IMG/VR virus record: IMGVR_UViG_3300014964_000592
Location: 1-64,000 of that record
Origin: an uncultured virus (IMG/VR IMGVR_UViG_3300014964_000592)
Lineage: Duplodnaviria; Heunggongvirae; Uroviricota; Caudoviricetes
Strand: one strand, 5' to 3'
DNA: 64,000 nt
Part shown: one piece after another, positions 1-64,000 of the stretch
Layout of the letters: the number at the start of each line of letters is the position of its first letter
How positions within the stretch are numbered: position 1 is the first letter of the stretch
Program-made: the position numbers and the translations under genes
The notes under the pieces: model-generated
What the model saw: the letters and a program-made list of their open reading frames with translations, nothing else
Databases searched by the model: none
Told to the model about the DNA's origin: nothing

Positions 1-3000
1 GGCTATTTCCTTTTCGGAATTATCCTCCATCTGCGCGATTTCAAGTTCACGCTGATTGTTTCTTTCTTCCTGCAAAAGTTCAGCGGTACGACGTTCCTCC
101 TCCAGACGCATCTTCCGAAGTTCGTATGCCCTCTGCTTGGGGTCATCCTTACTACCGCCACCGCCTTTCTTACCACCCTTTTTAGACTTATCGCGCTTGT
201 CAAGGGCATTGAGTTGCTGTTGATAATATTTATACAACGCGCTGGACTGGTCAACCTTTTGCATCTGCGAGTTGATAGACTTGCGGATTTCGGAAAATTC
301 CTCGGTTGTTTTGGCGTTCTTAATCTGGCTTTCAAGTGCGGTCTTGATAGACTGCATGGCCTGACTTTGATTGCTTTTATTCCGATTGTAATCGCCAACC
401 ATTAAATCGCTTTTAAGCTGACGATACAAACGCTTATCCACATCGGACATACTACCCTCGTTTAACTGAGAGCCGTAGCGGTCGATGAACTGCTGTAAGA
501 TAGCTGACTGCTCGGAATTAAGATGGTAGTTCTTGCCGCCCATCTTGAAATTGCTTCGCAGACGGGCGTTCCGTACAATCGCGTTATAGGCATCCAAATC
601 GGCTTTTGCCATCTTTGTGCCGGGAGTGATTTTGCCGTTCTTTCCATACTTGGCAAGAAGATTCTGCAAGGTCTGACGTTCTGCGCCGGTCGTATTCAAG
701 ACCTGACCGCCCACATCACGGAGCGTAATCTTGATTTTGTCAAGTGTATTTAGTGCAATATCAAGATATTTGGTGTCAATGTAAGGCGTGGCTACGGCGT
801 TGTCAACGTCTTTCATCTTGTCTTCCGCTTGCGCTGCCTTAACCGACGTTTCATCCAGCGCAGTGTTGTCGGTTGTCGGCGTAGCTGACGATTCATCGAC
901 ATCGCCAATCTTGCCTTCCGCTTGTTCGGCGGCTTCAAAAAGTTCATGTATGTTGATAGGGTCTGCCAAAGGTTTGACCGGTTTTGCATTGATTTCATCA
1001 ACCTCTTTCGATACCTTTGTCAGCTCCTCGGTCAATTTCTTGGAATCAAAGGTGGAATAATCAATTTCCGGCTGTGCCGCAGCCGCACGTTCAGCGGCAT
1101 CCGCAGCGGCATTTGCTTGGGCTTGCGTCTTCTCGGTCAGCTTATCAAGCGTATTGGTTTTGTTAATAAGCTCGGAAACAAGTTTGGATGTATCCTTGAT
1201 GTCAAGAACATACTGCTCGGCAAATCCCATCTGTTTCGCCAGTGCCTTTGCATCCATGTTTGCGGTTTGGGCAATTTCCGTCTGCAAGCGGGCAATTTCT
1301 TGACGTGCCTTTACAGCGGCTGCGTTTTCAATCTTTTGACCATTCTCGGTATAGGTTACATTAGCGGCATATTCCTTTTCAGCATCCTCAAGGAGTTTGA
1401 CCATTTCAGTAAGTTCAGCCTTTTTGTTTTCCACCGTGCTTGCGATGGTATCGGCCATAATCTTGGATACCTCGGCGGCTTCACCTTTTGAGTCGTTTTC
1501 GATGATTTCTTTCATCTCATCCTTGAAAGATGTAGTTGCGGCATCCTTTTCTTCCTGAATAGTTGCAAGACGGTTAGCCATCTGTCGCGCTTCGCCCTCT
1601 GCCATAATCAGTTGGTTAAGCTGCGCACGGACTGCATTTAACTGTTCAATCTTATCTTTTTCCTTGTCGATGTGAATACCGTATTCTTCCGCAGCCTTGA
1701 TAAGCTCCTCTACGGCATCCTTATGTACCCGGCTATCCTTATTTACCGAGTTCATCACGGCATAAAGCGTGTCGATATTGTTTTTCAGCTTCAACGTGGA
1801 TTCGCCAAATCTTTCAGACATAGCGGATGATTCCTCAGCTTCATCCTTGAACGTCATAAACAGACCGATGACGGTTGTTAGGGCGGTTATTATCATGCCG
1901 AAAGGATTGGTCATAAAAGCGACCTTGAGGCCATTCCATGCGTTCTTGCAGGCGTTGGTGGCCGCAGTCAGCGCATACTTTCCGATTGTCAACGCCTTAT
2001 CTTTTGCAGTCGCAAGGGCGGTCACGATTGTGCCGCGACTGGTAGCGGCGGTATTTACGTTTGTGGCCGCAGTGTTGGCGGTAGTCGCGGTAGTTTCGCC
2101 GATGACGGCGGCTGTGGCTGTCTGCTTCTGCACGGCCTGTTGTGCGGTAATAGCGCCGTTCAGTTCCTTTTCGGCTGTATTCACGCCCTCGGCTGCTGAC
2201 TGCTGGGCGGTAATAGCGGAAGCCTGCTCTTCAACTGCGGCCATGTATTCTTCGGCGGCGGCTTTCTTATCGTCGGCATCGCCGGCGGCTTCTGCCATCT
2301 CCATCAGTTCTTTTGCAGACTCAACACGTCTTTCCGCAGCTTCTACAAGCTGGTCACTTGCGGCTTTCTGCATGTTCGCGCTTTCAAGGGCTGCTTGTTT
2401 GGTGTCAACGAGTGCCTGTGCGTAATCACGCTCATTCTGTAAGCGTTCTGCCGTGTCATTCGTAATAATTCCGTTGGCGTTGGAATCGTTGATGTCGGCA
2501 TCAAGGCCACGCCCGGCTTCTTCGCGCTGGGTCTGCATGTCCTTGAGATGCGTTTCGTAGGTCTTCTGCGCTTCTTCTGCGATACGACGCTCATTCTCGG
2601 CGATGCGCTGCTGTTCCTGCTGCCATAAACGCCCCTGCTGGATTGAGTCGGCATACGTCTGGTCGATAGACCCTTTCTCAAGAGCTTTGCGTATGTCATC
2701 GTCGTAACCCTCCATCAGTTTGGCGTTCTGCATTTCCTGAATCTTGGCAAGTTCGGCATTGAAGCCATCCACGATACCCTTTGAAGCATCGATTACGGAC
2801 TGCTTGGCCGCGAAATTGGAAAGCATTACCGAAGTCTTGTAAACACCGAAAGCCGCCGCAGCGGTGGCGAGTACCGGGATGATTCTGCCGATGTTTTCAA
2901 CGATAGTGGAAGCCGTATCAATAACGCCTACGAGCGCACCCTCCATATTCTGACCCATGTCGTTAAACATTAAGTCCATCGAGTCGTTCAGTTTGGCGAT

Positions 3001-3843
3001 TGCACCCGGTATGGTCTTTGATGCCGTTTCCGACATCTTGTAGTATTTGCCGCCCTCGCTTGTAGCGTCAAGAAATGCCTGCTGAACCATCTCGGCTGAA
3101 ATCTTGCCTTGCGACATTTCTTCCTTGAGCGCACCGATAGACTTGCCGGTCTTTTCAGAGATAACCTGCAACGGCTGAAAGCCGGCGTTTACCATCTGCA
3201 TCAAGTCCTGACCCATCAGCTTGCCTGCTGCCGACATCTGGGAAAACGCGAGCGAAAGCGACTGAAAGCGGCGGGTGTCACCCATCGCAATATCGCCGAT
3301 AGCCTGTAAGTATCGCGGAACTTTATCAGCGTCAATGCCGAAGCCGAGCATCATCTGCGCGGTGGAAACAGTGGGCGCAAATTCAAGCGGCGATATTTTG
3401 GCAAACTCCTGTAATTCGGCGTTCAGCTTCTCGCCCTTACGCTTGCCAATCATCGTTTCGATAGATGCGTTCATCTGCTGGAACTGACCGCGTATGCTTG
3501 TGATTTTGGTAAGGAACTCACCCAGACCATACACGCCGGCAAGACCGCCCACGGCCATCATCGGTCGCGTCAGTAAGTCCTGTATGCGGTTGACCTCGGT
3601 AAATATTCCACTGAGGTTTTTCTTGATGCCAAATTCCATTTCCGCACCACTGCGCATTGCGGCCTGTGCAAGCTGACGATAACGCGCCGTGCTTTCGGCG
3701 AGTTTCTTGTTCAGTGCATCAATCGACGCGCCGGCCTGCCCCGGCCTAAAATTCTGAATTTGGGTCTTGGTCTTTGCGATTTCCTGTTGTAAACGTATCA
3801 GTTCGGAGTAATCCGCATCTACGTCAAATGCTAAATATGGCAT
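1..3843 (-). CDS. Tail tape measure protein (runs off the window)
   Basis: Not in the ORF track. My translation from ATG at 3843 gives MPYLAFDVDADYSELIRLQQEIAKTK...RGQFQQMNASIETMIG...QMMLGFGIDADKVPRYLQAIGDIAMGDTRRFQSLSLAFSQMSAAGKLMGQDLMQMVNAGFQPLQVISEKTGKS, the classic tape-measure domain, followed by Ala-rich/coiled-coil sequence. The frame appears open to position 1. Confidence 0.93.
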   Translation of the reverse strand, partial: MPYLAFDVDADYSELIRLQQEIAKTKTQIQNFRPGQAGASIDALNKKLAESTARYRQLAQAAMRSGAEMEFGIKKNLSGIFTEVNRIQDLLTRPMMAVGGLAGVYGLGEFLTKITSIRGQFQQMNASIETMIGKRKGEKLNAELQEFAKISPLEFAPTVSTAQMMLGFGIDADKVPRYLQAIGDIAMGDTRRFQSLSLAFSQMSAAGKLMGQDLMQMVNAGFQPLQVISEKTGKSIGALKEEMSQGKISAEMVQQAFLDATSEGGKYYKMSETASKTIPGAIAKLNDSMDLMFNDMGQNMEGALVGVIDTASTIVENIGRIIPVLATAAAAFGVYKTSVMLSNFAAKQSVIDASKGIVDGFNAELAKIQEMQNAKLMEGYDDDIRKALEKGSIDQTYADSIQQGRLWQQEQQRIAENERRIAEEAQKTYETHLKDMQTQREEAGRGLDADINDSNANGIITNDTAERLQNERDYAQALVDTKQAALESANMQKAASDQLVEAAERRVESAKELMEMAEAAGDADDKKAAAEEYMAAVEEQASAITAQQSAAEGVNTAEKELNGAITAQQAVQKQTATAAVIGETTATTANTAATNVNTAATSRGTIVTALATAKDKALTIGKYALTAATNACKNAWNGLKVAFMTNPFGMIITALTTVIGLFMTFKDEAEESSAMSERFGESTLKLKNNIDTLYAVMNSVNKDSRVHKDAVEELIKAAEEYGIHIDKEKDKIEQLNAVRAQLNQLIMAEGEARQMANRLATIQEEKDAATTSFKDEMKEIIENDSKGEAAEVSKIMADTIASTVENKKAELTEMVKLLEDAEKEYAANVTYTENGQKIENAAAVKARQEIARLQTEIAQTANMDAKALAKQMGFAEQYVLDIKDTSKLVSELINKTNTLDKLTEKTQAQANAAADAAERAAAAQPEIDYSTFDSKKLTEELTKVSKEVDEINAKPVKPLADPINIHELFEAAEQAEGKIGDVDESSATPTTDNTALDETSVKAAQAEDKMKDVDNAVATPYIDTKYLDIALNTLDKIKITLRDVGGQVLNTTGAERQTLQNLLAKYGKNGKITPGTKMAKADLDAYNAIVRNARLRSNFKMGGKNYHLNSEQSAILQQFIDRYGSQLNEGSMSDVDKRLYRQLKSDLMVGDYNRNKSNQSQAMQSIKTALESQIKNAKTTEEFSEIRKSINSQMQKVDQSSALYKYYQQQLNALDKRDKSKKGGKKGGGGSKDDPKQRAYELRKMRLEEERRTAELLQEERNNQRELEIAQMEDNSEKEIA

Positions 3844-3870
3844 GGCTGTTGAGTTGTTATTTTCAATCAG

Positions 3871-3944
3871 CCAATTTACCATGAAAGAGGGTGTTACACA
3901 TTATTTTCCGCGCACGTATAACGTACTATCAGAAAAAAGTCGTA
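3871..3944 (-). promoter_or_regulatory. Putative late promoter of the tape-measure gene (box plus degenerate -7)
   Basis: Minus strand reads TACGAC-N12-GTACGT (3944-3921), then 42 nt, then TAAATTGG (3878-3871). The geometry matches the three other box sites. Confidence 0.5.
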
Positions 3945-4018
3945 ACTTTGTGCTTTGAAAGGCTAAAGGGTGTGCGCAGAAAGGGAATGATAAACCAAAT
4001 ATCACCCCTACTGCCAAG

Positions 4019-4471
4019 ATGAACGAAAGTGCAAAAATCAACATTGGAAAGGTAGCAGCGTTGAAGAAGCTGCGAGAAAAAGTGAGCGAGCTTTCCGATG
4101 TAATGAAAGAATTGGGCGAGCCGATTCTTGATGACCTTGCTCTACTACCAGCAATCTACGAAGCATACAAACGTGTGTTCCAACGTCGCGGATGCCCGGA
4201 TGAAGCCACAAGCGTCCGCAACCGCAAGAAATTTCTCATGGTCGTGTTGTATCTCTATTCGCCGAAAGCACTCGCCGGCGACAGGATGCGCATGGGATTA
4301 CGAAAAAAAGTGTCGGAATTGTTCGGCTTGACTACAAGCACCCCAATATCCGACAACTGCGCGGGTCTTATCGTGCAATATCACGCTTACGCGGATTTCA
4401 GACGCGACGTTGACCTTATTTTCCAAGAGGTTTTGGATTCTCTTGATGATAAACTTATTGTTACTGACTAA
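4019..4471 (+). CDS. Hypothetical protein (150 aa)
   Basis: Clean ORF downstream of a TAACTTTG -7 element at about 3943. Confidence 0.7.
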   Translation: MNESAKINIGKVAALKKLREKVSELSDVMKELGEPILDDLALLPAIYEAYKRVFQRRGCPDEATSVRNRKKFLMVVLYLYSPKALAGDRMRMGLRKKVSELFGLTTSTPISDNCAGLIVQYHAYADFRRDVDLIFQEVLDSLDDKLIVTD

Positions 4472-4764
4472 ATAGCGGAATACGCCGGCATCTTGATAGC
4501 ATCTGCCGGATAGCCTACCATCGCTAACGCCTCGGAAAGATAAGCATCCATATTGGCGATAGCGGTGCGCCCCGACATACCCAGTCGCCAGAAGTACGAC
4601 TGATATTCTTCCATGCTTTGATTAAGGTCAAGATGATACTTGTCAAAAAGTCCCTTAATGACGGCGCAATCCTCGTATCGTTCAGTGGATAAGGCGTATT
4701 GGAAAATGACGGTCAAAATCTGACTGCCGTAATCCATCAGTGCCTTTTCAAACTTATTCTCCAT
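4468..4764 (-). CDS. Hypothetical protein (MENKFEKALMDYGSQ...)
   Basis: ATG at 4764 overlaps the end of the upstream HTH gene. Confidence 0.65.
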   Translation of the reverse strand: MENKFEKALMDYGSQILTVIFQYALSTERYEDCAVIKGLFDKYHLDLNQSMEEYQSYFWRLGMSGRTAIANMDAYLSEALAMVGYPADAIKMPAYSAI

Positions 4765-5053
4765 CGACGGGAACAACTTTAAGCTGCGCTCCGCATTTGG
4801 GGCAAAGGAACTCGTCCGCAGGTCTTTCTTTATTCGGCGCGGTGGCACGGATAGCGTCAAGCTCTTCATCTGACAAGAGCAGACTCCATGCCGGAACACC
4901 GAGGGCTTCGGCAATCTTCACAAAGGTTTCAACTTTGGGCATCGTGCCACGGATAAGCTGATTAAGACCTACGGTGGTCATGCCCAGTCTTTCCGCAAGG
5001 TCTTTCTGCGTCACACCGGCTTCAATGATGCGCTCTCTGATTCTGTTCTCCAT
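4754..5053 (-). CDS. XRE-family HTH regulator with C-terminal Zn ribbon
   Basis: RIRERIIEAGVTQKDLAERLGMTTVGLNQLIRG...FVKIAEALGV; CPKCG motif. Confidence 0.9.
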   Translation of the reverse strand: MENRIRERIIEAGVTQKDLAERLGMTTVGLNQLIRGTMPKVETFVKIAEALGVPAWSLLLSDEELDAIRATAPNKERPADEFLCPKCGAQLKVVPVDGE

Positions 5054-5166
5054 TTCCTATTTTTCGGGTTAAAGTAAACTGTTTGCAAAGTTAACAAAAG
5101 AGGAATACAATTAAAGTATTCACTATGTTAAATAGTGTTAAGACAAAGCAAAAACTTATATTGTTA

Positions 5167-5200
5167 TTTGGTGGATTAAATTATTTACTTTAACTTTGCA
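5167..5200 (+). promoter_or_regulatory. Bacteroidota sigma-A type promoter
   Basis: TTTG (-33) and TAACTTTG (-7); near-identical blocks at about 14418, 16588 and 49126. Confidence 0.75.
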
Positions 5201-5233
5201 TCGTAATCAATAACACCAATAAAAGTAAAAGGC

Positions 5234-5569
5234 ATGAAACTGATAACAAAAGCACTTGAAAAGACCTTTGCAAAATATCCCATGTATTCGCAGGATGGCA
5301 AAGGCAACGATGCGGTAGTAATCGCAAAATTCTTTCTGCCGGGTAGCGGCTTCACATGGTACGTCACAGAAGCAGAAAAGCAGGCCAACGGCGACTACAT
5401 GTTCTTTGGCTATGTAGAGGGCTTGGATAGCGAGCTTGGCTACTTCACACTATCGCAGCTTCAAAACGTGCGCGGTCGCTTTGGCTTGCGCGTTGAACGC
5501 GACATGTATTTCAACAACGGCAAGACCACACTTGCTCAAGTGAAACGCGAAAACGAAATGGCATACTAA
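5234..5569 (+). CDS. DUF2958-like protein
   Basis: AKFFLPGSGFTWYVTE...FFGYVEGLDSELGYFTLSQL...VERDMYF. Confidence 0.8.
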   Translation: MKLITKALEKTFAKYPMYSQDGKGNDAVVIAKFFLPGSGFTWYVTEAEKQANGDYMFFGYVEGLDSELGYFTLSQLQNVRGRFGLRVERDMYFNNGKTTLAQVKRENEMAY

Positions 5570-5635
5570 ACAACATCGACGGGCGAGCCGGTCATTAGAT
5601 GGCATGGCTTGCCCGCCCTAACACCCACAAAAGCA

Positions 5636-5878
5636 ATGATACTCAAACTTAAATATATCGGCGTTAACGACTGGAGCTATCGCGTGTATGAAGACCAGAA
5701 TGGCCGTCGCTACGGCAATATAGAATTAGAAGATAGCAACGACATTAGCGCAATCTATCTCTTGACGGCTGACTACGAAGAGCCACTTTGCCCCATAACT
5801 GACTGCAAAGATTTGGAGGCGGTTGAAATCACGCACCGCGATGGCAGTGTAAACACAATCACAATCCCCAACAAATAA
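5636..5878 (+). CDS. Hypothetical protein
   Basis: ORF in operon context. Confidence 0.6.
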   Translation: MILKLKYIGVNDWSYRVYEDQNGRRYGNIELEDSNDISAIYLLTADYEEPLCPITDCKDLEAVEITHRDGSVNTITIPNK

Positions 5879-5890
5879 AATCCGAAAGCT

Positions 5891-6070
5891 ATGGCAACAA
5901 GTCAGGAACTACCGGAATGGATGACCGAGGCGCAGATGGATGAACTTGCCGGCATCATCGACAATATCATCGGCGAGGGCGAAGAAGCCAACGCACCGCA
6001 ATGGCGAATTGACAACGAGGTCAATAAAGCCACGGCGCGGTATATCGCCAAACATCACCCCAACGATTAA
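5891..6070 (+). CDS. Small hypothetical protein (MATSQELPEWMTEAQ...)
   Basis: 59-aa ORF read by eye, below the track cut-off. Confidence 0.55.
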   Translation: MATSQELPEWMTEAQMDELAGIIDNIIGEGEEANAPQWRIDNEVNKATARYIAKHHPND

Positions 6071-6217
6071 GCAGCAGAACCATGAGAACGATTAAATACA
6101 ATAGCTTTGAAGAGGCATTTGCCGCGATGCTTGAATTTATCGACAAGGGAATCAAGTGCAAAGGCATCGGTCTGACAACCCTCGCGGTTTGGGATGACTG
6201 ACGGAAAAAGACCTATT

Positions 6218-6290
6218 TACGACTTTGTGTAATAGGTCGTAAGAGAACGACACCGAAATGTTTTGCGATGCGGAAATAACAGTAATTTAG
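6218..6290 (+). promoter_or_regulatory. Putative late promoter of the tRNA operon (palindromic box plus degenerate -7)
   Basis: TACGAC-N12-GTCGTA at 6218-6241; TAATTTAG at 6283-6290. Confidence 0.6.
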
Positions 6291-6303
6291 CATCGTAAAA
6301 CAT

Positions 6304-6376
6304 CGCGGGTTGGAGCAGTTGGAAGCTCGCCAGTTTAACTTGCTGGAGGTCGTCGGTTCGAGTCCGACACCCGCTA
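6304..6376 (+). tRNA. Initiator (fMet)-like tRNA with AAC (Val) anticodon
   Basis: Cloverleaf: acceptor CGCGGGT/ACCCGCT with C1xU72 mismatch; D stem GAGC/GCTC (A11:U24); anticodon stem CCAGT/GCTGG with loop TT-AAC-TT (AAC at 6337-6339); T arm GTCGG-TTCGAGT-CCGAC; discriminator A73; CCA not encoded. Confidence 0.9.
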
Positions 6377-6404
6377 CAAATAAAATCACTTACAAACAAA
6401 ATCA

Positions 6405-6776
6405 ATGAAAAAGTTAACCCTACAAATTGACAAAAAGTGCTTTCAGGCAATTCTGAAAGGCGAGCAGAAAGTCGAGCATCGGAACGTGTATCCCAATAAC
6501 GCCAAGAAGTATGTCATCGAAGAAGACAAGACTGATGAAAAGGGCGAAGCCATCACGGTTGTAACACCGGTTCACTACGATGCCCTCACCCTTATCAATG
6601 GTCGCCGCAAGGATGCGCCCCGTCTGACCGTGGAGGTCGTATCGGCTGAATTTGTCGTACTGACCGACGAAGACGGCAATGATTTGACCTTTGAAGAGAA
6701 TGGCGAAGTGTACTATGTTTGTCAGGTATGGTACACCCTCGGAAAGGTTCTTGAAACCGCCAACATCAACGAATAA
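6405..6776 (+). CDS. ASCH/PUA-like domain protein
   Basis: LTLQIDKKCFQAILKGEQKVEHR resembles the ASCH G-x-K-x-x-E-x-R motif. Confidence 0.65.
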   Translation: MKKLTLQIDKKCFQAILKGEQKVEHRNVYPNNAKKYVIEEDKTDEKGEAITVVTPVHYDALTLINGRRKDAPRLTVEVVSAEFVVLTDEDGNDLTFEENGEVYYVCQVWYTLGKVLETANINE

Positions 6777-6803
6777 TCATTAACCCTTTAACACTATAAG
6801 TGA

Positions 6804-7004
6804 GTTAGACGTAGAATTGATAACAACTATGGCCCCCGTCGGAACATGAACGGTGCCGGTGCCGGTGGCCGACTCGTAGCCCGTCGCACCCCTGCGGGCG
6901 TAGTTGCTGGTCGTAGCCAGCTCGGAAATCGTGAACAGCGTCGCGCTGACCTCCGCGCAGCCTTTGCTGACCAAATCCGCGCCGCTGGTGGAACAACCGG
7001 CTAA
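6804..7004 (+). CDS. Small Arg/Gly-rich protein with putative GTT start (66 aa)
   Basis: An in-frame TGA immediately precedes GTT. Translation: VRRRIDNNYGPRRNMNGAGAGGRLVARRTPAGVVAGRSQLGNREQRRADLRAAFADQIRAAGGTTG. An internal ATG exists at codon 15. Confidence 0.7.
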   Translation, partial: VRRRIDNNYGPRRNMNGAGAGGRLVARRTPAGVVAGRSQLGNREQRRADLRAAFADQIRAAGGTTG

Positions 7005-7014
7005 ACCCTAAATC

Positions 7015-7800
7015 ATGGCAACGCAGAATGTAAACAAGTACGCAGAAACCATGTCAATAGTTCGGCGTATCCGTCAACAGACGGATACTGCCGTTTTATA
7101 TTATTCAGCCGGCGGAAAGGACGGCATCGCTTTGCTTGATATGTTAGCCCCGGTTTTCAAAAAGGTTATCTGCTATTACATGTGGCTCGTGCCGGGTCTT
7201 GACCATGTGAAGCCCTATCTGCAATGGGCGGTACGGAAATACCCCAACGTTGAGGTTCGCCAGATTCAGCACTATCAGCGCGACTATTACGACCGCTTCG
7301 GATTCTTTCAGGATGGCGAGGGCGACCCAAGCATCAAGCCCCGAAAGGTAGGCGAGCTTGAGGAGGAGGTCAGACAGGAAACCGGCATCAAATGGGCGTT
7401 CAGCGGAATGAAAGGCGTTGACGGCTACATGAAGCGTATGCGCCTTTTGACTTTCAAGAAGCGCAACGGCACATACATGACAGACAAAGGAATGGTTTAC
7501 CCCCTTGCCGTCTGGACGAACAAGGAGGTGCTTCGCTATATCGAAATGCGGAATCTTATCAAGCCCTTTGTCTATAACCCCAAAGATGTAAGTCAGGGCT
7601 TTGGCATCGACTTGCGCTCCTTGCTTGTGCTTCGGAAACGTTTCCCCCGCGACTACGAGCGCACCATCCGCGAATTTCCCTTTTGCGAAAAACTCATCTT
7701 CGACTATGAAAACGGCATACTGCCATACGGTCAGGAGAAAGAGGTCATGGAAATAATCAAGCGCATAGAAACCGAATCAGAAGAATCAGACGAAGTATGA
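7015..7800 (+). CDS. PAPS-reductase-like / PP-loop family protein
   Basis: YSAGGKDGIALLDML (PP-loop-like) and YPLAVWTNKEVLRYI motifs. Confidence 0.8.
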   Translation: MATQNVNKYAETMSIVRRIRQQTDTAVLYYSAGGKDGIALLDMLAPVFKKVICYYMWLVPGLDHVKPYLQWAVRKYPNVEVRQIQHYQRDYYDRFGFFQDGEGDPSIKPRKVGELEEEVRQETGIKWAFSGMKGVDGYMKRMRLLTFKKRNGTYMTDKGMVYPLAVWTNKEVLRYIEMRNLIKPFVYNPKDVSQGFGIDLRSLLVLRKRFPRDYERTIREFPFCEKLIFDYENGILPYGQEKEVMEIIKRIETESEESDEV

Positions 7801-8681
7801 AGCCGAACAAAATCAAACAGGCAGAACAGCGCACCGTCAAGCGAAGCGAAATCAACTTTGCCTCCTACAATCCACGTACCATCAGTGACGAGGCGCGAAA
7901 AAAGCTCAAGAAAAACTTACAGACCGTCGGCCTACTGGGTGGCGTAGTATGGAACATACGCTCCGGCAATCTTGTATCGGGTCATCAGAAAGTCAGCATC
8001 ATGGATGCCGTGAACCGCTACGATGCGGAAACGGGCGCAAACGATTACGAATTTCGTGTTGAGGTCGTTGACTTCGACGATAAGACGGAAAAAGAGCAGA
8101 ACCTTTTTATGAACAACCGAGCCGTGCAGGGTACATACGACGATGACATGCTGCGCGAGCTTCTTCAAGAAATAGACTATACCAACGCCGGCTTCGACGA
8201 TACCGATATGCAGCTCCTCGGTCTTGGCGATTTCGGCGACTATGATATGGGCGATATGTTCGGCGACGATGGCGGCGATGCCACGGATGGCAACGATGCT
8301 GACGAGCCGGGCGAACCCACAGAAAACAAAGACTGGTCAAAGGGCGATGTTGTTGGCGAGCGCGAAGACCTTGCAATCCACGATGAAATGACAAAGGAAA
8401 GCGGCGAGAATCACAAGCTCGACCGCAGCGCGGATTTCTATCAGGATAGCGAAGCCAACCAGATAGCCCGCCACAACGAAGTGCAGAAAATCAAAGACCG
8501 CATCGCAAGTCAGAACGACGTGAACAAGGACGGCGGCATGTTGTCTTATGTAGTCATCAGTTTCAAGACTCCGAGCGAAAAGGTGCGCTTCATGGAAGAC
8601 TACGGCTTCGACCCTATGGCGAAATACATCAACGGCGAAGAATTTGTAAACAAATTGGAATTTGGCGATGATGAAAATTAA
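7797..8681 (+). CDS. ParB/Srx-like N-terminal domain protein
   Basis: SYNPRTI...LKKNLQTVGLLGGVVWN...LVSGHQKV; acidic middle region. Confidence 0.8.
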   Translation: MKPNKIKQAEQRTVKRSEINFASYNPRTISDEARKKLKKNLQTVGLLGGVVWNIRSGNLVSGHQKVSIMDAVNRYDAETGANDYEFRVEVVDFDDKTEKEQNLFMNNRAVQGTYDDDMLRELLQEIDYTNAGFDDTDMQLLGLGDFGDYDMGDMFGDDGGDATDGNDADEPGEPTENKDWSKGDVVGEREDLAIHDEMTKESGENHKLDRSADFYQDSEANQIARHNEVQKIKDRIASQNDVNKDGGMLSYVVISFKTPSEKVRFMEDYGFDPMAKYINGEEFVNKLEFGDDEN

Positions 8682-8773
8682 GGCAAAATTTAACTTTATT
8701 CTTTAATTTAGTATTGCACAATTAAAGAATTTTGTTTAACTTTGCATATTATACAGACACTGACAACAGAGAT

Positions 8774-9229
8774 ATGAACTACCGATTTTTAAGCAGCATA
8801 ACCGACGCGGAGGTTGCGGATTTTCGCAACAGGCTCGCGGCTGAACTGGCGACACGCATGACCGGCGACGGCAAGCGTGTTATCAGTGACGAAGCCATCG
8901 GTCAGGAGGTCAATCTGAATATCTCCACGGAAGATGTGAAGAAATATCTGCAAAGCAACGACGCGGAGCATTATGACTATGCGCAACTTGCAGACGTTAT
9001 CGCGGCCAAGTATCGCACATTCAGCAGTGAAGACATCGAAGCCACGCGCAAGGCGATGGTCGATAAATTCATGGAGCTGGCTGACGAGTATGGCTGGGAA
9101 AAAGAACAGGCACGGCGCGACGCAGAAAAGGAGTTTTACGACAATCTTTCTGACGGAACTATCATCGAACTTCTGCGCAACGGCGAGTCTATCACGGATT
9201 ACGTTGAATATGTAAGTATTTACGACTGA
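8774..9229 (+). CDS. Hypothetical protein
   Basis: ATG at 8774 follows its own TAACTTTG promoter at about 8737. Confidence 0.65.
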   Translation: MNYRFLSSITDAEVADFRNRLAAELATRMTGDGKRVISDEAIGQEVNLNISTEDVKKYLQSNDAEHYDYAQLADVIAAKYRTFSSEDIEATRKAMVDKFMELADEYGWEKEQARRDAEKEFYDNLSDGTIIELLRNGESITDYVEYVSIYD

Positions 9230-9235
9230 TAGCGA

Positions 9236-9922
9236 GTTAAAAAGCCACGTAAGACAGATTATAACGCGAGAGTCACAAAGGCACTCAAGGGAAAGGGCGT
9301 ACCCCACCTTGAAGAGCCGATGTACCGCGTATCCGCGTCGGCTTTTACAAAGGCTATACGACGCGGCAAGGCATCGCAAGGCAGGAACGGCTGGATGGTT
9401 GACCTGCATAGCAAGAGCGAATACAAGCGGATGCGATGCTTTCTTACCCCGGACGGAAAGACGGGCGTAGCAATCAAGCGCGATGGAGATGTAGTGTCTG
9501 TATTCTCCACAAGCGGAAAACGAGGAGCAATGGCAAAAATCATACCGTTTGCGGTCGCTAATGGCGGTCGCAAGCTGGATTGTTATGCTTTCTCGGATGG
9601 TCGCAGTTCACTTCACAACATGTACGGAAGATTCGGTGCAAAGGCTCGCGGCAAAATGACCTTTGACCCGCAATATAATCCGGTTTTCCAACGCACGGCG
9701 CAGGCTAATCCCGGTATGCGCAGACCCTCTCATGTCGTGGCGATGACGCTGCCGAGCAGTCTTGCCGGCGTTATGCGGGCGTACAATGCGGATAGGAAGA
9801 TTGACCTTGGGCGCGTAAGGTCGTATGACGATTACGAAAAGATGATGGATGACCGAAACGCGCATCTTGCATTACGCGGAAAGTCAAGTGGTGTCAGAGG
9901 CGCACTTGGCGGCGGTAAATAA
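9236..9922 (+). CDS. Basic hypothetical protein with putative GTT start (228 aa)
   Basis: Sequence reads TGA TAG CGA GTT AAA AAG CCA... The GTT is 28 codons upstream of, and in frame with, the ATG at 9320 and lies 7 nt after the previous stop. Confidence 0.7.
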   Translation, partial: VKKPRKTDYNARVTKALKGKGVPHLEEPMYRVSASAFTKAIRRGKASQGRNGWMVDLHSKSEYKRMRCFLTPDGKTGVAIKRDGDVVSVFSTSGKRGAMAKIIPFAVANGGRKLDCYAFSDGRSSLHNMYGRFGAKARGKMTFDPQYNPVFQRTAQANPGMRRPSHVVAMTLPSSLAGVMRAYNADRKIDLGRVRSYDDYEKMMDDRNAHLALRGKSSGVRGALGGGK

Positions 9923-9944
9923 CCAACCCTAACACTACAAGAAT

Positions 9945-10538
9945 ATGGCAAAGATTGAAGAAATTATCCCGTTCATCCTTTACTTTGAAGCCGGCGTAAA
10001 CAAACGCTATCTTTCACTTCCTCCCGAACAGATATTTGAGCAGGCGAAAAAGACGGGCTTCGCAAATGACCCCGACGATGCCGGCGGCGCGACCATGTGC
10101 GGTATCACGATAGCGACCTACAAGGCGTACTGCAAGCGGAAAGGCTATCCCGTACCTACGGTGTTCAGCCTGCGTAACATCACATACAAGCGTTGGCGCG
10201 ACGTACTCAAGACGCTTTTCTGGGACAGATGGAAAGCCGATGAAATCAAAAGCCAAGCCCTTGCGAACAACCTCGTCGATTGGGTGTGGGCAAGCGGCGT
10301 GAACGGCATCAAGATACCGCAGAGGCTTCTCGGCGTGACACAGGACGGAATTGTCGGCCCAAAGACGATAGCCGCAGTCAACGCAGCCAACGAAGCGGAA
10401 CTATTCACGAAGATTTACGAAGCCCGCATCAATTTCGTGGATGGCATCGTGCGCAGAAAGCCGAGCCAGAAGAAATTCATCAAGGGCTGGAAACGACGTA
10501 TCAACGCAATCACCCTATCCGGGCTGAAATTCACATGA
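9945..10538 (+). CDS. Endolysin, glycoside hydrolase 108 family with peptidoglycan-binding domain
   Basis: GFANDPDDAGGATMCGIT; DWVWASG; QRLLGVTQDGIVGPKTIAAVN; FIKGWKRRI. Confidence 0.9.
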   Translation: MAKIEEIIPFILYFEAGVNKRYLSLPPEQIFEQAKKTGFANDPDDAGGATMCGITIATYKAYCKRKGYPVPTVFSLRNITYKRWRDVLKTLFWDRWKADEIKSQALANNLVDWVWASGVNGIKIPQRLLGVTQDGIVGPKTIAAVNAANEAELFTKIYEARINFVDGIVRRKPSQKKFIKGWKRRINAITLSGLKFT

Positions 10539-10813
10539 TGACTTTACGCAAGAAATCCATAGATGACATTTACCGACAAGCTCAGTCAATCAAGGTTGAG
10601 CTTGCTGGTGGATGTCATTCCAACTGGGTATCATTGATTGATAAAATCTTATATCGCTATATTGACAATATTAAAAAATCAGCGGCATACCTACATTGCA
10701 AAATAGCCAACCATAGCAGAGAATTAAACTTCAGCGCAGCCGACTTTATCAGGATTAGGAATATTGCTAATAGCCTACAAGTTTATTCCCCGGTTTACAT
10801 GGGTCTGATATAA
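10535..10813 (+). CDS. Hypothetical protein
   Basis: ATGA overlap with the endolysin stop; AT-rich. Confidence 0.55.
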   Translation: MMTLRKKSIDDIYRQAQSIKVELAGGCHSNWVSLIDKILYRYIDNIKKSAAYLHCKIANHSRELNFSAADFIRIRNIANSLQVYSPVYMGLI

Positions 10814-10825
10814 TCCAATACGACG

Positions 10826-11497
10826 ATGCCGAAGAAGCGAATTAGTAGCAAAACACCGCGCAAGCCCAAAGCCACACCCTCGTTTGATTACGAGAGTGAG
10901 GAATTTTTGTCGCAGGTCGATGCGCTTGCTTTTGAGGGCTTTTACAATACGGAAATTGCTGACGAACTGAACATTAGCCGATACGAGTTGGAAATGGCGA
11001 TTTCACAATGCGAAAAATTGCGCAACACGATAGCGTCTGCACGCGAGCGTGCGCGTGCGCGAGGCGCAGAAATGCCATCCCCGGCAATGTTTGCAAAAGT
11101 CTGGGCGAAGTGCAAGGGAAAGCGCACTCAGCTGATGAAAGAATTTGGAATCGGCTGGACGAAGCTGCAATCGTGGTTAGCGCAAGAGCCTATTTTCGTC
11201 GATATTATGGCGGAACGCGACCTTGAATTTCTGGAACAGATAGACACCGCCAGTCGCATACTTGCGTTGGGCGGCGTAAAAGGAAAGGATGAATTTAAGG
11301 GCTGGAGTCGCTACCCTGACAGTTGGATGATACGCTACCATCTGAATACGCTTGGAAGACGCTACGGCTATGGCGAGAATCCCATACAGCCGGAAGTCGC
11401 CGATGACACTATTCCAAAGGATATTGAACAGGGTATCGACATTGATAGCTGGATTCGTCAAGAAGTGGAACAAAAGAAACGGGATAAAGAAGAATGA
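10826..11497 (+). CDS. Probable terminase small subunit
   Basis: Directly upstream of and overlapping terL; HTH-like N-terminus; YHLNTLGRRYGYGE C-terminal motif. Confidence 0.65.
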   Translation: MPKKRISSKTPRKPKATPSFDYESEEFLSQVDALAFEGFYNTEIADELNISRYELEMAISQCEKLRNTIASARERARARGAEMPSPAMFAKVWAKCKGKRTQLMKEFGIGWTKLQSWLAQEPIFVDIMAERDLEFLEQIDTASRILALGGVKGKDEFKGWSRYPDSWMIRYHLNTLGRRYGYGENPIQPEVADDTIPKDIEQGIDIDSWIRQEVEQKKRDKEE

Positions 11498-12792
11498 TTA
11501 TCAACCATGAGATATATTACCCCCTTTATACTGACAAGGAACATTTTATCATCCTTGTCACGGGCGGTCGTGGCTCCGGTAAATCATTCGGAATCGGCGG
11601 TTTCTTGGAACGCCTATCCTTTGAGCTTAAACGCAAAGGTCTATCCAAAGCGGAATCAGACAAGATTGTGCATAAAATCCTCTATACGCGCTACACCATG
11701 ACCAGTGCGAGCATTTCCATCATTCCCGAATTTTTGGAAAAAATAGAGCTTGATGGCACGACCCGGTATTTCCACACGACCAAAACTGACATCATCAACA
11801 AGATGACCGGTAGCCGGATTATGTTCCGTGGTATCAAAACATCATCCGGCAATCAGACCGCGAAGCTGAAATCCATCCACGGCATCACAACCTTTGTATG
11901 CGACGAGGCCGAGGAGTGGACTTCCGACCGTGAATTTGAAACAATCGCCTTTTCTATTCGTCAGGTTGGAATCCAGAATAGGATTATCATCATTATGAAC
12001 CCGACGGATAGCAACCACTTCATCTATCAGAAATACATCAAGGACACGCATAGGATAGAATACTTTGACGGAGTGCCGGTGCAGATTTCCACGCATCCAC
12101 AAGTGCTTCACATCCACACGACGTACCTTGACAATAAAGAGAACCTTTCGGAAGAATTTATCAGGTCAGCCCAAGAAATGAAAGAGCGCGACCCGGAACG
12201 CTACGGCCACATCTTCATGGGTAGATGGGCAGACGTAGCCGAGGGTGCGGTCTTCAAGAAATGGGGTATCGTCAGCGAGTTTCCAAAGAACTGCAAGCAT
12301 GTGGCTCGCGGTCTGGACTTCGGATATTCCAACGATGTCAGCGCATGTGTAAAATGCGGCGTAGTAGGTAATGACCTATACATCGACGAGCAGATTTTTG
12401 AAACCGGACTACTTTCCAAAGACCTCATAAGGAAATTAAGCGAGGATGACTCGTTTGTCTTCGCCGACAGTGCCGACCCGCGACTGATTGATGAAATCGG
12501 GCTGGGTGGTGTAATCATCTACCCTGTGGCGAAGCCAGCCGGAAGCATCATTGCCGGTATTGAAAAGATGAAATCCTTTGACAACATCTTTGTCACGAAG
12601 CGGTCATTGAACGTGCAGGAAGAATTGCGCAACTATGTGTGGGCAAAAGACAAGGATGGCAACTACATCAACATGCCGGAAGATGCCAACAACCACTCCA
12701 TCGACGCGACCCGGTATTACGTGCTTGGCTGCATCCTCGGCAAGATTCTCAAGCCGAAGAAAGTCAAGAAATCAGATTTAGGAATATTCTAA
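11494..12792 (+). CDS. terL: Terminase large subunit (PBSX-type)
   Basis: Walker A GGRGSGKS; Walker B FVCDEAEE; MNP; nuclease motifs GLDFGYSND and NHSIDATRY. Confidence 0.95.
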   Translation: MIINHEIYYPLYTDKEHFIILVTGGRGSGKSFGIGGFLERLSFELKRKGLSKAESDKIVHKILYTRYTMTSASISIIPEFLEKIELDGTTRYFHTTKTDIINKMTGSRIMFRGIKTSSGNQTAKLKSIHGITTFVCDEAEEWTSDREFETIAFSIRQVGIQNRIIIIMNPTDSNHFIYQKYIKDTHRIEYFDGVPVQISTHPQVLHIHTTYLDNKENLSEEFIRSAQEMKERDPERYGHIFMGRWADVAEGAVFKKWGIVSEFPKNCKHVARGLDFGYSNDVSACVKCGVVGNDLYIDEQIFETGLLSKDLIRKLSEDDSFVFADSADPRLIDEIGLGGVIIYPVAKPAGSIIAGIEKMKSFDNIFVTKRSLNVQEELRNYVWAKDKDGNYINMPEDANNHSIDATRYYVLGCILGKILKPKKVKKSDLGIF

Positions 12793-12803
12793 CAACGCCA
12801 GAT

Positions 12804-14261
12804 ATGAATAACTACTTACAGCAAATCTTAACCTATTTCCGCAACCTCACGCTAAATGCGTCCGGGGTTAGCCGCGACCTGTATCAGCTTTTGCAGGATA
12901 AGGACATCAGCCGCGCATTGGATATGCTCCAGAACCGCGATGATGAAGTTGACCAAGCAATCAAGGAGTATAATCCGCAGACGCATGACGTGATGAAACG
13001 CCCCAACAAATTCCGTAAAGGCGATGACCCCTATATCACGGAAAAGTTGCCACGCACACGCGCCCGCTACATCAACGACATTGAGCTATTCTTCTTGCTT
13101 GGCAACCCTATTGAATGGAAGAAAGAAGAGGGCGACGATGAAGCCTTTTCCATGTTCACGGATTTTCTTGAAGAGCAGCATTTCAACTCGCGCATCCGTC
13201 AGGCGAAGCGACTCGCCGGTGCGGAAACCGAATCAGCCCTTATTGCGCACATCTACCGCGACGATGACACTGGCGAGCGTCGCGTCAAGCTGAATGTATT
13301 GGCGCGTTCCAAAGGCTATCGCCTGCGCCCACTGTTCGACACCATCGGCAACATGACGGCTTTTGCCTACGGATACGTTACGAAACAGGGCGGTCGCAGT
13401 GTTCAGCACTGGGATTTCCAAACGCCCAAAATCCTTGCGTTCTGCCATAAGGCGCAAATCGGATGGGAAGTCGAAATCTATCCCAACCCCACAGGCAAGA
13501 TTAACGTCATCTACTTTCAGCAGCCAAAGGCATGGGATGGCGCGGAAGCCCGCATCAACCGCGAGGAGATGCTTGACAGTAAGACCGGTGACACCAACAA
13601 TTACTTTTCCGACCCTATCGCCGCTGCTACTGCCGATGTCATTCAGACCATGACCGACCCCAACAAGCCCGGCAAGCTCATCCAGCTTACAGGCGAAAAG
13701 TCAAGGTTTGAGTATGTCAACCCGCCGCAGGCATCGCAGACACGCGACGCGGAAAAATCCGACCTTTCAAAGAGTATCCTCTTCGACACCTACACCCCGG
13801 ATTTTGACACCGAGGCTATGCGTGGCTTCGGCACACTTTCCGGCGTAGCCATCCGCAATGCTTTCATTCTTGGCTACATCAAGCGCGACAACCGTAAAGA
13901 AATTTACGATGAACTTGTGGGCCGCTTCCGCAACATCGTTATCGCTATACTCGCATACGAGCATCCCGACAAGAGAGCAGCTCTTGAGGCTCTCAAAATC
14001 AAATTTGAATTTGCGGAACCATTCGCTGAGGACAAGCAGGCAAAGTGGCAGTCCATCGCAAGCCTGTATCAAGCCGGTCTGATTTCGTTGGAAACCGCCG
14101 TGACCATGTTGTCGCTGACCGATGCTCCAGAAGAAGAAATTGCCCGCCTTCTCGCCGCTTCCGCACAGAAACAACAGCAGGGTCAGCAGCCTTCCGCGGA
14201 CAAAGAAGACAATCCCGCGCAACCCCCTGTAAATGTTCCGCGAGAACCTATCTCAGCATAA
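12804..14261 (+). CDS. Portal protein (SPP1 gp6-like)
   Basis: Follows terL; FFLLGNP and LSGVAIR motifs; about 485 aa. Confidence 0.88.
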   Translation: MNNYLQQILTYFRNLTLNASGVSRDLYQLLQDKDISRALDMLQNRDDEVDQAIKEYNPQTHDVMKRPNKFRKGDDPYITEKLPRTRARYINDIELFFLLGNPIEWKKEEGDDEAFSMFTDFLEEQHFNSRIRQAKRLAGAETESALIAHIYRDDDTGERRVKLNVLARSKGYRLRPLFDTIGNMTAFAYGYVTKQGGRSVQHWDFQTPKILAFCHKAQIGWEVEIYPNPTGKINVIYFQQPKAWDGAEARINREEMLDSKTGDTNNYFSDPIAAATADVIQTMTDPNKPGKLIQLTGEKSRFEYVNPPQASQTRDAEKSDLSKSILFDTYTPDFDTEAMRGFGTLSGVAIRNAFILGYIKRDNRKEIYDELVGRFRNIVIAILAYEHPDKRAALEALKIKFEFAEPFAEDKQAKWQSIASLYQAGLISLETAVTMLSLTDAPEEEIARLLAASAQKQQQGQQPSADKEDNPAQPPVNVPREPISA

Positions 14262-14417
14262 TATCTGCCATTGTTGTCATATCTGGATGCGTCACGTCTG
14301 TGTTAAAGGCGTGGCGCATTGTTTTACGCTATCGTCACAAAATCAGTGTATTAAAGTAAATGCTTTTATTAACAATAGTTAAAAATAAGTATTTGCTTTA
14401 ATTTTTAGGTCAAAAAA

Positions 14418-14450
14418 TTTGGTGGATAAAAGTGAAAGCATTAACTTTGC
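14418..14450 (+). promoter_or_regulatory. Sigma-A type promoter of an accessory island
   Basis: TTTGGTGG...TAACTTTGC. Confidence 0.75.
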
Positions 14451-14487
14451 ATCGTAATCAATAACCAACCTCAATAAGTAAGAAGTT

Positions 14488-14751
14488 ATGAAACTTAAAG
14501 ACAACGGCCAAATCGCAATCGACTCGGCAGACATACTGAAACAGAATCGCTATCGTTTTGAAATCGATACAGAAGACATCGTGATGGGCTTCGCTAAAAC
14601 GATGAAAACGACAACGCGCAACGTTCAAAAGGCAATTAACATGCTTAAAAAGGTGTGCAACGACTGCGGCACTTTCATCTCGCCCAGTGTGCGCATTGTA
14701 AGCATCAGAATGTATCAGAACAACAAACTCATTAAATCCCTTAACGCTTAA
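14488..14751 (+). CDS. Hypothetical protein
   Basis: First ORF after the promoter. Confidence 0.65.
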   Translation: MKLKDNGQIAIDSADILKQNRYRFEIDTEDIVMGFAKTMKTTTRNVQKAINMLKKVCNDCGTFISPSVRIVSIRMYQNNKLIKSLNA

Positions 14752-14756
14752 ACACT

Positions 14757-14981
14757 ATGGCGGCAAAACTCAACTACATGCTTTTAGGTCGCCTTGAGTG
14801 TGACTGCAAGTATTATCTTGGCAATGGCAATCGTAAGGCCAAACATCTATGGGCTGGCGACGAGCAAGAGCAGATAGATAAGATGCGCGAGCTATGGGAT
14901 GCAATGCCGGCAGACGGCAAACCAGAATGGCTCACAAGAGAACAGATTGACAACTACGCCAAACAGATGGGCGTTAAATGA
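14757..14981 (+). CDS. LPD11-like domain protein
   Basis: YMLLGRLECDCKYYLGNGNR..KHLWAG...KPEWLT. Confidence 0.75.
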   Translation: MAAKLNYMLLGRLECDCKYYLGNGNRKAKHLWAGDEQEQIDKMRELWDAMPADGKPEWLTREQIDNYAKQMGVK

Positions 14982-14982
14982 T

Positions 14983-15261
14983 ATGGCTATGGCAAAAGCA
15001 AAATACAACCTCGTTACAACGACAAGAACAACCGCCGGCGCGGAGTCGCAGTACGTCAACCCGCTTGGCTCGGTTGAAACCGACGGAATGGAAGATGTTA
15101 TCCTTGCATGGTGCATCATCGACTATTCAAATGCCCTTATGAAGAAGCTCAGGAGTGAGGGCTACAAGGTCGCCAACGTTGAAGACCATCAAGATTTTCA
15201 ATGGCGCAAAGTTACCCTGTCTGACGGCACGACAATGACCATAACCACTCAAGCAGCGTAA
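14983..15261 (+). CDS. Hypothetical protein
   Basis: Tightly packed ORF. Confidence 0.6.
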   Translation: MAMAKAKYNLVTTTRTTAGAESQYVNPLGSVETDGMEDVILAWCIIDYSNALMKKLRSEGYKVANVEDHQDFQWRKVTLSDGTTMTITTQAA

Positions 15262-15262
15262 T

Positions 15263-15496
15263 ATGTTAGCCACGGATAAGCAAATCAACTATCTGCAACA
15301 GTTAGCGGATAAGGTAGAGCGGATGCACAAGGCGCACCCCGGCGCGGTCAAGTGCAAAACCCCATACATCGACTGGCATACGGAACGACACAAGGGCGTG
15401 ACAACACTGGATGCCTCAATCAGAATCAAGGCATACAAAACCATAATTCGGGAAACCAATTTTGCTTTCATGCTTCTTGGTTTCGCCCAGATGTAA
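15263..15496 (+). CDS. Hypothetical protein
   Basis: ATDKQINYL motif; tightly packed. Confidence 0.6.
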   Translation: MLATDKQINYLQQLADKVERMHKAHPGAVKCKTPYIDWHTERHKGVTTLDASIRIKAYKTIIRETNFAFMLLGFAQM

Positions 15497-15515
15497 CCCC
15501 AAAGAACAACGAACA

Positions 15516-15776
15516 ATGGCAACACTTATAAAGGCAGACGGAACGCAGACCGTCGTACACCCGCAAGCCGGCATCGGCAAAAAGTTTACCCTCAAAGAAA
15601 TGCAGACCTTTGTTGATGGCTACGTGCAATACATCTACCTTGAAAGCGGAAAGATAGCCGTGGTCAATGAAGAGGGGCGCATCATAGGGCTTAAACCTAA
15701 CGCCCGCGCAAGCCTTGTAACCGGCTACAATCTTGTTGGCGATGTCTTAATTTGCGATAATGGCGAATTAGATTAG
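15516..15776 (+). CDS. DUF3846-like protein
   Basis: FTLKEMQTFVDGYVQ...VVNEEG...PNARAS...LVGDVLIC. Confidence 0.75.
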   Translation: MATLIKADGTQTVVHPQAGIGKKFTLKEMQTFVDGYVQYIYLESGKIAVVNEEGRIIGLKPNARASLVTGYNLVGDVLICDNGELD

Positions 15777-15833
15777 GTCAAGAGCAAGAAAATCACTAAT
15801 TTTGCAGTACAACTAAACGAGAAAAGTACAATC

Positions 15834-16151
15834 ATGGTAACAATCAAGATAGAATTTGAATACGAGGGCAAGCAGCGCAACCTCAAGGCGATGCTTAACA
15901 ACGACCTGTCAAAGTTAAGTAAAAGTAAAAATAACAACGCCACGGAAATTGTTGATGACTTCGGCGATGATGGGCGGTGGTCTTTGTATTTTGCCGATTT
16001 CGATGATGAGCATGATGTCGAAGTGATGATGTATCGTGATGCTGATGGCGATAAACAGCTTGAGGCTGATTATGCAATTATTTGGAACAAAGGCAATAAT
16101 GGTGTCATAGAAGATGAGATTGATGTAAAATCCAGCGTTAAACACACCTAA
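15834..16151 (+). CDS. Hypothetical acidic protein
   Basis: ORF downstream of TAATTTTG. Confidence 0.6.
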   Translation: MVTIKIEFEYEGKQRNLKAMLNNDLSKLSKSKNNNATEIVDDFGDDGRWSLYFADFDDEHDVEVMMYRDADGDKQLEADYAIIWNKGNNGVIEDEIDVKSSVKHT

Positions 16152-16159
16152 AGCATATC

Positions 16160-16438
16160 ATGGAATCCGAGAATTATTACGAGGTGTTTACCAATGTCAA
16201 TCATGCTGCAAGTAAGCTCTATGTGGTTGAAATGGCTTTTTCGCTTGAAGAAGCACACGAAACGCTTAAAGGCATGAAATCAAGGGTATGCGGAAAGCGA
16301 CCTCGCAAATTCAAAGGTACATACGCCGATGATGAAGATGCGCCACTCGTTAACTTTGAAATTGTGCGCGTTATTGATGGCTGCGCCGAAGAAGATGCCA
16401 CGTATCAGACAGATTGGTATCACGCATTACGAAAATAG
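16160..16438 (+). CDS. Hypothetical protein
   Basis: ORF in operon context. Confidence 0.6.
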   Translation: MESENYYEVFTNVNHAASKLYVVEMAFSLEEAHETLKGMKSRVCGKRPRKFKGTYADDEDAPLVNFEIVRVIDGCAEEDATYQTDWYHALRK

Positions 16439-16496
16439 AATTACTTGATGAAACAAAGATATTGATTACAAGCGTCTTCATACGCACTTATTGGGT

Positions 16497-16528
16497 AGCC
16501 TCGGCACTGCGCCGGGGCTTTTCTTTTG
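16497..16528 (+). terminator. Intrinsic terminator
   Basis: AGCCTCGGC-actgc-GCCGGGGCT followed by TTTCTTTT. Confidence 0.75.
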
Positions 16529-16587
16529 CACTTGCGTTCCGCGATTAAATTTGATGCTTATTTTTCTTGAAAAAAGTTGCTGAAAAA

Positions 16588-16620
16588 TTTGCACAATTAA
16601 AGTATTTACTTTAACTTTGC
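16588..16620 (+). promoter_or_regulatory. Sigma-A type promoter with palindromic operator
   Basis: TTTG...TAACTTTG, with TAAAGTA-TT-TACTTTA at 16598-16613. Confidence 0.75.
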
Positions 16621-16654
16621 AGTGTAATCAATAACACCAATATAAGTGAACAGT

Positions 16655-16918
16655 ATGGATACGACTAAAGAACTGAGCGCAAGACTTGAGATAGTAAACC
16701 TCAAGGGATACAGATTCAACACGCCCAAAGGCATCTGTACGATGCGCGGCTTCGCCTTTTACATCAAGGGCAACGGCTTTGTAAGATTCAAACATGACCT
16801 CCCCGGCGTACCTTATGCGCCATGTGGCGGCAGAAAGGCGTTACTTTCAATCCTGAACAGTGGCGGCTTCGTGAACTATGACGGCTTAGAATTTACCAAC
16901 CCTATCAGCGAAAACTAA
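16655..16918 (+). CDS. Hypothetical protein
   Basis: First ORF after the promoter. Confidence 0.6.
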   Translation: MDTTKELSARLEIVNLKGYRFNTPKGICTMRGFAFYIKGNGFVRFKHDLPGVPYAPCGGRKALLSILNSGGFVNYDGLEFTNPISEN

Positions 16919-16924
16919 ACGACC

Positions 16925-17185
16925 ATGACCGCTACAATAGAACTTATACAGGAGGCAACCCTAAGGGGCGAATACAAGCCCACAACGCTTGACGAGCTAA
17001 AGGCTAAAGCAGACATTCTCGTTACGGCGATTGATAGCCACTATGAAATCGTGGTAAAGAACCCAAGCATAAAGCTCAATGGGCGCGGCATCAAGCGCAG
17101 CACGTACATCGGCAACATCTTCTATGTGACCGAGCGCGTCTATAAGCAGCTATGCAAAGAATATAACGTAATGTGCGACTTCTAA
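16925..17185 (+). CDS. Hypothetical protein
   Basis: Packed ORF. Confidence 0.6.
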   Translation: MTATIELIQEATLRGEYKPTTLDELKAKADILVTAIDSHYEIVVKNPSIKLNGRGIKRSTYIGNIFYVTERVYKQLCKEYNVMCDF

Positions 17186-17196
17186 TTTTCATCAAC

Positions 17197-17478
17197 ATGG
17201 CATCAACTCACTTCATAATATACCACAAGCAGCATGAAGACGAGGGCATCGTACTTGACGGCTTCAAATGCGCTTACAAGGGCGACAAAGATGATATGGC
17301 AAGAGTCTATCGTGAATTTTTCAACAAGGCTAAAAAGCTCGTTGAACTGGGACAGGCAACAGACCTAAAAGAAAGTTATGACGATGATGGAACGCTTTCT
17401 TTCAAGTTTACCCGCAACGGTATCGTGATGAAGACTTTCTTATGTGAACGCAAGCGAGCCGCATGGCTTCTCGCATAA
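17197..17478 (+). CDS. Hypothetical protein
   Basis: Packed ORF. Confidence 0.6.
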   Translation: MASTHFIIYHKQHEDEGIVLDGFKCAYKGDKDDMARVYREFFNKAKKLVELGQATDLKESYDDDGTLSFKFTRNGIVMKTFLCERKRAAWLLA

Positions 17479-18173
17479 TACACCCGGTTATGACATCAAA
17501 AGAGAAAATATACGCGCAAATCCTTGAAACGCGGAACGCGATTGACAAGCTGAACGGCAACGCACCCCGTTACGACATCGACAAGTGCCTACGCACCAAC
17601 TATGCGCAGACACACACAAGGGCAGAACTTAATACAGAACTGGGCATCGCCCAATCCTGCCTACGGAACACCCGGAGCAAAAAGGCGATTGAAAAATGGT
17701 ACGGCACACCCGCCGGCATCGCCTACCGCGAAGAGCGTGAGGCCAAAATCAAAAGCCTGCGGCGCGAAGTCTTGAACACCCACCGCGATACGACAAGCGA
17801 CGTGCATCGCTTCATCTATCAGCACCTCGGCAAGCAGTGGCGTGTGCGCGTCATCGGCGAAAGAGCCATGACGATAGAACTACTTAACAAGGACGGAAAG
17901 AGCCAATTCGGATACGACATTGAGTTTTACTACGGCCACGAAACATGCGACCCGGATAAGTTTGAAATCAGTTGCTCAAGTGTCGGCGGCTATGACCCAA
18001 CGCAGGACTCGCGCAGGCTTGACTATTTCATCGGCCTGACCACGCTATCAAAGTACGATGTGGCTACGGAACTGAAAAGCCTTTTGAAGTCTTTCTCGGA
18101 TTATTGTTACCGACAGGGCAATGAAATCTACCGACTTGAAAACGAACTTGAAAACCCACCTTACAATGGCTAA
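17463..18173 (+). CDS. Hypothetical protein (about 230 aa)
   Basis: Long packed ORF; start uncertain (17463 or 17490). Confidence 0.7.
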   Translation: MASRIIHPVMTSKEKIYAQILETRNAIDKLNGNAPRYDIDKCLRTNYAQTHTRAELNTELGIAQSCLRNTRSKKAIEKWYGTPAGIAYREEREAKIKSLRREVLNTHRDTTSDVHRFIYQHLGKQWRVRVIGERAMTIELLNKDGKSQFGYDIEFYYGHETCDPDKFEISCSSVGGYDPTQDSRRLDYFIGLTTLSKYDVATELKSLLKSFSDYCYRQGNEIYRLENELENPPYNG

Positions 18174-18414
18174 AAAGAAAGAACCGGTATTATGCTACTT
18201 TCATTTCATGTATAACCAGTGGAATGAACAGACGGCACAAAAGGTATTTGCAGACGCTTCGTGCGGCTGGGAGTACCTATGGCAGAAGTGGATGCGTTTC
18301 TGCGATGAATACGGCTACTACGGTGCGACAACGATGTATTACACCGAGGGTCTTGACTACGGACTACAAGAAAAATTATCAACAGCAGCATACGAGTACT
18401 ACAATGACAAATAA
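18166..18414 (+). CDS. Hypothetical Tyr/Trp-rich protein
   Basis: Overlapping packed ORF. Confidence 0.6.
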   Translation: MAKKKEPVLCYFHFMYNQWNEQTAQKVFADASCGWEYLWQKWMRFCDEYGYYGATTMYYTEGLDYGLQEKLSTAAYEYYNDK

Positions 18415-18769
18415 AACCAACTTACCACCCATCGACCTCAAGCAATTTGAGGCCGACACACGGTTTGACATTCGTGACGCAATGCCCGAACTTGCCGTAT
18501 TCTCAATTCTGTGGCACAACATGGGCTACGGAACTGACCCCGTGGGGGTCGTTGAAACCACAAAGGCACACATGCTGACGTTGCCCTTTGTCTTCGCAAT
18601 ACGCGACCGCCTGCGCGAAGACGGCAGATGGCCGGAAGAGCGCAACCTTGAAAACTGCGGTATCCTTACGTCAATACTGATGCTCAAGGCCGCGAAGATT
18701 GACCCGGTGAAGCTGAAAGAAATGCGCGATACAATCTCACGCGAGGCAATCGCCCATAGATTCTTTTAA
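18404..18769 (+). CDS. Hypothetical protein
   Basis: Overlapping packed ORF. Confidence 0.6.
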   Translation: MTNKTNLPPIDLKQFEADTRFDIRDAMPELAVFSILWHNMGYGTDPVGVVETTKAHMLTLPFVFAIRDRLREDGRWPEERNLENCGILTSILMLKAAKIDPVKLKEMRDTISREAIAHRFF

Positions 18770-18774
18770 CGCCT

Positions 18775-19101
18775 ATGTTTAACGAATTTCAACCCATAAG
18801 GACGCTTGCGGAAGTAATGGCTTTCGCAAGCTACCTTTACTTTGACCTTTCGACCACATTTCATCCCAACGATGATTTTGCCGAATATGTCGCGCAAGAC
18901 GGTAAGCCGGCATTTACACCAATCCGCGCATCCCAACTCAACGAGCGCATGTCGGAATGTCGCAAGGTATGCAAGGCTTTTGGCGTTGATGTTTACGACA
19001 CCATGAACGTCGCCGCCATCTATTTTGAAGCCATTGCATCCGGGCAAGACGTAGAACAGGCGAGAAAAGCCGCTTATTTCGCGTCTGACGGCTCGGAATA
19101 G
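18775..19101 (+). CDS. Hypothetical protein
   Basis: FHPNDDFAEYV motif; packed ORF. Confidence 0.65.
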   Translation: MFNEFQPIRTLAEVMAFASYLYFDLSTTFHPNDDFAEYVAQDGKPAFTPIRASQLNERMSECRKVCKAFGVDVYDTMNVAAIYFEAIASGQDVEQARKAAYFASDGSE

Positions 19102-19231
19102 GTCAAAACAATAAGATGTACCACTCGCACGTCAAACGCCGTTTATTGCGCGTCTATCGCGTTATTACGGCTATTCTATCCCACTGCCCGCCTACGACAT
19201 AACGATAAGCACAACAAAAACCGACAAGAAT

Positions 19232-19435
19232 ATGACATTAGATGAATTTCAGCAGCAATCAATCACCCACGTCAAATGGGGCTGGACTGGCGACTACGCC
19301 GCACACTTGTTAAGCCGGTTCAATGACCGCAAGGAATGTAGCAAGATATTCAGCCGTTGCCGACTGGTCGCATATCGCAACTGCATCTCAATCGGCGATG
19401 CCCGTCATCATCTGATAAGTGCCGGCAAGATTTGA
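19232..19435 (+). CDS. Hypothetical protein
   Basis: Short ORF with an A-rich leader. Confidence 0.5.
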   Translation: MTLDEFQQQSITHVKWGWTGDYAAHLLSRFNDRKECSKIFSRCRLVAYRNCISIGDARHHLISAGKI

Positions 19436-19469
19436 AACGCCTGAACAAAGACGGAAAGAGTGATGTTAT

Positions 19470-19900
19470 ATTTCTTTCATTCTTTCATTCTTTATTATAC
19501 TCTCTATATTCTTTATTCTTGTTTATGGCTGTAAAACCCGATTTAAGTAAAATAGCATCTTTGGAACATGCTGATAATTAAGGTATTGAACGGGTATTTT
19601 GCTGGCGGCTTGTTGGCTGTTGGATGTTTCTTTGATGGCTGGCGTGTTTAAGTAAACATGGCTTACCGTACTGAAAATAAAAGAGTTTGCCGATGTATTT
19701 TGTTGGTCATTGACTCGGATTTACTTAATAAGGTTTATTAAGTAAAAACGCACAAAAATCGCGGAAAAATCGCCTTGATGGTTGTCTGATGTTTCTTTGA
19801 TGGCTATTTGTTGGCGTTTTGTTGGTCATAAAATTAAGTAAACCCTTATAATTTGCTGATATGCAGATAAAAACAAAGGTCTTTTGTTGGCTGAAACAAT
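19470..19900. repeat. Non-coding repeat-rich region, origin-like
   Basis: TTAAGTAAA x4 (19543, 19648, 19738, 19834); GATGTTTCTTTGATGGCT x2 (19623, 19788); 12-bp inverted repeat at 19720-19746. Confidence 0.65.
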
Positions 19901-19954
19901 GCACCGAGTTACGTCTTAACCCGGGGCATCGTAATTTTACTGAAATATAAGGAT

Positions 19955-20575
19955 TTATGGCTGTTGTTTTCCGAGGATAAACGAGTGGTAGTCGCCAAAC
20001 TTCCGTCGCACGATATAAGCTCCTTTTTCAAGGCGTTCCCATCCGGTCTTCACATCTTCTATGCTGATTCCGAGGGCTTGCGATACCATGGCGTCTGTGA
20101 CACAGAAGGGAACATCGCCCGCTGATTTGATGCCATTCCGAAGATAAGAATATATCGCTACATCATAGGCGGTTAACGTAACGTTGGGGATAGGTAGGAC
20201 TTTGCCATCAGCAAGGTCTTGGCGCATCTGGTCGGCCAGTCGCTTGGATTCCGAGAATACGGATTCAAGACTTTCAACCGGTCGTGGCGACTGTTGACGT
20301 TCAAGCTCCATCCAGCGCAAAACAAGCCGCGCACGGGCTTCGTCGTTGAATTTAGTGGCAATGTATAAGCACTCTTCTTTCGTTAGATTGTAGCAAGGGA
20401 GGACGCGCCCGGTTGGGTCGGTGTATTCACTAAGCGTAAAATTGCGCCCAGTAACCTTATACCACGCTTCTTCCATTTTGCGGATTGAACGCATCAGGTC
20501 TTTATGACGTTTCTCCGCTACTTCTGCAATTAAGAGCGATGTCATTGTGGGTTGTTGAATTGGTAATGTTTCCAT
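19955..20575 (-). CDS. Rha-family phage regulatory protein with C-terminal winged HTH
   Basis: MTSLLIAEVAEKRHKDLMRSIR...CYNLTKEECLYIATKFNDEARARLVLRWMELE. Confidence 0.85.
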   Translation of the reverse strand: METLPIQQPTMTSLLIAEVAEKRHKDLMRSIRKMEEAWYKVTGRNFTLSEYTDPTGRVLPCYNLTKEECLYIATKFNDEARARLVLRWMELERQQSPRPVESLESVFSESKRLADQMRQDLADGKVLPIPNVTLTAYDVAIYSYLRNGIKSAGDVPFCVTDAMVSQALGISIEDVKTGWERLEKGAYIVRRKFGDYHSFILGKQQP

Positions 20576-20625
20576 TTGTTTTTTGATTGTGGGCGACCCG
20601 TGTTTCAGAGTCGCCCGGATTACGT

Positions 20626-20925
20626 TTAAGCTGCGGCTACTGATTCTATCAGTTCCGTATCAATGGCTGCGAATGGTATGTCGATTTCGTTGCCGTCCTC
20701 GTCGCAAGTCCACACGTTGTAGCTGAATACCTCAAGGGTAGGTTTGTTCTGTGCGAACACAGATACAGTGATGTCATTTCCGACCTCTATTGTGAGGTTG
20801 AAATATCCATGCACTACCGGGTTGAGGGCGGCCACGGCTGCGGCCACGGCGAGCGATGCCGCTTTTGAGTCAAATTTGATTGCTTGCATAGTCTTTGATT
20901 TTATGGGGTTGATGTTGTTATACAA
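20626..20925 (-). CDS. Hypothetical protein
   Basis: ORF in a minus-strand operon; start uncertain. Confidence 0.55.
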   Translation of the reverse strand: MYNNINPIKSKTMQAIKFDSKAASLAVAAAVAALNPVVHGYFNLTIEVGNDITVSVFAQNKPTLEVFSYNVWTCDEDGNEIDIPFAAIDTELIESVAAA

Positions 20926-21247
20926 TTTTCACAAGATTGCACTTCTTGAAAGAGCGAAATTCCTGTTTGTCGGTGTCGAAGTACACCTGAACGGTTTCAT
21001 TGGCTCTGCGGCCTGTGCCTTGCGTTTCTGGCAGACGGTGAGGGTCAAGTGTGCCAAACGCCTGTCTTAACGTGCCGTCGATTTTCTGAAAGAAGAATTG
21101 CACGATACCGCCACGCATAGCCTTTGTTACTTTAGCGTTGAGCCATGCTAGCTTGAGGGCTTCTGCCATCGTGTAGCCGTTTCTTTTCACGAACATCCAC
21201 GCGGTCTGCATGATTTGTCGCAATGTTGATTTTCTATCGTTGCTCAT
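20918..21247 (-). CDS. SH3-like beta-barrel (DUF2693/WYL_2-like) protein, copy 1
   Basis: GIVQFFFQKIDGTLRQAFGTL...YFDTDKQEFRSFK. Confidence 0.8.
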   Translation of the reverse strand: MSNDRKSTLRQIMQTAWMFVKRNGYTMAEALKLAWLNAKVTKAMRGGIVQFFFQKIDGTLRQAFGTLDPHRLPETQGTGRRANETVQVYFDTDKQEFRSFKKCNLVKIV

Positions 21248-21291
21248 ATTCTTGGTCTTTAATTGTTGTTTAACTTTGATGATGCAAAGAT

Positions 21292-21459
21292 ATAGGATAA
21301 AATCTATATCTCAAAATAAATTATAGGGTAAAATCTATTTCTTAACAAAGATTAACAATAGGTTAAACTCTATGCTTTAATTAAAAATATAGAATATAAG
21401 TTGTGAGTTTAATTATTTCTTCTTAACTTTGCGCCGTAAAATTATAGAACAAACCCTAT
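21292..21459. promoter_or_regulatory. Divergent promoter region with four ATAG-N8-CTAT operators
   Basis: Copies at 21292, 21323, 21358 and 21444; -7 elements on both strands. Confidence 0.7.
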
Positions 21460-21727
21460 GGATATAAAACAAAAAATCAAAATGCAGGGCTTCACCATTA
21501 GTGAAGTCGCATCAAAGATGCCAAATGGCAATGGTGGATTAGGGATAAGCCAACCATCCCTGTCGGCTATTATCAACGGAAATCCCACGGTCAATAAGTT
21601 GAAAGACATCGCAGACATAATTGGACTTACCTTATCTGAACTTGTTTCAGAAGATGATGGAATGAATATGATAGCGGCTTGCCCTCATTGTGGAAAGCCA
21701 ATAACAATCAAAACTACAATAGAATGA
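21458..21727 (+). CDS. XRE-family HTH regulator with Zn ribbon
   Basis: GISQPSLSAIINGNPTVNKLKDIADIIG; CPHCG. Confidence 0.88.
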   Translation: MDIKQKIKMQGFTISEVASKMPNGNGGLGISQPSLSAIINGNPTVNKLKDIADIIGLTLSELVSEDDGMNMIAACPHCGKPITIKTTIE

Positions 21728-22446
21728 AACATTTACTTAAACCAGCAATCATCCTTGTTTTGGGAATGATTGTCTTATATCTCCAATCATGCGACCGACC
21801 TAATCAAGTTGATAATACGCTATTTGGGTTTCGTTTTGGGCAAACACAAATGGAAGTTGATAGCGTTGCGTCTAATAGAGGTTTCCGAAAACTTGCATGG
21901 GTCAATTCCACCGGTTATGAGGGACGACTTGATACGCTTGGTGTTAGATGGATGCAGATAGAAGCAAGGTTTGAAAAAGATTCTCTCTGTTCCATTGCAC
22001 TACTCGCGCATAAGGATTCGGAAGATGATGGTCGTGTTTTCGAGAGTAAGATTAACGATGTGCTGGAAAACCATTTTCATGTATTCGGAAAGCGGTTAGA
22101 GCAAGAACCGTATGAAGAATATGGAGCATGGATTTTTGGCAATTACGTTGTTTCGTTTATCCCCAAAGGAGAATATTTTGCAGTTTTGCAAATATGCCCA
22201 TATTCCGAAGATAATGCTAAAACGGCAAGGCTTGAATACATCGACTATAAAATAGACGAGAACTTAAAGAAGCTCGCTAACGCTATGGCTGGTTATATTA
22301 AGGCAAGAGAAAGTGGTCAATCTACCATGAGGGAAGTTTATGTGGATGATGTACGCTCTGCAAATGGTTTTCTAAATAAACATTACGACCTTATGACCCC
22401 CAGACAAAAGGAACTCTTTGACAAACTAAGGAATATTACTTATTGA
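21724..22446 (+). CDS. Putative lipoprotein
   Basis: MKHLLKPAIILVLGMIVLYLQS-C signal peptide and lipobox; co-transcribed with the HTH gene; AT-rich. Confidence 0.65.
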   Translation: MKHLLKPAIILVLGMIVLYLQSCDRPNQVDNTLFGFRFGQTQMEVDSVASNRGFRKLAWVNSTGYEGRLDTLGVRWMQIEARFEKDSLCSIALLAHKDSEDDGRVFESKINDVLENHFHVFGKRLEQEPYEEYGAWIFGNYVVSFIPKGEYFAVLQICPYSEDNAKTARLEYIDYKIDENLKKLANAMAGYIKARESGQSTMREVYVDDVRSANGFLNKHYDLMTPRQKELFDKLRNITY

Positions 22447-22466
22447 TTTATTTGGAATAAGCAAAT

Positions 22467-22502
22467 AAGCGCATCAGTCATCACGACTGGTGCGCTTTCT
22501 TT
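22467..22502 (+). terminator. Intrinsic terminator
   Basis: AAGCGCATCAGTC-atcac-GACTGGTGCGCTT followed by TCTTT. Confidence 0.75.
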
Positions 22503-22610
22503 GTTGTATCAATGTTGTATCAATTTCCAGATATGCTGATAAAACAAATTCGGCAACGCATTGGTATTGCGCGGAATAGAATTTAGCATTGTAGTGCCAC
22601 CAGTACCACT

Positions 22611-22641
22611 AAAAAGGCGACACGCCTCTCGGCGCATCGCC
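22611..22641 (-). terminator. Intrinsic terminator downstream of fmt
   Basis: Minus strand GGCGATGCGCC-gaga-GGCGTGTCGCC-TTTTT. Confidence 0.75.
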
Positions 22642-22667
22642 ATAGGAAAGGGTGTGTGAAAAAGGGG

Positions 22668-23951
22668 TCATTGTTGTTTGATTTCAGCAGTCACGCCGTT
22701 AGTGTCGGTCACGTCTGCCGGGTTAATCGTTTTTGCGGTATCGGGATTTTCAGCAGCCACCGACAATCCTAAATCGCAGAAGCCCTTGCAAGCTCCGCGA
22801 TAGCCGTTGAAAAATTCAGTGGCGGTCATGCGTCGCTTGTTCGGCATCTGCAATTCAAGTACGGAAAGAAGATTGTCGCCACAGGCGATGTATAGCTTTC
22901 GGTCTTGCCAGAATAGCTCGCCGGGCGCATGGTGGCCACGCGGTATGTCGGTCTTTTCCGTTCTGAAAATCTTGACGCTCATGGCCTGCTTTCCAAGCAT
23001 GGCCAGTGAAGTCCAAGCTGATGGGATTGGAGTAAGTGCGCGTATGAAGTCATAGACGTAATCGGCGGGCTTGAGCCACGGAATGATGCAGTCCTTGCGA
23101 TGTAGCTTTGGCGCGTAGCATGGCTGGATGAAGTCACAGATAAGCTCCGACTGAGGAATGGGGTTGCATGAATGGGCTATGCGCTGGATTGCATCGTCTA
23201 TCATTTCCGCGCCGGCAATGCGTAGCTTGATGTGAACGTCTTCCGCGTTATCATCTTCATCAATGCCGATGGCAAGATTGTTTATGATGCCGCCGGTGTC
23301 GATTTTGTCTTCAAGCATGAACGTTGTCACGCCGGTCATGGCATTACCATCCTTGATTGCGGATGCGATGGTGGAAGCACCGCGATACATGGGCAGCATA
23401 GATGAGTGGAGGTTGATTGTACCCCACGACGGAATGGTGTATAGCGCACGTGGCAGTATTCTGAACTCCACTACTACGCCGAGCGTCGCATGAAGATTGT
23501 GGATGTGCCGCAGAAATCTATTAGAGTCAAGTTTCCGTGGTTGAAAAACAAGGATGCCCATAGATTCGGCATAAACCTTGACCGCAGATGGCCGCAGTTT
23601 CTTGCCACGCCCGCACGGTTTATCTTCCATAGTTACGACTGCCGCGACATCATATCCGTTTTCAACAAGCATTTTTAGCGTGGGAAGCGCAAACTGCCCA
23701 TTGCCGAAGAATATGATGCGTATTCCCTTGCGTGATACAGGCTTGTCAAAATCACGTTCCGGGTATGAAACAATATCAGTTTCGTCAACAATTACATAAC
23801 CGCCGGATTTCTTCAATCGCAGAAAGTAAGAGCCATCATCTTTTGGGTATAAGATTTTGGCTTCCGTAAAAATACCGCCCCCATCATTACCGTGCAGGAG
23901 TCTGCTTGGAATTTGGACTGTCTGCCCGACGCGATAAAGAGGTGTTTTCAT
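22668..23951 (-). CDS. fmt: Methionyl-tRNA formyltransferase homologue with an extra N-terminal domain
   Basis: IRIIFFGNGQFA, VVTMEDKPCGRGKKL, INLHSSMLPMYRGASTI, IDTGGII, YAPKL and IRALTPIPSAW, plus the Fmt C-terminal domain (LELQMPNKRRMTATEFFNG). ATG at 23951 overlaps the upstream HTH stop (ATGA). Confidence 0.92.
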   Translation of the reverse strand: MKTPLYRVGQTVQIPSRLLHGNDGGGIFTEAKILYPKDDGSYFLRLKKSGGYVIVDETDIVSYPERDFDKPVSRKGIRIIFFGNGQFALPTLKMLVENGYDVAAVVTMEDKPCGRGKKLRPSAVKVYAESMGILVFQPRKLDSNRFLRHIHNLHATLGVVVEFRILPRALYTIPSWGTINLHSSMLPMYRGASTIASAIKDGNAMTGVTTFMLEDKIDTGGIINNLAIGIDEDDNAEDVHIKLRIAGAEMIDDAIQRIAHSCNPIPQSELICDFIQPCYAPKLHRKDCIIPWLKPADYVYDFIRALTPIPSAWTSLAMLGKQAMSVKIFRTEKTDIPRGHHAPGELFWQDRKLYIACGDNLLSVLELQMPNKRRMTATEFFNGYRGACKGFCDLGLSVAAENPDTAKTINPADVTDTNGVTAEIKQQ

Positions 23952-24217
23952 CGCGGCGTGGCGGTTTTGATGTCGATACGTGCGCCGCACTGCGGGCAGA
24001 TGATTGTTGCCGGGTTGGGTGCGAGGTAGTCTGTGAATAGTGATGCAACTGGTACGTCAAGAGCTTCCGCTATCTTTTCAAGGGTAGAGATGTTGGGGCT
24101 ATTCTTCTCGTTCACGATACTGCCAAGAGTCTGGGGAGCTATATTCATTTTTTCGGCAAGACTTTTCAGTGTCATACCTTTGGCGGCAACGATTGCTTTA
24201 ATTCTGAATTTTGACAT
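23948..24217 (-). CDS. XRE-family HTH regulator with Zn ribbon
   Basis: KGMTLKSLAEKMNIAPQTLGSIVN...TLEKIAEALDV; CPQCG. Confidence 0.9.
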   Translation of the reverse strand: MSKFRIKAIVAAKGMTLKSLAEKMNIAPQTLGSIVNEKNSPNISTLEKIAEALDVPVASLFTDYLAPNPATIICPQCGARIDIKTATPR

Positions 24218-24405
24218 AAAGTATTTTACTGATTGGGGTTGTTTTGCTATGAGTATCGCAAAGTTACTCTTCCGCAGTCAGTTAAAACGAGTTCAGAGAG
24301 TGAAAAATTGTTAAATACTGATTTAAGTAATGGTTAATACTTGCACGATAAATAATATTAGTGTACCTTTGCAGAGGTCAAACTATAAACGACCACCTTA
24401 AAACA

Positions 24406-24726
24406 ATGAGTCAAGCAGAAAGCTACATAGAAGAGGATTGCGACGATTACGCTTACGATAGCAATTATGACTTATACGATAGTCTGGATTGCGATGACGT
24501 AAGCTGCATGACCGACCGCCCCTCGCGATTTGTGCAACGCCACATTTTACCCGGATTGCATCCCTTGATAGAAGAAATTAGGGCTAAAAATGCCGGTGCG
24601 AAGATGGGAGAAGAATTGCGATGCCCGGTTTGTGGAAAACGATTTTTCAAAAAATCGTATCAGCAGAAATTCTGTTCTAACGACTGCAAGGTTAAATACC
24701 ACAATAAACGACAGGTATGGTACTGA
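24406..24726 (+). CDS. Zn-finger hypothetical protein
   Basis: CPVCGKRF...KFCSNDCK. Confidence 0.65.
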   Translation: MSQAESYIEEDCDDYAYDSNYDLYDSLDCDDVSCMTDRPSRFVQRHILPGLHPLIEEIRAKNAGAKMGEELRCPVCGKRFFKKSYQQKFCSNDCKVKYHNKRQVWY

Positions 24727-25076
24727 CTAAACAAATTGATACCCCTTTATTTGGGCAGGCTCAAATGTTCAGCGAGTCTATTTCTACGTCAGTCATTCGC
24801 AAAGCTGTGATGGATGGGCGTAAAATTCGCCTTATGCAACACGCCATTGGTCTTAACAACCCATATTCTAAAGTCAGAAAGGGCTGTTACACCGCTTACC
24901 GCAACTACTTTGTCGCTGGAAAAGGAGATGCAAGTTGGGATGAATTAGTCGCCGCTGGCCTTGCCACAAAACGCCAAGATACATTATACGAACTGAACAC
25001 AGTTTACCATCTAACCGAAAAGGGAATAAACATCCTCGCGGAAATTATGAACATAAAAATCATAGAAGCAAAATGA
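24717..25076 (+). CDS. Hypothetical protein
   Basis: AYRNYFVAG...WDELVAAGLA. Confidence 0.65.
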   Translation: MVLTKQIDTPLFGQAQMFSESISTSVIRKAVMDGRKIRLMQHAIGLNNPYSKVRKGCYTAYRNYFVAGKGDASWDELVAAGLATKRQDTLYELNTVYHLTEKGINILAEIMNIKIIEAK

Positions 25077-25534
25077 TATACGAAGAAATTATGTATGGCA
25101 TTAAGTGCAATCGTTGCCATGAAATCTTTGAGAATAGCGAAAGTTACACCGTTGCTGTTGATAAGGATGATTTTGAGGCAGAGGCGACGGAAGATGGCTG
25201 GCACAAGGATGGCGATGCGCACTATTGCCCCAAGTGTTACATGGTAGATGAGAATGATGTGATAGTCGTAAAGCCGCGAATACACCATCTATTTTTCAAG
25301 TTTTGGAACTTGCTCAAGGCGTTTACCGGATGTGTGCATCGATTTACCGAAACGGAAACACACTACACGCTGACAAATCATCATTGCTACAAACGATTGA
25401 ATAAAGCGCGGATTTCAATCTTGCAAGAAGTCATCGCTGATTTCACAATCGAATATCGCACACCGGAAAGAATGGTCGGTCAGCCCTACGAAATAGAAAC
25501 TATCAGCATCCCCAAAGATTTCAAAAGGCAATAA
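25073..25534 (+). CDS. Hypothetical Zn-finger protein
   Basis: CNRC...HYCPKC. Confidence 0.65.
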   Translation: MIYEEIMYGIKCNRCHEIFENSESYTVAVDKDDFEAEATEDGWHKDGDAHYCPKCYMVDENDVIVVKPRIHHLFFKFWNLLKAFTGCVHRFTETETHYTLTNHHCYKRLNKARISILQEVIADFTIEYRTPERMVGQPYEIETISIPKDFKRQ

Positions 25535-25545
25535 ACCAAGCAACG

Positions 25546-25758
25546 ATGGCAAAAGCGGAAGAAATATTTGACCTGCTATACGAAATCAACAACAAGATAG
25601 CGGAACAAGAACTGACGGTAAGAGAGTCGGTGCGGTTGTATTTATCCCTTATCACGATGGCTTTCACAAAAGCCGGCGCAACCAAAGAGATGATACCATT
25701 TATCCTCAAAGAGGTGGGCGAATACTTGTCTGAACGGTTAAAAGAACAGTTAAAATAG
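25546..25758 (+). CDS. Hypothetical protein
   Basis: Packed ORF. Confidence 0.55.
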   Translation: MAKAEEIFDLLYEINNKIAEQELTVRESVRLYLSLITMAFTKAGATKEMIPFILKEVGEYLSERLKEQLK

Positions 25759-25965
25759 GCATCATGGAAACATTGACTGCTATGCAGATATTGGAGCTTA
25801 AAATAGTAGGCTACAATCCACCGAAAGACCAGATAACCCTTGATGATATTCTGCGCATATTGCCATCGGAACTAAACAAGGGAAAGCATCGCCAGTGGCA
25901 TCCTGCCTTTCGGCTTCGTAGTAAAAGAAGACTAAACAATCACATCAAACCCCACAACAAGCAAT

Positions 25966-27093
25966 ATGAAATTCTCTATCAACAACAAGGCTCTATTAAG
26001 CCGACTGCTTGCCGCTGGAAAGGCGGTCAGCAACCGACCCACGATTTCCATCTTGAGTAATTTCCTGTTTGTCCTTGAGGGCAATGTTCTCACCATCACG
26101 GCATCCGACTCCGACAATGTGGTGGTGTCACGCATCACCGTCAACGATGCAGAGGGCGCAGGCAAGGTATGTATCGACGCAAAACGTGTTACGGAATTAC
26201 TCAAGGCAATGCCTGACTGCCCCGTGTCTTTCGACATCAACGACGCGACCCTCGCAGTGGTCATCCGTTATACCAATGGCAAGTATAATCTTTCAGGACT
26301 GCCCGGTGCGGAATACCCCATGGCAGACATCGACGACTCGCAGACCAAAGGCTCTTTCACACTGCCGGCATCGCAAATCCTTAACGCAGTTGATAAGGTA
26401 GGTTTTGCCGTAGGTAACGATGAGTTGCGTCAGACGCTGAACGGCATCTATTGGGATATTACGGAAGACGCAATCACATTTGTAGCTACCGACTCCCGCG
26501 TACTTGCCAAGTATCGCAGCACACAGACCGCCCCCGGCGTGACAATGAGTTTCAATCTGCCGGGCAAGTCAGTATCCCTTATCCGTGCCTTTATCGGAAA
26601 GCAGGCCGATGTCAAGCTGACCGTCACCGAAAGAGCCGCAGTCTTTGAGGGCGATGATTTCAAGGTGCGTACAACGCTTTACAACGGAAGATACCCGGAC
26701 TACAACCGTGTCATTCCCACCAATCAGCCCATCACCGTCAACATTGACCGCATGGATTTCGCCAACGCCATCACACGTGTATCAATCTGCGCCGATGCGC
26801 AGTTATCGCTCCTGCGCCTTAAAATGACAAATGGAACGCTTGATGTCATGGCACAGGATATGAGCTTCAACGTAGGCGGCGAAGAGCGTATCACTTGCGA
26901 CTACGCCGGCGATAAGCTGGAAATCGGTTTCAGCTCGTCATACCTCAAGGGTGTGCTTAACGCTATGGCAACGCAGAATATCGTAATGAAGCTATCCACG
27001 CCTGACCGCCCCGGCTTATTCTTGCCCGCGGAAAACGACGAATACGGCGAGCTTACATTGCTTTGTATGCCGATGAGTATTCAGCAGGCGTAA
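25966..27093 (+). CDS. dnaN: DNA polymerase III beta sliding clamp
   Basis: 375 aa; ILSNFLF, FVATDSRVLA, GRYPDYNRVIP, IGFSSSYL and LLCMPM motifs. Confidence 0.95.
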   Translation: MKFSINNKALLSRLLAAGKAVSNRPTISILSNFLFVLEGNVLTITASDSDNVVVSRITVNDAEGAGKVCIDAKRVTELLKAMPDCPVSFDINDATLAVVIRYTNGKYNLSGLPGAEYPMADIDDSQTKGSFTLPASQILNAVDKVGFAVGNDELRQTLNGIYWDITEDAITFVATDSRVLAKYRSTQTAPGVTMSFNLPGKSVSLIRAFIGKQADVKLTVTERAAVFEGDDFKVRTTLYNGRYPDYNRVIPTNQPITVNIDRMDFANAITRVSICADAQLSLLRLKMTNGTLDVMAQDMSFNVGGEERITCDYAGDKLEIGFSSSYLKGVLNAMATQNIVMKLSTPDRPGLFLPAENDEYGELTLLCMPMSIQQA

Positions 27094-27257
27094 TGGAATA
27101 CAATGCTCCGCTCAATGAAGAAAGTAATATCTAAAATCAAAGACATTCTTTTCATGGTCTACGCAGTCTTCGCCTGTCTTATCCTTGCGGTCATTCTTGG
27201 ATTGACAAGCGATAAGACGGAAGAAGACTACGACCCATGGGATTGCTATCAGTAACT

Positions 27258-27710
27258 ATGACAAGAGTAATCAAGTTTCGCGGAAAATCAATCGCCGATG
27301 GCAAATGGGTTTATGGCGATTTGGTACACACATCTACCCAGAAAGCGGCTATCTGGCCTACGGAAAAAGGACACGATGGCGGCATGGTAGAGGTCAGACC
27401 CAATACCGTCGGTCAGTACACCGGTCAGCGCGACCGCAACGGAAACGAAATCTATGAGGGCGATGTTGTGCGTCAGGCATGGGAAACAACCATCACGGAT
27501 GAAGATGGAGCTTTCTCTGCAAAAGGCAATCAAACCGGCATCGTTGTCATTCGTACAAGGGGCGTGTGCCTTTCGCCCTGCCTTTGCGAAAACGACATTT
27601 CGGAAGATGCAATGCTGACAAAGAACATCCCCGTGACAGGCAAACGCTCCGAAATCATCGGCAATAGCCACGATACACCATCTCTTTTTGAAGAAATCTG
27701 TAACTCTTAA
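27258..27710 (+). CDS. YopX-family protein, copy 1
   Basis: RVIKFRGK...WVYGDL...TVGQYTGQRDRNGNEIYEGDVV...EIIGN. Confidence 0.85.
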   Translation: MTRVIKFRGKSIADGKWVYGDLVHTSTQKAAIWPTEKGHDGGMVEVRPNTVGQYTGQRDRNGNEIYEGDVVRQAWETTITDEDGAFSAKGNQTGIVVIRTRGVCLSPCLCENDISEDAMLTKNIPVTGKRSEIIGNSHDTPSLFEEICNS

Positions 27711-27724
27711 CACCCAAAAAAACA

Positions 27725-28744
27725 ATGAAAACCTACATCGGAACAAAACAGCTCTGCGCAGAGCCTATGACCAAGGGCGAGGCGTATGACCGTTCACTGC
27801 TTCGTGGCGACATCGACGCTACGGAACGTGAAAATCCCGGCTATCACGTTGTCTATCCCGACGGATATGAAAGCTGGTCGCCCCAAAATGTGTTTGATGC
27901 CGCTTATCATGTTGCGGAAACACCCGTTGACCGCATCAACATTCAGTGGTACGACATCGACAACAAGGCTGGCGAATATTCCGCATGGGCCTGCAATTTC
28001 TATACCGGATGCTCAAACAACTGTTCATACTGCTATTGCAAGCGTGGCGTTATGAGCCATGTGTGGAGCGATGAACCCAAACTTAAAAAGTGCTTCAAGG
28101 ATGAAGCCGATGCACTTGCAGTATTCACAAAGGAACTGACCGCCAATATCGACGAGCTACGCAATACAGGCATCTTTTTCAGCTTCACGACTGACCCCAT
28201 GATACCCGGCAAGACGTTTGAATTGACGGTTGACGCAATGAAAGTCGCGTTGACAAATGGCGTTCCGGTTCAAATCCTGACCAAACGTGCGGATTGGTGG
28301 GATACCGACACATGGAAAGACAATGAGCAATTCTTCGCTGATTACGCGGATAAAATTGCGGTCGGTTTTACATTGACATGCCGTGATGACCTTGAACCGG
28401 GCGCAAGTCCGCACAAGGAAAGAGTGTCGGCGATGTCTTTATGCGCAAGCTGGGGATTTCACACCTTTGCAAGCATTGAGCCGATTGTCGATATAGTCAA
28501 TTCGGAACTTGCGATGTCGGATGTGCTACCGTACTGTCAGCTATTCAAAGTCGGCCTGATGAGCGGTGGTGCAAAACCCGACAAGGCGGCATTAAAGGAG
28601 ATGCTTGATAGATGGAACAGCCGATTGGATAAGCTCGGCAAGAAAATCTATTGGAAGCAGAGCGTAGTTGATTATCTGGGCGATGATTTCACGTTCTGGT
28701 TAGACTCCTGCGTGGATGCCGACTACAACATATTTAGCTACTGA
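27725..28744 (+). CDS. Radical SAM protein fused to a small N-terminal phage domain
   Basis: YTGCSNNCSYCYC (CxxxCxxC), FSFTTDP, QILTK and ASIEP; N-terminal GYHVVYPDGYESWSP domain. Confidence 0.85.
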   Translation: MKTYIGTKQLCAEPMTKGEAYDRSLLRGDIDATERENPGYHVVYPDGYESWSPQNVFDAAYHVAETPVDRINIQWYDIDNKAGEYSAWACNFYTGCSNNCSYCYCKRGVMSHVWSDEPKLKKCFKDEADALAVFTKELTANIDELRNTGIFFSFTTDPMIPGKTFELTVDAMKVALTNGVPVQILTKRADWWDTDTWKDNEQFFADYADKIAVGFTLTCRDDLEPGASPHKERVSAMSLCASWGFHTFASIEPIVDIVNSELAMSDVLPYCQLFKVGLMSGGAKPDKAALKEMLDRWNSRLDKLGKKIYWKQSVVDYLGDDFTFWLDSCVDADYNIFSY

Positions 28745-28789
28745 TATTGTTTTAAGGTAAAGATAGATTGTTAATTAGTACTTTTGCGG

Positions 28790-28823
28790 AGCGTGTCGTT
28801 GTGAAACGATGCGCTTTCTTTTT
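28790..28823 (+). terminator. Intrinsic terminator
   Basis: AGCGTGTCGTT-gtga-AACGATGCGCT followed by TTCTTTTT. Confidence 0.75.
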
Positions 28824-28841
28824 GCCTATTCCGTATAAAGT

Positions 28842-28915
28842 TACGACTTTAAGTAAGTTGTCGTGAGTGATGCTTGCTTTAATAATGTGGTTGTCGGTTT
28901 TGGGTCGTAGTTTTG
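28842..28915 (+). promoter_or_regulatory. Putative late promoter of the head-tail operon
   Basis: TACGAC-N12-GTCGTG (28842-28865), 42 nt, TAGTTTTG (28908-28915). Confidence 0.65.
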
Positions 28916-28948
28916 CGTAGATAAACTTAAACCCCCAATCATATCCAG

Positions 28949-29695
28949 ATGAAAAATAAAATCTTTGCAAAACTAAAACAGGAGTATTCCTCTCTTGGGT
29001 TAGGCGACGAATATCTGATGGCAAAAGCCGATTCCCTTGCAGCGACCGGTCTTGTGACTGACGATAACGTCGATGCTGTCGTGGCATGTCAGCGTAAAGA
29101 GCTTGAGGGTCTTCAAAAGTCCAACGACAAACGTGTTACCGACGCTCTTGAAAAGGAACGTAAAAAGCACGAAGAAGAAACTCGCAAAAAGGAGCAGGAA
29201 GCCGAGGAAGCGCGTCGCAAAGCGGAAGAAGAGGCAAAGGGCAAAGTGAAGCCCGAAGTTACCGACCCCGCCGGCGACCCGCGATACGACGAACTGAAAA
29301 AGCAGTTTGACGAAATCGTCGCCGCCGGAAAGAAGCGCGATGCTGAGTCGGCTGCAACCATCAAGGCTCTTACCGATAGGAACACGGAACTTGGCAAGGC
29401 GGTCAAAGACCTCACTGACAAGAATACCGCAGCGGAAGCAGCAGCTGCCAAAGCAGCACGCAATGCGATGATAGTGGCGAAAGCCAAAGAGTTGGGCGTT
29501 CCGCAGTGGCGTATCGACGAGGGCTTCATTATCGCGGATGACGCGACCGATGAGGTTGTAACCGAAACGCTGACCAAGGTTGCGAACAACATCAACACCA
29601 ATATTCTTCCGGGAAATCGTGGCATGTTCCCCATGGCCGGCAATGAGCCTACCAAGGATGAGCTTGCTTCGATGGCTGCAAACCTCGTTAAGTAA
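28949..29695 (+). CDS. Probable capsid scaffolding protein
   Basis: Charged coiled-coil protein upstream of the capsid genes. Confidence 0.7.
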   Translation: MKNKIFAKLKQEYSSLGLGDEYLMAKADSLAATGLVTDDNVDAVVACQRKELEGLQKSNDKRVTDALEKERKKHEEETRKKEQEAEEARRKAEEEAKGKVKPEVTDPAGDPRYDELKKQFDEIVAAGKKRDAESAATIKALTDRNTELGKAVKDLTDKNTAAEAAAAKAARNAMIVAKAKELGVPQWRIDEGFIIADDATDEVVTETLTKVANNINTNILPGNRGMFPMAGNEPTKDELASMAANLVK

Positions 29696-29717
29696 CAACT
29701 AAACCCCAACAAGAATT

Positions 29718-30149
29718 ATGAAGAATGACATCTCACCCAACAAGGAAACGGTTGTCTTCGGCAATGATTCCGCAGTAATCCGTAAGTACATCAGCGGTAT
29801 CCCCGGTGGTCGTACTCTGGACTGCACCGGTTTCAAAGAAGACACCGTGCTGGCCGGCCACGTCATCATCAAGAAGACTGACGGCAAGTATGCCCCCATG
29901 CCCGTTAAGGCAGCAGTTCCGGCATCAGGCGAAACAGCCGCAACGCCCGCGAGCTACGACTCGCTTCCCGCCGGCGCAACCTACGTGGGCATCCTTTATC
30001 GCTCCATCAGCGTAAAGAACCCCGCAGCTTCCATCATGTACGATGGCGTCGTAAACGACAAATTAGTTCCCTATCCCATGACAAGCATCTTGACCGCGTT
30101 CAAGACCGCTTGCCCTCACATCATTTTTGAACAGGACGAGGAGGCCTAA
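29718..30149 (+). CDS. Probable head decoration protein
   Basis: GIPGGRTLD...VLAGHVII; lies between scaffold and capsid genes. Confidence 0.65.
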   Translation: MKNDISPNKETVVFGNDSAVIRKYISGIPGGRTLDCTGFKEDTVLAGHVIIKKTDGKYAPMPVKAAVPASGETAATPASYDSLPAGATYVGILYRSISVKNPAASIMYDGVVNDKLVPYPMTSILTAFKTACPHIIFEQDEEA

Positions 30150-30157
30150 GAATCAGA

Positions 30158-31246
30158 GTTAATCAGTCATTTTATTTCGATTACGCAAAGCGTTTCTTCC
30201 CCGGCCTTGTGCTGGCTATCGTAGAACGCCTCAACGAGAAGCGTGCCAATTCCGCTCTCACCTACCTTTACAAAGAAAAACTTCGCCCGCAGTTTTCGCT
30301 TGATGGCCGCTGGGCTTCCATCCTTGCGGAATACACCCGCGTAGCCGCCGACGTTGTGGCACTTGACTCCGAGCTTCCGCTCAAGAGCCGTGACACACTG
30401 GAGGTTGCTTCCGGCACAATTCCCAAAATCGGTATGAAGCTCTACCTGACCGAAAAGCAGATGAAAGACGTTGACTCGATGATTGCGCAGGGTGTTCCCC
30501 TCCAGACCATCATCGACAACATCTTCGCTGATACCCCCCGTTGCATCGAGGGCATCTGGGAGCGCATCGAAGACATCTTCCTTTCGGAGCTTTCGTCGGG
30601 TGTCGGCGTTTCCGAGCGCAACAACGGCACAGGTGTGCGCATCAACATGAATTTCTATGACGACAACCAGTTCGCTGTTTCCAAACTTTGGAGCAACACC
30701 GACGCAACTCCGCTTGACGACATCCAGAAACTTGTTGACAAGTCCATTACCGACGCAAACACCATCATCGACGCATACGCTGACGACACCGCCCTCGGTC
30801 TTCTCTACAAGAACAAGCAGGTGCGTTCACAGTTCGCGTTCAATCAGGGCATCGCCATGACCGGTTCGACCACCGTGCCGGTGCTTGACTTTGCGAAGCT
30901 CCAGCAGATTTTCCTCACCAAGTGGAACATCAATCTGCACCGCGTCGCCCGCCGTGTCAAGACCGAGCTTAACGGCGAAAAGAAAAACCATACCCCGTGG
31001 AAGACCGGAACAATTTCCTTTGTCTGCGATGAAGAGCTTGGCTCACTCGTATGGACTAACGTTGCCGAGGCTTCGCGCCCCGTTGAAGGCGTTGTCTATC
31101 AGACTGCCGACCAGTACATCCTCGCAAAGAAATATTCCAAGACCGACCCCCTCCGCGAGTTTACCGCTTCCGAGGCTATGGTTGTGCCTGTGTTGAACAA
31201 CGTTGACCGCATCTACACGCTCGACACTCAGACAGTTCAGGAATGA
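30158..31246 (+). CDS. Major capsid protein with putative GTT start (362 aa)
   Basis: AADVVALDSELPLKSR, GTIPKIG, ATPLDDI and TDPLREFT motifs. The frame extends 17 codons upstream of the GTG at 30209 to GTT-AAT-CAG (VNQSFYFDYAKRFFPGLV), with no ATG/GTG/TTG back to the in-frame TGA at 30128. Confidence 0.88.
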   Translation, partial: VNQSFYFDYAKRFFPGLVLAIVERLNEKRANSALTYLYKEKLRPQFSLDGRWASILAEYTRVAADVVALDSELPLKSRDTLEVASGTIPKIGMKLYLTEKQMKDVDSMIAQGVPLQTIIDNIFADTPRCIEGIWERIEDIFLSELSSGVGVSERNNGTGVRINMNFYDDNQFAVSKLWSNTDATPLDDIQKLVDKSITDANTIIDAYADDTALGLLYKNKQVRSQFAFNQGIAMTGSTTVPVLDFAKLQQIFLTKWNINLHRVARRVKTELNGEKKNHTPWKTGTISFVCDEELGSLVWTNVAEASRPVEGVVYQTADQYILAKKYSKTDPLREFTASEAMVVPVLNNVDRIYTLDTQTVQE

Positions 31247-31578
31247 AAGCGACCGTCCTCATACCTTTCCGCGACAAACACGACCACAAGGTAGTGTATT
31301 CGCCCGGAGATGTAAAGGAATTTGACAATGACCGTGTGGTGGCACTCGCCGCCCGCGGTCTTGTCAAACCCCTTGAAGAAGCCTCCGAAACCGAAGAAAG
31401 CGCAGATGTCAAGCCTGCAAAGGGTAAAGGCAAAGGTAAAGGTAAAAACGCCAAGAAAGATAAGGAAGCCCCCGCCGAGGTAGCTCCCGAAGCTGAAAAG
31501 GTGGATGCCGACACCGATACCGATACCGAAGCAGAAGACACCGACGCTGATGTAGAAAATTCCACCGACAAAGAATAA
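31243..31578 (+). CDS. Small head-associated protein with acidic tail
   Basis: FRDKHDHKVVYSPGD...RVVALAARGLV; follows the capsid gene. Confidence 0.7.
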   Translation: MKATVLIPFRDKHDHKVVYSPGDVKEFDNDRVVALAARGLVKPLEEASETEESADVKPAKGKGKGKGKNAKKDKEAPAEVAPEAEKVDADTDTDTEAEDTDADVENSTDKE

Positions 31579-31584
31579 CAACCG

Positions 31585-31926
31585 ATGACTATCCGCGCTT
31601 ACATAACCGACAAACTGAAAGCCTATGGAATTTCCGAGGCGCAGCTAATCGACTTGTCTATTGCATCCGGTCTTAACCTTGACTCTGATGTTGTGGCAAA
31701 CGACCCCGCTGTTGTAGGCGTTGCGCTGACGCACACCCTTGAGGAGTGCATCCTTGCGCCGCGACTGTCTAATGTGAGCGAAAACGGTTTTTCGATGTCA
31801 TGGAACTACGACTCCGTGGGCAAGTATTACCTATGGCTTTGTCGCAAATGGGGATTGACCCCTAACGATGATGTCATGGCGTTACTTGGCCTTTCCTCGA
31901 TTATAGACCGCACAGACAACTGGTAA
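31585..31926 (+). CDS. Probable head-tail connector/adaptor
   Basis: Position in the operon; VSENGFSMSW motif. Confidence 0.6.
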   Translation: MTIRAYITDKLKAYGISEAQLIDLSIASGLNLDSDVVANDPAVVGVALTHTLEECILAPRLSNVSENGFSMSWNYDSVGKYYLWLCRKWGLTPNDDVMALLGLSSIIDRTDNW

Positions 31927-31931
31927 AAGCA

Positions 31932-32261
31932 ATGTACTACGCTCCACACATATTGCAAAAGCTCGTGATACCCGAAGAGGTGTCTGATGAACTTGGAAGA
32001 CCAATCCCAAGCGAAGCAGGCGACGAATGGGTTGAGGTGTGCAGATGCAGATGTGACCACAATGGGGATAAGGAAATCAAGATGCCCGACGGCACTGTAA
32101 TAAGACCGGAATACCATATTGTCCTTGAGGGTAACACCCCCGACATCAAGACCGGCGATTATGTGCGATGCCTGAAAGCTGACGGAAGCATCCGGGGTGA
32201 GGGTCGTGCTATCAGACCAAGAACATTAAACTATCTGCCTTATGCCGAAATCTACGTGTAA
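31932..32261 (+). CDS. Probable head closure protein
   Basis: Position; DELGRPI...CRCD. Confidence 0.55.
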   Translation: MYYAPHILQKLVIPEEVSDELGRPIPSEAGDEWVEVCRCRCDHNGDKEIKMPDGTVIRPEYHIVLEGNTPDIKTGDYVRCLKADGSIRGEGRAIRPRTLNYLPYAEIYV

Positions 32262-32550
32262 ATTTGATTTTAGCGATGTAGCCCCGGCTCTTGCACGTTT
32301 CAATCGCCAAGTACGAAAGAAAGTGGAGGAGGTAGGGCAAGAAGCCGTGGAATACGCTATTGAAAATGGCGACTACCACGATGTCACAGGCGAAACACGC
32401 GCAAGCAATCATTACAAGGTTGACGGAAACAACAATCTGACCATCTATAATGACTGCGACCACGCCGCAGAGCTTGAGGCAAACGGCAAGGATGTGATTG
32501 GAAATGCGGCCTTATACGCAGAACAACGACTTAAAGAGATTTTTGAATGA
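32242..32550 (+). CDS. Probable neck / tail-completion protein
   Basis: YHDVTGETRAS motif; position in the operon. Confidence 0.55.
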   Translation: MPKSTCKFDFSDVAPALARFNRQVRKKVEEVGQEAVEYAIENGDYHDVTGETRASNHYKVDGNNNLTIYNDCDHAAELEANGKDVIGNAALYAEQRLKEIFE

Positions 32551-32942
32551 TAACCACAACCGACGCAGCCAACATTCTTTACACCGCCTGCAAAATCTTT
32601 GGGATGCCCGTCTATCAAGCCGGGAACATTCCGGAGGGTAAGGTAGGCAAGGATGGCCGTGTGGTCATCCACGTCAAAGAACACACCCCCGGCTCCACTT
32701 GGAAAAAGGGATTTGTCGAAATCAATCTTTTTGCCGCTGACACGCCGAAAGGAAAGTCTGACCTAATCCGTCTTAATGAGCTTGAGCGAATGGCTGTCAA
32801 AGACCTCAAGGGCATGGGATGGCATGACGGTACGGCATACACCTTTTCCGTAGCTTCTACGATACCGATGGAAAACGCCGATTTGAAAGCCCACTACATC
32901 AATGCCAAAGTGCTTTTCAAGGTATTAAACACAATGGAATAA
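32547..32942 (+). CDS. Probable tail terminator protein
   Basis: Position immediately before the tail tube gene. Confidence 0.55.
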   Translation: MITTTDAANILYTACKIFGMPVYQAGNIPEGKVGKDGRVVIHVKEHTPGSTWKKGFVEINLFAADTPKGKSDLIRLNELERMAVKDLKGMGWHDGTAYTFSVASTIPMENADLKAHYINAKVLFKVLNTME

Positions 32943-32967
32943 TTAACCCCTTAACACCCATAAACGA

Positions 32968-33516
32968 GTTACAAACAACGCACCCAAAGTTTGCGCGGTC
33001 GGCATCAAAAAGCTGTACTATGCCGACACCAGCAAGGTAACGGCAGACCTTACCGGCGCATTGCTCGCCGCACTGCTTGCCGACGAAGCCACCAAGGAAG
33101 TCAAGAACATCCATCAGGACACGTGGACTATCGAAGAGAGCGAAGCCTCGCAGGACGGCTATCGCAATCAGCTCACCGGTTCTATCTACCGCATGGGAAC
33201 GAAGACCATGGGCGACGTAACTTTCAACTGGACTATCGGTCAGTACGACTATCCTACCAAGGCTGAGTTCCTCGGTGGTGTCGCTACCGACAAGTCGTGG
33301 AAGCGTCCCCGCGGTGTCGTCGAAATCCACAAAGTCCTCATCGCACTCACCGAAGACAATCAGTATTGCGTTCTGCCCTACGCCAACGTAGCCGGTCGTG
33401 AAGCCAACACCGACGGCGCAGTAGGTCTGGGTATCGTCGGAACGGCAATGGAGCCTACCGACCCCAACATCGCATCCGAATACTGGTTCGACTCTTCCGA
33501 GGTAGTGACCGCGTAA
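32968..33516 (+). CDS. Major tail (tube) protein with putative GTT start (182 aa)
   Basis: GTT ACA AAC...VTNNAPKVCAVGIKKLYYAD...VKNIHQDTWTIEE...FNWTIGQYD. In-frame TAA at 32944 and no canonical start before the TTG at 33061. Confidence 0.82.
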   Translation, partial: VTNNAPKVCAVGIKKLYYADTSKVTADLTGALLAALLADEATKEVKNIHQDTWTIEESEASQDGYRNQLTGSIYRMGTKTMGDVTFNWTIGQYDYPTKAEFLGGVATDKSWKRPRGVVEIHKVLIALTEDNQYCVLPYANVAGREANTDGAVGLGIVGTAMEPTDPNIASEYWFDSSEVVTA

Positions 33517-33603
33517 GGAAAACCGATTCATCTAAAAGTTTGTGAAAGTGAAATGTGGTGCGCCAATGACGTACCCCATTCTTTTCAATAAATCCAAAAT
33601 GAT

Positions 33604-34005
33604 ATGGAAGAAGAAAACAAAGAAAAGAACGACGGTGCGAGAATGGTCGCCAGTGCGATTATAGGGCTTGACTACCGCATCGCCATCGTTAACGACAAGT
33701 CATACGTCATCCAGCCGCCCACAATCGCCAAGTTAGCCGGCGCGACGTATTGGTTATGCGAAAGCGGAACGGGAAGCACGTTAAGGGATATTCTGATGTC
33801 GCTGTCAAAAAGCGAAAATCTTGCAAAGGCATTATCATGGTTCATCCAAGGCAACGATGAACTTGCGGAAGAATTATCCCAAGGCAAGATGCTTGAAATC
33901 GTGGATGGTCTTGAGGCCGCTTTCTCCATGATTGAAGCTGAAAATTTTATGCGGCTATCGGCTTTACGGAAGAGCGCAAGTCGGCTGATAGCAAAACCGA
34001 AATGA
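33604..34005 (+). CDS. Tail assembly chaperone (gpG-like)
   Basis: Follows the tail tube gene; slippery heptamer A-AAT-TTT at 33942-33948. Confidence 0.75.
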   Translation: MEEENKEKNDGARMVASAIIGLDYRIAIVNDKSYVIQPPTIAKLAGATYWLCESGTGSTLRDILMSLSKSENLAKALSWFIQGNDELAEELSQGKMLEIVDGLEAAFSMIEAENFMRLSALRKSASRLIAKPK

Positions 34006-34211
34006 TTGGCAACGAGTGTATGCTCGGCCAAATCGCATCATTTATGGAAGCTCTCTGCCTGTCCTATGACGAGGTAGTCCATAAAATTCCATACCGAAAT
34101 CTGCTAATCATGCAGAAAGACAAGATGCACCCATGCACCGGTGTCAAAATCAGTCATTCCAGCGGTAAAGACATGGCCGCCCGCCGTCGCCAGAATAAGC
34201 GTGACGGTTAA
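33948..34211 (+). CDS. Tail assembly chaperone -1 frame extension (gpT-like)
   Basis: The -1 frame is open from the slippery site into the 34002-34211 ORF (LCLSYDEVVHKIPYRNLLIMQKDK). Confidence 0.7.
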   Translation, partial: YAAIGFTEERKSADSKTEMIGNECMLGQIASFMEALCLSYDEVVHKIPYRNLLIMQKDKMHPCTGVKISHSSGKDMAARRRQNKRDG

Positions 34212-34780
34212 ATCAGCGACCTTTCCAATGCAAGCACATCATCTTGCGACATAAACGTGGATAGGTAGCGATAATCTACTTGAAAGTTAGCCGGCAACAA
34301 GTCGGCTAATTCTTTTTTGTAGTACTCCACCCATTCATCCGGGTTCATGCAGCGCGATAGATTTGCCATAAGCTCCGATATGATGGCGTTGTCTTTCCCA
34401 TTCGGAAACCGAAGCATACGCTCAAGGGTGCGCTTCATCAGTTCAGTGGCGTTATTGGAACGATTGGATAGCGTATCGACGATGCCCTGTAATTCATTCA
34501 CGTTGGAAGCGGTAAAGATACCGCGTCGGCATTTGACCATCGCCACAAATTCATTCTCAAAAGGCGTATTGGGAGTAAACGATGACTCAAAGAGGTCGCC
34601 AAATTCCACCGACAAGGCATCTGCAACTTTCGTAAGCGCGTTTATCGACAGGCTTCTTCCGTTCAATATGTTTGAAATATGCTGTGGCAGCACACCCATC
34701 TTATCGGCAAGTGCTTTATTCGTCATTCCCTTTTGGGCTAAAATCTCGCGGATGCGCAGTTTGATGTTACTCCTATTCAT
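34208..34780 (-). CDS. XRE-family HTH regulator with C-terminal extension
   Basis: LRIREILAQKGMTNKALADKMGVLPQHISNILNG. Confidence 0.88.
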   Translation of the reverse strand: MNRSNIKLRIREILAQKGMTNKALADKMGVLPQHISNILNGRSLSINALTKVADALSVEFGDLFESSFTPNTPFENEFVAMVKCRRGIFTASNVNELQGIVDTLSNRSNNATELMKRTLERMLRFPNGKDNAIISELMANLSRCMNPDEWVEYYKKELADLLPANFQVDYRYLSTFMSQDDVLALERSLI

Positions 34781-34965
34781 GTCTATTCTTGTTTCTTTGC
34801 AAAGGTAGCCATTCCAAATCAATATAAACGATATTGGTGTATTAAATATTGTTAAAAACTTATTTCAATCAGTATTTTACTTTGTAGATACATTATTATT
34901 GTTTACCTTTGCAGTGTTAATCCTTGTTAGATATAAGGGTTTGCCAAAATGAAAAGAGTAACAAT

Positions 34966-35454
34966 ATGGAAAGAGAAATCCTATTTAGGGCAAAACACCT
35001 TAAAGCCGACTACTACAATGGCGAGTTAATCCCAGAGGGTAAGTGGCTATTTGGGTGGTACTACCAAAATCAGCATAAAGGCGAGATTGAACACAATATC
35101 ATCTTGCCACGCGAAAAAGGCTCACAAGGTCAAGCCGGGTTAGTGATAGACCCCGCCACACTTTGCCAGTTTACCGGGCTACACGATATAGACGGAAAGC
35201 AGATTTTTGATGGCGATATTCTTGACTCCAAGACAAGCGAATATCAGACCAACGGATACCGCTTTGTCTGCAAATGGATTGACAGTGGCTTTGCATTGAC
35301 TTTCATCGGTCTTACTTATGGCGTACCGGAACGTAATCCGTGGATAAACCGCTATCCCCTTTGCCATAACAATGTCAAAGACCTACGCATAATCGGAAAT
35401 GTGTTTGACAATCCAGAATTGATGAAAGATGCAAAAATCGAAGAATTTAGATAA
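34966..35454 (+). CDS. YopX-family protein, copy 2
   Basis: REILFRAK...TLCQFTGLHDIDGKQIFDGDIL...IIGNVFDNPELM. Confidence 0.85.
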   Translation: MEREILFRAKHLKADYYNGELIPEGKWLFGWYYQNQHKGEIEHNIILPREKGSQGQAGLVIDPATLCQFTGLHDIDGKQIFDGDILDSKTSEYQTNGYRFVCKWIDSGFALTFIGLTYGVPERNPWINRYPLCHNNVKDLRIIGNVFDNPELMKDAKIEEFR

Positions 35455-35461
35455 GCCAAAA

Positions 35462-36151
35462 ATGACACCAAAACAGACAATCGCATTATCGCCCATTCAG
35501 CAGATTAAACTGGAACTCTACCGCGAGTTTGGCGACAAGGCTCAAGAGGCCTTTGATTTCATCGTAGGCGATGAAACTATCACTGCCGTAGCGACCACAA
35601 ACCCCGCCACGGAAGAAGACGGCGTTTACATCATCTACGAAGATGGTACGCACGAAGCCTTTAATGGTGAAAACCGCAAGAATGGTGTAAAGTACGTCGG
35701 TGTAATTAATGGAAAGCGTCGCATCGCGGTCGCCTTGCACAATATCGGTGGCGAAGCTGCCGAATACCAATTCTTGAAAGATGGCGCAAAGTCACCGGAA
35801 CACTCGGTATATTATACCCGTCAGCAAGGTATTAATGCTTTTGAAGACTTCACTGGGGCGAATAATACGGCGCACATCATAAAGGACTACGACTCGGAAA
35901 TCCCATTTGACAAGTTTGAAGATGGCGAATACATCGCATCTATGGGCGAATGGGGTGTGCTGATGTCTTACGCATCGCTCATCAATGAAGCCCTTAAATA
36001 TGTCGGCGGAACTCCTATTAAGGGATGGCTTTGGTCATCCACCGAGAACAGTCAGAACGGCGCATGGTACGTCAACTTCACAGATGGCTACACCAACTAC
36101 TACTACGGCAAGTACCACGGTAACTCGGTGAGGGCGGTCGCCGCATTTTAA
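35462..36151 (+). CDS. C-type-lectin-fold (DUF1566-like) protein, probable DGR target
   Basis: C-terminus WLWSSTENSQNGAWYVNFTDGYTNYYYGKYHGNSVRAVAAF, followed by a GC-rich hairpin. Confidence 0.75.
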   Translation: MTPKQTIALSPIQQIKLELYREFGDKAQEAFDFIVGDETITAVATTNPATEEDGVYIIYEDGTHEAFNGENRKNGVKYVGVINGKRRIAVALHNIGGEAAEYQFLKDGAKSPEHSVYYTRQQGINAFEDFTGANNTAHIIKDYDSEIPFDKFEDGEYIASMGEWGVLMSYASLINEALKYVGGTPIKGWLWSSTENSQNGAWYVNFTDGYTNYYYGKYHGNSVRAVAAF

Positions 36152-36159
36152 GATTGTAC

Positions 36160-36185
36160 GCGGTCGGTCGTATTCGACTGACCGC
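36160..36185. other. GC-rich hairpin/cruciform after the putative variable region
   Basis: GCGGTCGGTCG-TATT-CGACTGACCGC with no U-tract. Confidence 0.6.
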
Positions 36186-36210
36186 TTAACGGAAAACCAA
36201 TGTATAAGAA

Positions 36211-36435
36211 ATGACACCCATTCAGCAATTCACATACGATGTCGTAAAGGAACTGCAAGCCAAATGCGAAGCCGAGCATCGCGCACCGGTCTGCGTATCC
36301 ATGCACGAAATCACACACGCTATCAATGAGCAAGTCAAGACTGCGCTCAACGGATTTATCACCGATGGCACTATGTCGTGGTCAAAGAATGTCAACGGAA
36401 TACCATTGTTCAAAATCCAAAAACCGATAGACTGA
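36211..36435 (+). CDS. Hypothetical protein
   Basis: Packed ORF. Confidence 0.55.
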   Translation: MTPIQQFTYDVVKELQAKCEAEHRAPVCVSMHEITHAINEQVKTALNGFITDGTMSWSKNVNGIPLFKIQKPID

Positions 36436-36436
36436 C

Positions 36437-36892
36437 ATGGCTTTTCTTGGCAAGTGTGCAATCCACAAAAGCAACCCCCGGATATGGCGCAGGCTGATGA
36501 ATTTTGGTCTGCATCCCAACCCTTGCAGTCCGACGATGATTGCTCGGAACAAAGGCAATCAAGTCTGCATGGTCGTTGATGGCGGCACGTTCTACAATAC
36601 AACGGAAGACAACATCGACGAGCAAATCTATGACTGCAAGGACAACGAGGGGCTTTTCTTCGCACTTGCCGCCCTACGCGACGATAGCGACCTCCATCAA
36701 TGGTTTGTCTACGACAATCGCACATGGAACGATGAAAAGCCAACGCGCTTTTGGTTTATCTGCAAGCAAGATAAGGTTGAAGATGATATGTGCCATGACC
36801 AGATGTTTACAGACTGCGAGAAAGCCACCAAGGAGGAACTTATCGCCCACTTTACCGGCTGGGATGATGACGATGTAGCAATAAACCAATAA
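36437..36892 (+). CDS. Hypothetical protein
   Basis: DCKDNEGLFFALAALRDDSDLHQWF...KATKEELIAHF. Confidence 0.7.
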   Translation: MAFLGKCAIHKSNPRIWRRLMNFGLHPNPCSPTMIARNKGNQVCMVVDGGTFYNTTEDNIDEQIYDCKDNEGLFFALAALRDDSDLHQWFVYDNRTWNDEKPTRFWFICKQDKVEDDMCHDQMFTDCEKATKEELIAHFTGWDDDDVAINQ

Positions 36893-36895
36893 ACA

Positions 36896-37216
36896 ATGGA
36901 ACACAAGCCAATCATAGACAAATTCGCCAAAGCCTATGCTGACGGAATCCCGCAGTTTGAACACAACAAACTGTATAGCATCGATGACTTCATCGCCGGC
37001 ATGGGGTTCTGGGCAGAAATCAAACGTGACGAAGATGGATTTGCCACGGAAGACTGCCTTGATGAAATGTTTGACAATATGCCTTTCGTAATCTACGACA
37101 GCGAAGACAACGATATTGAAGCCGTATGTCAGGATGATTGGCGTGGCGACATTGAGAAGCATAGTTTTTACACCCATTGGAAACCAATAATCACACCACA
37201 CAAAGATGAAGACTAA
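36896..37216 (+). CDS. Hypothetical protein
   Basis: Ends in YTHWKPI. Confidence 0.6.
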   Translation: MEHKPIIDKFAKAYADGIPQFEHNKLYSIDDFIAGMGFWAEIKRDEDGFATEDCLDEMFDNMPFVIYDSEDNDIEAVCQDDWRGDIEKHSFYTHWKPIITPHKDED

Positions 37217-37436
37217 ATTATCATTTATCACCGCAGTATTGGCGTTATGCCTCGCGTCGTGCGAGCCGGCAACACATGAAGACTGGCAGAAATATCACGA
37301 CAAGGAATGTGCGACCCGTATAACAAAATTCAACTACGAGGGTCATTCATATCTGCTTTATCGTCACAACAAAAGTGAAAGTATAGCCCACGATGCGAAT
37401 TGTCAGTGTTACAACATCCCGGATTCCGATTACTGA
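37206..37436 (+). CDS. Small lipoprotein
   Basis: MKTKLSFITAVLALCLAS-C. Confidence 0.6.
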   Translation: MKTKLSFITAVLALCLASCEPATHEDWQKYHDKECATRITKFNYEGHSYLLYRHNKSESIAHDANCQCYNIPDSDY

Positions 37437-37438
37437 TT

Positions 37439-37627
37439 ATGACTGAAATGAAAAAGAAAACAATACTCAAAATCTTGGCAGTCATCGCCCTGCTGTTTGT
37501 AGGCAACCGATTCTTCAACCACGTTACCGCGTGGGGTGGAATAGCAATCATGCTGTTTGCTGTCGCCCTTGCGGTCTACTTCATAGTTAAACCAACCAAC
37601 ATCAACAAAGACAATGAAAAAGATTAG
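37439..37627 (+). CDS. Small two-TM membrane protein
   Basis: Two hydrophobic segments; directly upstream of the SPFH gene. Confidence 0.6.
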   Translation: MTEMKKKTILKILAVIALLFVGNRFFNHVTAWGGIAIMLFAVALAVYFIVKPTNINKDNEKD

Positions 37628-38420
37628 ACTTATACTGATGGCTCTTGTAGCCGTCGTTGCGTTCTCGTCTTGTGAACGTGTCGCGCCCAACTACGCCGGT
37701 GTCCTTATGGAAAACTACGGCAAGGAAGGCAAATCCGACTTCAAGGTAGTATCCGGTAAGGTATCCACATGGGAGTGGGGTACGGAACTCTTTCAGGTGC
37801 CGCTCTTCGACCAACGCGGCGAATTTGCCGAAGCGGTTACACTCAAGGCGGCTGACAACACGGAATTTAAGGCTCGCCCTACATATTCCTACAAGGTCAT
37901 CAAGGAACGCGCCATCGACGTGGTATTCGACAACAAGCACATCGACAAAGCCGAAACGGAAAGCGGCAAAGATGGCTTTATGCAGTCGTTGGAAGACAAT
38001 ATCCTTGAACCCCGTATCTACGACCTTATCAAAGAAGAAAGCCGAAAACACAAGACTGATAGCCTTATGGCCGATGGTGGCTCGCTCCTATTTGAGAAAC
38101 GACTTGAGCAGGTCATCGAACAGGAATTTGAACGACGCGGATTAAAGCTACTTACATTCTCCGCCCAGCTTGAATTTTCTAACAAGGTACGCGAAAAGAT
38201 TGACAGTCGCAATGAGGTTAACACCAATATCTCGGTGCTTGACCAGCAGATTGCGGAACAGCGTAAGCGCAATGAGCTTGAACAGCTCAAAACCGAGCAG
38301 ATGCTTATCAAGTCACGCGGTCTTACAAAGGAAATCTTACAGCAGCAGTTTATCGACAAGTGGGATGGAAAAGCCCCAATCTATTCATCCCCGATTGACT
38401 TCGTAAAGGTAACTAAATAA
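37614..38420 (+). CDS. SPFH/band 7 domain lipoprotein
   Basis: Lipobox FSS-C; ERVAPNYAGV; C-terminal QQQFIDKWDGKAP. Confidence 0.85.
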   Translation: MKKIRLILMALVAVVAFSSCERVAPNYAGVLMENYGKEGKSDFKVVSGKVSTWEWGTELFQVPLFDQRGEFAEAVTLKAADNTEFKARPTYSYKVIKERAIDVVFDNKHIDKAETESGKDGFMQSLEDNILEPRIYDLIKEESRKHKTDSLMADGGSLLFEKRLEQVIEQEFERRGLKLLTFSAQLEFSNKVREKIDSRNEVNTNISVLDQQIAEQRKRNELEQLKTEQMLIKSRGLTKEILQQQFIDKWDGKAPIYSSPIDFVKVTK

Positions 38421-38553
38421 TAACCCGGTGGCGGGTGCTTAACGTGGTCGCCCGCCGCCATTTTCAACTACACAGATATGGACTTATGTTTAGAGGAATA
38501 TAAACGCAATAGGAATGGCATGACTATGGGCGATTTAATCTAAAGGTCGGCGC

Positions 38554-38805
38554 ATGACCGAAAGCGAAACCCGAATGGTAGTCAATTACGGAATTGAACA
38601 AGGATATGAATTGATGTCTGAAATCCCGGATGAGATTACCGACAAAATCTGCGACCCTTTCTGCAAGGAGTTTGACAAGTATGATGACACACCTGAATTT
38701 TATTCGCTTGACTACATCAGAAAGACACTCCGCAAAGTCCAGAACTGCTATCATGTGGATTGGGATGCTGATGGTATTATGGATACATTGGAAGAAGAAT
38801 TATGA
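38554..38805 (+). CDS. Hypothetical acidic protein
   Basis: Packed ORF. Confidence 0.55.
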   Translation: MTESETRMVVNYGIEQGYELMSEIPDEITDKICDPFCKEFDKYDDTPEFYSLDYIRKTLRKVQNCYHVDWDADGIMDTLEEEL

Positions 38806-39140
38806 AAGACAAGCTGACCATCGAGCAGTCTTACGAATTGGTACGATTAGGCGTACCATCGGAAAAGGCAAGCGAAGTCTACGTCATAGAGGGCTTCTTC
38901 GGAATATCCTATCGCCCATGCTTCACATTGGCGGATACCCTTGAGTTATTGCCCGCCACCGCAAGCGATGGCATTTCTGCGTGGCCGCTTCTGATAAAGC
39001 GACATGGGAAACAATGGAGTGCTGGCTATGGTCAGATAATCCTATTTATTGAAGATGAGCTTATTGATGCCGCGTATGGTCTGAATAAGTGGATGTTAAC
39101 TGAATACAATAAACCAAAAGTAAAATCAACAGCACAATGA
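38802..39140 (+). CDS. Hypothetical protein
   Basis: FTLADTLELLP...ELIDAAY. Confidence 0.65.
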   Translation: MKDKLTIEQSYELVRLGVPSEKASEVYVIEGFFGISYRPCFTLADTLELLPATASDGISAWPLLIKRHGKQWSAGYGQIILFIEDELIDAAYGLNKWMLTEYNKPKVKSTAQ

Positions 39141-39577
39141 AAAGAAAAATCATGGTAGAGCAAGTATTTGACCTTGCGATTGCGGATTGCCATATCTATC
39201 CGCGTAGATGGGAAACATCCCAAGTCAACGGCGTTGAAGATAATGACAGCGACCCTAAAATGCCGTGTATTGAAGAAGATAAGCAATGCAGACTGCATTG
39301 GAATCCTATCATCAATCTTGATAATGGTCAGATTGTGAATTGGCAGAAAGGCACAACCGCAAGCGTTCACTATAAATCTGTTGATAATAATCAAATTGAC
39401 ATCAAAGACCGCAACACTAACACTATCAAGGAATACGAGGGATATGTTCCCAGCTTTCTTTGTCCGGAAGAAGATGGATGGGGAGATTATGTCATCATGG
39501 AAATAGACGAAAACGGCTTTATTCAGGACTTTGACAACAATCTTGATGATATTTTTCAAGATGGCGATGACGACTGA
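39137..39577 (+). CDS. Hypothetical protein
   Basis: GYVPSFLCPEEDGWGDYVIMEIDENGFI. Confidence 0.7.
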   Translation: MKRKIMVEQVFDLAIADCHIYPRRWETSQVNGVEDNDSDPKMPCIEEDKQCRLHWNPIINLDNGQIVNWQKGTTASVHYKSVDNNQIDIKDRNTNTIKEYEGYVPSFLCPEEDGWGDYVIMEIDENGFIQDFDNNLDDIFQDGDDD

Positions 39578-39747
39578 ATATCTGCATAACGATAAAACGA
39601 GTGTAAAGCCATGACGGAAGAGCAGATGCACGTTGTCGTGACCAGTATCAGCAACATTATGACAAGCAACAACGCAAACCTTGGCGAGGTATTGGAATTG
39701 CTTCGTAAGTGCGATATAGAAGTTGAACAAATAGAAATCCAATCGCT

Positions 39748-40107
39748 ATGATTATTCAACGGCAACAGCGGCACGATAAAATCCGATATATTCTTATCGA
39801 CGAGTACGCATCCGTTCACTTGGAACTATTCGACACCGCGCAGGATTTTGGCGGTACGGCATTTATCTGGGCGTTATGGACTAACCCCGATTACCGGCGA
39901 CAAGGACATGCAAAGAGGTTTCTTGAGCAAGCGGAACAAATCGCAAAAGAACATGGTCATGCTGCCGTGTATTTGGAATGGTTTGAATGTGATACGCCCA
40001 CCGAAATCCTCAAATGGTATTATCGCAGTGGATACAACGATGTAGAATTTGGCGGGAAAGGCGATTATGTATTACTCAAAAAGATTCTAAATGAGCATGG
40101 AAGATAA
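39748..40107 (+). CDS. GNAT-family acetyltransferase
   Basis: LWTNPDYRRQGHAKRFL acetyl-CoA motif; WYYRSGY. Confidence 0.85.
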   Translation: MIIQRQQRHDKIRYILIDEYASVHLELFDTAQDFGGTAFIWALWTNPDYRRQGHAKRFLEQAEQIAKEHGHAAVYLEWFECDTPTEILKWYYRSGYNDVEFGGKGDYVLLKKILNEHGR

Positions 40108-40429
40108 ACGTGGCAGGATTAGGGCATCCGCTTCAAACTATCAAGTAAGGGTCAACGGAATAAACATCATGCACGCCATCATTGAAGATGAAAGAAATAG
40201 AGAGCGCATTGCTGCAATAGATAGGCTTATAACTGCTGACCATCCATTCAATAAGGCTATTGAAATTCGCCTTGCAGAAACTCCGAAAGTTGAGCGACGG
40301 ATTGACCCTACTTGTGACCACTGTTGTCATTTCCAAGCCCACCCATCTCGGTGTCAGCTTTTCAAACGGAAAGTCAATCAGCATCAATATTCATGTAAAA
40401 AATACTCTCCAAGATACCACAACAGATAG
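40091..40429 (+). CDS. Hypothetical Cys-rich protein
   Basis: Packed ORF. Confidence 0.55.
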   Translation: MSMEDKRGRIRASASNYQVRVNGINIMHAIIEDERNRERIAAIDRLITADHPFNKAIEIRLAETPKVERRIDPTCDHCCHFQAHPSRCQLFKRKVNQHQYSCKKYSPRYHNR

Positions 40430-40461
40430 GAACAATTAAATAAGCTAAATATAAGAATAAT

Positions 40462-40698
40462 ATGGATGTCAAAGTAGCAGAAAAGGCAAGCAAGCTCCTC
40501 AATACACTTAATGGATTGAACGAAATCAAGAAAGCAACGGAAAATGAAAGCTCGCATTGGTGGGCGTTTCGCGCCCCACATTTGAAATACCGAAATGATG
40601 GCGACGGGATATACATGCCCGACATTCTGCGCGACGAATTTGTGGAAGCCGTCGATAGGGCAATCGCGAAGACCAAAGAAAAGATTGAGAAGTTATGA
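40462..40698 (+). CDS. Hypothetical protein
   Basis: Packed ORF. Confidence 0.6.
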   Translation: MDVKVAEKASKLLNTLNGLNEIKKATENESSHWWAFRAPHLKYRNDGDGIYMPDILRDEFVEAVDRAIAKTKEKIEKL

Positions 40699-41198
40699 GG
40701 GATATGCGTTTTGCAGTCGCCACCGCCGACCGACAGGAACTGCCAATGCGCGTGCGTCTTCTGGAGGCGACCATTGAGCTTAAATCCGCACTACAACGAT
40801 ACGCCACACTGATTGACCAAATAGAGGGAAGAAAAGGTGGCACAACGATAAGGATGATTAACCGCGTGCTTCAAGATTGCGTCGGTCTACCCATCCACAA
40901 TGTAGTGTTTGATGAATTTGACGACTCTGTTTATGCGGAACAAACGAAACGTCTGCACGAAGCATTAGAGCAACTGGCAATCGCTACCGGTCAAGTTGTT
41001 CAAATAAGCATCGACGACTACATCATTGATGTAAAATCGCAGATGGAAGCCATCGGTAAGCAACTCGGACAAAAATGCAAACGGAAAGCAGGACAAAAAC
41101 AAACATATCCAAAGGTTAAGACCAAATGCAACCCCATCCCCGGCTATACAAGAAAGACGGTATGGAACAGAACACGGTCTAACCCCAAATTAAGATAA
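40695..41198 (+). CDS. Hypothetical protein
   Basis: ATGA-coupled ORF. Confidence 0.6.
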   Translation: MRDMRFAVATADRQELPMRVRLLEATIELKSALQRYATLIDQIEGRKGGTTIRMINRVLQDCVGLPIHNVVFDEFDDSVYAEQTKRLHEALEQLAIATGQVVQISIDDYIIDVKSQMEAIGKQLGQKCKRKAGQKQTYPKVKTKCNPIPGYTRKTVWNRTRSNPKLR

Positions 41199-41202
41199 AG
41201 AT

Positions 41203-42450
41203 ATGTTGGAACTACGAGAATACCAAGACGAAATATCATCAAAGGCGGCGCAGTTGCTTGAGCAGTACAAGATGTGCTACCTCGCAATGGAATGTCGCAC
41301 CGGCAAGACGCTGACCGCACTGGCTACGGCGTTGAAATATGGCGCAAAGTCAGTCCTTGTAATTTCCAAGGTCAAGGCATTGCCAAGCATCCGCGCAGAC
41401 TACGATTTAATGCGCCCTACGTTCACGATGGATGCGGTCAACTATGAATCCGCACACAAGTATGCCGGGAACAAATATGACCTTGTAATCCTTGATGAAG
41501 CCCACAATCTCGGCGCATTTCCCAAGCCAAGCCAACGCACGAAGACTGTTAAGGCACTCTGCAAGGGCCTGCCCATAATCTACATGTCGGGTACGCCATC
41601 GCCGGAATCATTCTCGCAGTTATATCATCAGTTCTGGGTAAGCTCATTCTCGCCGTTCAAACTGTTCACTAATTTCTATAAGTGGGCAAAGGTCTATGTG
41701 GAAACAACGCAGAAGATGGTAGGCGGTCACACTATCAACGATTATAGCAACGCCCGCAAGGATAAGATTGATGCGGTTGTAAAGAAACTGTTCATCGACT
41801 ATTCGCAGGAAGAAGCCGGGTTTGACGCGAAGATAGTGGAGCATACGTTGGTCGTATCTATGTCGGAATGGACGGCAAGCGCAATCAATAGACTCAAGCG
41901 CGACCGCGTTCTCGTTTGGGATGATGTCAATATTCTTGGCGACACCCCCGTGAAGCTGATGACAAAACTACACCAGCTTTCATCCGGCAGCGTTATCGAC
42001 GAAAGCGGAACACATATCATTACTGACTATTCAAAGGCGAAATACATCCGCGACTACTTCGCCGGTAAGAAAATTGCCATCTTCTATGTCTATCAGACCG
42101 AAGCAGAATTGCTGAAAAAAGCATTTCCTAATTGGACTGACACTGCGGAAGTATTTCAGCAGAGCGATGACCTCGGCATGGTCTTTCTGGGACAAGTCCG
42201 CAGCGCAAGAGAGGGTGTTCGCCTTGACACCGCCGATGCGCTTATCTTCTTCAATCTTGAATATTCCTATCTATCGTATGAACAGGGCAAGAACCGACTT
42301 TCATCCAAAGAGCGCATTGACCCGGCACAGGTCTATTTCGTATGTTCGGACTGCGGAATAGAGCAGGATATTCTTGAGGCCGTTCATGGCAAGTCAGACT
42401 ACACGTATTCATTTTATAAAGCAAAACAACATGGAATCCCCTCTTTCTAA
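41203..42450 (+). CDS. SF2 (SNF2-like DEAH) helicase
   Basis: LREYQ, MECRTGKT, VILDEAH, MSGTP and REGVRL motifs. Confidence 0.9.
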   Translation: MLELREYQDEISSKAAQLLEQYKMCYLAMECRTGKTLTALATALKYGAKSVLVISKVKALPSIRADYDLMRPTFTMDAVNYESAHKYAGNKYDLVILDEAHNLGAFPKPSQRTKTVKALCKGLPIIYMSGTPSPESFSQLYHQFWVSSFSPFKLFTNFYKWAKVYVETTQKMVGGHTINDYSNARKDKIDAVVKKLFIDYSQEEAGFDAKIVEHTLVVSMSEWTASAINRLKRDRVLVWDDVNILGDTPVKLMTKLHQLSSGSVIDESGTHIITDYSKAKYIRDYFAGKKIAIFYVYQTEAELLKKAFPNWTDTAEVFQQSDDLGMVFLGQVRSAREGVRLDTADALIFFNLEYSYLSYEQGKNRLSSKERIDPAQVYFVCSDCGIEQDILEAVHGKSDYTYSFYKAKQHGIPSF

Positions 42451-42718
42451 CACCAAAGAATACCGCGAACAGATGGGGCGCGTATTCCGATGCTTCTACG
42501 AGCATCCAAAGACGATGCTGGACGTGTCGATTGAAACCGGCATACTACGCGCTAACATCTGCCGCTATGTGTCGCACATGGAGGATGACGGAAGAATCCA
42601 AATCCACCACAAGGGCATCGACAAGACAACCAAATGCCGGGCGGCTTACTATACGACAAATCCGGAACTGTTCAATCAGCCGCCTGTTCAGCAGATGGCA
42701 TTGGATTTTGGCATGTAA
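42431..42718 (+). CDS. HTH DNA-binding protein
   Basis: PKTMLDVSIETGILRANICRYV. Confidence 0.7.
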   Translation: MESPLSNTKEYREQMGRVFRCFYEHPKTMLDVSIETGILRANICRYVSHMEDDGRIQIHHKGIDKTTKCRAAYYTTNPELFNQPPVQQMALDFGM

Positions 42719-42723
42719 TCATC

Positions 42724-42984
42724 ATGTTTCAGAAGAAGAAAACAGACCCGCTGGAAAGCGCGATACAGCGCAAAATTATAAAGCGTTATGAAGACGATGG
42801 CTATCTTGTAGTCAAGATTGGACTATGCAACAAAGGAGGCTTCCCGGACTTGATGTTACTCAAGGATGGAAAGGCTTCATTCGTTGAAGTCAAACGACCC
42901 GGACGAAAGCCACGACCGCTACAAGAATACAGGCTCAAGGAGCTGCGCGATGCCGGCTTCGACGCTTTTGTACTGACGGAATAG
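42724..42984 (+). CDS. VRR-NUC domain nuclease
   Basis: ESAIQ...GFPDL...FVEVKRPG...RPLQ. Confidence 0.88.
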   Translation: MFQKKKTDPLESAIQRKIIKRYEDDGYLVVKIGLCNKGGFPDLMLLKDGKASFVEVKRPGRKPRPLQEYRLKELRDAGFDAFVLTE

Positions 42985-43112
42985 ACATACTCTTTTCATA
43001 AATTGATGGATGGCTGTCATCGTGAGATGGTGGCCTATCCGTTTACAAAAGAAATGCGCCACGGTGGAATAGACCACTATGGCGCAATCTTTATCGCTAT
43101 TGGTAGCGATTA

Positions 43113-43379
43113 TTATCTACAAGATATGAAATCGTCAGGCGCGATAAATCCTTTTGCTTCCATGATATTTATGGCTTCTTCGGCATCCATTTCGTGTATT
43201 TCATCAACGTCGCTATAACTGAGTGCTATGCAATATTCATTGACAAAACCAATAGAGGGTTCAATTTCGCCAAACCCCTTAAAGACAATAAATTTGCCAA
43301 ATTCTTGTAACGCAGAGTCGGCTACCACTATGGCTTTTATTGCTTTATCGTAAGCCTTACGCATTTCCTTGTTTTTCAT
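43113..43379 (-). CDS. Hypothetical protein
   Basis: Last gene of a minus-strand operon. Confidence 0.6.
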   Translation of the reverse strand: MKNKEMRKAYDKAIKAIVVADSALQEFGKFIVFKGFGEIEPSIGFVNEYCIALSYSDVDEIHEMDAEEAINIMEAKGFIAPDDFISCR

Positions 43380-43385
43380 AACCTA

Positions 43386-44138
43386 TTATTCTATTCTGAT
43401 ATAGACGCGATACCAGCTATATTCACGGTCAAAAGCATCCGTGAATGTAATCGGGACTTCCGAGCCGGCTTCACATACCGGCTCGATGGTGTATTGGGCG
43501 ACATTGGCTTCAAGGGATTCATCGCCGCACACAAACGTTGCCGTTTCCGTCTTCTTTGGTTTGTATGCCTTCGTAGCGAAAAGCGCAAGATTATCATTGG
43601 TCAGATTAAAGAAAACCGAGTCGGCTTCGCCATCCTGCAACTGATTGAAGAAATCACTGCACAAGGGGATTGTCATGTGCGTTCCGTCGCGTGTGATTGG
43701 TGGCACGTTCACACATTCAGGCAGATTATCTTCCGTAATATCCGGCAAGTCAAAGATGCCCAGTTTGCCCTTGACGTTAAGAATAGGCTTTTTGAATAGC
43801 ATTACATCGCGCATGACCCATTTGTATTCCGCTCCGTGACCCTCCTGCGCCCAAATTGAAAAATTCTCTTCTTCGCACCGGTCTATTGTCGCCACGCCTA
43901 CGATGGCAGATGTCGGCATTTCCGCGATTGTGGGGATTATACCCATTGTCTGCGCGTTTTCTATCGGATTAGCCCATACCAGCGGCATGGTTTCTTCGTC
44001 GATGTTAGGCTTCCGTGCGCCGACATGAATAAGAACACGCATAGGTGTTGACTTCAACGCCCATTTGCGGTTTTCCACATCCTTGAGTCCGCTGCATATC
44101 AGCGTACCCCACGGCTGTTGAATTGAAAAGGCTTTCAT
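43386..44138 (-). CDS. ASCH domain protein
   Basis: MKAFSIQQPWGTLICSGLKDVENRKW...VLIHVG...VKGKLGIF. Confidence 0.88.
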   Translation of the reverse strand: MKAFSIQQPWGTLICSGLKDVENRKWALKSTPMRVLIHVGARKPNIDEETMPLVWANPIENAQTMGIIPTIAEMPTSAIVGVATIDRCEEENFSIWAQEGHGAEYKWVMRDVMLFKKPILNVKGKLGIFDLPDITEDNLPECVNVPPITRDGTHMTIPLCSDFFNQLQDGEADSVFFNLTNDNLALFATKAYKPKKTETATFVCGDESLEANVAQYTIEPVCEAGSEVPITFTDAFDREYSWYRVYIRIE

Positions 44139-44923
44139 TGTTCCGTATCTATTATTTTTATTATTGATTTGAGTTCATCTATTGTCTTCGCTTTGTATTT
44201 CGTGCCTTTATACAAAATAACCGCCCGGAGTTGACTCTTAGGTGTACTTAATGGCGATATTTCTTGCTTGTGTGATAGCATCCAATTCAAACGGCTTATT
44301 GTCCTTTCTTTTAACAATGAGCCGTATTCATCAAGAAGAGCAATCAGTGTATCTCGTCTATTTTTAGACATGCCTATCACCTTCCCATTTTGAAACCCAA
44401 GACCATGAAGACAAGAATTTATTGCGCGAGGCAAGATGCAACATGTTTCCGGCGAATAAATCTTGCGATTATTACCGAATAAGTCTTTATCCACGCAAAC
44501 ATCAAAAGGAGATATGAATAATGAATCCATTAACAATCTCTTTTCCTCATTATACCATCTTTCAAAATTGTTAAAACAGTGCCATTCCGCACATACCGTA
44601 GCATCATTATAACATCGGGGTCTGCCCGGGCTATAACATCTTCCAAGTATTCCGCGCCATTGCTTAAACGCAGGGGTATCTTTGTTTACTGGATAAGAGA
44701 TGGTTCCAATAGCATATCCAACTCCGCAGAATTGTTCTATTGCATAGTCTTTTATGTGTGCATTTTTGCCGATTGCCTTGCAAGAATATTTTTGAACGTT
44801 TCCACTTTCCTTAAAGCGCACAAGACATTCCCCGTTGCCGATAATTTTCACAACCTCGTATGATAATCCATAAAAAGATGTGTATTCGTCACCAACGCAA
44901 ACTGGGTCATTGTGAGCTTTCAT
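44135..44923 (-). CDS. HNH-like homing-endonuclease-related protein
   Basis: WRGILGRCY...VCAEWHCFNNFERWY...VDKDL...YSPETCCILPRAIN; AT-rich. Confidence 0.7.
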   Translation of the reverse strand: MKAHNDPVCVGDEYTSFYGLSYEVVKIIGNGECLVRFKESGNVQKYSCKAIGKNAHIKDYAIEQFCGVGYAIGTISYPVNKDTPAFKQWRGILGRCYSPGRPRCYNDATVCAEWHCFNNFERWYNEEKRLLMDSLFISPFDVCVDKDLFGNNRKIYSPETCCILPRAINSCLHGLGFQNGKVIGMSKNRRDTLIALLDEYGSLLKERTISRLNWMLSHKQEISPLSTPKSQLRAVILYKGTKYKAKTIDELKSIIKIIDTEQ

Positions 44924-44935
44924 TACTTATTGATT

Positions 44936-45355
44936 TTAATGGTCTAAATCCTTACATTCATGCAAAAGTGCGCACAGAGAATCCATCAGCTTTTGAATAA
45001 CCTCATCATCTGCGTATAGCTCCCTCATGTGTTCAAAATCATGGGTATGACACAACTTGTGAAACTCTTCCTCACGCCAGTCTTTTAGAATTGCCATAAT
45101 TTCTGCTATCGTAGTTGGGGTGTGGCTTCTTCCGCGATAGTGCAAAAAAGCAACCATTTTATTGGCATTGATTTCGTCGGTGAATAATTCCGCAACAGAC
45201 ACATCAAGCGCATCAGCGATTTTCATCAATGATTGCAGGCTGGGGTTTCCTTTGCCGTTTGCTATGTTAGAGAGCATCGCCTCCGTCACACCGGCGGTGG
45301 CTGCGACGTCCTTTGCGGTTAGTCCTCTACTTTTTAGAATATCCTTAATTCTCAT
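44936..45355 (-). CDS. XRE-family HTH regulator
   Basis: MRIKDILKSRGLTAKDVAATAGVTEAMLSNIANGKGNPSLQSLMKIADALDV. Confidence 0.9.
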   Translation of the reverse strand: MRIKDILKSRGLTAKDVAATAGVTEAMLSNIANGKGNPSLQSLMKIADALDVSVAELFTDEINANKMVAFLHYRGRSHTPTTIAEIMAILKDWREEEFHKLCHTHDFEHMRELYADDEVIQKLMDSLCALLHECKDLDH

Positions 45356-45546
45356 AAAAGATAATTTGTTTGGGTACGCAAAATTACGATAAAAAATAAT
45401 ACTATCAAAGAAAATTAGCCCATAAAGTAAGATTTAACATACTTTAACTGTTAGCCTATTGCACGACATTATTTTATAATGTAATTTTGCGGTGTGAAAT
45501 TATCACAAACAATAATTCAACGTAATCAACCCCTAAAGGCAAAGAT

Positions 45547-45879
45547 ATGAAGACTACAAGAAACAACCTGAAAGACATCATGCTTCTGGCGTGGTCATTT
45601 GTACGTCGCAACGGCTTCACTATGGCAGAGGCTATGAAAACCGCATGGCGCAACTACAAGCTGAAAAACGCTATGCACGGCGGCATCGTGAAATTCTACT
45701 TTCTGAAAGTGGATAGTACGCTGCGCGAGGCTTACGGCACATTAAAGGAGAATCTCCTGCCGGCTACACAAGGCACTGGCAGACGTGCCAACGACACAGT
45801 TCAAACATACTTCGACACCGAGAAAGGGGAATGGAGATGCTTTAAGAAAGCAAACCTCGTGCGCATCGCTAACGCATAA
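45547..45879 (+). CDS. SH3-like beta-barrel (DUF2693/WYL_2-like) protein, copy 2
   Basis: Clear paralogue of 20918-21247 (shared TQGTGRRAN and YFDT). Confidence 0.8.
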   Translation: MKTTRNNLKDIMLLAWSFVRRNGFTMAEAMKTAWRNYKLKNAMHGGIVKFYFLKVDSTLREAYGTLKENLLPATQGTGRRANDTVQTYFDTEKGEWRCFKKANLVRIANA

Positions 45880-45954
45880 CACATCAAGCCGGGAATGCTG
45901 TCAGCCACGGCATCCCCGGCACCAAAAAACGTAATCAATAACACCAATAAGACA

Positions 45955-46191
45955 ATGAAAATAATCGCTAACATCTACTATGTAGGCCAAATCGTATTTT
46001 CAGCCGCCCTCGCAATATGGGCGTTATACATGGCACTGCGCGGCCTCTTTACTGGCGGCTCGCTATTCGTAACGTTCTGCTTCGCAGTAATGACATGCAC
46101 AACCTATTGCCTCATGTACGTGCCAAGTGTACGCGAATACAAGGAGCATAAGGCAAGACACAACAAAAAGGCACAGACCGAGCAAAAATGA
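45955..46191 (+). CDS. Small membrane protein
   Basis: Two hydrophobic segments. Confidence 0.55.
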   Translation: MKIIANIYYVGQIVFSAALAIWALYMALRGLFTGGSLFVTFCFAVMTCTTYCLMYVPSVREYKEHKARHNKKAQTEQK

Positions 46192-46616
46192 TTGAACCGC
46201 AGACCGGCATACAACAGGACGTTGACCGCGTGGAAATCAGCGACACCCTTATTGACTTGATTGTCGATAAGATGGTCGATGAAATGAATGACCGGATAGC
46301 CAAGATTGACCCACGCGATGACCCCTCGGCTGAATATGGCGAATACTGGACAAGCGGAAGCTATGATAGCGATGACTATTTAGAACTGGACGAGCCAAAT
46401 GACGAATACTGCATCTCGTATAAGTTTGAGCTATCGTGGGAATACCGCGAATGGACTGAATACTGGACTGACCCAGTATGTTACCCATCGTTTGACGATA
46501 TGCGGAACGAAACCGGCTACGTCTATGACATAGAAATCGACACCCCGGATGGCGATGCAGTCAAACAAAGTATCTGCGACGCTATCGCAAAGAAAGTAAA
46601 CGAAAAAATCGGATAA
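46188..46616 (+). CDS. Hypothetical acidic protein
   Basis: ATGA-coupled ORF. Confidence 0.6.
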   Translation: MIEPQTGIQQDVDRVEISDTLIDLIVDKMVDEMNDRIAKIDPRDDPSAEYGEYWTSGSYDSDDYLELDEPNDEYCISYKFELSWEYREWTEYWTDPVCYPSFDDMRNETGYVYDIEIDTPDGDAVKQSICDAIAKKVNEKIG

Positions 46617-46618
46617 AC

Positions 46619-47032
46619 ATGAGCCTATACAACCTTATCAATGGCGTTAATCCTGCCACGTTTTTCATCTTGCCCATGCTCGGCAAGCACCCGGATGAAT
46701 ATCCCAGATTCAGGGATTGCTTCGTAGGGGAAGAAGATACCATCGTCGTACTTACCCGCGTAGGCGGCGCAAACCGCAACACAGGCTATGGCGAAGACAA
46801 GATAATGGGACACCCCAATTTCATCAAGACTTACGATGATGATTTTGATAACACCTACGGCTATTACGTCTATTCAGTGCCTGACCGCTGGCGCGAAGAC
46901 TACAACAAAATCATCAATGGCAAAACGCTATTCGTATCGGAAGAATACTTTAACGAGATGCTGCGCGTATGGCCTAACCTTGAAGACAAACTGCGGAACA
47001 TGTTTCATCGCCCCAAAACCGAAGAGAAATGA
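46619..47032 (+). CDS. Hypothetical protein
   Basis: PRFRDC...TRVGGANR...DDDFDNTY. Confidence 0.7.
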   Translation: MSLYNLINGVNPATFFILPMLGKHPDEYPRFRDCFVGEEDTIVVLTRVGGANRNTGYGEDKIMGHPNFIKTYDDDFDNTYGYYVYSVPDRWREDYNKIINGKTLFVSEEYFNEMLRVWPNLEDKLRNMFHRPKTEEK

Positions 47033-47496
47033 CGAAGCGTAAATCATCTGCGGAAGCTGCTGCGGATTATGCCGCAAAGGACTACTATATCGCACAGCGT
47101 ACCGACCTACTGAAATCCGCGTTTAACGCCGGCGCATCGTGGCTATTCAATAATCAATGGCACGACGTGTACGAAGAAGCACCGCCCAAATCCGGGCAAT
47201 ATCTCGTCATCTACCTTATGGATAAGGGCGAGAATGAACCGCCGGAAAAGCGATACGTTCAAGTGTTCGACATCCTTGTGTATTTCAAGGATAATGAAGA
47301 CGAGGGCTTATTGCCGTGGGGATTAGAAGATGAATTTGAATACCTCGCAAACGCCATAACACATTGGGCGTTCATCCCCAAAACGCCACCTATAACAACG
47401 CTGGAGGATGGGCTTTATTTAGGCGAAGCAAAGCCTTACAATCCCGAAATGCACCGGCGTGATTACAATAACCTACCAGAAGAATATCAGAAATGA
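47029..47496 (+). CDS. DUF551-like hypothetical protein
   Basis: WHDVYEEAPPKSGQYLV...ITHWAFIP. Confidence 0.6.
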   Translation: MTKRKSSAEAAADYAAKDYYIAQRTDLLKSAFNAGASWLFNNQWHDVYEEAPPKSGQYLVIYLMDKGENEPPEKRYVQVFDILVYFKDNEDEGLLPWGLEDEFEYLANAITHWAFIPKTPPITTLEDGLYLGEAKPYNPEMHRRDYNNLPEEYQK

Positions 47497-47840
47497 AACC
47501 TATAAAATTTACATGGACGCAGACCCGTGACCCGCATTTGGCATCATTGGTCAAGACAGACCCGGAATTTGCGGAACGAGTCAGAAAGTCAATAACCAAC
47601 CTTGAGAATTGGCTTGAAAAATGTGCCGACAAAGGCAACTGGGATGAAATTGAAATGTCAATCCCTTGCAATCAGATTGTCAACAATGACATCTTGATAA
47701 ATGATGTCGGGAATGAAGACCGCATGTTTCTTTTCGTGGTACTGAATAGCAAACCAATAGAAGAAATTATGAACAGCGTAGTCACGGAACATTATACGCA
47801 TCTTGTCTATCTTGACTTGATGGACTCAATCAAAGGATAG
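47493..47840 (+). CDS. Hypothetical protein
   Basis: ATGA-coupled ORF. Confidence 0.6.
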   Translation: MKPIKFTWTQTRDPHLASLVKTDPEFAERVRKSITNLENWLEKCADKGNWDEIEMSIPCNQIVNNDILINDVGNEDRMFLFVVLNSKPIEEIMNSVVTEHYTHLVYLDLMDSIKG

Positions 47841-48089
47841 ATGGCACGACTGGATGAAGAAAGGCAAAAAGCGTTAGAGCCAGAACGCATACGCCACGCA
47901 ATCAAGAAAATCACCGCCCTCGGCTATGAAATAACCGCGCAGGATAACACATCTATAAAGTTTATCCACAACGGCAAGACCGTGACATTTTACCCTTATA
48001 GCGGATGGGCTACCGGCGCAAGCATTAAAGATGGCAGGGGTTTGAAACACTTACTATCACAACTGAAACTAATAACCAATAAACTATAA
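47841..48089 (+). CDS. Hypothetical protein
   Basis: FYPYSGWATGASIKDGRGL. Confidence 0.65.
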   Translation: MARLDEERQKALEPERIRHAIKKITALGYEITAQDNTSIKFIHNGKTVTFYPYSGWATGASIKDGRGLKHLLSQLKLITNKL

Positions 48090-48093
48090 AACT

Positions 48094-48345
48094 ATGGCAA
48101 ATAAAGAAGACAAAGCCACGGGCGTTGAAATGCTCGGAAAGGCAGTTGAGGGCGAGGTCGATGTGACCGCCCTTGAAGAAGAAATCGCTAAACTCAAAAG
48201 CGAGAAAGCGGAAATGGAAAATCGCATCCAGCGCCTTACCAATGACCGCGACCAATACAGCAAATGGTGGGGCGAGGCAACCACGGAAAAGGAGCAACTC
48301 CGCGCCGTGGTAAAAGCCATCGCAGCCTACGCCAAGCTGGTGTGA
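48094..48345 (+). CDS. Coiled-coil hypothetical protein
   Basis: Packed ORF. Confidence 0.6.
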   Translation: MANKEDKATGVEMLGKAVEGEVDVTALEEEIAKLKSEKAEMENRIQRLTNDRDQYSKWWGEATTEKEQLRAVVKAIAAYAKLV

Positions 48346-48425
48346 CATGAGGATACGCCCGGATGTATTGCCGAGGGTGTATAGCCGGGCGTATCTATGC
48401 CTAAATCGTTTAATCAAAGACAAAT

Positions 48426-48698
48426 ATGGAAGCAAAAGCAATAATTCAAAAAGAGGAAGAGATGATGACCGATATTCGTGCCTTCATCCCCAAAATCGTA
48501 GGCATACGCCTTGAGGCGCAAAAGGCAACGGCGTGGCTGAAAAAGCAAAACGCGGAACTCGCTACCGCGTCAGAAGAAATGTTAGAGGCCATTGAAGCCT
48601 TATATCGCGCGGAAGCAGCCATGGGTAATGCTCATCAATACTTGTTAGTATCGCAGGCCACCCTCAAGAGCGGATGTTTCACGGAAAGCGCAACCTGA
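48426..48698 (+). CDS. Hypothetical protein
   Basis: ORF with an A-rich leader. Confidence 0.55.
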   Translation: MEAKAIIQKEEEMMTDIRAFIPKIVGIRLEAQKATAWLKKQNAELATASEEMLEAIEALYRAEAAMGNAHQYLLVSQATLKSGCFTESAT

Positions 48699-48737
48699 TT
48701 TATGGCCGTGTGGAAAGAAATTACTACCTTTGCATTG

Positions 48738-48855
48738 TCATTCAAAGCTGCGAAGCCCATGGATGGCGCTCAATAAGTTTTCATACCTTATGAACTTATT
48801 GGGTTTTGATTACATCGCGCCCCGGAAGCATCCGCTACTGGGGCGCACTTTTTTT
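48738..48855 (+). ncRNA. Candidate small RNA
   Basis: TACCTTTG -7 element (48725-48732), an internal long hairpin and a terminal GC hairpin with T-tract; no substantial ORF. Confidence 0.4.
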
Positions 48856-49125
48856 AGGCTGGGATGCGGTCAAATACAATCCGAATAGCCATAAAATAGC
48901 CATAGCCACGGCAAGACTACTAATAAGGATAAATCTATCATCAAGACGCAACATTATAGCAGACGCACCAAAATTGACGCTATAAGCATTTACTTTAACC
49001 GCGCTTTTGTCGCTATTAAAGCAATGCCTTTTATTATATTAATAAGGTGTAAGGGTACATAAAGTATCTACTTTTATTAATAAGTGTTAAAAATAAGCGT
49101 TTACTTTAATTTTGTGGTCTAAAAA

Positions 49126-49158
49126 TTTGGTGGATTAAATTATTCGCTTTAACTTTGC
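49126..49158 (+). promoter_or_regulatory. Sigma-A type promoter
   Basis: TTTGGTGGATTAAATTATTCGCTTTAACTTTGC, near-identical to the 5167 block. Confidence 0.75.
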
Positions 49159-49206
49159 TGACGTAATCAAAACCCCAATACATCAACCCACAAAAACCCA
49201 TAAGTT

Positions 49207-50076
49207 ATGAAGACCCTTAACGACGAAATCAACGAAATCAAAATCGCTAACAATAGCAAGGCGGCCAAGAAAGCCGCCCTCGCAAAACTGGGCATCACGC
49301 CCTACGAAATCGACATCATTCTTGAGGGTGTTGAATGTGCCACCCGTGGTCGCTTCACCTTTGGCGTAGAAATGGAGTGCTTCGTCAACCGAGGCGCAAT
49401 CAGAAACGCCGCAGAACGCACTGGTATGGCCTACGAATACGAGGGCTACAACCACCGCGACGGTCACGACTACTTTAAGTTTGTATCAGACGGCTCGGTG
49501 CGCGGTCTGGCTGACCCCATTGAATGTGTGTCGCCGGTGTTGGCTGGCACAAACGGCAAGCGCACACTGAAAGCCGCTTGCAAGACGCTGAACACCGCAA
49601 ACGCCCGCGTAAACAGCACATGCGGTTTGCACGTACACATCGGCGCAGCCAATCTGACCGGCAAGCAGTTTGCCAACGTGTTTGCCAACTATGCGATGCT
49701 TGAGGCAGTCATCGACACCTTTATGTCGCCCTCACGTCGCAACAACGAATATGCCGCAAGCATACAGTCACAGGTCAGATACCTTATGCCGGCCAATAGC
49801 GTAGGCGAGGTGCAAAGAGCCTTACGTGACAACCGCTACTGGAAAATCAACCCCATGGCATACAACCGCCATAAGACGATTGAATTTAGGCAGCACGCCG
49901 GCACGACCAACTACGACAAAATCATCAACTGGGTCACTTTCTGCGGCAAGCTCGTCATCTGGTCAAAGAAAAACCGCCTGACCGCCCCGGTTGCAAGCAT
50001 CGACGAGATACCCTTTCTGAACGCTGACGAAAAAGCCTTTTTCAAGGCACGTGCCAATCAGTTTGCAAGCCGTTAA
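49207..50076 (+). CDS. Putative amidoligase (COOH-NH2 ligase type 2)
   Basis: FTFGVEMEC, DGSV, ECVSPVL, STCGLHVHIG and KTIEFRQHAGT motifs. Confidence 0.88.
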   Translation: MKTLNDEINEIKIANNSKAAKKAALAKLGITPYEIDIILEGVECATRGRFTFGVEMECFVNRGAIRNAAERTGMAYEYEGYNHRDGHDYFKFVSDGSVRGLADPIECVSPVLAGTNGKRTLKAACKTLNTANARVNSTCGLHVHIGAANLTGKQFANVFANYAMLEAVIDTFMSPSRRNNEYAASIQSQVRYLMPANSVGEVQRALRDNRYWKINPMAYNRHKTIEFRQHAGTTNYDKIINWVTFCGKLVIWSKKNRLTAPVASIDEIPFLNADEKAFFKARANQFASR

Positions 50077-50167
50077 ACCGCCTATCGTGTTAGGGGTTGA
50101 AACATACCCCTAACACCCCTTAAATAACCCCTACAATCAATCAACAACCGCAAAATAGATATACACC

Positions 50168-50746
50168 ATGTGCGTCATCATAGTTAAGCCGGCAGGCGTA
50201 AAAATGCCCTCAAACGAAATCATCAACGCAGCCTACAACGCTAACCCCCACGGATGCGGCATCGTATCGCCGTCAGCCTTTTACAAGGGTCTGAGCTATC
50301 GTAGCTTCAAAAAGTGCCTTAAACAAGTCAGCCAAGACGAGCCGTGCATCATACACTTTCGCCTTGCTACCCATGGCTCAATCAAGCAGGCGAATTGCCA
50401 CCCCTTTCGCCGTGGCGATGTATGGTTTGCACATAACGGAATATTAGACATCAGACCGGTGGGCGACATGACCGACAGTGAAACCGCCCTACAAAATATC
50501 ATCTACCCGGCTATCGTCAAGTATGGCTATGGCTCTGACGGCATGGATTTAGCCGTCGCCAAGGTCATAGGCTATTCAAAATTTGCCTTTCTGCAAGGCG
50601 ATGATGTGCGTCTTTATGGCGATTTCATCAAGTCTGACGATGGATGTTACTACTCAAATTTACGCTTCATGCCTTATGTGGGCTGGCATCGGAATTACCG
50701 TAACTCAGCCAACAAAATGGGGTCTTTGATTACAACCGGGCGATAG
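50168..50746 (+). CDS. Class II (Ntn) glutamine amidotransferase
   Basis: N-terminal MC, NPHGCG, HFRLATHG, NCHPF, AHNGI and TDSE motifs. Confidence 0.9.
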   Translation: MCVIIVKPAGVKMPSNEIINAAYNANPHGCGIVSPSAFYKGLSYRSFKKCLKQVSQDEPCIIHFRLATHGSIKQANCHPFRRGDVWFAHNGILDIRPVGDMTDSETALQNIIYPAIVKYGYGSDGMDLAVAKVIGYSKFAFLQGDDVRLYGDFIKSDDGCYYSNLRFMPYVGWHRNYRNSANKMGSLITTGR

Positions 50747-50771
50747 CCCAACGCCCTAACAGGGCGAAAAG

Positions 50772-50845
50772 TACGACAATGAAATATAAGTCGTAATTAA
50801 GCGAGGTCAGTTTAAGCCGGCCTCGCTTTCGTTTTATGACCTTTG
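50772..50845 (+). promoter_or_regulatory. Putative late promoter of the tail tip/fibre operon
   Basis: TACGAC-N12-GTCGTA (50772-50795), 42 nt, GACCTTTG (50838-50845). Confidence 0.65.
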
Positions 50846-50851
50846 CGTATT

Positions 50852-53800
50852 ATGCTGACCATCTACGATAACAAAGGCGTAAAACGCTTTGAAACGCCAA
50901 TTAACAAAGGCTCTAAACGTGTCTTCAAGTTAATGGCAGACGACTATGTGACGCTAATTTTCAGCGTCGCAAAACCTATCTATTTCAAGTTAGGCGATTA
51001 TTGCGACATACCCGGATTTGGTAGGTTTGAACTTGTATCGCCTTATAAGCCGGTCTACAATCGTGCAACCAATGGCTATGACTACGAGTTAAGGCTGGAT
51101 GCGCAACACATGAAATGGCGCAATAAAATCATGCGCTATCTGCCCAAGACCGGAGGTGCTGAATGTGCGTGGTCACTGACTGCGACCGCCGACGTGCATT
51201 TGGCACAGGTGCTTGAGAATATTGAAGCTCTGGTAACTGAAACGCTTATGAATGGCGATAAGGTTATCAATCAGCGATATTTATACAATGGCGCGACGAA
51301 ATGGGCCACGTTGATAGATGGCAGCGTGGAGGCATCGGCAAAGACAATCAGCTACGACAGCACAAACATAATCGACGCACTTACGGCAATCGCGGAAGCA
51401 TTTGAATGTGAGTGGTGGCTGAATGGCAATATCATCTGCCTCGGAAAATGCGAAGAAACCAACGAATACGTTGACCTTGAAATCGGCATAAACGTAGCCG
51501 AGATGTCAAGAAGTGACTCGTCGGAAGACTATGTGACGCGCATCTTGGCGTTTGGCAGTGAGCGCAACATATCGCCCAGATACCGCAAAGACCTCCTTTT
51601 TGATGTCAAGGAAATAGCCAATGGCGGCAATCGTGTCAGCGATACAAGCCGACCGCTGGAGGCTGAATGGTTTGCATCTTCTATGGTGGAAACATCGTCA
51701 AGCGACAATACCCTCAAGCGCGTCAAGGGCATCACGATTGAAATCATCGACTCCACCGGTGCGGTCACGACCACGCTGAATGGCGTTATTTACAACCCGG
51801 ACTATAAGAGCGGAATATCGGATAAGAACTGGCTTCAACTGCCGAATGGCGCAGTCATGCAAGCCGGTCAGCGTTTCCGCATCAAGAATATCATTGAAAG
51901 CAAGGTCAAATCAAGCTATTTTTCCAGCCGTTACTCCGCTTATGATGATATTTCCAATGTGGTGCGCAACGGCATCGTGACAAGCCGATTGATGCTCCCT
52001 GTGTCGCACGGAACGCCCTATATCGACTATAAGCCGGGGCTGTCCATGGAAGAAGGCGTGGAAGATGTCGTTGTATTTGAAGATGTCTATCCACGTGCAG
52101 TTTGCGCCATCACAAAGATTGATACCGTGCAGCGCAAAGAAACCATCCAGAACGATGACGGAACGACAACCGAAACGACCTTTACCGCTTACAAAATCAA
52201 GGATGATTTCTTCACGTCTGCGCATCCCTTTGAAAATGATTACATCGTACCCAATGAAACGCTCAAGATAACATTCCAAGACGGAAAGCGATATAAAGAG
52301 GGCGATGTCATCCCGGATGGTAAGAAAGTGGGCGACCTTATCAATCCTGAAAGCGGAAAGCTGAACGGATGGACTTTTGAGGTGCAATTCACCAAAGACA
52401 AGGATGGCTCGGCTATCTGGGAAATAGTCAGGGATAACGAGGTCTTCATACCGAATGAAATCCTATGCCCTGAAATCGGCGACCAGTTTGTGCTGACCGG
52501 CTTTGATATATCGGTTGTCGATGACCTTTATGTGGAAGAAGCGGAAAAGGAGCTGCTTGACAAGGCGACCAAATACCTTGAAAAGCTAAACACCGACCCA
52601 TCTACATACGATTGCACAATGATGCCCGACGTAATGAAAGCCGGGCTGACCCTCGGACTCGGAAAGCGCGTCAATCTAATCAACGATGCGTTCATTGAAA
52701 CCACCACCGACGCAAACGGAAGAAAGTGGGGTCGCAAGAGCCGTGTCATTGGCTATGAAATTCCCCTTGATATTCCGTATGACAATCCCGTCTACACCAT
52801 TGGTGAAAAGGCGGCATATTCCCGCTTTGGTGAAATTGAAGACAAAATCGACGCACTGAAATTCTCCATGACCGCAGGCAAGAATTACCTTGGCGGTTAC
52901 TATTCCGATGGGTCTTCATCATCCAATGGCGGCATCTACGTCATCAAGCAGACCGACATCACGCCGGCAAGCGAAATCAACGTATTCTCGGCACTGCGCA
53001 GCTACCTTGAATTTACATCCAAAAAGGCAAAGGAAATCATCAATTACCTTTGGACTTTTATGCAGGGCATCCGCGTAGGCAACTATGTGATGAATAACGA
53101 TGGCGCGAAGATTGACCCCAATGGCGATGCGGAATTTAACGATGTCGTAATCCGCAAGGGTGCATCGGTAGGTACTGACCTTAATGTTGGCGGTGATGCT
53201 ACTGTTGGGAACGAGCTAACTGTCAAAAAAGGCGTGACCATCGGCGACTACTATCAGCCGGGTGCGTATGGTGGTCGCATCTGGATTGATGGCCTTGGAA
53301 AAGTACACATTGAAACCGACTATCTTGATGCAAGGGAGAAGATTGAAGCCAAAGAGGTGGAAATTCAGGAAGAAACCCACGTCGGTGGCTGTCAGATTAT
53401 ATCCCCGGCGGCTATGCGCTGCTCAAGGGTAATTCCAATATACAATGATGCCAACAGCGTTGTTGCTTATAAATGTTTCTTCACTGCGGAAGATGAAACC
53501 GGCACTCAGATTTTCAACCAGTTTGAGGTCGGTGACTTGGCTAAATGCGAAACATTCAACCTGACCAAGCAGCCAAACGGAAAGATGGGCAACCATTATT
53601 ATTGGCGCAAGGTTACGGAGGTCGGCTACGTCAACAAGGGCGATGCTGATTACGATGACGATTTCGGTATGGAGGGTTATATTGTTGTTTCCAACTTGCC
53701 GAAAGAAAAAGATACGGGCAGCGATGCTCCTTTGGCCGGCGACCGCATTATTACCGTCGGCAACGATGACCCGGCAAAGGCAGACCGCTCCAATCTTATC

Positions 53801-56800
53801 ATCCTTGCAAGCTACGGAAGCGGAAGCCCCTACATCTATCAGTATAAGGGCATCAACACCTTTGCGCTGACGAAAGACAATCTCAAGGTGGCAATATCAC
53901 CCAACGGCAACCTTTTCACCGGTAAATTCGTCATTGAGAACGGAACGGAAGAAGTTGATGTCGTTGACTACATTGAAAACAACATCTATCTTGAGGCATA
54001 TCAGCTTGTACTTTCCAACGAGATGGCCGGTGTGCCTTGCGATGTCAACGGCAATATTATCGGCGACCTGCCAAGTTCAAAGATTACAGTCTTTAAGGGC
54101 AAGACCGTTGAAACCGACTGGACTCTTTCATCGGAAGCCATCGGCTGTAAGGCATCCATCGTTTCTGACCATGTATATCTATCGGAATTGACCGACAAGA
54201 ACGCCACGGTCACGATTACAGCCACAAAGAAAGACTGCCCCACGCTGACAAAGGTAATGACCATCTGCAAGCTCAAAGAGGGCGAAGCGGGCGTTTCCGG
54301 CGACCACGCAGTGCAGTTTGAGATTGAGCCTGACAAGCCCATGGTGCTTGCCGACATGGATGGCGTGTGCGACCCCGCCAACCTTGGGTGTAAGGTCTAC
54401 ATGGTTATCGGCAATCAAAACCGCGTTGAGGTTCCACTTGCCAACACTGCGGCCATCACGACCTACAAGGCAGGCGATAAATTGCTTTTCTTCAACGGCA
54501 GATTGTTTGTCAGCCGACCCGTTGAAGTTGATGTTCCCACCGACCTTGTTTTGCGTTACGTCATCGTCAACCAAGACTATGTTACCGATGAAACAACCGG
54601 CAAGGTGTCGCCAGTTATAACGTCGGAAACAGAGCATATCTATACCGGCAAGGCTATTGAGATGTCGGCAAGGATGAAACACATCATCTTCAAACTATAT
54701 CGTGGAAACACACTTATCGACATGCAGACCGTTGTTGTGACTACCGACGCATCTGCGATGAAAGTGGTGTATGATACGCGCTTTGAGGTCAATGAAAAGG
54801 AAATCTTTGCCCATGCAAGCCGAATATCGCAGACGGAAAAGGATATTGCCGAGTTGCGCATTACGGCAGATGGCATTTCCGCGAACATCGGCAAACAGAT
54901 GGGCATCATTCAGGACATCATCAATGGCGCAGGGCGAAATCTTCTCTTGAAGACCAACTCGGCAGGTGTATGGAAATACGCATCCGACAGTATGTCTAAC
55001 GCATCGACCATAGGTCTTCTGAACAATCCCAACAACGCCACCAATTTCTATGTAGCACCACGCACCGACTCCACATACGAGATATTCTACTATCCCATTC
55101 GCCCGGAACTGATAAAACAGGGCGAAAAGTACACGTTCACGGTCAACATCAAGAATAAGACCAATTCGGTGTCTGACGTTCTTGAGTTTTACGCAGTGAT
55201 AGCAAACACCAACTCGTCTGTACAACTGACGAAAACGGCATACTTTGACGTGGTTGTAGGAAATGGCGAGTACCGATTGACCGTTGAACTTGAAGCCAGC
55301 GCAACGGGAACAAAGACCGGTACTCAAGTGCTGATTTTGGGTATTGTGCCGGCAAGAATAAACACATGGACTGCCATCTCGCTTTGGCATCCCAAACTTG
55401 AAAAGGGGTCAACAGCCACCGCATATTCCGAAGCACCGGAAGACCGCGAGGATTACCTTTATGCCGAGCTGAACACCAAAATCGACGTTACGGCAGAGGG
55501 GTTGCGGTCAGAGGTTACAAAGAAGATTGGTGAGTCGGAAGATAGGATTAACGCTGAACATAAATCCCTTATCCAGCAATCAGCCGATGAAATTCTTGCA
55601 CAGGTGGAAGCATGGGATGACGAACTTGGCGCAAGTATATCGGAAATACGTCAGACCGCAAACAGCATCAGCCTTAAAGTGCAAGAGCTTGCCGGCTACG
55701 AAAACCTTGTGACTGGAAATAGAACTGGAACTGGTTGGCTTTTACAAGACTATACCACTGGTGAATTTGTAGACACCACCCCAGACGAGAATGGTCAATA
55801 CATAATAGCCGTTGGTGATACGTCGGAAAGAAGATTGCGTACATCTCTTTTCAATCTTCAAGCAAATACCAAATACACCCTTTCGTTTGTGCGTGGTAGT
55901 ATAAATGCTAACACGAGTGGCTTTGCCATTGAAATAAAATATGGGGATGCAGGAACTATTTTGCATAGCAAAACATTCCTTGCTAATGCAATGGTGAATG
56001 AAATCCGCGAAACGCTGACTTTCACAACTGGAGATAGTGTGGTAGAGAACGCTTTCATCGACTTTATCCATCGTGGAAATCGCCCCAACGTGCAAATGTC
56101 AACCATGATGCGCATATCGCAAGTAATTCTTGAGATAGGCGAAATCGCACACCCTTATGTGGAAGACGCGACAGGTTTGTTGGCGACAGGTATTGATATT
56201 ATCAATAGGAAGATTGTATTCACATCCGACAATATCATATTCCGAAACAACAAGGGCGAGCAGTCTATGTTCATAGACAAGGATGGTCGTATCCTTGCAA
56301 AATTTATCAATGTAGAAGAGTTGCACGTAGACCATCTTATCGCCGGTGATGAAGATGGCGAATGTGTGGAAATAGACCCCGTTCAGAAAGCTATCTACAT
56401 CTATGACATTAACCATGAGCTTTGCACGACCATAAACGGTGAAGCGCATCCCGGTGGTATCAATGAAATTTACAAGGAAGTTACAGGTGGCTCAATAGAC
56501 CTCTATACAGCTATAAATGGCAACCAAATATCAAATGGCGGTTTTAGCTTTTACGGAGATAATTCAGGCATAGAAAAATCGCAGAATTATAAGGTATATT
56601 CCAAATCATGGCCGGCAGATGCCGCACCTATTGTTGAATTTAGTCAAGGCCGTATCTATTGCCACGCATACGCCCCCGGTTTTTACAAGCAAAGGAAAGA
56701 TAATTTATCATACGGTGCTGATACAATCGTCAGCATGGAAGATATGAGGCCATATTTCGCATCGGTCTATGTATCGGTTTGTCTGGAGGTTGCGGATGAT

Positions 56801-57637
56801 GAGAATTTCACCCAAAATGTAAAAACTTTCGGCATACATAATACGGGAGTGGGCGCAGATTCCGGGTTGAAAGATCCGACAAATATCTACGAGGGTCAAT
56901 ATTGGTACGAACCCGATGACCGCAACAACATCCGCGATTACGACCCAGCATATTCCCTGATGGATAATAGACGAGTTAAGGCTACGAAAAAAGGTTATTG
57001 CAGAATTGTGATGACTATCAATTTCCAAGCAAAGGGCTATAGAAGTTATGCGGAAGTAAAGTGGGGGTCTAATCATAGCGGCAGCAAAAATCTTGCAGCA
57101 TCATGGAGTGGCGAGTTCTATGTCAGCAATTTCTTTGCCAATGGATACTGTCTTGGTATTTCCAAAAATCAGTATGTGACGGCTTACAAGGACAAGAACG
57201 ACCACATGCACTTTGAAGTGGAGGATGTCAAGTACGGAATAAAAATATCAGACGATGGTATAAAGATTAAGCATCACAGCGGCAATTTTATGCCGATGCC
57301 GTTGCTTGTGTATCGCGCCAATATTTATTACACATCATCCTCTAATACATACGGATCATCTAAGTCTACATCCTTTGACGGAAACTACCCGACCATTTCA
57401 AAGGTTGGGGATAACGCCGGGCTTGTGCGCATTAAATTCCCTGATGCGTGGAGTGCTTTGTCGCTATCCGAAAATAACACCATTGTTCACATAGAGGGAT
57501 GGTCGAGAGCGTCAAAAAGCACATTCCGGATGAAAGGTAGTATCCGTAGTATATCAAATACGGAAATAAAAGTTGAAATATCCGATGACGCATCAGCTAA
57601 CGATGGCGATTTTACCATTGAAATTTATGTAATCTAA
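50852..57637 (+). CDS. Large tail tip/spike protein (about 2260 aa)
   Basis: N-terminal tail-hub-like region (AEAFECEWW, VTRILAFGSERNI, VFEDVYP); later carbohydrate-binding-like modules (GRNLLL...PKLEKGSTATAYSEAPED) flanked by ISEIRQTANSISLKV-type repeats. Confidence 0.85.
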   Translation: MLTIYDNKGVKRFETPINKGSKRVFKLMADDYVTLIFSVAKPIYFKLGDYCDIPGFGRFELVSPYKPVYNRATNGYDYELRLDAQHMKWRNKIMRYLPKTGGAECAWSLTATADVHLAQVLENIEALVTETLMNGDKVINQRYLYNGATKWATLIDGSVEASAKTISYDSTNIIDALTAIAEAFECEWWLNGNIICLGKCEETNEYVDLEIGINVAEMSRSDSSEDYVTRILAFGSERNISPRYRKDLLFDVKEIANGGNRVSDTSRPLEAEWFASSMVETSSSDNTLKRVKGITIEIIDSTGAVTTTLNGVIYNPDYKSGISDKNWLQLPNGAVMQAGQRFRIKNIIESKVKSSYFSSRYSAYDDISNVVRNGIVTSRLMLPVSHGTPYIDYKPGLSMEEGVEDVVVFEDVYPRAVCAITKIDTVQRKETIQNDDGTTTETTFTAYKIKDDFFTSAHPFENDYIVPNETLKITFQDGKRYKEGDVIPDGKKVGDLINPESGKLNGWTFEVQFTKDKDGSAIWEIVRDNEVFIPNEILCPEIGDQFVLTGFDISVVDDLYVEEAEKELLDKATKYLEKLNTDPSTYDCTMMPDVMKAGLTLGLGKRVNLINDAFIETTTDANGRKWGRKSRVIGYEIPLDIPYDNPVYTIGEKAAYSRFGEIEDKIDALKFSMTAGKNYLGGYYSDGSSSSNGGIYVIKQTDITPASEINVFSALRSYLEFTSKKAKEIINYLWTFMQGIRVGNYVMNNDGAKIDPNGDAEFNDVVIRKGASVGTDLNVGGDATVGNELTVKKGVTIGDYYQPGAYGGRIWIDGLGKVHIETDYLDAREKIEAKEVEIQEETHVGGCQIISPAAMRCSRVIPIYNDANSVVAYKCFFTAEDETGTQIFNQFEVGDLAKCETFNLTKQPNGKMGNHYYWRKVTEVGYVNKGDADYDDDFGMEGYIVVSNLPKEKDTGSDAPLAGDRIITVGNDDPAKADRSNLIILASYGSGSPYIYQYKGINTFALTKDNLKVAISPNGNLFTGKFVIENGTEEVDVVDYIENNIYLEAYQLVLSNEMAGVPCDVNGNIIGDLPSSKITVFKGKTVETDWTLSSEAIGCKASIVSDHVYLSELTDKNATVTITATKKDCPTLTKVMTICKLKEGEAGVSGDHAVQFEIEPDKPMVLADMDGVCDPANLGCKVYMVIGNQNRVEVPLANTAAITTYKAGDKLLFFNGRLFVSRPVEVDVPTDLVLRYVIVNQDYVTDETTGKVSPVITSETEHIYTGKAIEMSARMKHIIFKLYRGNTLIDMQTVVVTTDASAMKVVYDTRFEVNEKEIFAHASRISQTEKDIAELRITADGISANIGKQMGIIQDIINGAGRNLLLKTNSAGVWKYASDSMSNASTIGLLNNPNNATNFYVAPRTDSTYEIFYYPIRPELIKQGEKYTFTVNIKNKTNSVSDVLEFYAVIANTNSSVQLTKTAYFDVVVGNGEYRLTVELEASATGTKTGTQVLILGIVPARINTWTAISLWHPKLEKGSTATAYSEAPEDREDYLYAELNTKIDVTAEGLRSEVTKKIGESEDRINAEHKSLIQQSADEILAQVEAWDDELGASISEIRQTANSISLKVQELAGYENLVTGNRTGTGWLLQDYTTGEFVDTTPDENGQYIIAVGDTSERRLRTSLFNLQANTKYTLSFVRGSINANTSGFAIEIKYGDAGTILHSKTFLANAMVNEIRETLTFTTGDSVVENAFIDFIHRGNRPNVQMSTMMRISQVILEIGEIAHPYVEDATGLLATGIDIINRKIVFTSDNIIFRNNKGEQSMFIDKDGRILAKFINVEELHVDHLIAGDEDGECVEIDPVQKAIYIYDINHELCTTINGEAHPGGINEIYKEVTGGSIDLYTAINGNQISNGGFSFYGDNSGIEKSQNYKVYSKSWPADAAPIVEFSQGRIYCHAYAPGFYKQRKDNLSYGADTIVSMEDMRPYFASVYVSVCLEVADDENFTQNVKTFGIHNTGVGADSGLKDPTNIYEGQYWYEPDDRNNIRDYDPAYSLMDNRRVKATKKGYCRIVMTINFQAKGYRSYAEVKWGSNHSGSKNLAASWSGEFYVSNFFANGYCLGISKNQYVTAYKDKNDHMHFEVEDVKYGIKISDDGIKIKHHSGNFMPMPLLVYRANIYYTSSSNTYGSSKSTSFDGNYPTISKVGDNAGLVRIKFPDAWSALSLSENNTIVHIEGWSRASKSTFRMKGSIRSISNTEIKVEISDDASANDGDFTIEIYVI

Positions 57638-57648
57638 AAATCCCCAAT

Positions 57649-58110
57649 ATGCCCGAATTAGATACAACCACAAAATATCAGCTTACCGAAGCGGAAAAGA
57701 CCGATTTGGTCGCCCAGCTCAAGCAATCCTTTACCGATGGCTCTACAAAGGTGGAAATATCGGAAACATCCAAGGCTGACATCGTTTCGCAGATTTCAAA
57801 CAAGCTTTCATCCGGCACGTTATCCGTGAACATCAGCGAAGCCGATAAAGCCGACATCATCCAAGAAGTGCTTGCGGAACTGTATGCAAAATCACAGGGC
57901 ACCGCGACATTGGAAAAGGTCGGCAATCTTGACGGCGTAACATCAATCCCGGCGGTCAGAGATGATAAAGACATCGTAGCCGTGCCGCTCAATCTTCTTA
58001 TGACAAGCAAGCCCATAGAGGTTAGCGGTCAGCAAGACATCAATATTCTTGTGGCGCAAGGCAAGATAGTTGACTCCCAGTTTTATTTCACCCCCGTAGA
58101 AGACGAATAA
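57649..58110 (+). CDS. Hypothetical tail-associated protein with three short repeats
   Basis: LTEAEKTDLV / ISETSKADIV / ISEADKADII. Confidence 0.7.
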   Translation: MPELDTTTKYQLTEAEKTDLVAQLKQSFTDGSTKVEISETSKADIVSQISNKLSSGTLSVNISEADKADIIQEVLAELYAKSQGTATLEKVGNLDGVTSIPAVRDDKDIVAVPLNLLMTSKPIEVSGQQDINILVAQGKIVDSQFYFTPVEDE

Positions 58111-58111
58111 T

Positions 58112-58285
58112 ATGCTTTGGATTGGAAATAAAGAGGTCGGTCAGCTTTGGATAGGCCAAAAGCAAGTGCAAGCCCTTTATGTCGGAGCTAAACTTGTATG
58201 GGAAGCCGTCAGCAGTTGCTTCGGTAGCGGCTTTTGGCGAGAAAAGCTACCATGGAAAGGGAAAGACGCATGGAAAAATTTTTAA
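58112..58285 (+). CDS. Small tail-associated protein (57 aa)
   Basis: MLWIGNKEVGQLWIGQKQVQALYVGAKLVWEAVSSCFGSGFWREKLPWKGKDAWKNF. Confidence 0.7.
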   Translation: MLWIGNKEVGQLWIGQKQVQALYVGAKLVWEAVSSCFGSGFWREKLPWKGKDAWKNF

Positions 58286-58305
58286 CCCCAAATACTGTAT
58301 AACGA

Positions 58306-58557
58306 GTTAAGAAAATCACAAAATGGATTAAGGAAAGCAATCGCTACAAGCATCTCGCAGGGGGCATCGCAATAGGCATGGTCAGCAATACGCCTTATTG
58401 CGCTGCCCTTTGCGGCTGTGGCGTTGCATCCGCACTTGAGCTAAAAGATAAGCTCTGGGGCGGTGAATGGGATTGGATAGACTGGTCGCTGACCGTCGCC
58501 GGTGTCGCCATCGGCTATTCCATCCGAGTAGGCATCACATTACTGATTAAATCCTGA
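58306..58557 (+). CDS. Small membrane protein with putative GTT start (83 aa)
   Basis: Sequence reads TAA CGA GTT AAG AAA...: VKKITKWIKESNRYKHLAGGIAIGM...ELKDKLWGGEWDWIDWSLTVAG. It fills the gap between flanking genes; the first ATG is codon 25. Confidence 0.72.
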   Translation, partial: VKKITKWIKESNRYKHLAGGIAIGMVSNTPYCAALCGCGVASALELKDKLWGGEWDWIDWSLTVAGVAIGYSIRVGITLLIKS

Positions 58558-58562
58558 ACGCT

Positions 58563-61500
58563 ATGGCAAAAGGCAAAGACGAAAAAATCCCGAATATTAG
58601 CACTCCTTGGGAGGGCTACGCCGGCAGTCGCGTTGAGGAATTTATCAAGGCGCGATTTGCTTCTTCGGTGGGCTATCTTCATCGCCCTCAAGAAAAAGGC
58701 AGTGACAACAACTATCACCTGTATGGCTTCGCAAGCGAAGACGATTACAAGGAATGGAACAGCGACCCCGATGCAAACGCCCATCTGCTGCTGACTGACG
58801 TGGCTTTGCCGGAAAGCGGTGGCGGTGGTTCAACTGCAACGAGCTACATCGTCGGTCTTTACACCGACTCGCCCAGCAACATCGTGACAACCGACAACAC
58901 GGTCAAGCTGAACATTCGCTTTACATCGGAAGAATACAACCCCATCACGCAGACAACCGAGTCTACGACCGAGGGCGGTACGTTGACGGTGCAGACACGA
59001 CTGAACGCACAGTCATCGTGGGTTACACGCGGAACGATAGAAAACATCCCGTCTATCCCGGCATCTTCTACTAACGAGTGGTGGCCTATCGACATCACCA
59101 ACATGTTAAGCAACGGCACACAGCAAGTCCGATTGATTGTGAAAGGCGATACAACGGAACTGAACACCCGCTATCTGCAATTCACCGTCACAAAGACAAC
59201 GCTCGGCCTTACTTTCGCTACGCAGTGGGAACGACCGATTACGGATGGCGTTATGCGCCTTTCCTATTATGTCAGTGGCGCGGTCAGCAAGACCCTGCAT
59301 ATCAAGATTGACAGTCAGCGCGAGGTAGAGCGCAACATCGGCACGTCGGTTTACACCGAAACACCTATACAGGTTGACGTTTCCGACACTGCGGCTGACA
59401 CTATCAAGGTATTAACCCACGGCATCCATCAGATTGAAGCGTGGATTTCGGTCAACGATTCCAAGATTGAAAGTGAACATATCTTCTCACAGGTCATGGT
59501 CGCCGCAGACCCCAGCGACACAACTCCGCAGTTTATTCTTAACGATGTCAAGAGCAAGCTGACCAACTGGACTGCGGAACAGATTTTGACCTATGCGGTT
59601 TACAATCCCAGTGGCGAGGCTACGCCTATCAAGTTCATTCTTGAAAGCTACAACGGCGATAAGCAGTACATGACCCTTGATGTCGGAAACATACCGAGTC
59701 AGGTAAGGCAGACGCTTAACAACGTGATTGAAATCGACTCCGAAGAAACGACCATCAACGCCTACATGCGCTTTATGTCAGGCGATATGGTCATTCATCC
59801 CGTGCTTGGCTTTGAGGTTGACAACTCGGAAAACTTTTCACCGACAAGCAATCCCGACTTCATTCTGAACCCACGCTCACGCACCAACGACGAAACAAAT
59901 CCGCAGTCTATCATCAATGCGGCCACCGGTGAGGTCGTTCCGTCTACGTGGACTAAATTTGGCCTTAAAGCCGATGGTTGGATTGAAGACAGCAACAAGC
60001 AGCGTTGTCTTCGCGTTCTTGCCGGGCGCACCATCAACATTGAACTTGAAACGCTCAAGGACTATATCGGAACAAACAACCGCTCGTCGCTGACGGTTGA
60101 ACTTGACATCGCCACACGAAACGCTATCAACACCGACATACCGGTGCTTCGCATGTGTTCCTATCGTGACGATGGTGGCCCGCAAGGTTTTGAGCTTCGC
60201 CCATGGCAGGCCGTCTTTATGACCCGCGACAAACGTGAGCGTGAAGACCAAGATGTTATGATAGGGGAAAACGTGCGTACACATATCGCCCTTAACATCA
60301 TCTATGGCATTAACGGCACAAGCCAGAACTATGTCCGCATATTTGTCAACGGCATCATCAACCGCGAGTTTGAATGGAGTCCGGAAGACGAATTTGTGCA
60401 GTACGTCAATGGTGTTAGGACTTCGCAGGGCATACGCATTGGTTCGGAATACTGCGACATCGACATCTACGGCATACGCATCTACAACCGTTCACTTTCG
60501 GCAACCGACATCCGACAGGACTACATGGCATCACTGCCGACCGTGGCTGAAAAAATCGCTTTCCGTGAAGCCAACGACATTCTGGGCGACTCCAACCTTA
60601 TCAGCTACGCCAAGACCCGCGAAAAGTATAACACCATCGTTATCACCGGTCAAGTGCCGTCTTTCTCAACAGGCAACATCAAAACCAAATGCGATTGGGA
60701 AATCCACATCGTCGGCGACCCTGAACATTCCGGTACGCTTAACAATATGACCACAAGCGGCCAAGGTACATCCTCTCGTTCATATTGGAAATGGAATTTG
60801 CAGGGCAAGCCCAATGATAATACCGACTGGGTTGATGAACTCGGCAACCACCACGGCGCAGGGCATCAGCTTGATGACACTGTTCCGTTTGCTACAAAAC
60901 TTGTAGCCAAACTGAACTGGGCATCGTCGCAGCAGTCGCACAAACTCGGCTCTTGCAACCTCTTCACCGACCTTTGGCGCAGATGCACCGGCGGCAGTGC
61001 CATCACCAATACCCCCGGCTTTGAGAATTGCCGTGTGTCGGTCAAGCAAAAGCCATTCTTCATGTTCATACGACCTACGGCTGACGCAGAGCCGGTGTTC
61101 TATGGTCTTTATACCTATGGCCCCGGAAAGGGCGACAAGCCTACATTCGGATACGACAAGAAGAAATTCCCCGACTACCTGATGATTGAGGGTTGCGACA
61201 ATGGCGAGCCTTTGACCAACCATCGCATCCCTTGGAACGAAGACATCACCATCGGTGGCGATGAAGACGAGCTTATCATGTTCAATGGTAAGAAGCAGTG
61301 GGAAATCGACATGGGCAATTCGGACTCCCTGCCGTATTTCAAAGATGCTTTCAATTTCATCTACCTTTGCTCACCCCATATTATTCCGTATGCCGGTACG
61401 CTTGCGCAGTTGCAGGCGACAACCGACTTGGAAGCAAACCGCCAGAAGATGTATTGGGTCACTCAAGCATCGGGCAGTTCATCGGCACGTTACGACCTTT

Positions 61501-64000
61501 ACCGCTATGACGAGCTGACGGCGCAGTGGGTTGATGCCGGTGTAGCCAAACTTGGCGAGGGAAGATATGCGAAGCTAAACCTTGCGCAGCAGCTTGGCAT
61601 CACGCCGTCGGGCAACGTCTGGGAAGAAATCAACCAGCAATTCATCAATGCACGTGTGCAGAAATTTGCGCGTGAGGCAGGCGACTATTTCAAGTTGAAT
61701 GATGCGTATTTCCATCAGATGTTCTGCAAGCTGATTGGCGCAAGCGATAACCGCGCAAAGAATACATACCAGTATCTTGCAATGCACGATGGAAGCCTTA
61801 AAATCCACTTCGCGCAAGATGACCTTGACACCATCTTCTTGACCGATAACGTAGGCCGAAAGAACAAGCCCTACTACGTTGAGGAACACGACCGCGACGC
61901 AGATGGCGGCACTTTCTGGAATGGTGAAGCCAACGCCCTGTATGACCTCTTTGAGCTTGCTTTCCCGTCGGAACTGCGAGATATGATGAAGACCATGCTC
62001 GGCGAGATGGCAAACTTGGCATCCGACAAATCCCTTATGGGTTGTATGGAGGATTACTATTTCCACGTTCAGAAATATTTCCCCGCCGTAGCCTACAACG
62101 AAACCGCACGACTCCTTTACGAAGAAGCATCTGCCAAGTGGGTAACTGGCGATTATATCGCTTCCACACACCCCATCACGCAGTCGCTCGGCGACCAGTT
62201 GCAGGGCGAGATGCAGTGGGTCAAACTACGCCTTATCTACCTTTCATCGTTCGCATCCTACGGCTCGTTTACGATGAATGGCGAGGGTTCGCTTACTTTC
62301 CGTTCTGCGACCACAACCGCCGGTGCTGCGCCTACGTACACGTTTGAGCTGACTCCGCACATGTGGATTTACCCGGCTGTATCGGCTGGCTCGTCTACCT
62401 TGTTCGGTCGTGGAAACGCTTATCCCCAACGTGTGAAAGCCGGCGAAACATTCACCCTTGATGGCGTGAACGCCGACAACGATACCAATATTCAGGTACA
62501 CGGCATCCATTACTACACATCGGTAGGCGAATTTGGCGACAAATCACTTTCCGGTGCGTTCACGGTGTCGGGTGAACGTCTTGTTGAGTTCCATGCGTCG
62601 AAGCAGCCCATTGAGTTCAGACCATCATCCGTTGAGGTCACTGCGCCCAATCTTCGCGTCTTTGACATTAAAGGTGCTTCCACAGTGACGGGCAGTGTCA
62701 ATTTCACTTTGCAGACGCGGCTTGAAAGCATTGATATGCGTGGCACATCCATATCGTCGTTCCTTGTTCCTGAACCTACGGGCATCACGTCACTCAAGCT
62801 CCCGGCTACGCTGACGCGCTTGCAGTTGACCGACTACATCAACCTTGACAGCGAAAACTTTGAACTTGAGGGCGTTACCGCTATCCAAAGTTTTGAGTTT
62901 TCAAATTGCCCCACGCTGAATAGCCAGACCATCGTAGCGGGCATCTGCGCCACACCGGGCAATAACCTTTCCGAGTGCAAGGTACATGATATTTATTGGC
63001 GACGCTTCGCCCTTGAACATCTCATGAAACTTGCATCCATAAGGGCTGATTTGTCGGGCAAGATTGAACTTGACGACTCTGCAACTCCCACATTCGACGA
63101 AAAGATTGCGCTCCTTGACGCTTTCGGAAACATCGACAGCGAGTCCAACAAGCTCCACATCACCTACAAGAAAGTCTATCTGACGCAGATGGAAATATCG
63201 GGCGACACATATTTCAGTCAGCCGGGCGTTTACCCCTTGCAGATTACCCCCAATAGCCCACGTGCCAACGATTTCGTGAAGATTGAGTGGTCTATTTCCA
63301 AAAACACCTGCAATGCCACGATTGACCCCGTTACCGGTACGTTGACTCTGCCAAAGGTCGGCACGGAAGCTGAAAAGCCCGAAGCGACAGTCACCTGCAA
63401 GGCTACGCTTTCGGATGGTTCTACGCTGACGGCACAGGCGACACTTGGTTTCTATTTTAGGAAATGTCGCGTCGGCGATGTCGTATTCCACGATGGAACA
63501 TACTCCGACAAGCCCAACAAAAATAAGGTGGCTATCGGTATCTGCTTCTACATCGACCCCAAGGATGAAACGCGCCGACTGATGGTGTCTACGCAAGACG
63601 TTTCCACTGGTATCCAGTGGGGATTATACTTTAACAACGGTTCTGGTTCTTGGGCGGAAGGTGGTAGTGACGACCTTAACTACAACATGCGCGACATTGA
63701 GCTTGCAGACTCCCCCGGCTACAACGTCTATGACACGCCGGTGGCCAACATCGGGTCAAATGGTCTGGGTTCTAGCTACGTGACAGATGCAAACTATCGT
63801 GACGAATACACCGATGATGGCTTCAAGGAATTTGGTGACACAGTAGGTGCTGGCGATATTGGCTTCATGCGTCTGCCCCGTGATTACACATTCCGTGGTG
63901 TGACCTACGAGGCTGGCACATATCTGCCGCGTGGCTTCTACAAGACGCTGCAAATCATTCAGCACCGCAACACCATTCTGCAAGACTCGGATGTCGCATT
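58563..64000 (+). CDS. Giant virion/tail-fibre-like protein (>1800 aa, runs off the window)
   Basis: Not in the ORF track. Starts MAKGKDEKIPNISTPWEGYAGSRVEEFIK; frame spot-checked at 61740 and 63480. Contains LamG-like, CotH-kinase-like, LRR-like and Ig-like segments, then VGDVVFHDGTYSD...AIGICFY. Confidence 0.8.
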   Translation, partial: MAKGKDEKIPNISTPWEGYAGSRVEEFIKARFASSVGYLHRPQEKGSDNNYHLYGFASEDDYKEWNSDPDANAHLLLTDVALPESGGGGSTATSYIVGLYTDSPSNIVTTDNTVKLNIRFTSEEYNPITQTTESTTEGGTLTVQTRLNAQSSWVTRGTIENIPSIPASSTNEWWPIDITNMLSNGTQQVRLIVKGDTTELNTRYLQFTVTKTTLGLTFATQWERPITDGVMRLSYYVSGAVSKTLHIKIDSQREVERNIGTSVYTETPIQVDVSDTAADTIKVLTHGIHQIEAWISVNDSKIESEHIFSQVMVAADPSDTTPQFILNDVKSKLTNWTAEQILTYAVYNPSGEATPIKFILESYNGDKQYMTLDVGNIPSQVRQTLNNVIEIDSEETTINAYMRFMSGDMVIHPVLGFEVDNSENFSPTSNPDFILNPRSRTNDETNPQSIINAATGEVVPSTWTKFGLKADGWIEDSNKQRCLRVLAGRTINIELETLKDYIGTNNRSSLTVELDIATRNAINTDIPVLRMCSYRDDGGPQGFELRPWQAVFMTRDKREREDQDVMIGENVRTHIALNIIYGINGTSQNYVRIFVNGIINREFEWSPEDEFVQYVNGVRTSQGIRIGSEYCDIDIYGIRIYNRSLSATDIRQDYMASLPTVAEKIAFREANDILGDSNLISYAKTREKYNTIVITGQVPSFSTGNIKTKCDWEIHIVGDPEHSGTLNNMTTSGQGTSSRSYWKWNLQGKPNDNTDWVDELGNHHGAGHQLDDTVPFATKLVAKLNWASSQQSHKLGSCNLFTDLWRRCTGGSAITNTPGFENCRVSVKQKPFFMFIRPTADAEPVFYGLYTYGPGKGDKPTFGYDKKKFPDYLMIEGCDNGEPLTNHRIPWNEDITIGGDEDELIMFNGKKQWEIDMGNSDSLPYFKDAFNFIYLCSPHIIPYAGTLAQLQATTDLEANRQKMYWVTQASGSSSARYDLYRYDELTAQWVDAGVAKLGEGRYAKLNLAQQLGITPSGNVWEEINQQFINARVQKFAREAGDYFKLNDAYFHQMFCKLIGASDNRAKNTYQYLAMHDGSLKIHFAQDDLDTIFLTDNVGRKNKPYYVEEHDRDADGGTFWNGEANALYDLFELAFPSELRDMMKTMLGEMANLASDKSLMGCMEDYYFHVQKYFPAVAYNETARLLYEEASAKWVTGDYIASTHPITQSLGDQLQGEMQWVKLRLIYLSSFASYGSFTMNGEGSLTFRSATTTAGAAPTYTFELTPHMWIYPAVSAGSSTLFGRGNAYPQRVKAGETFTLDGVNADNDTNIQVHGIHYYTSVGEFGDKSLSGAFTVSGERLVEFHASKQPIEFRPSSVEVTAPNLRVFDIKGASTVTGSVNFTLQTRLESIDMRGTSISSFLVPEPTGITSLKLPATLTRLQLTDYINLDSENFELEGVTAIQSFEFSNCPTLNSQTIVAGICATPGNNLSECKVHDIYWRRFALEHLMKLASIRADLSGKIELDDSATPTFDEKIALLDAFGNIDSESNKLHITYKKVYLTQMEISGDTYFSQPGVYPLQITPNSPRANDFVKIEWSISKNTCNATIDPVTGTLTLPKVGTEAEKPEATVTCKATLSDGSTLTAQATLGFYFRKCRVGDVVFHDGTYSDKPNKNKVAIGICFYIDPKDETRRLMVSTQDVSTGIQWGLYFNNGSGSWAEGGSDDLNYNMRDIELADSPGYNVYDTPVANIGSNGLGSSYVTDANYRDEYTDDGFKEFGDTVGAGDIGFMRLPRDYTFRGVTYEAGTYLPRGFYKTLQIIQHRNTILQDSDVA

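What the first reader, a model, noticed from the sequence alone, without database searches (positions are those of the whole stretch)
30150..30210. Major capsid gene has no canonical start at its natural 5' end
Seen: after the decoration-gene stop (30149) the sequence reads GAATCAGA-GTT-AAT-CAG-TCA-TTT-TAT-TTC, giving (V)NQSFYFDYAKRFFPGL before the first GTG. No ATG/GTG/TTG occurs back to the in-frame TGA at 30128; a rare ATC codon is at 30152. The extension resembles my recollection of N-termini of related Bacteroidales capsids (M-x-x-S-x-Y-F-x-Y...FFP-x-L). Gene callers will truncate it. ATG to GTT requires two substitutions, so sequencing error or decay is unlikely.
Basis: partly seen in the sequence, partly recalled or inferred. 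Interest (0 to 1): 0.75.

Follow-up and report, generated by a model that had tools for sequence, protein, structure and literature searches.

The report
Phage initiator tRNA reads GTT starts
The capsid gene really does begin at a GTT codon, and the phage carries its own initiator-type tRNA with the matching anticodon plus its own formyltransferase, which looks like a natural private system for starting translation.

Summary
The major capsid gene is open from GTT 30158, which aligns exactly with Met1 of full-length homologues, and there is no ATG/GTG/TTG before GTG 30209. It is not decay. In 26 related loci the codon is GTT (13 distinct sequences) or GTA (1), always in a GA-GTW-A context and usually directly after an in-frame TGA.

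The window's only tRNA (6304-6376) resembles a bacterial initiator tRNA (C1xU72 mismatch, A11:U24, nearest E. coli genes are the tandem initiator cluster) but carries anticodon AAC, the complement of GUU. The GTA-start relative carries the same kind of tRNA with anticodon UAC.

Ten of 10 sufficiently long records with a GTT/GTA capsid start hold the cognate tRNA. None of 18 ATG-start relatives holds an initiator-type tRNA. A phage methionyl-tRNA formyltransferase homologue (22668-23951, minus strand) co-occurs in 6/6 versus 0/10 records.

At least four more genes in the window start GA-GTT-A. In 77 other viral loci, a small gene downstream of such tRNAs starts with the codon matching the anticodon (GAC-GTC 48, AAC-GTT 10, UAC-GTA 2; none non-cognate, 2 wobble).

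An engineered E. coli i-tRNA(AAC) does the same thing. I found no natural case in print. No protein-level data exist.

The parts
30158..31246 (+). Major capsid protein gene (362 codons plus stop), starting at GTT 30158
   Evidence: Pfam Phage_cap_E and phrog_29. GTT aligns with Met1 of the 361-364 aa homologues.
30156..30161 (+). Start context GA-GTT-A. It is complementary to anticodon-loop positions U38 U37 C36 A35 A34 U33 of the phage tRNA.
   Evidence: GA at -2/-1 and A at +4 are invariant in 14 distinct sequences from 26 loci. No variant in 4 DNA runs. GA precedes only 4 of 68 ATG starts in the window.
6304..6376 (+). Initiator-type tRNA with anticodon AAC (reads GUU). It has a C1xU72 mismatch, A11:U24, discriminator A73, anticodon stem A29-U41/G30-C40/U31.G39 and loop UUAACUU.
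   Evidence: ARAGORN; Rfam tRNA 48.6 bits. The nearest E. coli genes are three tandem tRNA-Met genes. Comparison with the host initiator tRNA is; family cloverleaf covariation is.
22668..23951 (-). Phage methionyl-tRNA formyltransferase homologue (427 aa) with an extra N-terminal domain of about 75 aa
   Evidence: Pfam Formyl_trans_N + Formyl_trans_C. NCBIfam TIGR00460 scores 217.4 bits against a cut-off of 201.5. Aligns to E. coli FMT 1fmt/2fmt over residues 3-304. ATG start defined by orthologues.
32968..33516 (+). 182-codon virion-module gene (phrog_14600) starting GA-GTT-A. Its first canonical start is codon 32.
   Evidence: phrog_14600 E 4.6e-64, profile positions 4-176 of 178 aligned to residues 8-180. 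Orthologues in the clade start GA-GTT, while L010, L144 and the ATG-clade relatives start ATG.
58306..58557 (+). 83-codon gene (phrog_38535) starting GA-GTT-A. Its first canonical start is codon 25.
   Evidence: phrog_38535 E 4.6e-32, profile positions 2-77 of 82 aligned to residues 2-77. Orthologues in G001 and G003 also start GA-GTT-A.
9236..9922 (+). 228-codon candidate gene starting GA-GTT-A one codon after a stop. Its first canonical start is codon 29. It fills the gap before the GH108 lysin gene.
   Evidence: Weak phrog_2563 match. 98% identical orthologues have the same start, which is too close to be informative.
6804..7004 (+). 66-codon small basic protein starting TGA-GTT, 427 nt after the tRNA. 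It belongs to a family whose start codon follows the tRNA anticodon across phages.
6405..6776 (+). 123-aa gene between the tRNA and the small basic ORF (phrog_625). It has an ATG start and is part of the conserved three-gene module.
   Evidence: The Atlas gives only a weak lead to an ASCH domain, carried by 27% of the members of the third-ranked cluster.
29718..30149 (+). Upstream gene (143 aa, phrog_38330). Its frame relation to the capsid gene is not conserved.

Best explanation
This Muribaculaceae prophage runs a private translation-initiation channel. It encodes a tRNA derived from a bacterial initiator tRNA whose anticodon is AAC instead of CAU.

Inferred steps: the tRNA is charged with valine by the host ValRS, because the anticodon is the main identity element. 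It is then formylated, most likely by the phage's own Fmt homologue. It binds the ribosomal P site on GUU codons that sit in a GA-GUU-A context. There the usual three base pairs are probably extended by U37:A(-1) and U38.G(-2).

The major capsid gene, a tail-module gene and at least one to three further genes use such GTT starts. Their products would therefore begin with (formyl-)valine and would be made efficiently only when the phage tRNA is present.

Shown here: the codon/anticodon match and its covariation, the initiator features of the tRNA, the co-occurrence of tRNA, Fmt and GTT/GTA starts, and homology of the N-terminal extensions.

Inferred only: charging, formylation, P-site use, the extended pairing, and the purpose. 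The purpose may be gating or insulating virion-gene expression.
For: (1) In 26 non-ATG loci the codon aligned with Met1 is GTT (13 distinct sequences) or GTA (1). Eleven of the 14 have an in-frame TGA directly before it. The extension is conserved at the protein level, with 9, 9 and 16 variable sites at codon positions 1, 2 and 3. L136, L338 and L355 were left out of the count because they contain N.

(2) The window's only tRNA has anticodon AAC. Its nearest E. coli relatives are three tandem tRNA-Met genes, with a median of 4 places per genome. The acceptor, D and T arms match the host and E. coli initiators, and the C1xY72 mismatch and A11:U24 are kept.

(3) Covariation: the GTA-start relative (G025) has the same kind of tRNA with anticodon UAC and compensatory stem changes.

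(4) Co-occurrence: 10 of 10 records long enough (G000, G001, G003-G005, G025, G032-G035) hold the cognate tRNA. None of 18 ATG-clade records has the initiator-type D arm. Fisher p = 7.6e-8. Eight fragmentary records with no tRNA were left out.

(5) fmt is present in 6/6 records versus 0/10 ATG-clade records that are at least 93% complete (p = 1.2e-4).

(6) GA-GTT-A lies at ORF 5' ends in 5 of 13 occurrences in the window, 4/15 in G001 and 4/14 in G005, but 0/48 in the ATG-clade genome G012. PHROG profiles cover the regions upstream of the first canonical start for 32968 and 58306.

(7) In 77 usable viral loci, the small ORF 380-620 nt after the tRNA starts with the cognate codon: GAC tRNA gives GTC 48 and GTT 2; AAC gives GTT 10; UAC gives GTA 2. 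All 62 are preceded by GA, which the search did not impose. Fisher p = 4.3e-6 on distinct peptides.

(8) Engineered E. coli i-tRNA(AAC) raised initiation significantly only at GUU (8-10 fold), giving Val or fVal N-termini (10.1101/2021.05.25.445580, abstract and Results part 1). It is improved by overexpressing ValRS and Fmt (10.64898/2025.12.21.695813, abstract only).

(9) Pairing between tRNA position 37 and mRNA position -1 has been demonstrated in E. coli (PMC10018350, passages).
Against: There is no protein, ribosome-profiling or tRNA-charging data, and no RNA run was available.

The tRNA lacks two classical initiator marks. Only G30:C40 of the three consecutive G:C pairs is kept. In E. 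coli that pair can suffice, but at a fitness cost (PMC5389676, passages). Position 37 is U, which is unusual for any tRNA.

The four extra GTT-start genes were found with the GA-GTT-A motif, so their context is partly circular. Only two of them have independent profile support.

In related tRNA(AAC) phages of another lineage (2 loci; L421 shown), the small ORF has an ATG upstream.

Phages with the GAC-type tRNA lack fmt (0/21) and have C30:G40. Fmt is therefore not a universal part of the system.

The records are related to one another, so the counts overstate the number of independent events. I see at least two AAC/GAC switches plus the UAC type.
Confidence: 0.85

Rival explanations
1. Translation starts at GUU, inefficiently, with the host fMet-tRNA. 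The phage tRNA(AAC) is an ordinary elongator that supplements GUU decoding.
For: In E. coli without a mutant tRNA, a GUU-start reporter gave N-terminal Met only (10.1101/2021.05.25.445580, Results part 1).
Against: GUU differs from AUG at two positions, which makes it a poor choice for the most abundant virion protein. The tRNA has a 1:72 mismatch, A11:U24 and U37, which are not elongator features. Val codon usage in the window shows no GTT excess: GTT 276, GTC 324, GTA 257, GTG 270. This reading does not explain the GTA/UAC and GTC/GAC covariation, the co-occurring fmt, or the invariant GA context.
Confidence: 0.05
2. The capsid protein starts at GTG 30209 (345 aa, as gene callers say). The upstream 17 codons are an untranslated remnant.
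For: GTG 30209 is the first canonical start. The Pfam profile offset (profile position 43 at residue 60) would roughly fit.
Against: The extension keeps S4, Y6, Y9, F14, P15 and L17 across relatives down to 67% identity, and also in the ATG clade. In relatives the first canonical start falls at many different places, giving 23 called lengths from 308 to 357 aa. Some of these delete conserved core residues.
Confidence: 0.04
3. The N-terminus is supplied by recoding, either a frameshift, hop or read-through from the upstream gene, or RNA editing of GUU to AUG.
For: The capsid frame is -1 relative to the upstream gene in the window. Editing could not be tested because no RNA run was listed.
Against: The frame relation is not conserved; it is in frame in the L002 type. 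An in-frame TGA directly precedes the GTT in 11 of 14 distinct sequences. No slippery site is visible between 30131 and 30157. The same GA-GTT-A start occurs at genes with quite different upstream neighbours. Editing would need two changes per site and would not explain the tRNA.
Confidence: 0.03
4. Sequencing or assembly error, or a decaying prophage gene.
For: The record is a provirus with 74% estimated completeness.
Against: The same codon appears in independent assemblies from viral, genome and metagenome collections, including two cultured isolates, and in 4 runs from 3 studies. The rest of the gene is intact and conserved.
Confidence: 0.01

Closest known systems
Engineered orthogonal initiator tRNA i-tRNA(AAC) in E. 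coli (Hutvagner et al. 2021 preprint; Scopelliti et al. 2025 preprint)
   Same: An initiator tRNA body with anticodon AAC. Initiation was significantly raised only at GUU. N-terminal Val or fVal. Fmt (and ValRS) supply limits efficiency.
   Different: The engineered tRNA is a laboratory point mutant of metY that keeps the three G:C pairs and A37. The phage version is natural. It has a remodelled anticodon arm (A-U/G-C/U.G and U37 U38), a fixed GA-GUU-A mRNA context, its own Fmt with an extra domain, and natural target genes.
Phage-encoded initiator tRNA-fMet with anticodon CAU (for example Erwinia phage phiEa21-4 and relatives)
   Same: These are the closest phage tRNA genes by sequence, at 83% over 71 nt. 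They share the initiator-type acceptor, D and T arms.
   Different: They keep CAU and read AUG, so no start-codon change is involved.
Near-cognate non-AUG initiation (GUG, UUG, AUU and others) by the normal initiator tRNA
   Same: A non-AUG start codon on a real gene.
   Different: Those codons differ from AUG at one position and need no new tRNA. Here the codon differs at two positions and is fully cognate to a dedicated tRNA.
Amber-initiator tRNA(CUA) systems (recalled: Varshney and RajBhandary 1990; seen only in search listings: 10.1101/524249 and 10.1101/2024.07.29.605542)
   Same: An anticodon change in an initiator tRNA redirects initiation to a non-AUG codon. One use proposed is phage containment.
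   Different: These are man-made and use a stop codon.
Stop-codon recoding in phages with phage-encoded suppressor tRNAs (recalled from the literature; not searched here)
   Same: A phage-encoded tRNA changes how a codon is read in a subset of phage genes, often late or structural ones, possibly as a timing device.
   Different: That system acts on elongation and termination, whereas this one acts on initiation.

Membership tests
Bacterial initiator tRNA | No Watson-Crick pair between positions 1 and 72 | tested here: met
   C1xU72 in the window, and C1xC72 or U72 in relatives and in the host initiator. Position 1:72 is unpaired in 31 of 31 family members.
Bacterial initiator tRNA | A11:U24 in the D stem | tested here: met
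   In the wider family this feature was fixed by the search pattern, so it is informative only for the window lineage and the host.
Bacterial initiator tRNA | Three consecutive G:C pairs (29-31 with 39-41) in the anticodon stem | tested here: not met
   The window has A29-U41, G30-C40 and U31.G39. The UAC type has G-C, G-C and U.G. The middle pair G30-C40 is reported to suffice in E. coli (PMC5389676, passages).
Bacterial initiator tRNA | Anticodon CAU | tested here: not met
   The anticodon is AAC. This is the point of the finding.
Bacterial initiator tRNA | Formylated and used in the P site | not testable with these tools
   Supported only indirectly, by the co-occurring phage fmt.
Elongator tRNA-Val | Paired 1:72, a purine at position 37, and an elongator-type 11:24 pair (pyrimidine-purine, as recalled) | tested here: not met
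   C1xU72, U37 and A11:U24. ARAGORN's label 'tRNA-Val' rests on the anticodon alone.
Methionyl-tRNA formyltransferase (TIGR00460 / PF00551 + PF02911) | Score above the curated cut-off, both domains present, and full-length alignment to solved FMT | tested here: met
   217.4 bits against 201.5. Both Pfam domains are present. Aligns to 1fmt residues 3-304, including the GRGKK loop and the N-x-H motif region. Substrate (Val- versus Met-tRNA) was not tested. Three of the 6 orthologues score below the cut-off, at 178-193 bits.
Phage major capsid protein E family (PF03864, phrog_29) | Profile match above the cut-off | tested here: met
   Pfam 25.2 bits against 22.9; phrog_29 E 3.6e-31.

The most novel reading that the evidence does not exclude
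Start-codon reassignment exists in nature. A widespread family of gut-phage initiator tRNAs carries valine anticodons (GAC, AAC, UAC) and a U37-U38 loop. These tRNAs start translation at GA-GUN sites through a pairing extended to five base pairs. This gives phages an orthogonal initiation channel that host ribosomes cannot use without the phage tRNA. In this Muribaculaceae lineage the channel has been extended to the capsid and tail genes and equipped with a dedicated formyltransferase, probably to gate or insulate virion production.
Probability: 0.7. Interest if true: 0.97.

Novelty: categorically new. Interest (0 to 1): 0.95.

Why it matters
All known natural start codons are read by an initiator tRNA with anticodon CAU. 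A natural initiator tRNA with a different anticodon, with matching start codons and its own formyltransferase, would be a new kind of departure from the standard genetic code, acting at initiation.

It has practical effects. Gene callers truncate or miss these genes: 58 of the 120 listed capsid clusters are called short, and several genes in this window are mis-called or lost to antisense ORFs.

It offers evolved parts for orthogonal translation, namely the tRNA, its mRNA context and the Fmt. Engineers are currently trying to build these and report the same bottlenecks.

It also suggests a translational switch for virion genes in temperate phages of a dominant mouse-gut family. Two cultured lysogens are at hand for testing: Lepagella muris NM04_E33 and Muribaculaceae Isolate-036.

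Tried and rejected
- **ATC 30152 as the start:** rejected, because an in-frame TGA follows it in relatives.
- **Frameshift or hop from the upstream gene:** rejected, because the frame relation is not conserved.
- **RNA evidence:** no RNA holder was listed. Read laying gave DNA contigs only, so editing and expression could not be tested.
- **GTC-start capsid genes in GAC-type phages:** their capsid is another family (1 weak match in 32 records). The one candidate (L271) has ATG at codon 2. Motif and context-free scans of G036, G037 and G040 gave nothing clear. Only the small ORF after the tRNA emerged.
- **fmt within 10 kb of the capsid gene in metagenome loci:** found in only 2 of 79 loci (L298, L301). 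In relatives the gene lies up to 14 kb away, so this is uninformative.
- **BLASTP of the window's small ORF against the positional counterpart in G025:** no similarity.
- **Atlas search with the small ORF:** scores at or below 0.81, no lead.
- **Codon-only enrichment of GTT at ORF 5' ends without context:** too noisy.
- **Earlier findings of the scan:** none.
- **Not attempted:** structure prediction of the Fmt N-terminal domain.
- **Literature:** five searches found only engineered systems. The library holds only CC-licensed PubMed Central papers and bioRxiv, so a report in a subscription journal could have been missed.

Full report
**1. The observation**

The upstream gene (29718..30149, 143 aa, phrog_38330) ends with TAA at 30147-30149. 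After eight bases comes GTT at 30158, in the frame of the major capsid gene (Pfam Phage_cap_E; phrog_29, E 3.6e-31). That frame is closed by TGA at 30128-30130. It contains no ATG, GTG or TTG before GTG 30209, and no CTG/ATT/ATC/ATA in codons 2-17.

**2. The extension is real coding sequence**

A search with the 362-residue reading gave 545 relatives, of which 120 clusters were listed.
- 62 of the 120 begin M-x-x-[ST]-[LFI]-[YF]..., in perfect register with the window's (V)NQSFYFDYAKRFFPGL.
- 58 are called shorter, with 23 different lengths from 308 to 357 aa.
- 47 of the 52 closest relatives are among the short calls.

Gene callers therefore pick whatever internal ATG/GTG/TTG comes first, across a whole clade.

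I read the DNA of relatives from three collections. In 26 loci of that clade there are 14 distinct start regions. L136, L338 and L355 were left out for N.
- The codon aligned with Met1 is GTT in 13 and GTA in 1.
- GA stands at -2/-1 and A at +4 in all 14.
- An in-frame TGA lies directly before the codon in 11 of 14.
- The frame relation to the upstream gene varies.

These facts exclude ATC 30152, a frameshift, and read-through from the upstream gene. The more distant relatives (46-62% identity) have ATG, and some of them have a strong AAGGAGG motif upstream of it. No variant occurs at 30156-30161 in contigs of four mouse-gut DNA runs from three studies, while neighbouring positions vary.

**3. 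The tRNA**

The window has exactly one tRNA gene, at 6304-6376 (ARAGORN: anticodon AAC; Rfam tRNA 48.6 bits). AAC is the complement of GUU.

The tRNA is not an ordinary valine tRNA.
- Its nearest E. coli relatives are tRNA-Met genes, with a median of four places per genome. The hit I examined is one of three tandem copies, which is the arrangement of the initiator genes.
- Acceptor stem, D arm and T arm are nearly identical to E. coli tRNA-fMet and to the initiator tRNA of the Muribaculaceae hosts.
- It has the C1xU72 (or C72) mismatch, A11:U24 and discriminator A73.
- Only the anticodon arm is remodelled: stem C-G, C-G, A-U, G-C, U.G and loop UUAACUU, with U at positions 37 and 38.

Of the three G:C pairs typical of initiators, only G30:C40 is kept. 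In E. coli that middle pair is reported to be the essential one (PMC5389676, passages).

**4. Covariation and co-occurrence**

The one relative whose capsid gene starts with GTA (L011, record G025) carries, as its only tRNA, the same kind of molecule with anticodon UAC. It has the same U-U flanks and compensatory changes in the stem.

The cognate tRNA is present in 10 of 10 records of the non-ATG clade that are long enough:
- G000, G001, G003, G004, G005 and G025;
- four bacterial genomes, including Lepagella muris NM04_E33 and Muribaculaceae Isolate-036.

Eight further records have no tRNA at all. They are fragments of 7-62 kb in which the expected site, 12-32 kb upstream, lies off the contig.

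None of 18 ATG-clade records (10 of them at least 93% complete) has the initiator-type D arm. The tRNAs identified in the ARAGORN-scanned loci of five of those records (G010, G012, G020-G022) are Glu, Gln, Tyr, Thr, Lys, Arg and Leu. Fisher p = 7.6e-8. The records are related, so this overstates independence.

**5. A phage formyltransferase**

On the minus strand at 22668-23951 lies a 427-aa protein with these properties:
- Formyl_trans_N and Formyl_trans_C domains.
- It reaches the curated cut-off of the fmt equivalog TIGR00460 (217.4 against 201.5 bits).
- It aligns over the whole length of E. coli methionyl-tRNA formyltransferase (1fmt/2fmt, residues 3-304).
- It carries an extra conserved N-terminal domain of about 75 residues and a C-terminal CKGFC motif.

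Such long forms make a separate group of 47 clusters (391-434 aa), set apart from ordinary Bacteroidota Fmt of 307-342 aa.

fmt is present in 6 of 6 viral records with a GTT/GTA capsid start. It is absent from 10 of 10 near-complete ATG-clade records and from 21 of 21 records of other phages with Val-anticodon initiator-like tRNAs. A more distant GTT-start locus (L301) has a 35% identical copy.

**6. More GTT starts in the window**

The hexamer GA-GTT-A occurs 13 times on both strands. Five of these lie at the 5' end of an ORF of at least 60 codons. Each has at most 10 open codons upstream, no canonical start upstream, and none within the next 10 codons. The five are 6804, 9236, 30158, 32968 and 58306.

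Controls:

| Test | Result |
|---|---|
| Other codons in the same GA-NNN-A context | 57 of 1581 |
| GTT in other contexts | 34 of 2009 (p = 7.7e-5 and 2.4e-6 for the two controls) |
| Relatives with the tRNA | 4/15 (G001) and 4/14 (G005) |
| ATG-clade genome G012 | 0/48 |

Independent support comes from PHROG profiles.
- phrog_14600 (E 4.6e-64) aligns profile positions 4-176 of 178 with residues 8-180 of the 32968 reading. Its first canonical start is residue 32.
- phrog_38535 (E 4.6e-32) aligns positions 2-77 of 82 with residues 2-77 of the 58306 reading.

Orthologues of the 32968 gene start GA-GTT within the clade and ATG outside it. For 9236 and 6804 the context was part of how they were found, so they remain candidates on window evidence alone.

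**7. A wider family**

A pattern for an initiator-type D arm plus an NAC anticodon found more than 110 places in the viral collection.

Across 31 aligned members and references the cloverleaf is kept. 95.1% of cells are paired, 13 pairs show compensatory changes, and no shuffle or slid control comes close. Position 1:72 is unpaired in all 31. The D arm and the AGGTC stretch were fixed by the pattern.

About 400-550 nt downstream of the tRNA, after a phrog_625 gene, lies a small basic protein gene of 51-68 codons. The family alignment is, and the window's copy is 6804-7004. In 77 usable loci the first GTH codon of that ORF follows the anticodon:

| tRNA anticodon | Loci | Start codon of the small ORF |
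|---|---|---|
| GAC | 53 | GTC 48, GTT 2 (wobble), none 3 |
| AAC | 14 | GTT 10, none 4 |
| UAC | 4 | GTA 2, none 2 |

There is no non-cognate case, and all 62 are preceded by GA, which was not a search criterion. On distinct peptides the AAC/GAC by GTT/GTC table is 6/0 and 1/28, p = 4.3e-6. Both sub-families of the small protein contain GTT and GTC members, so the switch happened at least twice.

One exception is the L421-type tRNA(AAC) (2 loci), where the small ORF has an ATG upstream.

**8. Mechanism**

The codon/anticodon match, the initiator body and the co-occurrence are shown above. The rest is inferred from established knowledge and from engineering work.

An E. coli initiator tRNA with its anticodon changed to AAC raises initiation 8-10 fold at GUU. 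No other codon was significantly changed. The products carry N-terminal Val or formyl-Val (10.1101/2021.05.25.445580, abstract and Results part 1). According to the abstract of a later preprint, efficiency rises when ValRS and Fmt are overexpressed, and a section heading names charging and formylation as the dominant bottlenecks (10.64898/2025.12.21.695813, abstract and outline only). The phage Fmt fits that bottleneck.

The invariant GA before the codon, together with the unusual U37-U38, fits an extended pairing. [quoted passage not shown] GA precedes only 4 of 68 ATG starts in the window, where T is the commonest base at -1.

I recall, but did not check here, the older work of Schulman and of RajBhandary on anticodon-switched initiators.

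**9. Purpose**

The purpose is open. The GTT-start set includes the capsid and a tail-module protein, so the channel may couple virion synthesis to expression of the phage tRNA and Fmt. Possible roles:
- a translational late switch;
- silencing in the lysogen;
- protection of these genes from use by others;
- keeping them translatable if the host initiator tRNA is attacked.

None of these was tested.

**10. Limits**

All the evidence is comparative. No RNA run was available, and there are no proteomic data. The tRNA fails two classical initiator criteria. The GAC-type phages lack fmt, have C30:G40, and have no identified target other than the small ORF. Five literature searches found only engineered counterparts, but the library lacks most subscription journals.

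Noticed in passing
Most have the loop UU-NAC-UU and U31.G39. The GAC type has C30:G40 and no fmt. Its only identified target is the small ORF after the tRNA.
   Followed up: partly
window 6804-7004; L391-L470: A family of small basic Gly/Arg-rich proteins (51-68 aa) that always lies about 400-550 nt after the tRNA. It has no Pfam or PHROG match, and the Atlas holds it only from its internal Met. Its function is unknown, but it is the most conserved client of the tRNA.
   Followed up: partly
window 6775-6803, 32938-32967, 58275-58305: Three of the five GTT starts share an upstream TTAACCC motif about 21-27 nt before the codon, followed by ATAA(N)(N)GA. The capsid gene and 9236 lack it. It may be a shared leader or a translation signal.
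   Followed up: no
window 6245-6303: Upstream of the tRNA lie a TTTG and, about 19 nt later, TAATTTAG. This resembles the Bacteroidota -33/-7 promoter consensus as I recall it. The pattern is conserved in relatives. An inverted repeat flanks it.
   Followed up: no
L131:1787-1861 and L123:1424-1498 (ATG-clade phages G012, G021): ARAGORN calls a tRNA with a four-base anticodon (tggt) at the place where sister phages have tRNA-Thr(tgt) or Thr(cgt). It may be a frameshift-suppressor-like tRNA or an insertion variant.
   Followed up: no
window 7015-8681: A PAPS-reductase-like gene (PF01507, phrog_424) and a ParB-like gene (phrog_9353) follow directly after the tRNA module. Whether either acts on the tRNA is unknown.
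   Followed up: no
window 22668-23951 (residues 1-75 and the C-terminus): The phage Fmt clade has a conserved extra N-terminal domain (M-K-x-P-x-Y-R-V-G-Q ... D-G-x-Y-F-V) and a C-terminal CKGFC motif. It also has clade-specific changes in the conserved R-G-A-A-P-I stretch, which reads R-G-A-S-T-I. These may be adaptations to a Val-tRNA substrate.
   Followed up: no
L421 (IMGVR_UViG_3300006150_000009): An AAC-type tRNA of another backbone (U1xU72) whose downstream small ORF has an ATG a few codons upstream of the family's usual start. This is an exception, or an ancestral state.
   Followed up: partly
window 50843-57637: A 2264-aa ORF with no Pfam hit. The GA-GTT-A at 56975 is internal to it.
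   Followed up: no
window 8789-9409, 32917-33531, 6780-6974 (minus strand): Long antisense ORFs overlie the GTT-start genes. A length-based gene picker chose them in place of the real plus-strand genes. Automatic annotation of such phages may therefore report spurious minus-strand genes here.
   Followed up: partly

Follow-up and report, generated by a model that had tools for sequence, protein, structure and literature searches.

GTT start codons in a Caudoviricetes phage and an initiator-type tRNA(AAC) that probably serves valine initiation

The question raised by this locus is where the major tail protein gene of an uncultured phage begins and, if it begins at GTT, what could read such a start. 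The window analyzed here is the whole stretch of 64,000 nucleotides from IMG/VR record IMGVR_UViG_3300014964_000592, a Caudoviricetes record classed as a provirus. The first-pass annotation had proposed that this gene opens with GTT behind a normal translation-initiation leader, 31 codons ahead of the TTG called as its start. The features concerned are:

32968..33516, + strand: major tail (tube) protein gene, 182 codons, GTT start (from homologues, conservation and model)
32943..32967, + strand: A/C-rich leader of the tail-tube gene
33061..33063, + strand: TTG taken by gene callers as the tail-tube start; rejected here, inside predicted helix 30-38

The gene upstream of the tail-tube gene ends at TAA 32940-32942. 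From 32941 the window reads AATTAACCCCTTAACACCCATAAACGA, and GTT follows at 32968. The tail-tube frame is bounded by an in-frame TAA at 32944-32946, as the first-pass annotation had noted, and is open from there on. It has no ATG, GTG or TTG until TTG 33061, 31 codons past the GTT. The 31-codon extension translates to VTNNAPKVCAVGIKKLYYAD...

Profile and homologue comparisons placed the start at the GTT. PHROG 14600 matched the open frame, with residues 15-187 aligned to profile positions 4-176 of 178; the span of this family includes the extension, which supports a start upstream of the TTG. We searched 5.8 billion proteins with the GTT-started protein as the query. Homologues of about 181 amino acids with 60-75% identity covered 95-100% of the query, and distant full-length homologues had their initial methionine aligned to the GTT-encoded valine, not to the TTG position. 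For example, the N-terminus of one such protein (P0017), MSNPAPKISAVGIKKLWY, lies opposite VTNNAPKVCAVGIKKLYY in the window. The closest homologues (79-99% identity) were all called short, at 142-168 amino acids, from varied internal starts.

At the nucleotide level, GA-GTT was kept at the tail-tube start in 16 of 16 close-clade loci (the window, L001-L011 and L125-L128). Since the next three to four codons vary among these loci, the GTT has been retained beyond what is expected by chance. Two of the loci (L127 and L128) have an in-frame TAA with only CGA between it and the GTT. More distant relatives have ATG at the GTT position.

An AlphaFold model from a 38-sequence alignment (pLDDT 87.6, pTM 0.81) has a predicted strand at residues 13-19, ahead of the TTG position (residue 32), which falls within predicted helix 30-38. 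The ordered-looking strand that the first-pass annotation had seen in the extension is thus present in the model, and the two computational checks it had proposed, homologue alignment and structure prediction, both speak for the GTT and against the TTG call. The top Foldseek matches of the model (E 1e-6 to 1e-3) were tail or connector chains of the mycobacteriophages Bxb1 and Douge and the tube protein gpV of lambda. Further tail-tube chains were also among the best matches, which justifies the name major tail (tube) protein. Both the fold and the position of the gene, after the capsid and connector genes, are those of a siphovirus tail tube of the lambda gpV or Bxb1 type.

The tail-tube gene was not the only one with such a start. 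By scanning for GA-GTT-A/G at the opening of long frames and comparing the candidates with relatives, we identified five genes in the window with a GA-GTT opening, at 6804, 9236, 30158, 32968 and 58306. Besides the tail-tube gene, these are:

30158..31246, + strand: major capsid protein gene, GTT start (AGA GTT AAT)
6804..7004, + strand: gene for a 66-aa basic, Gly-rich protein, GTT start; family-wide partner gene of the tRNA described below
9236..9922, + strand: gene for a 228-aa protein, GTT start (TAG CGA GTT AAA)
58306..58557, + strand: gene for an 83-aa hydrophobic small protein (phrog_38535), GTT start

Occurrences of GA-GTT at 10987 and 26424 (out of frame), and at 19876 of another phage record (G034), were considered spurious; they lie inside the frames of other genes, or an ATG fits better.

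For the capsid gene, the GTG at 30209 that is picked in ORF lists is not conserved and is GTT in relatives. The GTT at 30158 was kept in 8 of 8 close-relative loci, and relatives read TGA GTT AAA, with a stop immediately before the GTT and a conserved peptide after it. Capsid homologues with 62-73% identity are full length, and their N-terminus, M[NEKQ][QKER]S[LFI][YF]..., lies opposite VNQSFYFDY of the window; closer homologues were called 14-34 residues short. The 228-aa gene, located directly upstream of a GH108 endolysin gene (9945-10538), has its GTT kept in an orthologue of 44% identity. In the 83-aa gene the GTT was kept at 89-90% identity, and a homologue of 39% identity has an ATG start four residues later.

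These comparisons bear on the possibility that the internal canonical starts (TTG 33061 and GTG 30209) are the true ones, that the frame upstream of them is untranslated, and that the phage tRNA described below serves in elongation or as a decoy for tRNA-cutting defences. Gene callers do pick these starts (P0002, P0122), and changes in the anticodon loops of phage tRNAs have been connected with escape from defence. However, the upstream residues of both the tail-tube and capsid proteins are conserved at the protein level, with synonymous changes among relatives; they align to the N-termini of Met-started homologues, and in the tail-tube model they form a confidently predicted strand. The GTG of the capsid gene is itself replaced by GTT in relatives, and the 1:72 mismatch and A11:U24 pair of the tRNA speak against its use in elongation. 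We consider internal starts very unlikely.

The sequences just upstream of the GTTs bear on a different possibility, in which ribosomes arrive at the N-terminal part from the preceding gene through frameshifting, bypassing or termination-reinitiation, and this part lacks its own start codon. In its favour, the distance from the stop of the upstream gene to the GTT is 8 to 28 nt at each site. Against it, in-frame stops adjoin the GTT in several genes and lineages, such as the TGA directly before GTT 6804; a TAA lies two codons before GTT 58306, and several close tail and capsid relatives have an in-frame stop adjoining the GTT or one codon before it. The upstream genes and spacers are unlike one another among the five sites, the homologues are separate Met-started genes, and reinitiation would still require a tRNA that reads GUU. 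Entry from the upstream gene is in our judgment about as improbable as internal starts. A translational bypass from GAA-TAA to GAG at the tail-tube gene was considered and rejected, because it would land in the wrong frame.

We compared the leaders of the GTT genes with those of other genes in the window. Two leaders are related to that of the tail-tube gene:

6780..6803, + strand: A/C-rich leader of the 6804 gene (TTAACCCTTTAACAC...), ending in the in-frame TGA that adjoins the GTT
58283..58305, + strand: A/C-rich leader of the 83-aa gene

The likeness of the leaders ahead of GTT 6804 and GTT 58306, and the description of the tail-tube leader as a normal one, had both been put forward in the first-pass annotation, and both held. 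The same type of leader precedes ATG genes, as in AAACCCCAACAAGAATT-ATG at 29701-29720. AACCC-type A/C-rich leaders were found before 8 of 48 ATG genes (1.8 expected), and a related phage (G001) has the same kind of leader ahead of an ATG version of the small gene at 6804. The capsid and 9236 sites are without the long leader motif. Because the leader type is common to ATG genes and to G001 and is absent at capsid and 9236, it is an ordinary leader for this phage and does not specify GTT. The 28-nt leader is reminiscent of the promoters of single-subunit RNA polymerases. A promoter of this kind with a leaderless mRNA was rejected, because two of the GTT genes (capsid and 9236) lack the motif and the leader type is also found before ATG genes; in addition, no single-subunit RNA polymerase was found in the annotation. 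Bacteroidetes mRNAs are described as being without Shine-Dalgarno sequences (PMC6847099).

The context that did distinguish GTT starts was immediately adjacent to the codon. GA was present at -2/-1 in 5 of 5 GTT genes versus 5 of 47 ATG genes.

A start at GTT would call for a tRNA able to read GUU. The window has only one tRNA:

6304..6377, + strand: initiator-type tRNA, anticodon AAC, reading GUU (from ARAGORN, Rfam, host matches and covariation)

ARAGORN labels it tRNA-Val, with anticodon AAC. The Rfam tRNA model gave 48.6 bits and marked positions 1:72 as non-paired. The tRNA has the anticodon loop UUAACUU, a C1:U72 mismatch, an A11:U24 pair and discriminator A73. In five prophage-carrying Bacteroidales genomes, its only full-length matches besides the prophage copy were to initiator tRNA-Met(CAU), at 72-73% identity. 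The matched host tRNA-Met(CAU) has C1 opposite U72 or C72, and its D arm and variable loop are identical to those of the phage tRNA. The best matches in E. coli were also to tRNA-Met genes, with a median of four in each genome; in the case we inspected, the gene belongs to a tandem triple that we take to be the metZWV initiator operon. Host tRNA-Val(UAC) is unlike the phage tRNA, with G1:C72, C11:G24, the loop CUUACAA and A37. Among 32 distinct host tRNAs recovered, A11 was found only in the initiator. By sequence, then, the body of the window tRNA is that of the host initiator tRNA and not that of a tRNA-Val. The first-pass annotation had included neither this tRNA nor the Fmt homologue described below, nor the GTT genes at 9236 and 30158.

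We compared the tRNA with the known determinants of both classes, using an alignment of 37 sequences (34 distinct phage tRNAs, two host initiators and the E. coli initiator). In this alignment 95.2% of the cells in the cloverleaf were paired, versus 77.1% for shuffles and 40-51% with slid partners, and 12 pairs had changed on both sides. One report gives a 1:72 mismatch and purine11:pyrimidine24 as recognition elements for the formyltransferase, states that an unpaired 1:72 blocks use by EF-Tu, and lists A35, C36 and A73 as valine identity elements (PMC9976931). Positions 1:72 were unpaired in all 37 aligned sequences (C:A, C:U or C:C), and A11:U24 was present in all 37. Of the tRNA-Val features, the NAC anticodon, A35, C36 and A73 are present in the window tRNA; A35 and A73 are invariant in the alignment, and C36 is found in every phage member. 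The paired 1:72, pyrimidine11:purine24 and purine at 37 of a tRNA-Val are replaced by C1:U72, A11:U24 and U37.

The anticodon arm is not initiator-like. Its stem is CCAGU/GCUGG and, with the loop UUAACUU, it carries AAC in place of the CAU anticodon of methionine identity. The host and E. coli initiators keep three consecutive G:C pairs (29:41, 30:40 and 31:39), where the window tRNA has A:U, G:C and U:G. The absence of these three pairs is the main difficulty for a reading of valine initiation. U37 is abnormal for any tRNA and also counts against an initiator reading. The rebuilt loop could offer something in exchange. G(-2) A(-1) GUU A/G(+4) of the GTT genes is complementary to loop positions U38 to U33 of the tRNA, which might give extra pairing on the ribosome, and this extended complementarity may compensate for the missing G:C pairs.

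Valine codon usage does not follow the anticodon. GTC is the rarest valine codon (15-18%) in phages whose version of the tRNA has anticodon GAC, and GTT makes up 25% of valine codons in the window phage. This mismatch argues against a codon-supply role for the tRNA.

The strongest test of a link between tRNA and start codon came from relatives with other anticodons. A pattern scan for the design of this tRNA found the family in at least 108 IMG/VR viral contigs, on which ARAGORN called 106 tRNAs (97 GAC, 6 AAC and 3 UAC). Two pattern hits, one each in Paenibacillus (L100) and Mycobacterium (L102), are not tRNAs. In most loci a small basic, Gly-rich ORF lies approximately 400-450 nt downstream of the tRNA (396-625 nt overall). 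In the window this is the gene at 6804, and one further gene, whose position is conserved, lies between it and the tRNA:

6405..6776, + strand: 123-aa gene between the tRNA and the small GTT gene; phrog_625

This 123-aa gene had no significant Pfam match, and its one lead, an ASCH domain, came from the Atlas (27% of the members of one cluster).

Of the 108 loci listed, 30 had too little flanking sequence and 78 could be judged. The small ORF opened with GA-GTC in 66 GAC loci, with GA-GTT in three AAC loci and with GA-GTA in two UAC loci (identical sequences). Four of the 78 loci were without the small basic ORF and three more failed the rule used to define it (L226, L212 and L175). Of the latter, L226 has GA-GTC, and L212, which is the locus of G001, has ATG although the tRNA is present; GTT use is therefore not obligatory gene by gene. 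There was no non-cognate valine start codon on the small ORF among the 78 judged loci listed. The small proteins are homologous across anticodon classes, with the window and G034 sharing GPRRNMNGAG.GGRLVA...SQLG.REQRR.DL. The two tRNAs nearest to the AAC type (L174 and L225) are GAC, with GTC on their small ORFs. In the four fragmentary GAC or UAC records nearest to the AAC tRNA, no tail-tube homologue was found with the window query.

The capsid gene behaved in the same way. The capsid orthologue of one UAC-tRNA phage, at 68% identity, reads TGA GTA AAT CAA TCG at its opening, so that the capsid start is GTA in the UAC phage and GTT in the AAC phages; this is a second gene whose start codon follows the anticodon. 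Across phages, then, the start codon follows the anticodon of the tRNA (GAC with GTC, AAC with GTT, UAC with GTA), in a set of loci that contains many close kin and few independent events (three anticodon classes, two or three genes).

Covariation of this kind also bears on whether the GTT is an error, either of sequencing or assembly or through a modified base that caused ATG to be miscalled. Nothing that we found supported such an error. The same GTT was seen in independent metagenome assemblies and in isolate genomes, and GTT, GTC and GTA each match the local tRNA, making an artefact a negligible prospect.

A second component that could belong with the tRNA is encoded on the opposite strand:

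22668..23951, - strand: methionyl-tRNA formyltransferase (Fmt) homologue, 427 aa from ATG (TIGR00460, Pfam and PDB matches)

The protein passed the cut-off of the NCBIfam equivalog TIGR00460 fmt (217.6 bits; cut-off 201.5) and matched both Formyl_trans_N and Formyl_trans_C of Pfam. In a PDB sequence search the six best matches were Fmt (E 1e-45 to 9e-38), followed at 1e-21 by ArnA, and the segment LHSSMLPMYRG aligned to the active-site region of Fmt. The gene likely starts at an ATG that lies 13 codons into the GTG-started frame of the ORF list, judging from the sequence, and from that ATG the protein has an extra N-terminal domain of about 77 aa.

The Fmt homologue was present in 9 of 9 phages and prophages of the AAC clade. 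The prophage was found in Muribaculaceae and related genomes, and in the four host genomes the homologue was on the contig of the tRNA; these hosts also keep an fmt of their own, of 40-44% identity, on different contigs. Muribaculaceae bacterium Isolate-036 and Lepagella muris NM04_E33, both cultured, each have the tRNA, the fmt and the GTT-started capsid and tail genes together on a single contig. None of the 12 GAC-type or tRNA-less relatives searched had the homologue. Two of three UAC records searched had an Fmt homologue, at 178.5 bits, below the cut-off, and in one UAC record the distance between it and the GTA capsid gene is 1.7 kb. GAC-type phages manage without an Fmt of their own; this and the low UAC score count against the reading of formyl-valine initiation given below. 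No phage peptide deformylase (PF01327) was found in the four records searched.

The distribution of tRNA, start codons and Fmt allowed us to weigh a simpler explanation, that GTT is a weak near-cognate start for the fMet initiator of the host, as GTC is in Streptomyces sigR, and that the phage tRNA is unrelated. Natural initiation at GTC with the normal machinery has been published (PMC5472188), and E. coli GUU reporters without a mutant tRNA are reported to have yielded low-level Met-initiated protein. Near-cognate initiation would leave unexplained why the start codon tracks the anticodon in three classes, why the virion proteins made in greatest amount would have a very weak start, why the system is accompanied by an Fmt gene and why GA at -2/-1 is specific to GTT sites. 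The sigR type involves no dedicated tRNA, and its start codon does not depend on a tRNA gene; here a dedicated tRNA covaries with the start codon. Near-cognate reading seems unlikely to us, if less so than the other alternatives. Each of the alternatives conflicts with the covariation, with the alignments to homologues or with the in-frame stops.

We think that a phage-encoded system for formyl-valine initiation is the probable explanation of these findings. The phage would run its own channel of translation initiation with a tRNA that combines the body of the host initiator, an AAC valine anticodon and a rebuilt anticodon arm. Host ValRS would load this tRNA with valine; we infer this charging from A35, C36 and A73, the valine identity elements. 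The phage Fmt homologue would then formylate Val-tRNA(AAC), as suggested by the retained determinants (the 1:72 mismatch, A11:U24, G2:C71 and C3:G70). IF2 would set the tRNA in the ribosomal P site on GUU within GA-GUU-A/G, behind ordinary Bacteroidales-type leaders. Because five genes of the window start at GTT, including those of the capsid and tail tube, their proteins would begin with valine or formyl-valine.

In the purpose we favour, the system would license the virion genes and other late genes of a temperate phage, whose translation would take place only when the phage tRNA is expressed. If so, the system could keep virion production locked at the level of translation in lysogens, or it could provide an initiation route that survives attack on tRNA-fMet by the host or by defence systems. 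The model is directly testable, because prophages with the full system are present in cultured Muribaculaceae isolates. With somewhat less confidence, we favour a broader claim: that many gut Bacteroidales phages have natural orthogonal initiation, in which a Val-charged initiator-type tRNA, with a dedicated formyltransferase in some clades, would act on chosen genes marked by GUC, GUU or GUA that the host alone is unable to use.

Protein synthesis, both cellular and viral, is taught as starting with a methionine initiator tRNA. To our knowledge, departures from this are limited to weak near-cognate starts, which the methionine initiator itself reads, or to tricks based on an IRES. If the model is correct, this would be the first natural protein synthesis routinely begun by a non-methionine initiator tRNA, and a natural valine initiator tRNA with matching starts on major virion genes would amount to a reassigned start signal. 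It would explain why gene callers truncate or miss such genes in gut viromes, would supply synthetic biology with a ready-made orthogonal initiation pair (tRNA and Fmt), and would point to lysis-lysogeny or counter-defence control at a new level. In the literature covered, with subscription journals mostly outside its scope, the systems we found were engineered ones and sigR; no initiator tRNA that occurs naturally in a phage or a cell was described there with a valine anticodon.

The nearest known system is the engineered E. coli i-tRNA(AAC), which likewise has an initiator body with an AAC anticodon. It initiates only at GUU and gives Val or formyl-Val N-termini (10.1101/2021.05.25.445580; 10.64898/2025.12.21.695813). 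It is limited by charging and formylation and performs better with ValRS and Fmt overexpressed (Hutvagner et al. 2021; Scopelliti et al. 2025). This limitation agrees with the presence of an Fmt gene in a phage whose abundant proteins have come to depend on the system. The i-tRNA(AAC) is man-made, a metY with only its anticodon changed, whereas the phage tRNA is natural. The whole anticodon arm of the phage tRNA has been rebuilt (it lacks the three G:C pairs and has U37 and U31:G39), and the phage system has its own Fmt homologue and a fixed GA-GUU-A/G context.

Suppressor tRNAs of gut phages are reportedly used to recode stop codons (work attributed to Borges et al. 2022 and Peters et al. 2022). 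The likeness is that a phage-borne tRNA alters the reading of late genes, possibly as a timing switch. Suppressor tRNAs act in elongation on stop codons, whereas here the start codon is altered, which needs an initiator-type tRNA and formylation. Streptomyces sigR also has a valine-family codon (GTC) as a natural bacterial start; it is a single regulatory gene whose start is read weakly by the normal initiator tRNA, is repressed by IF3 and has no dedicated tRNA (PMC5472188), whereas the GTT starts of the phage are on major structural genes. Ordinary phage tRNA-fMet(CAU) is also carried by phages and has the acceptor and D-arm design seen here, but it keeps CAU and reads AUG, whereas the family described here has GAC, AAC or UAC anticodons.

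Among the at least 108 IMG/VR loci that match the pattern for this tRNA design (L151-L258), six have the 5' part of the tRNA alone; it extends through the anticodon arm, beyond which the sequence is AT-rich and unrelated. The 5'-only loci might be explained by a phage end, an intron or an integration junction. On each of the contigs L206 and L226 there are two family tRNAs, approximately 550 nt apart. Further genes of the window are as follows.

6405-6776, 123-aa gene, downstream of the tRNA and upstream of the small Val-started gene
7015-8681, PAPS-reductase-like and ParB/methyltransferase-like genes, adjoining the tRNA module
27237-27710 and 34924-35454, a pair of paralogues of unknown function (phrog_8684 / phrog_98) flanking the structural block
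34208-34822 and 44936-45355, minus strand, two HTH repressor-like genes
49207-50746, pair of amidoligase and class-II glutamine amidotransferase genes, preceding the giant tail gene
50843-57637, 2264-aa ORF matching tail and tail-fibre PHROGs

The place of the 123-aa gene appears to be conserved. For a related cluster, an ASCH (RNA-binding, PUA-like) domain is suggested by the Atlas and is not confirmed by Pfam. The gene groups at 7015-8681 and 49207-50746 may be DNA-modification modules. On the 3' side of the 2264-aa ORF there are small ORFs and the gene for the GTT-started 83-aa hydrophobic protein.

A stretch of approximately 30 nt, AAAATGCGGCGACCGCCCTCACCGAGTTAC, is present three times on the minus strand, at 36124 in the window and at 64424 and 65247 in genome G000. 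Paralogous plus-strand genes, such as that at 35429-36151, have 3' ends in common, and this stretch is their reverse complement.

The phage homologue of methionyl-tRNA formyltransferase (22668-23951, minus strand) has an extra N-terminal domain of approximately 77 aa without a family match. The ATG of its gene shares bases with the TGA that closes the gene upstream, and the product of that upstream gene ends in a Cys-rich, zinc-ribbon-like peptide.

The GAC-type phages encode several paralogous basic proteins of 70-83 aa (at 30605, 29598 and 18924 in genome G032, and at 34334 in genome G034). These genes share the opening GA GTC AGA A[GA]A AAA (V-R-[RK]-K...). Because every one of the paralogues opens with GTC, the entire small-protein family in these phages uses a valine start.
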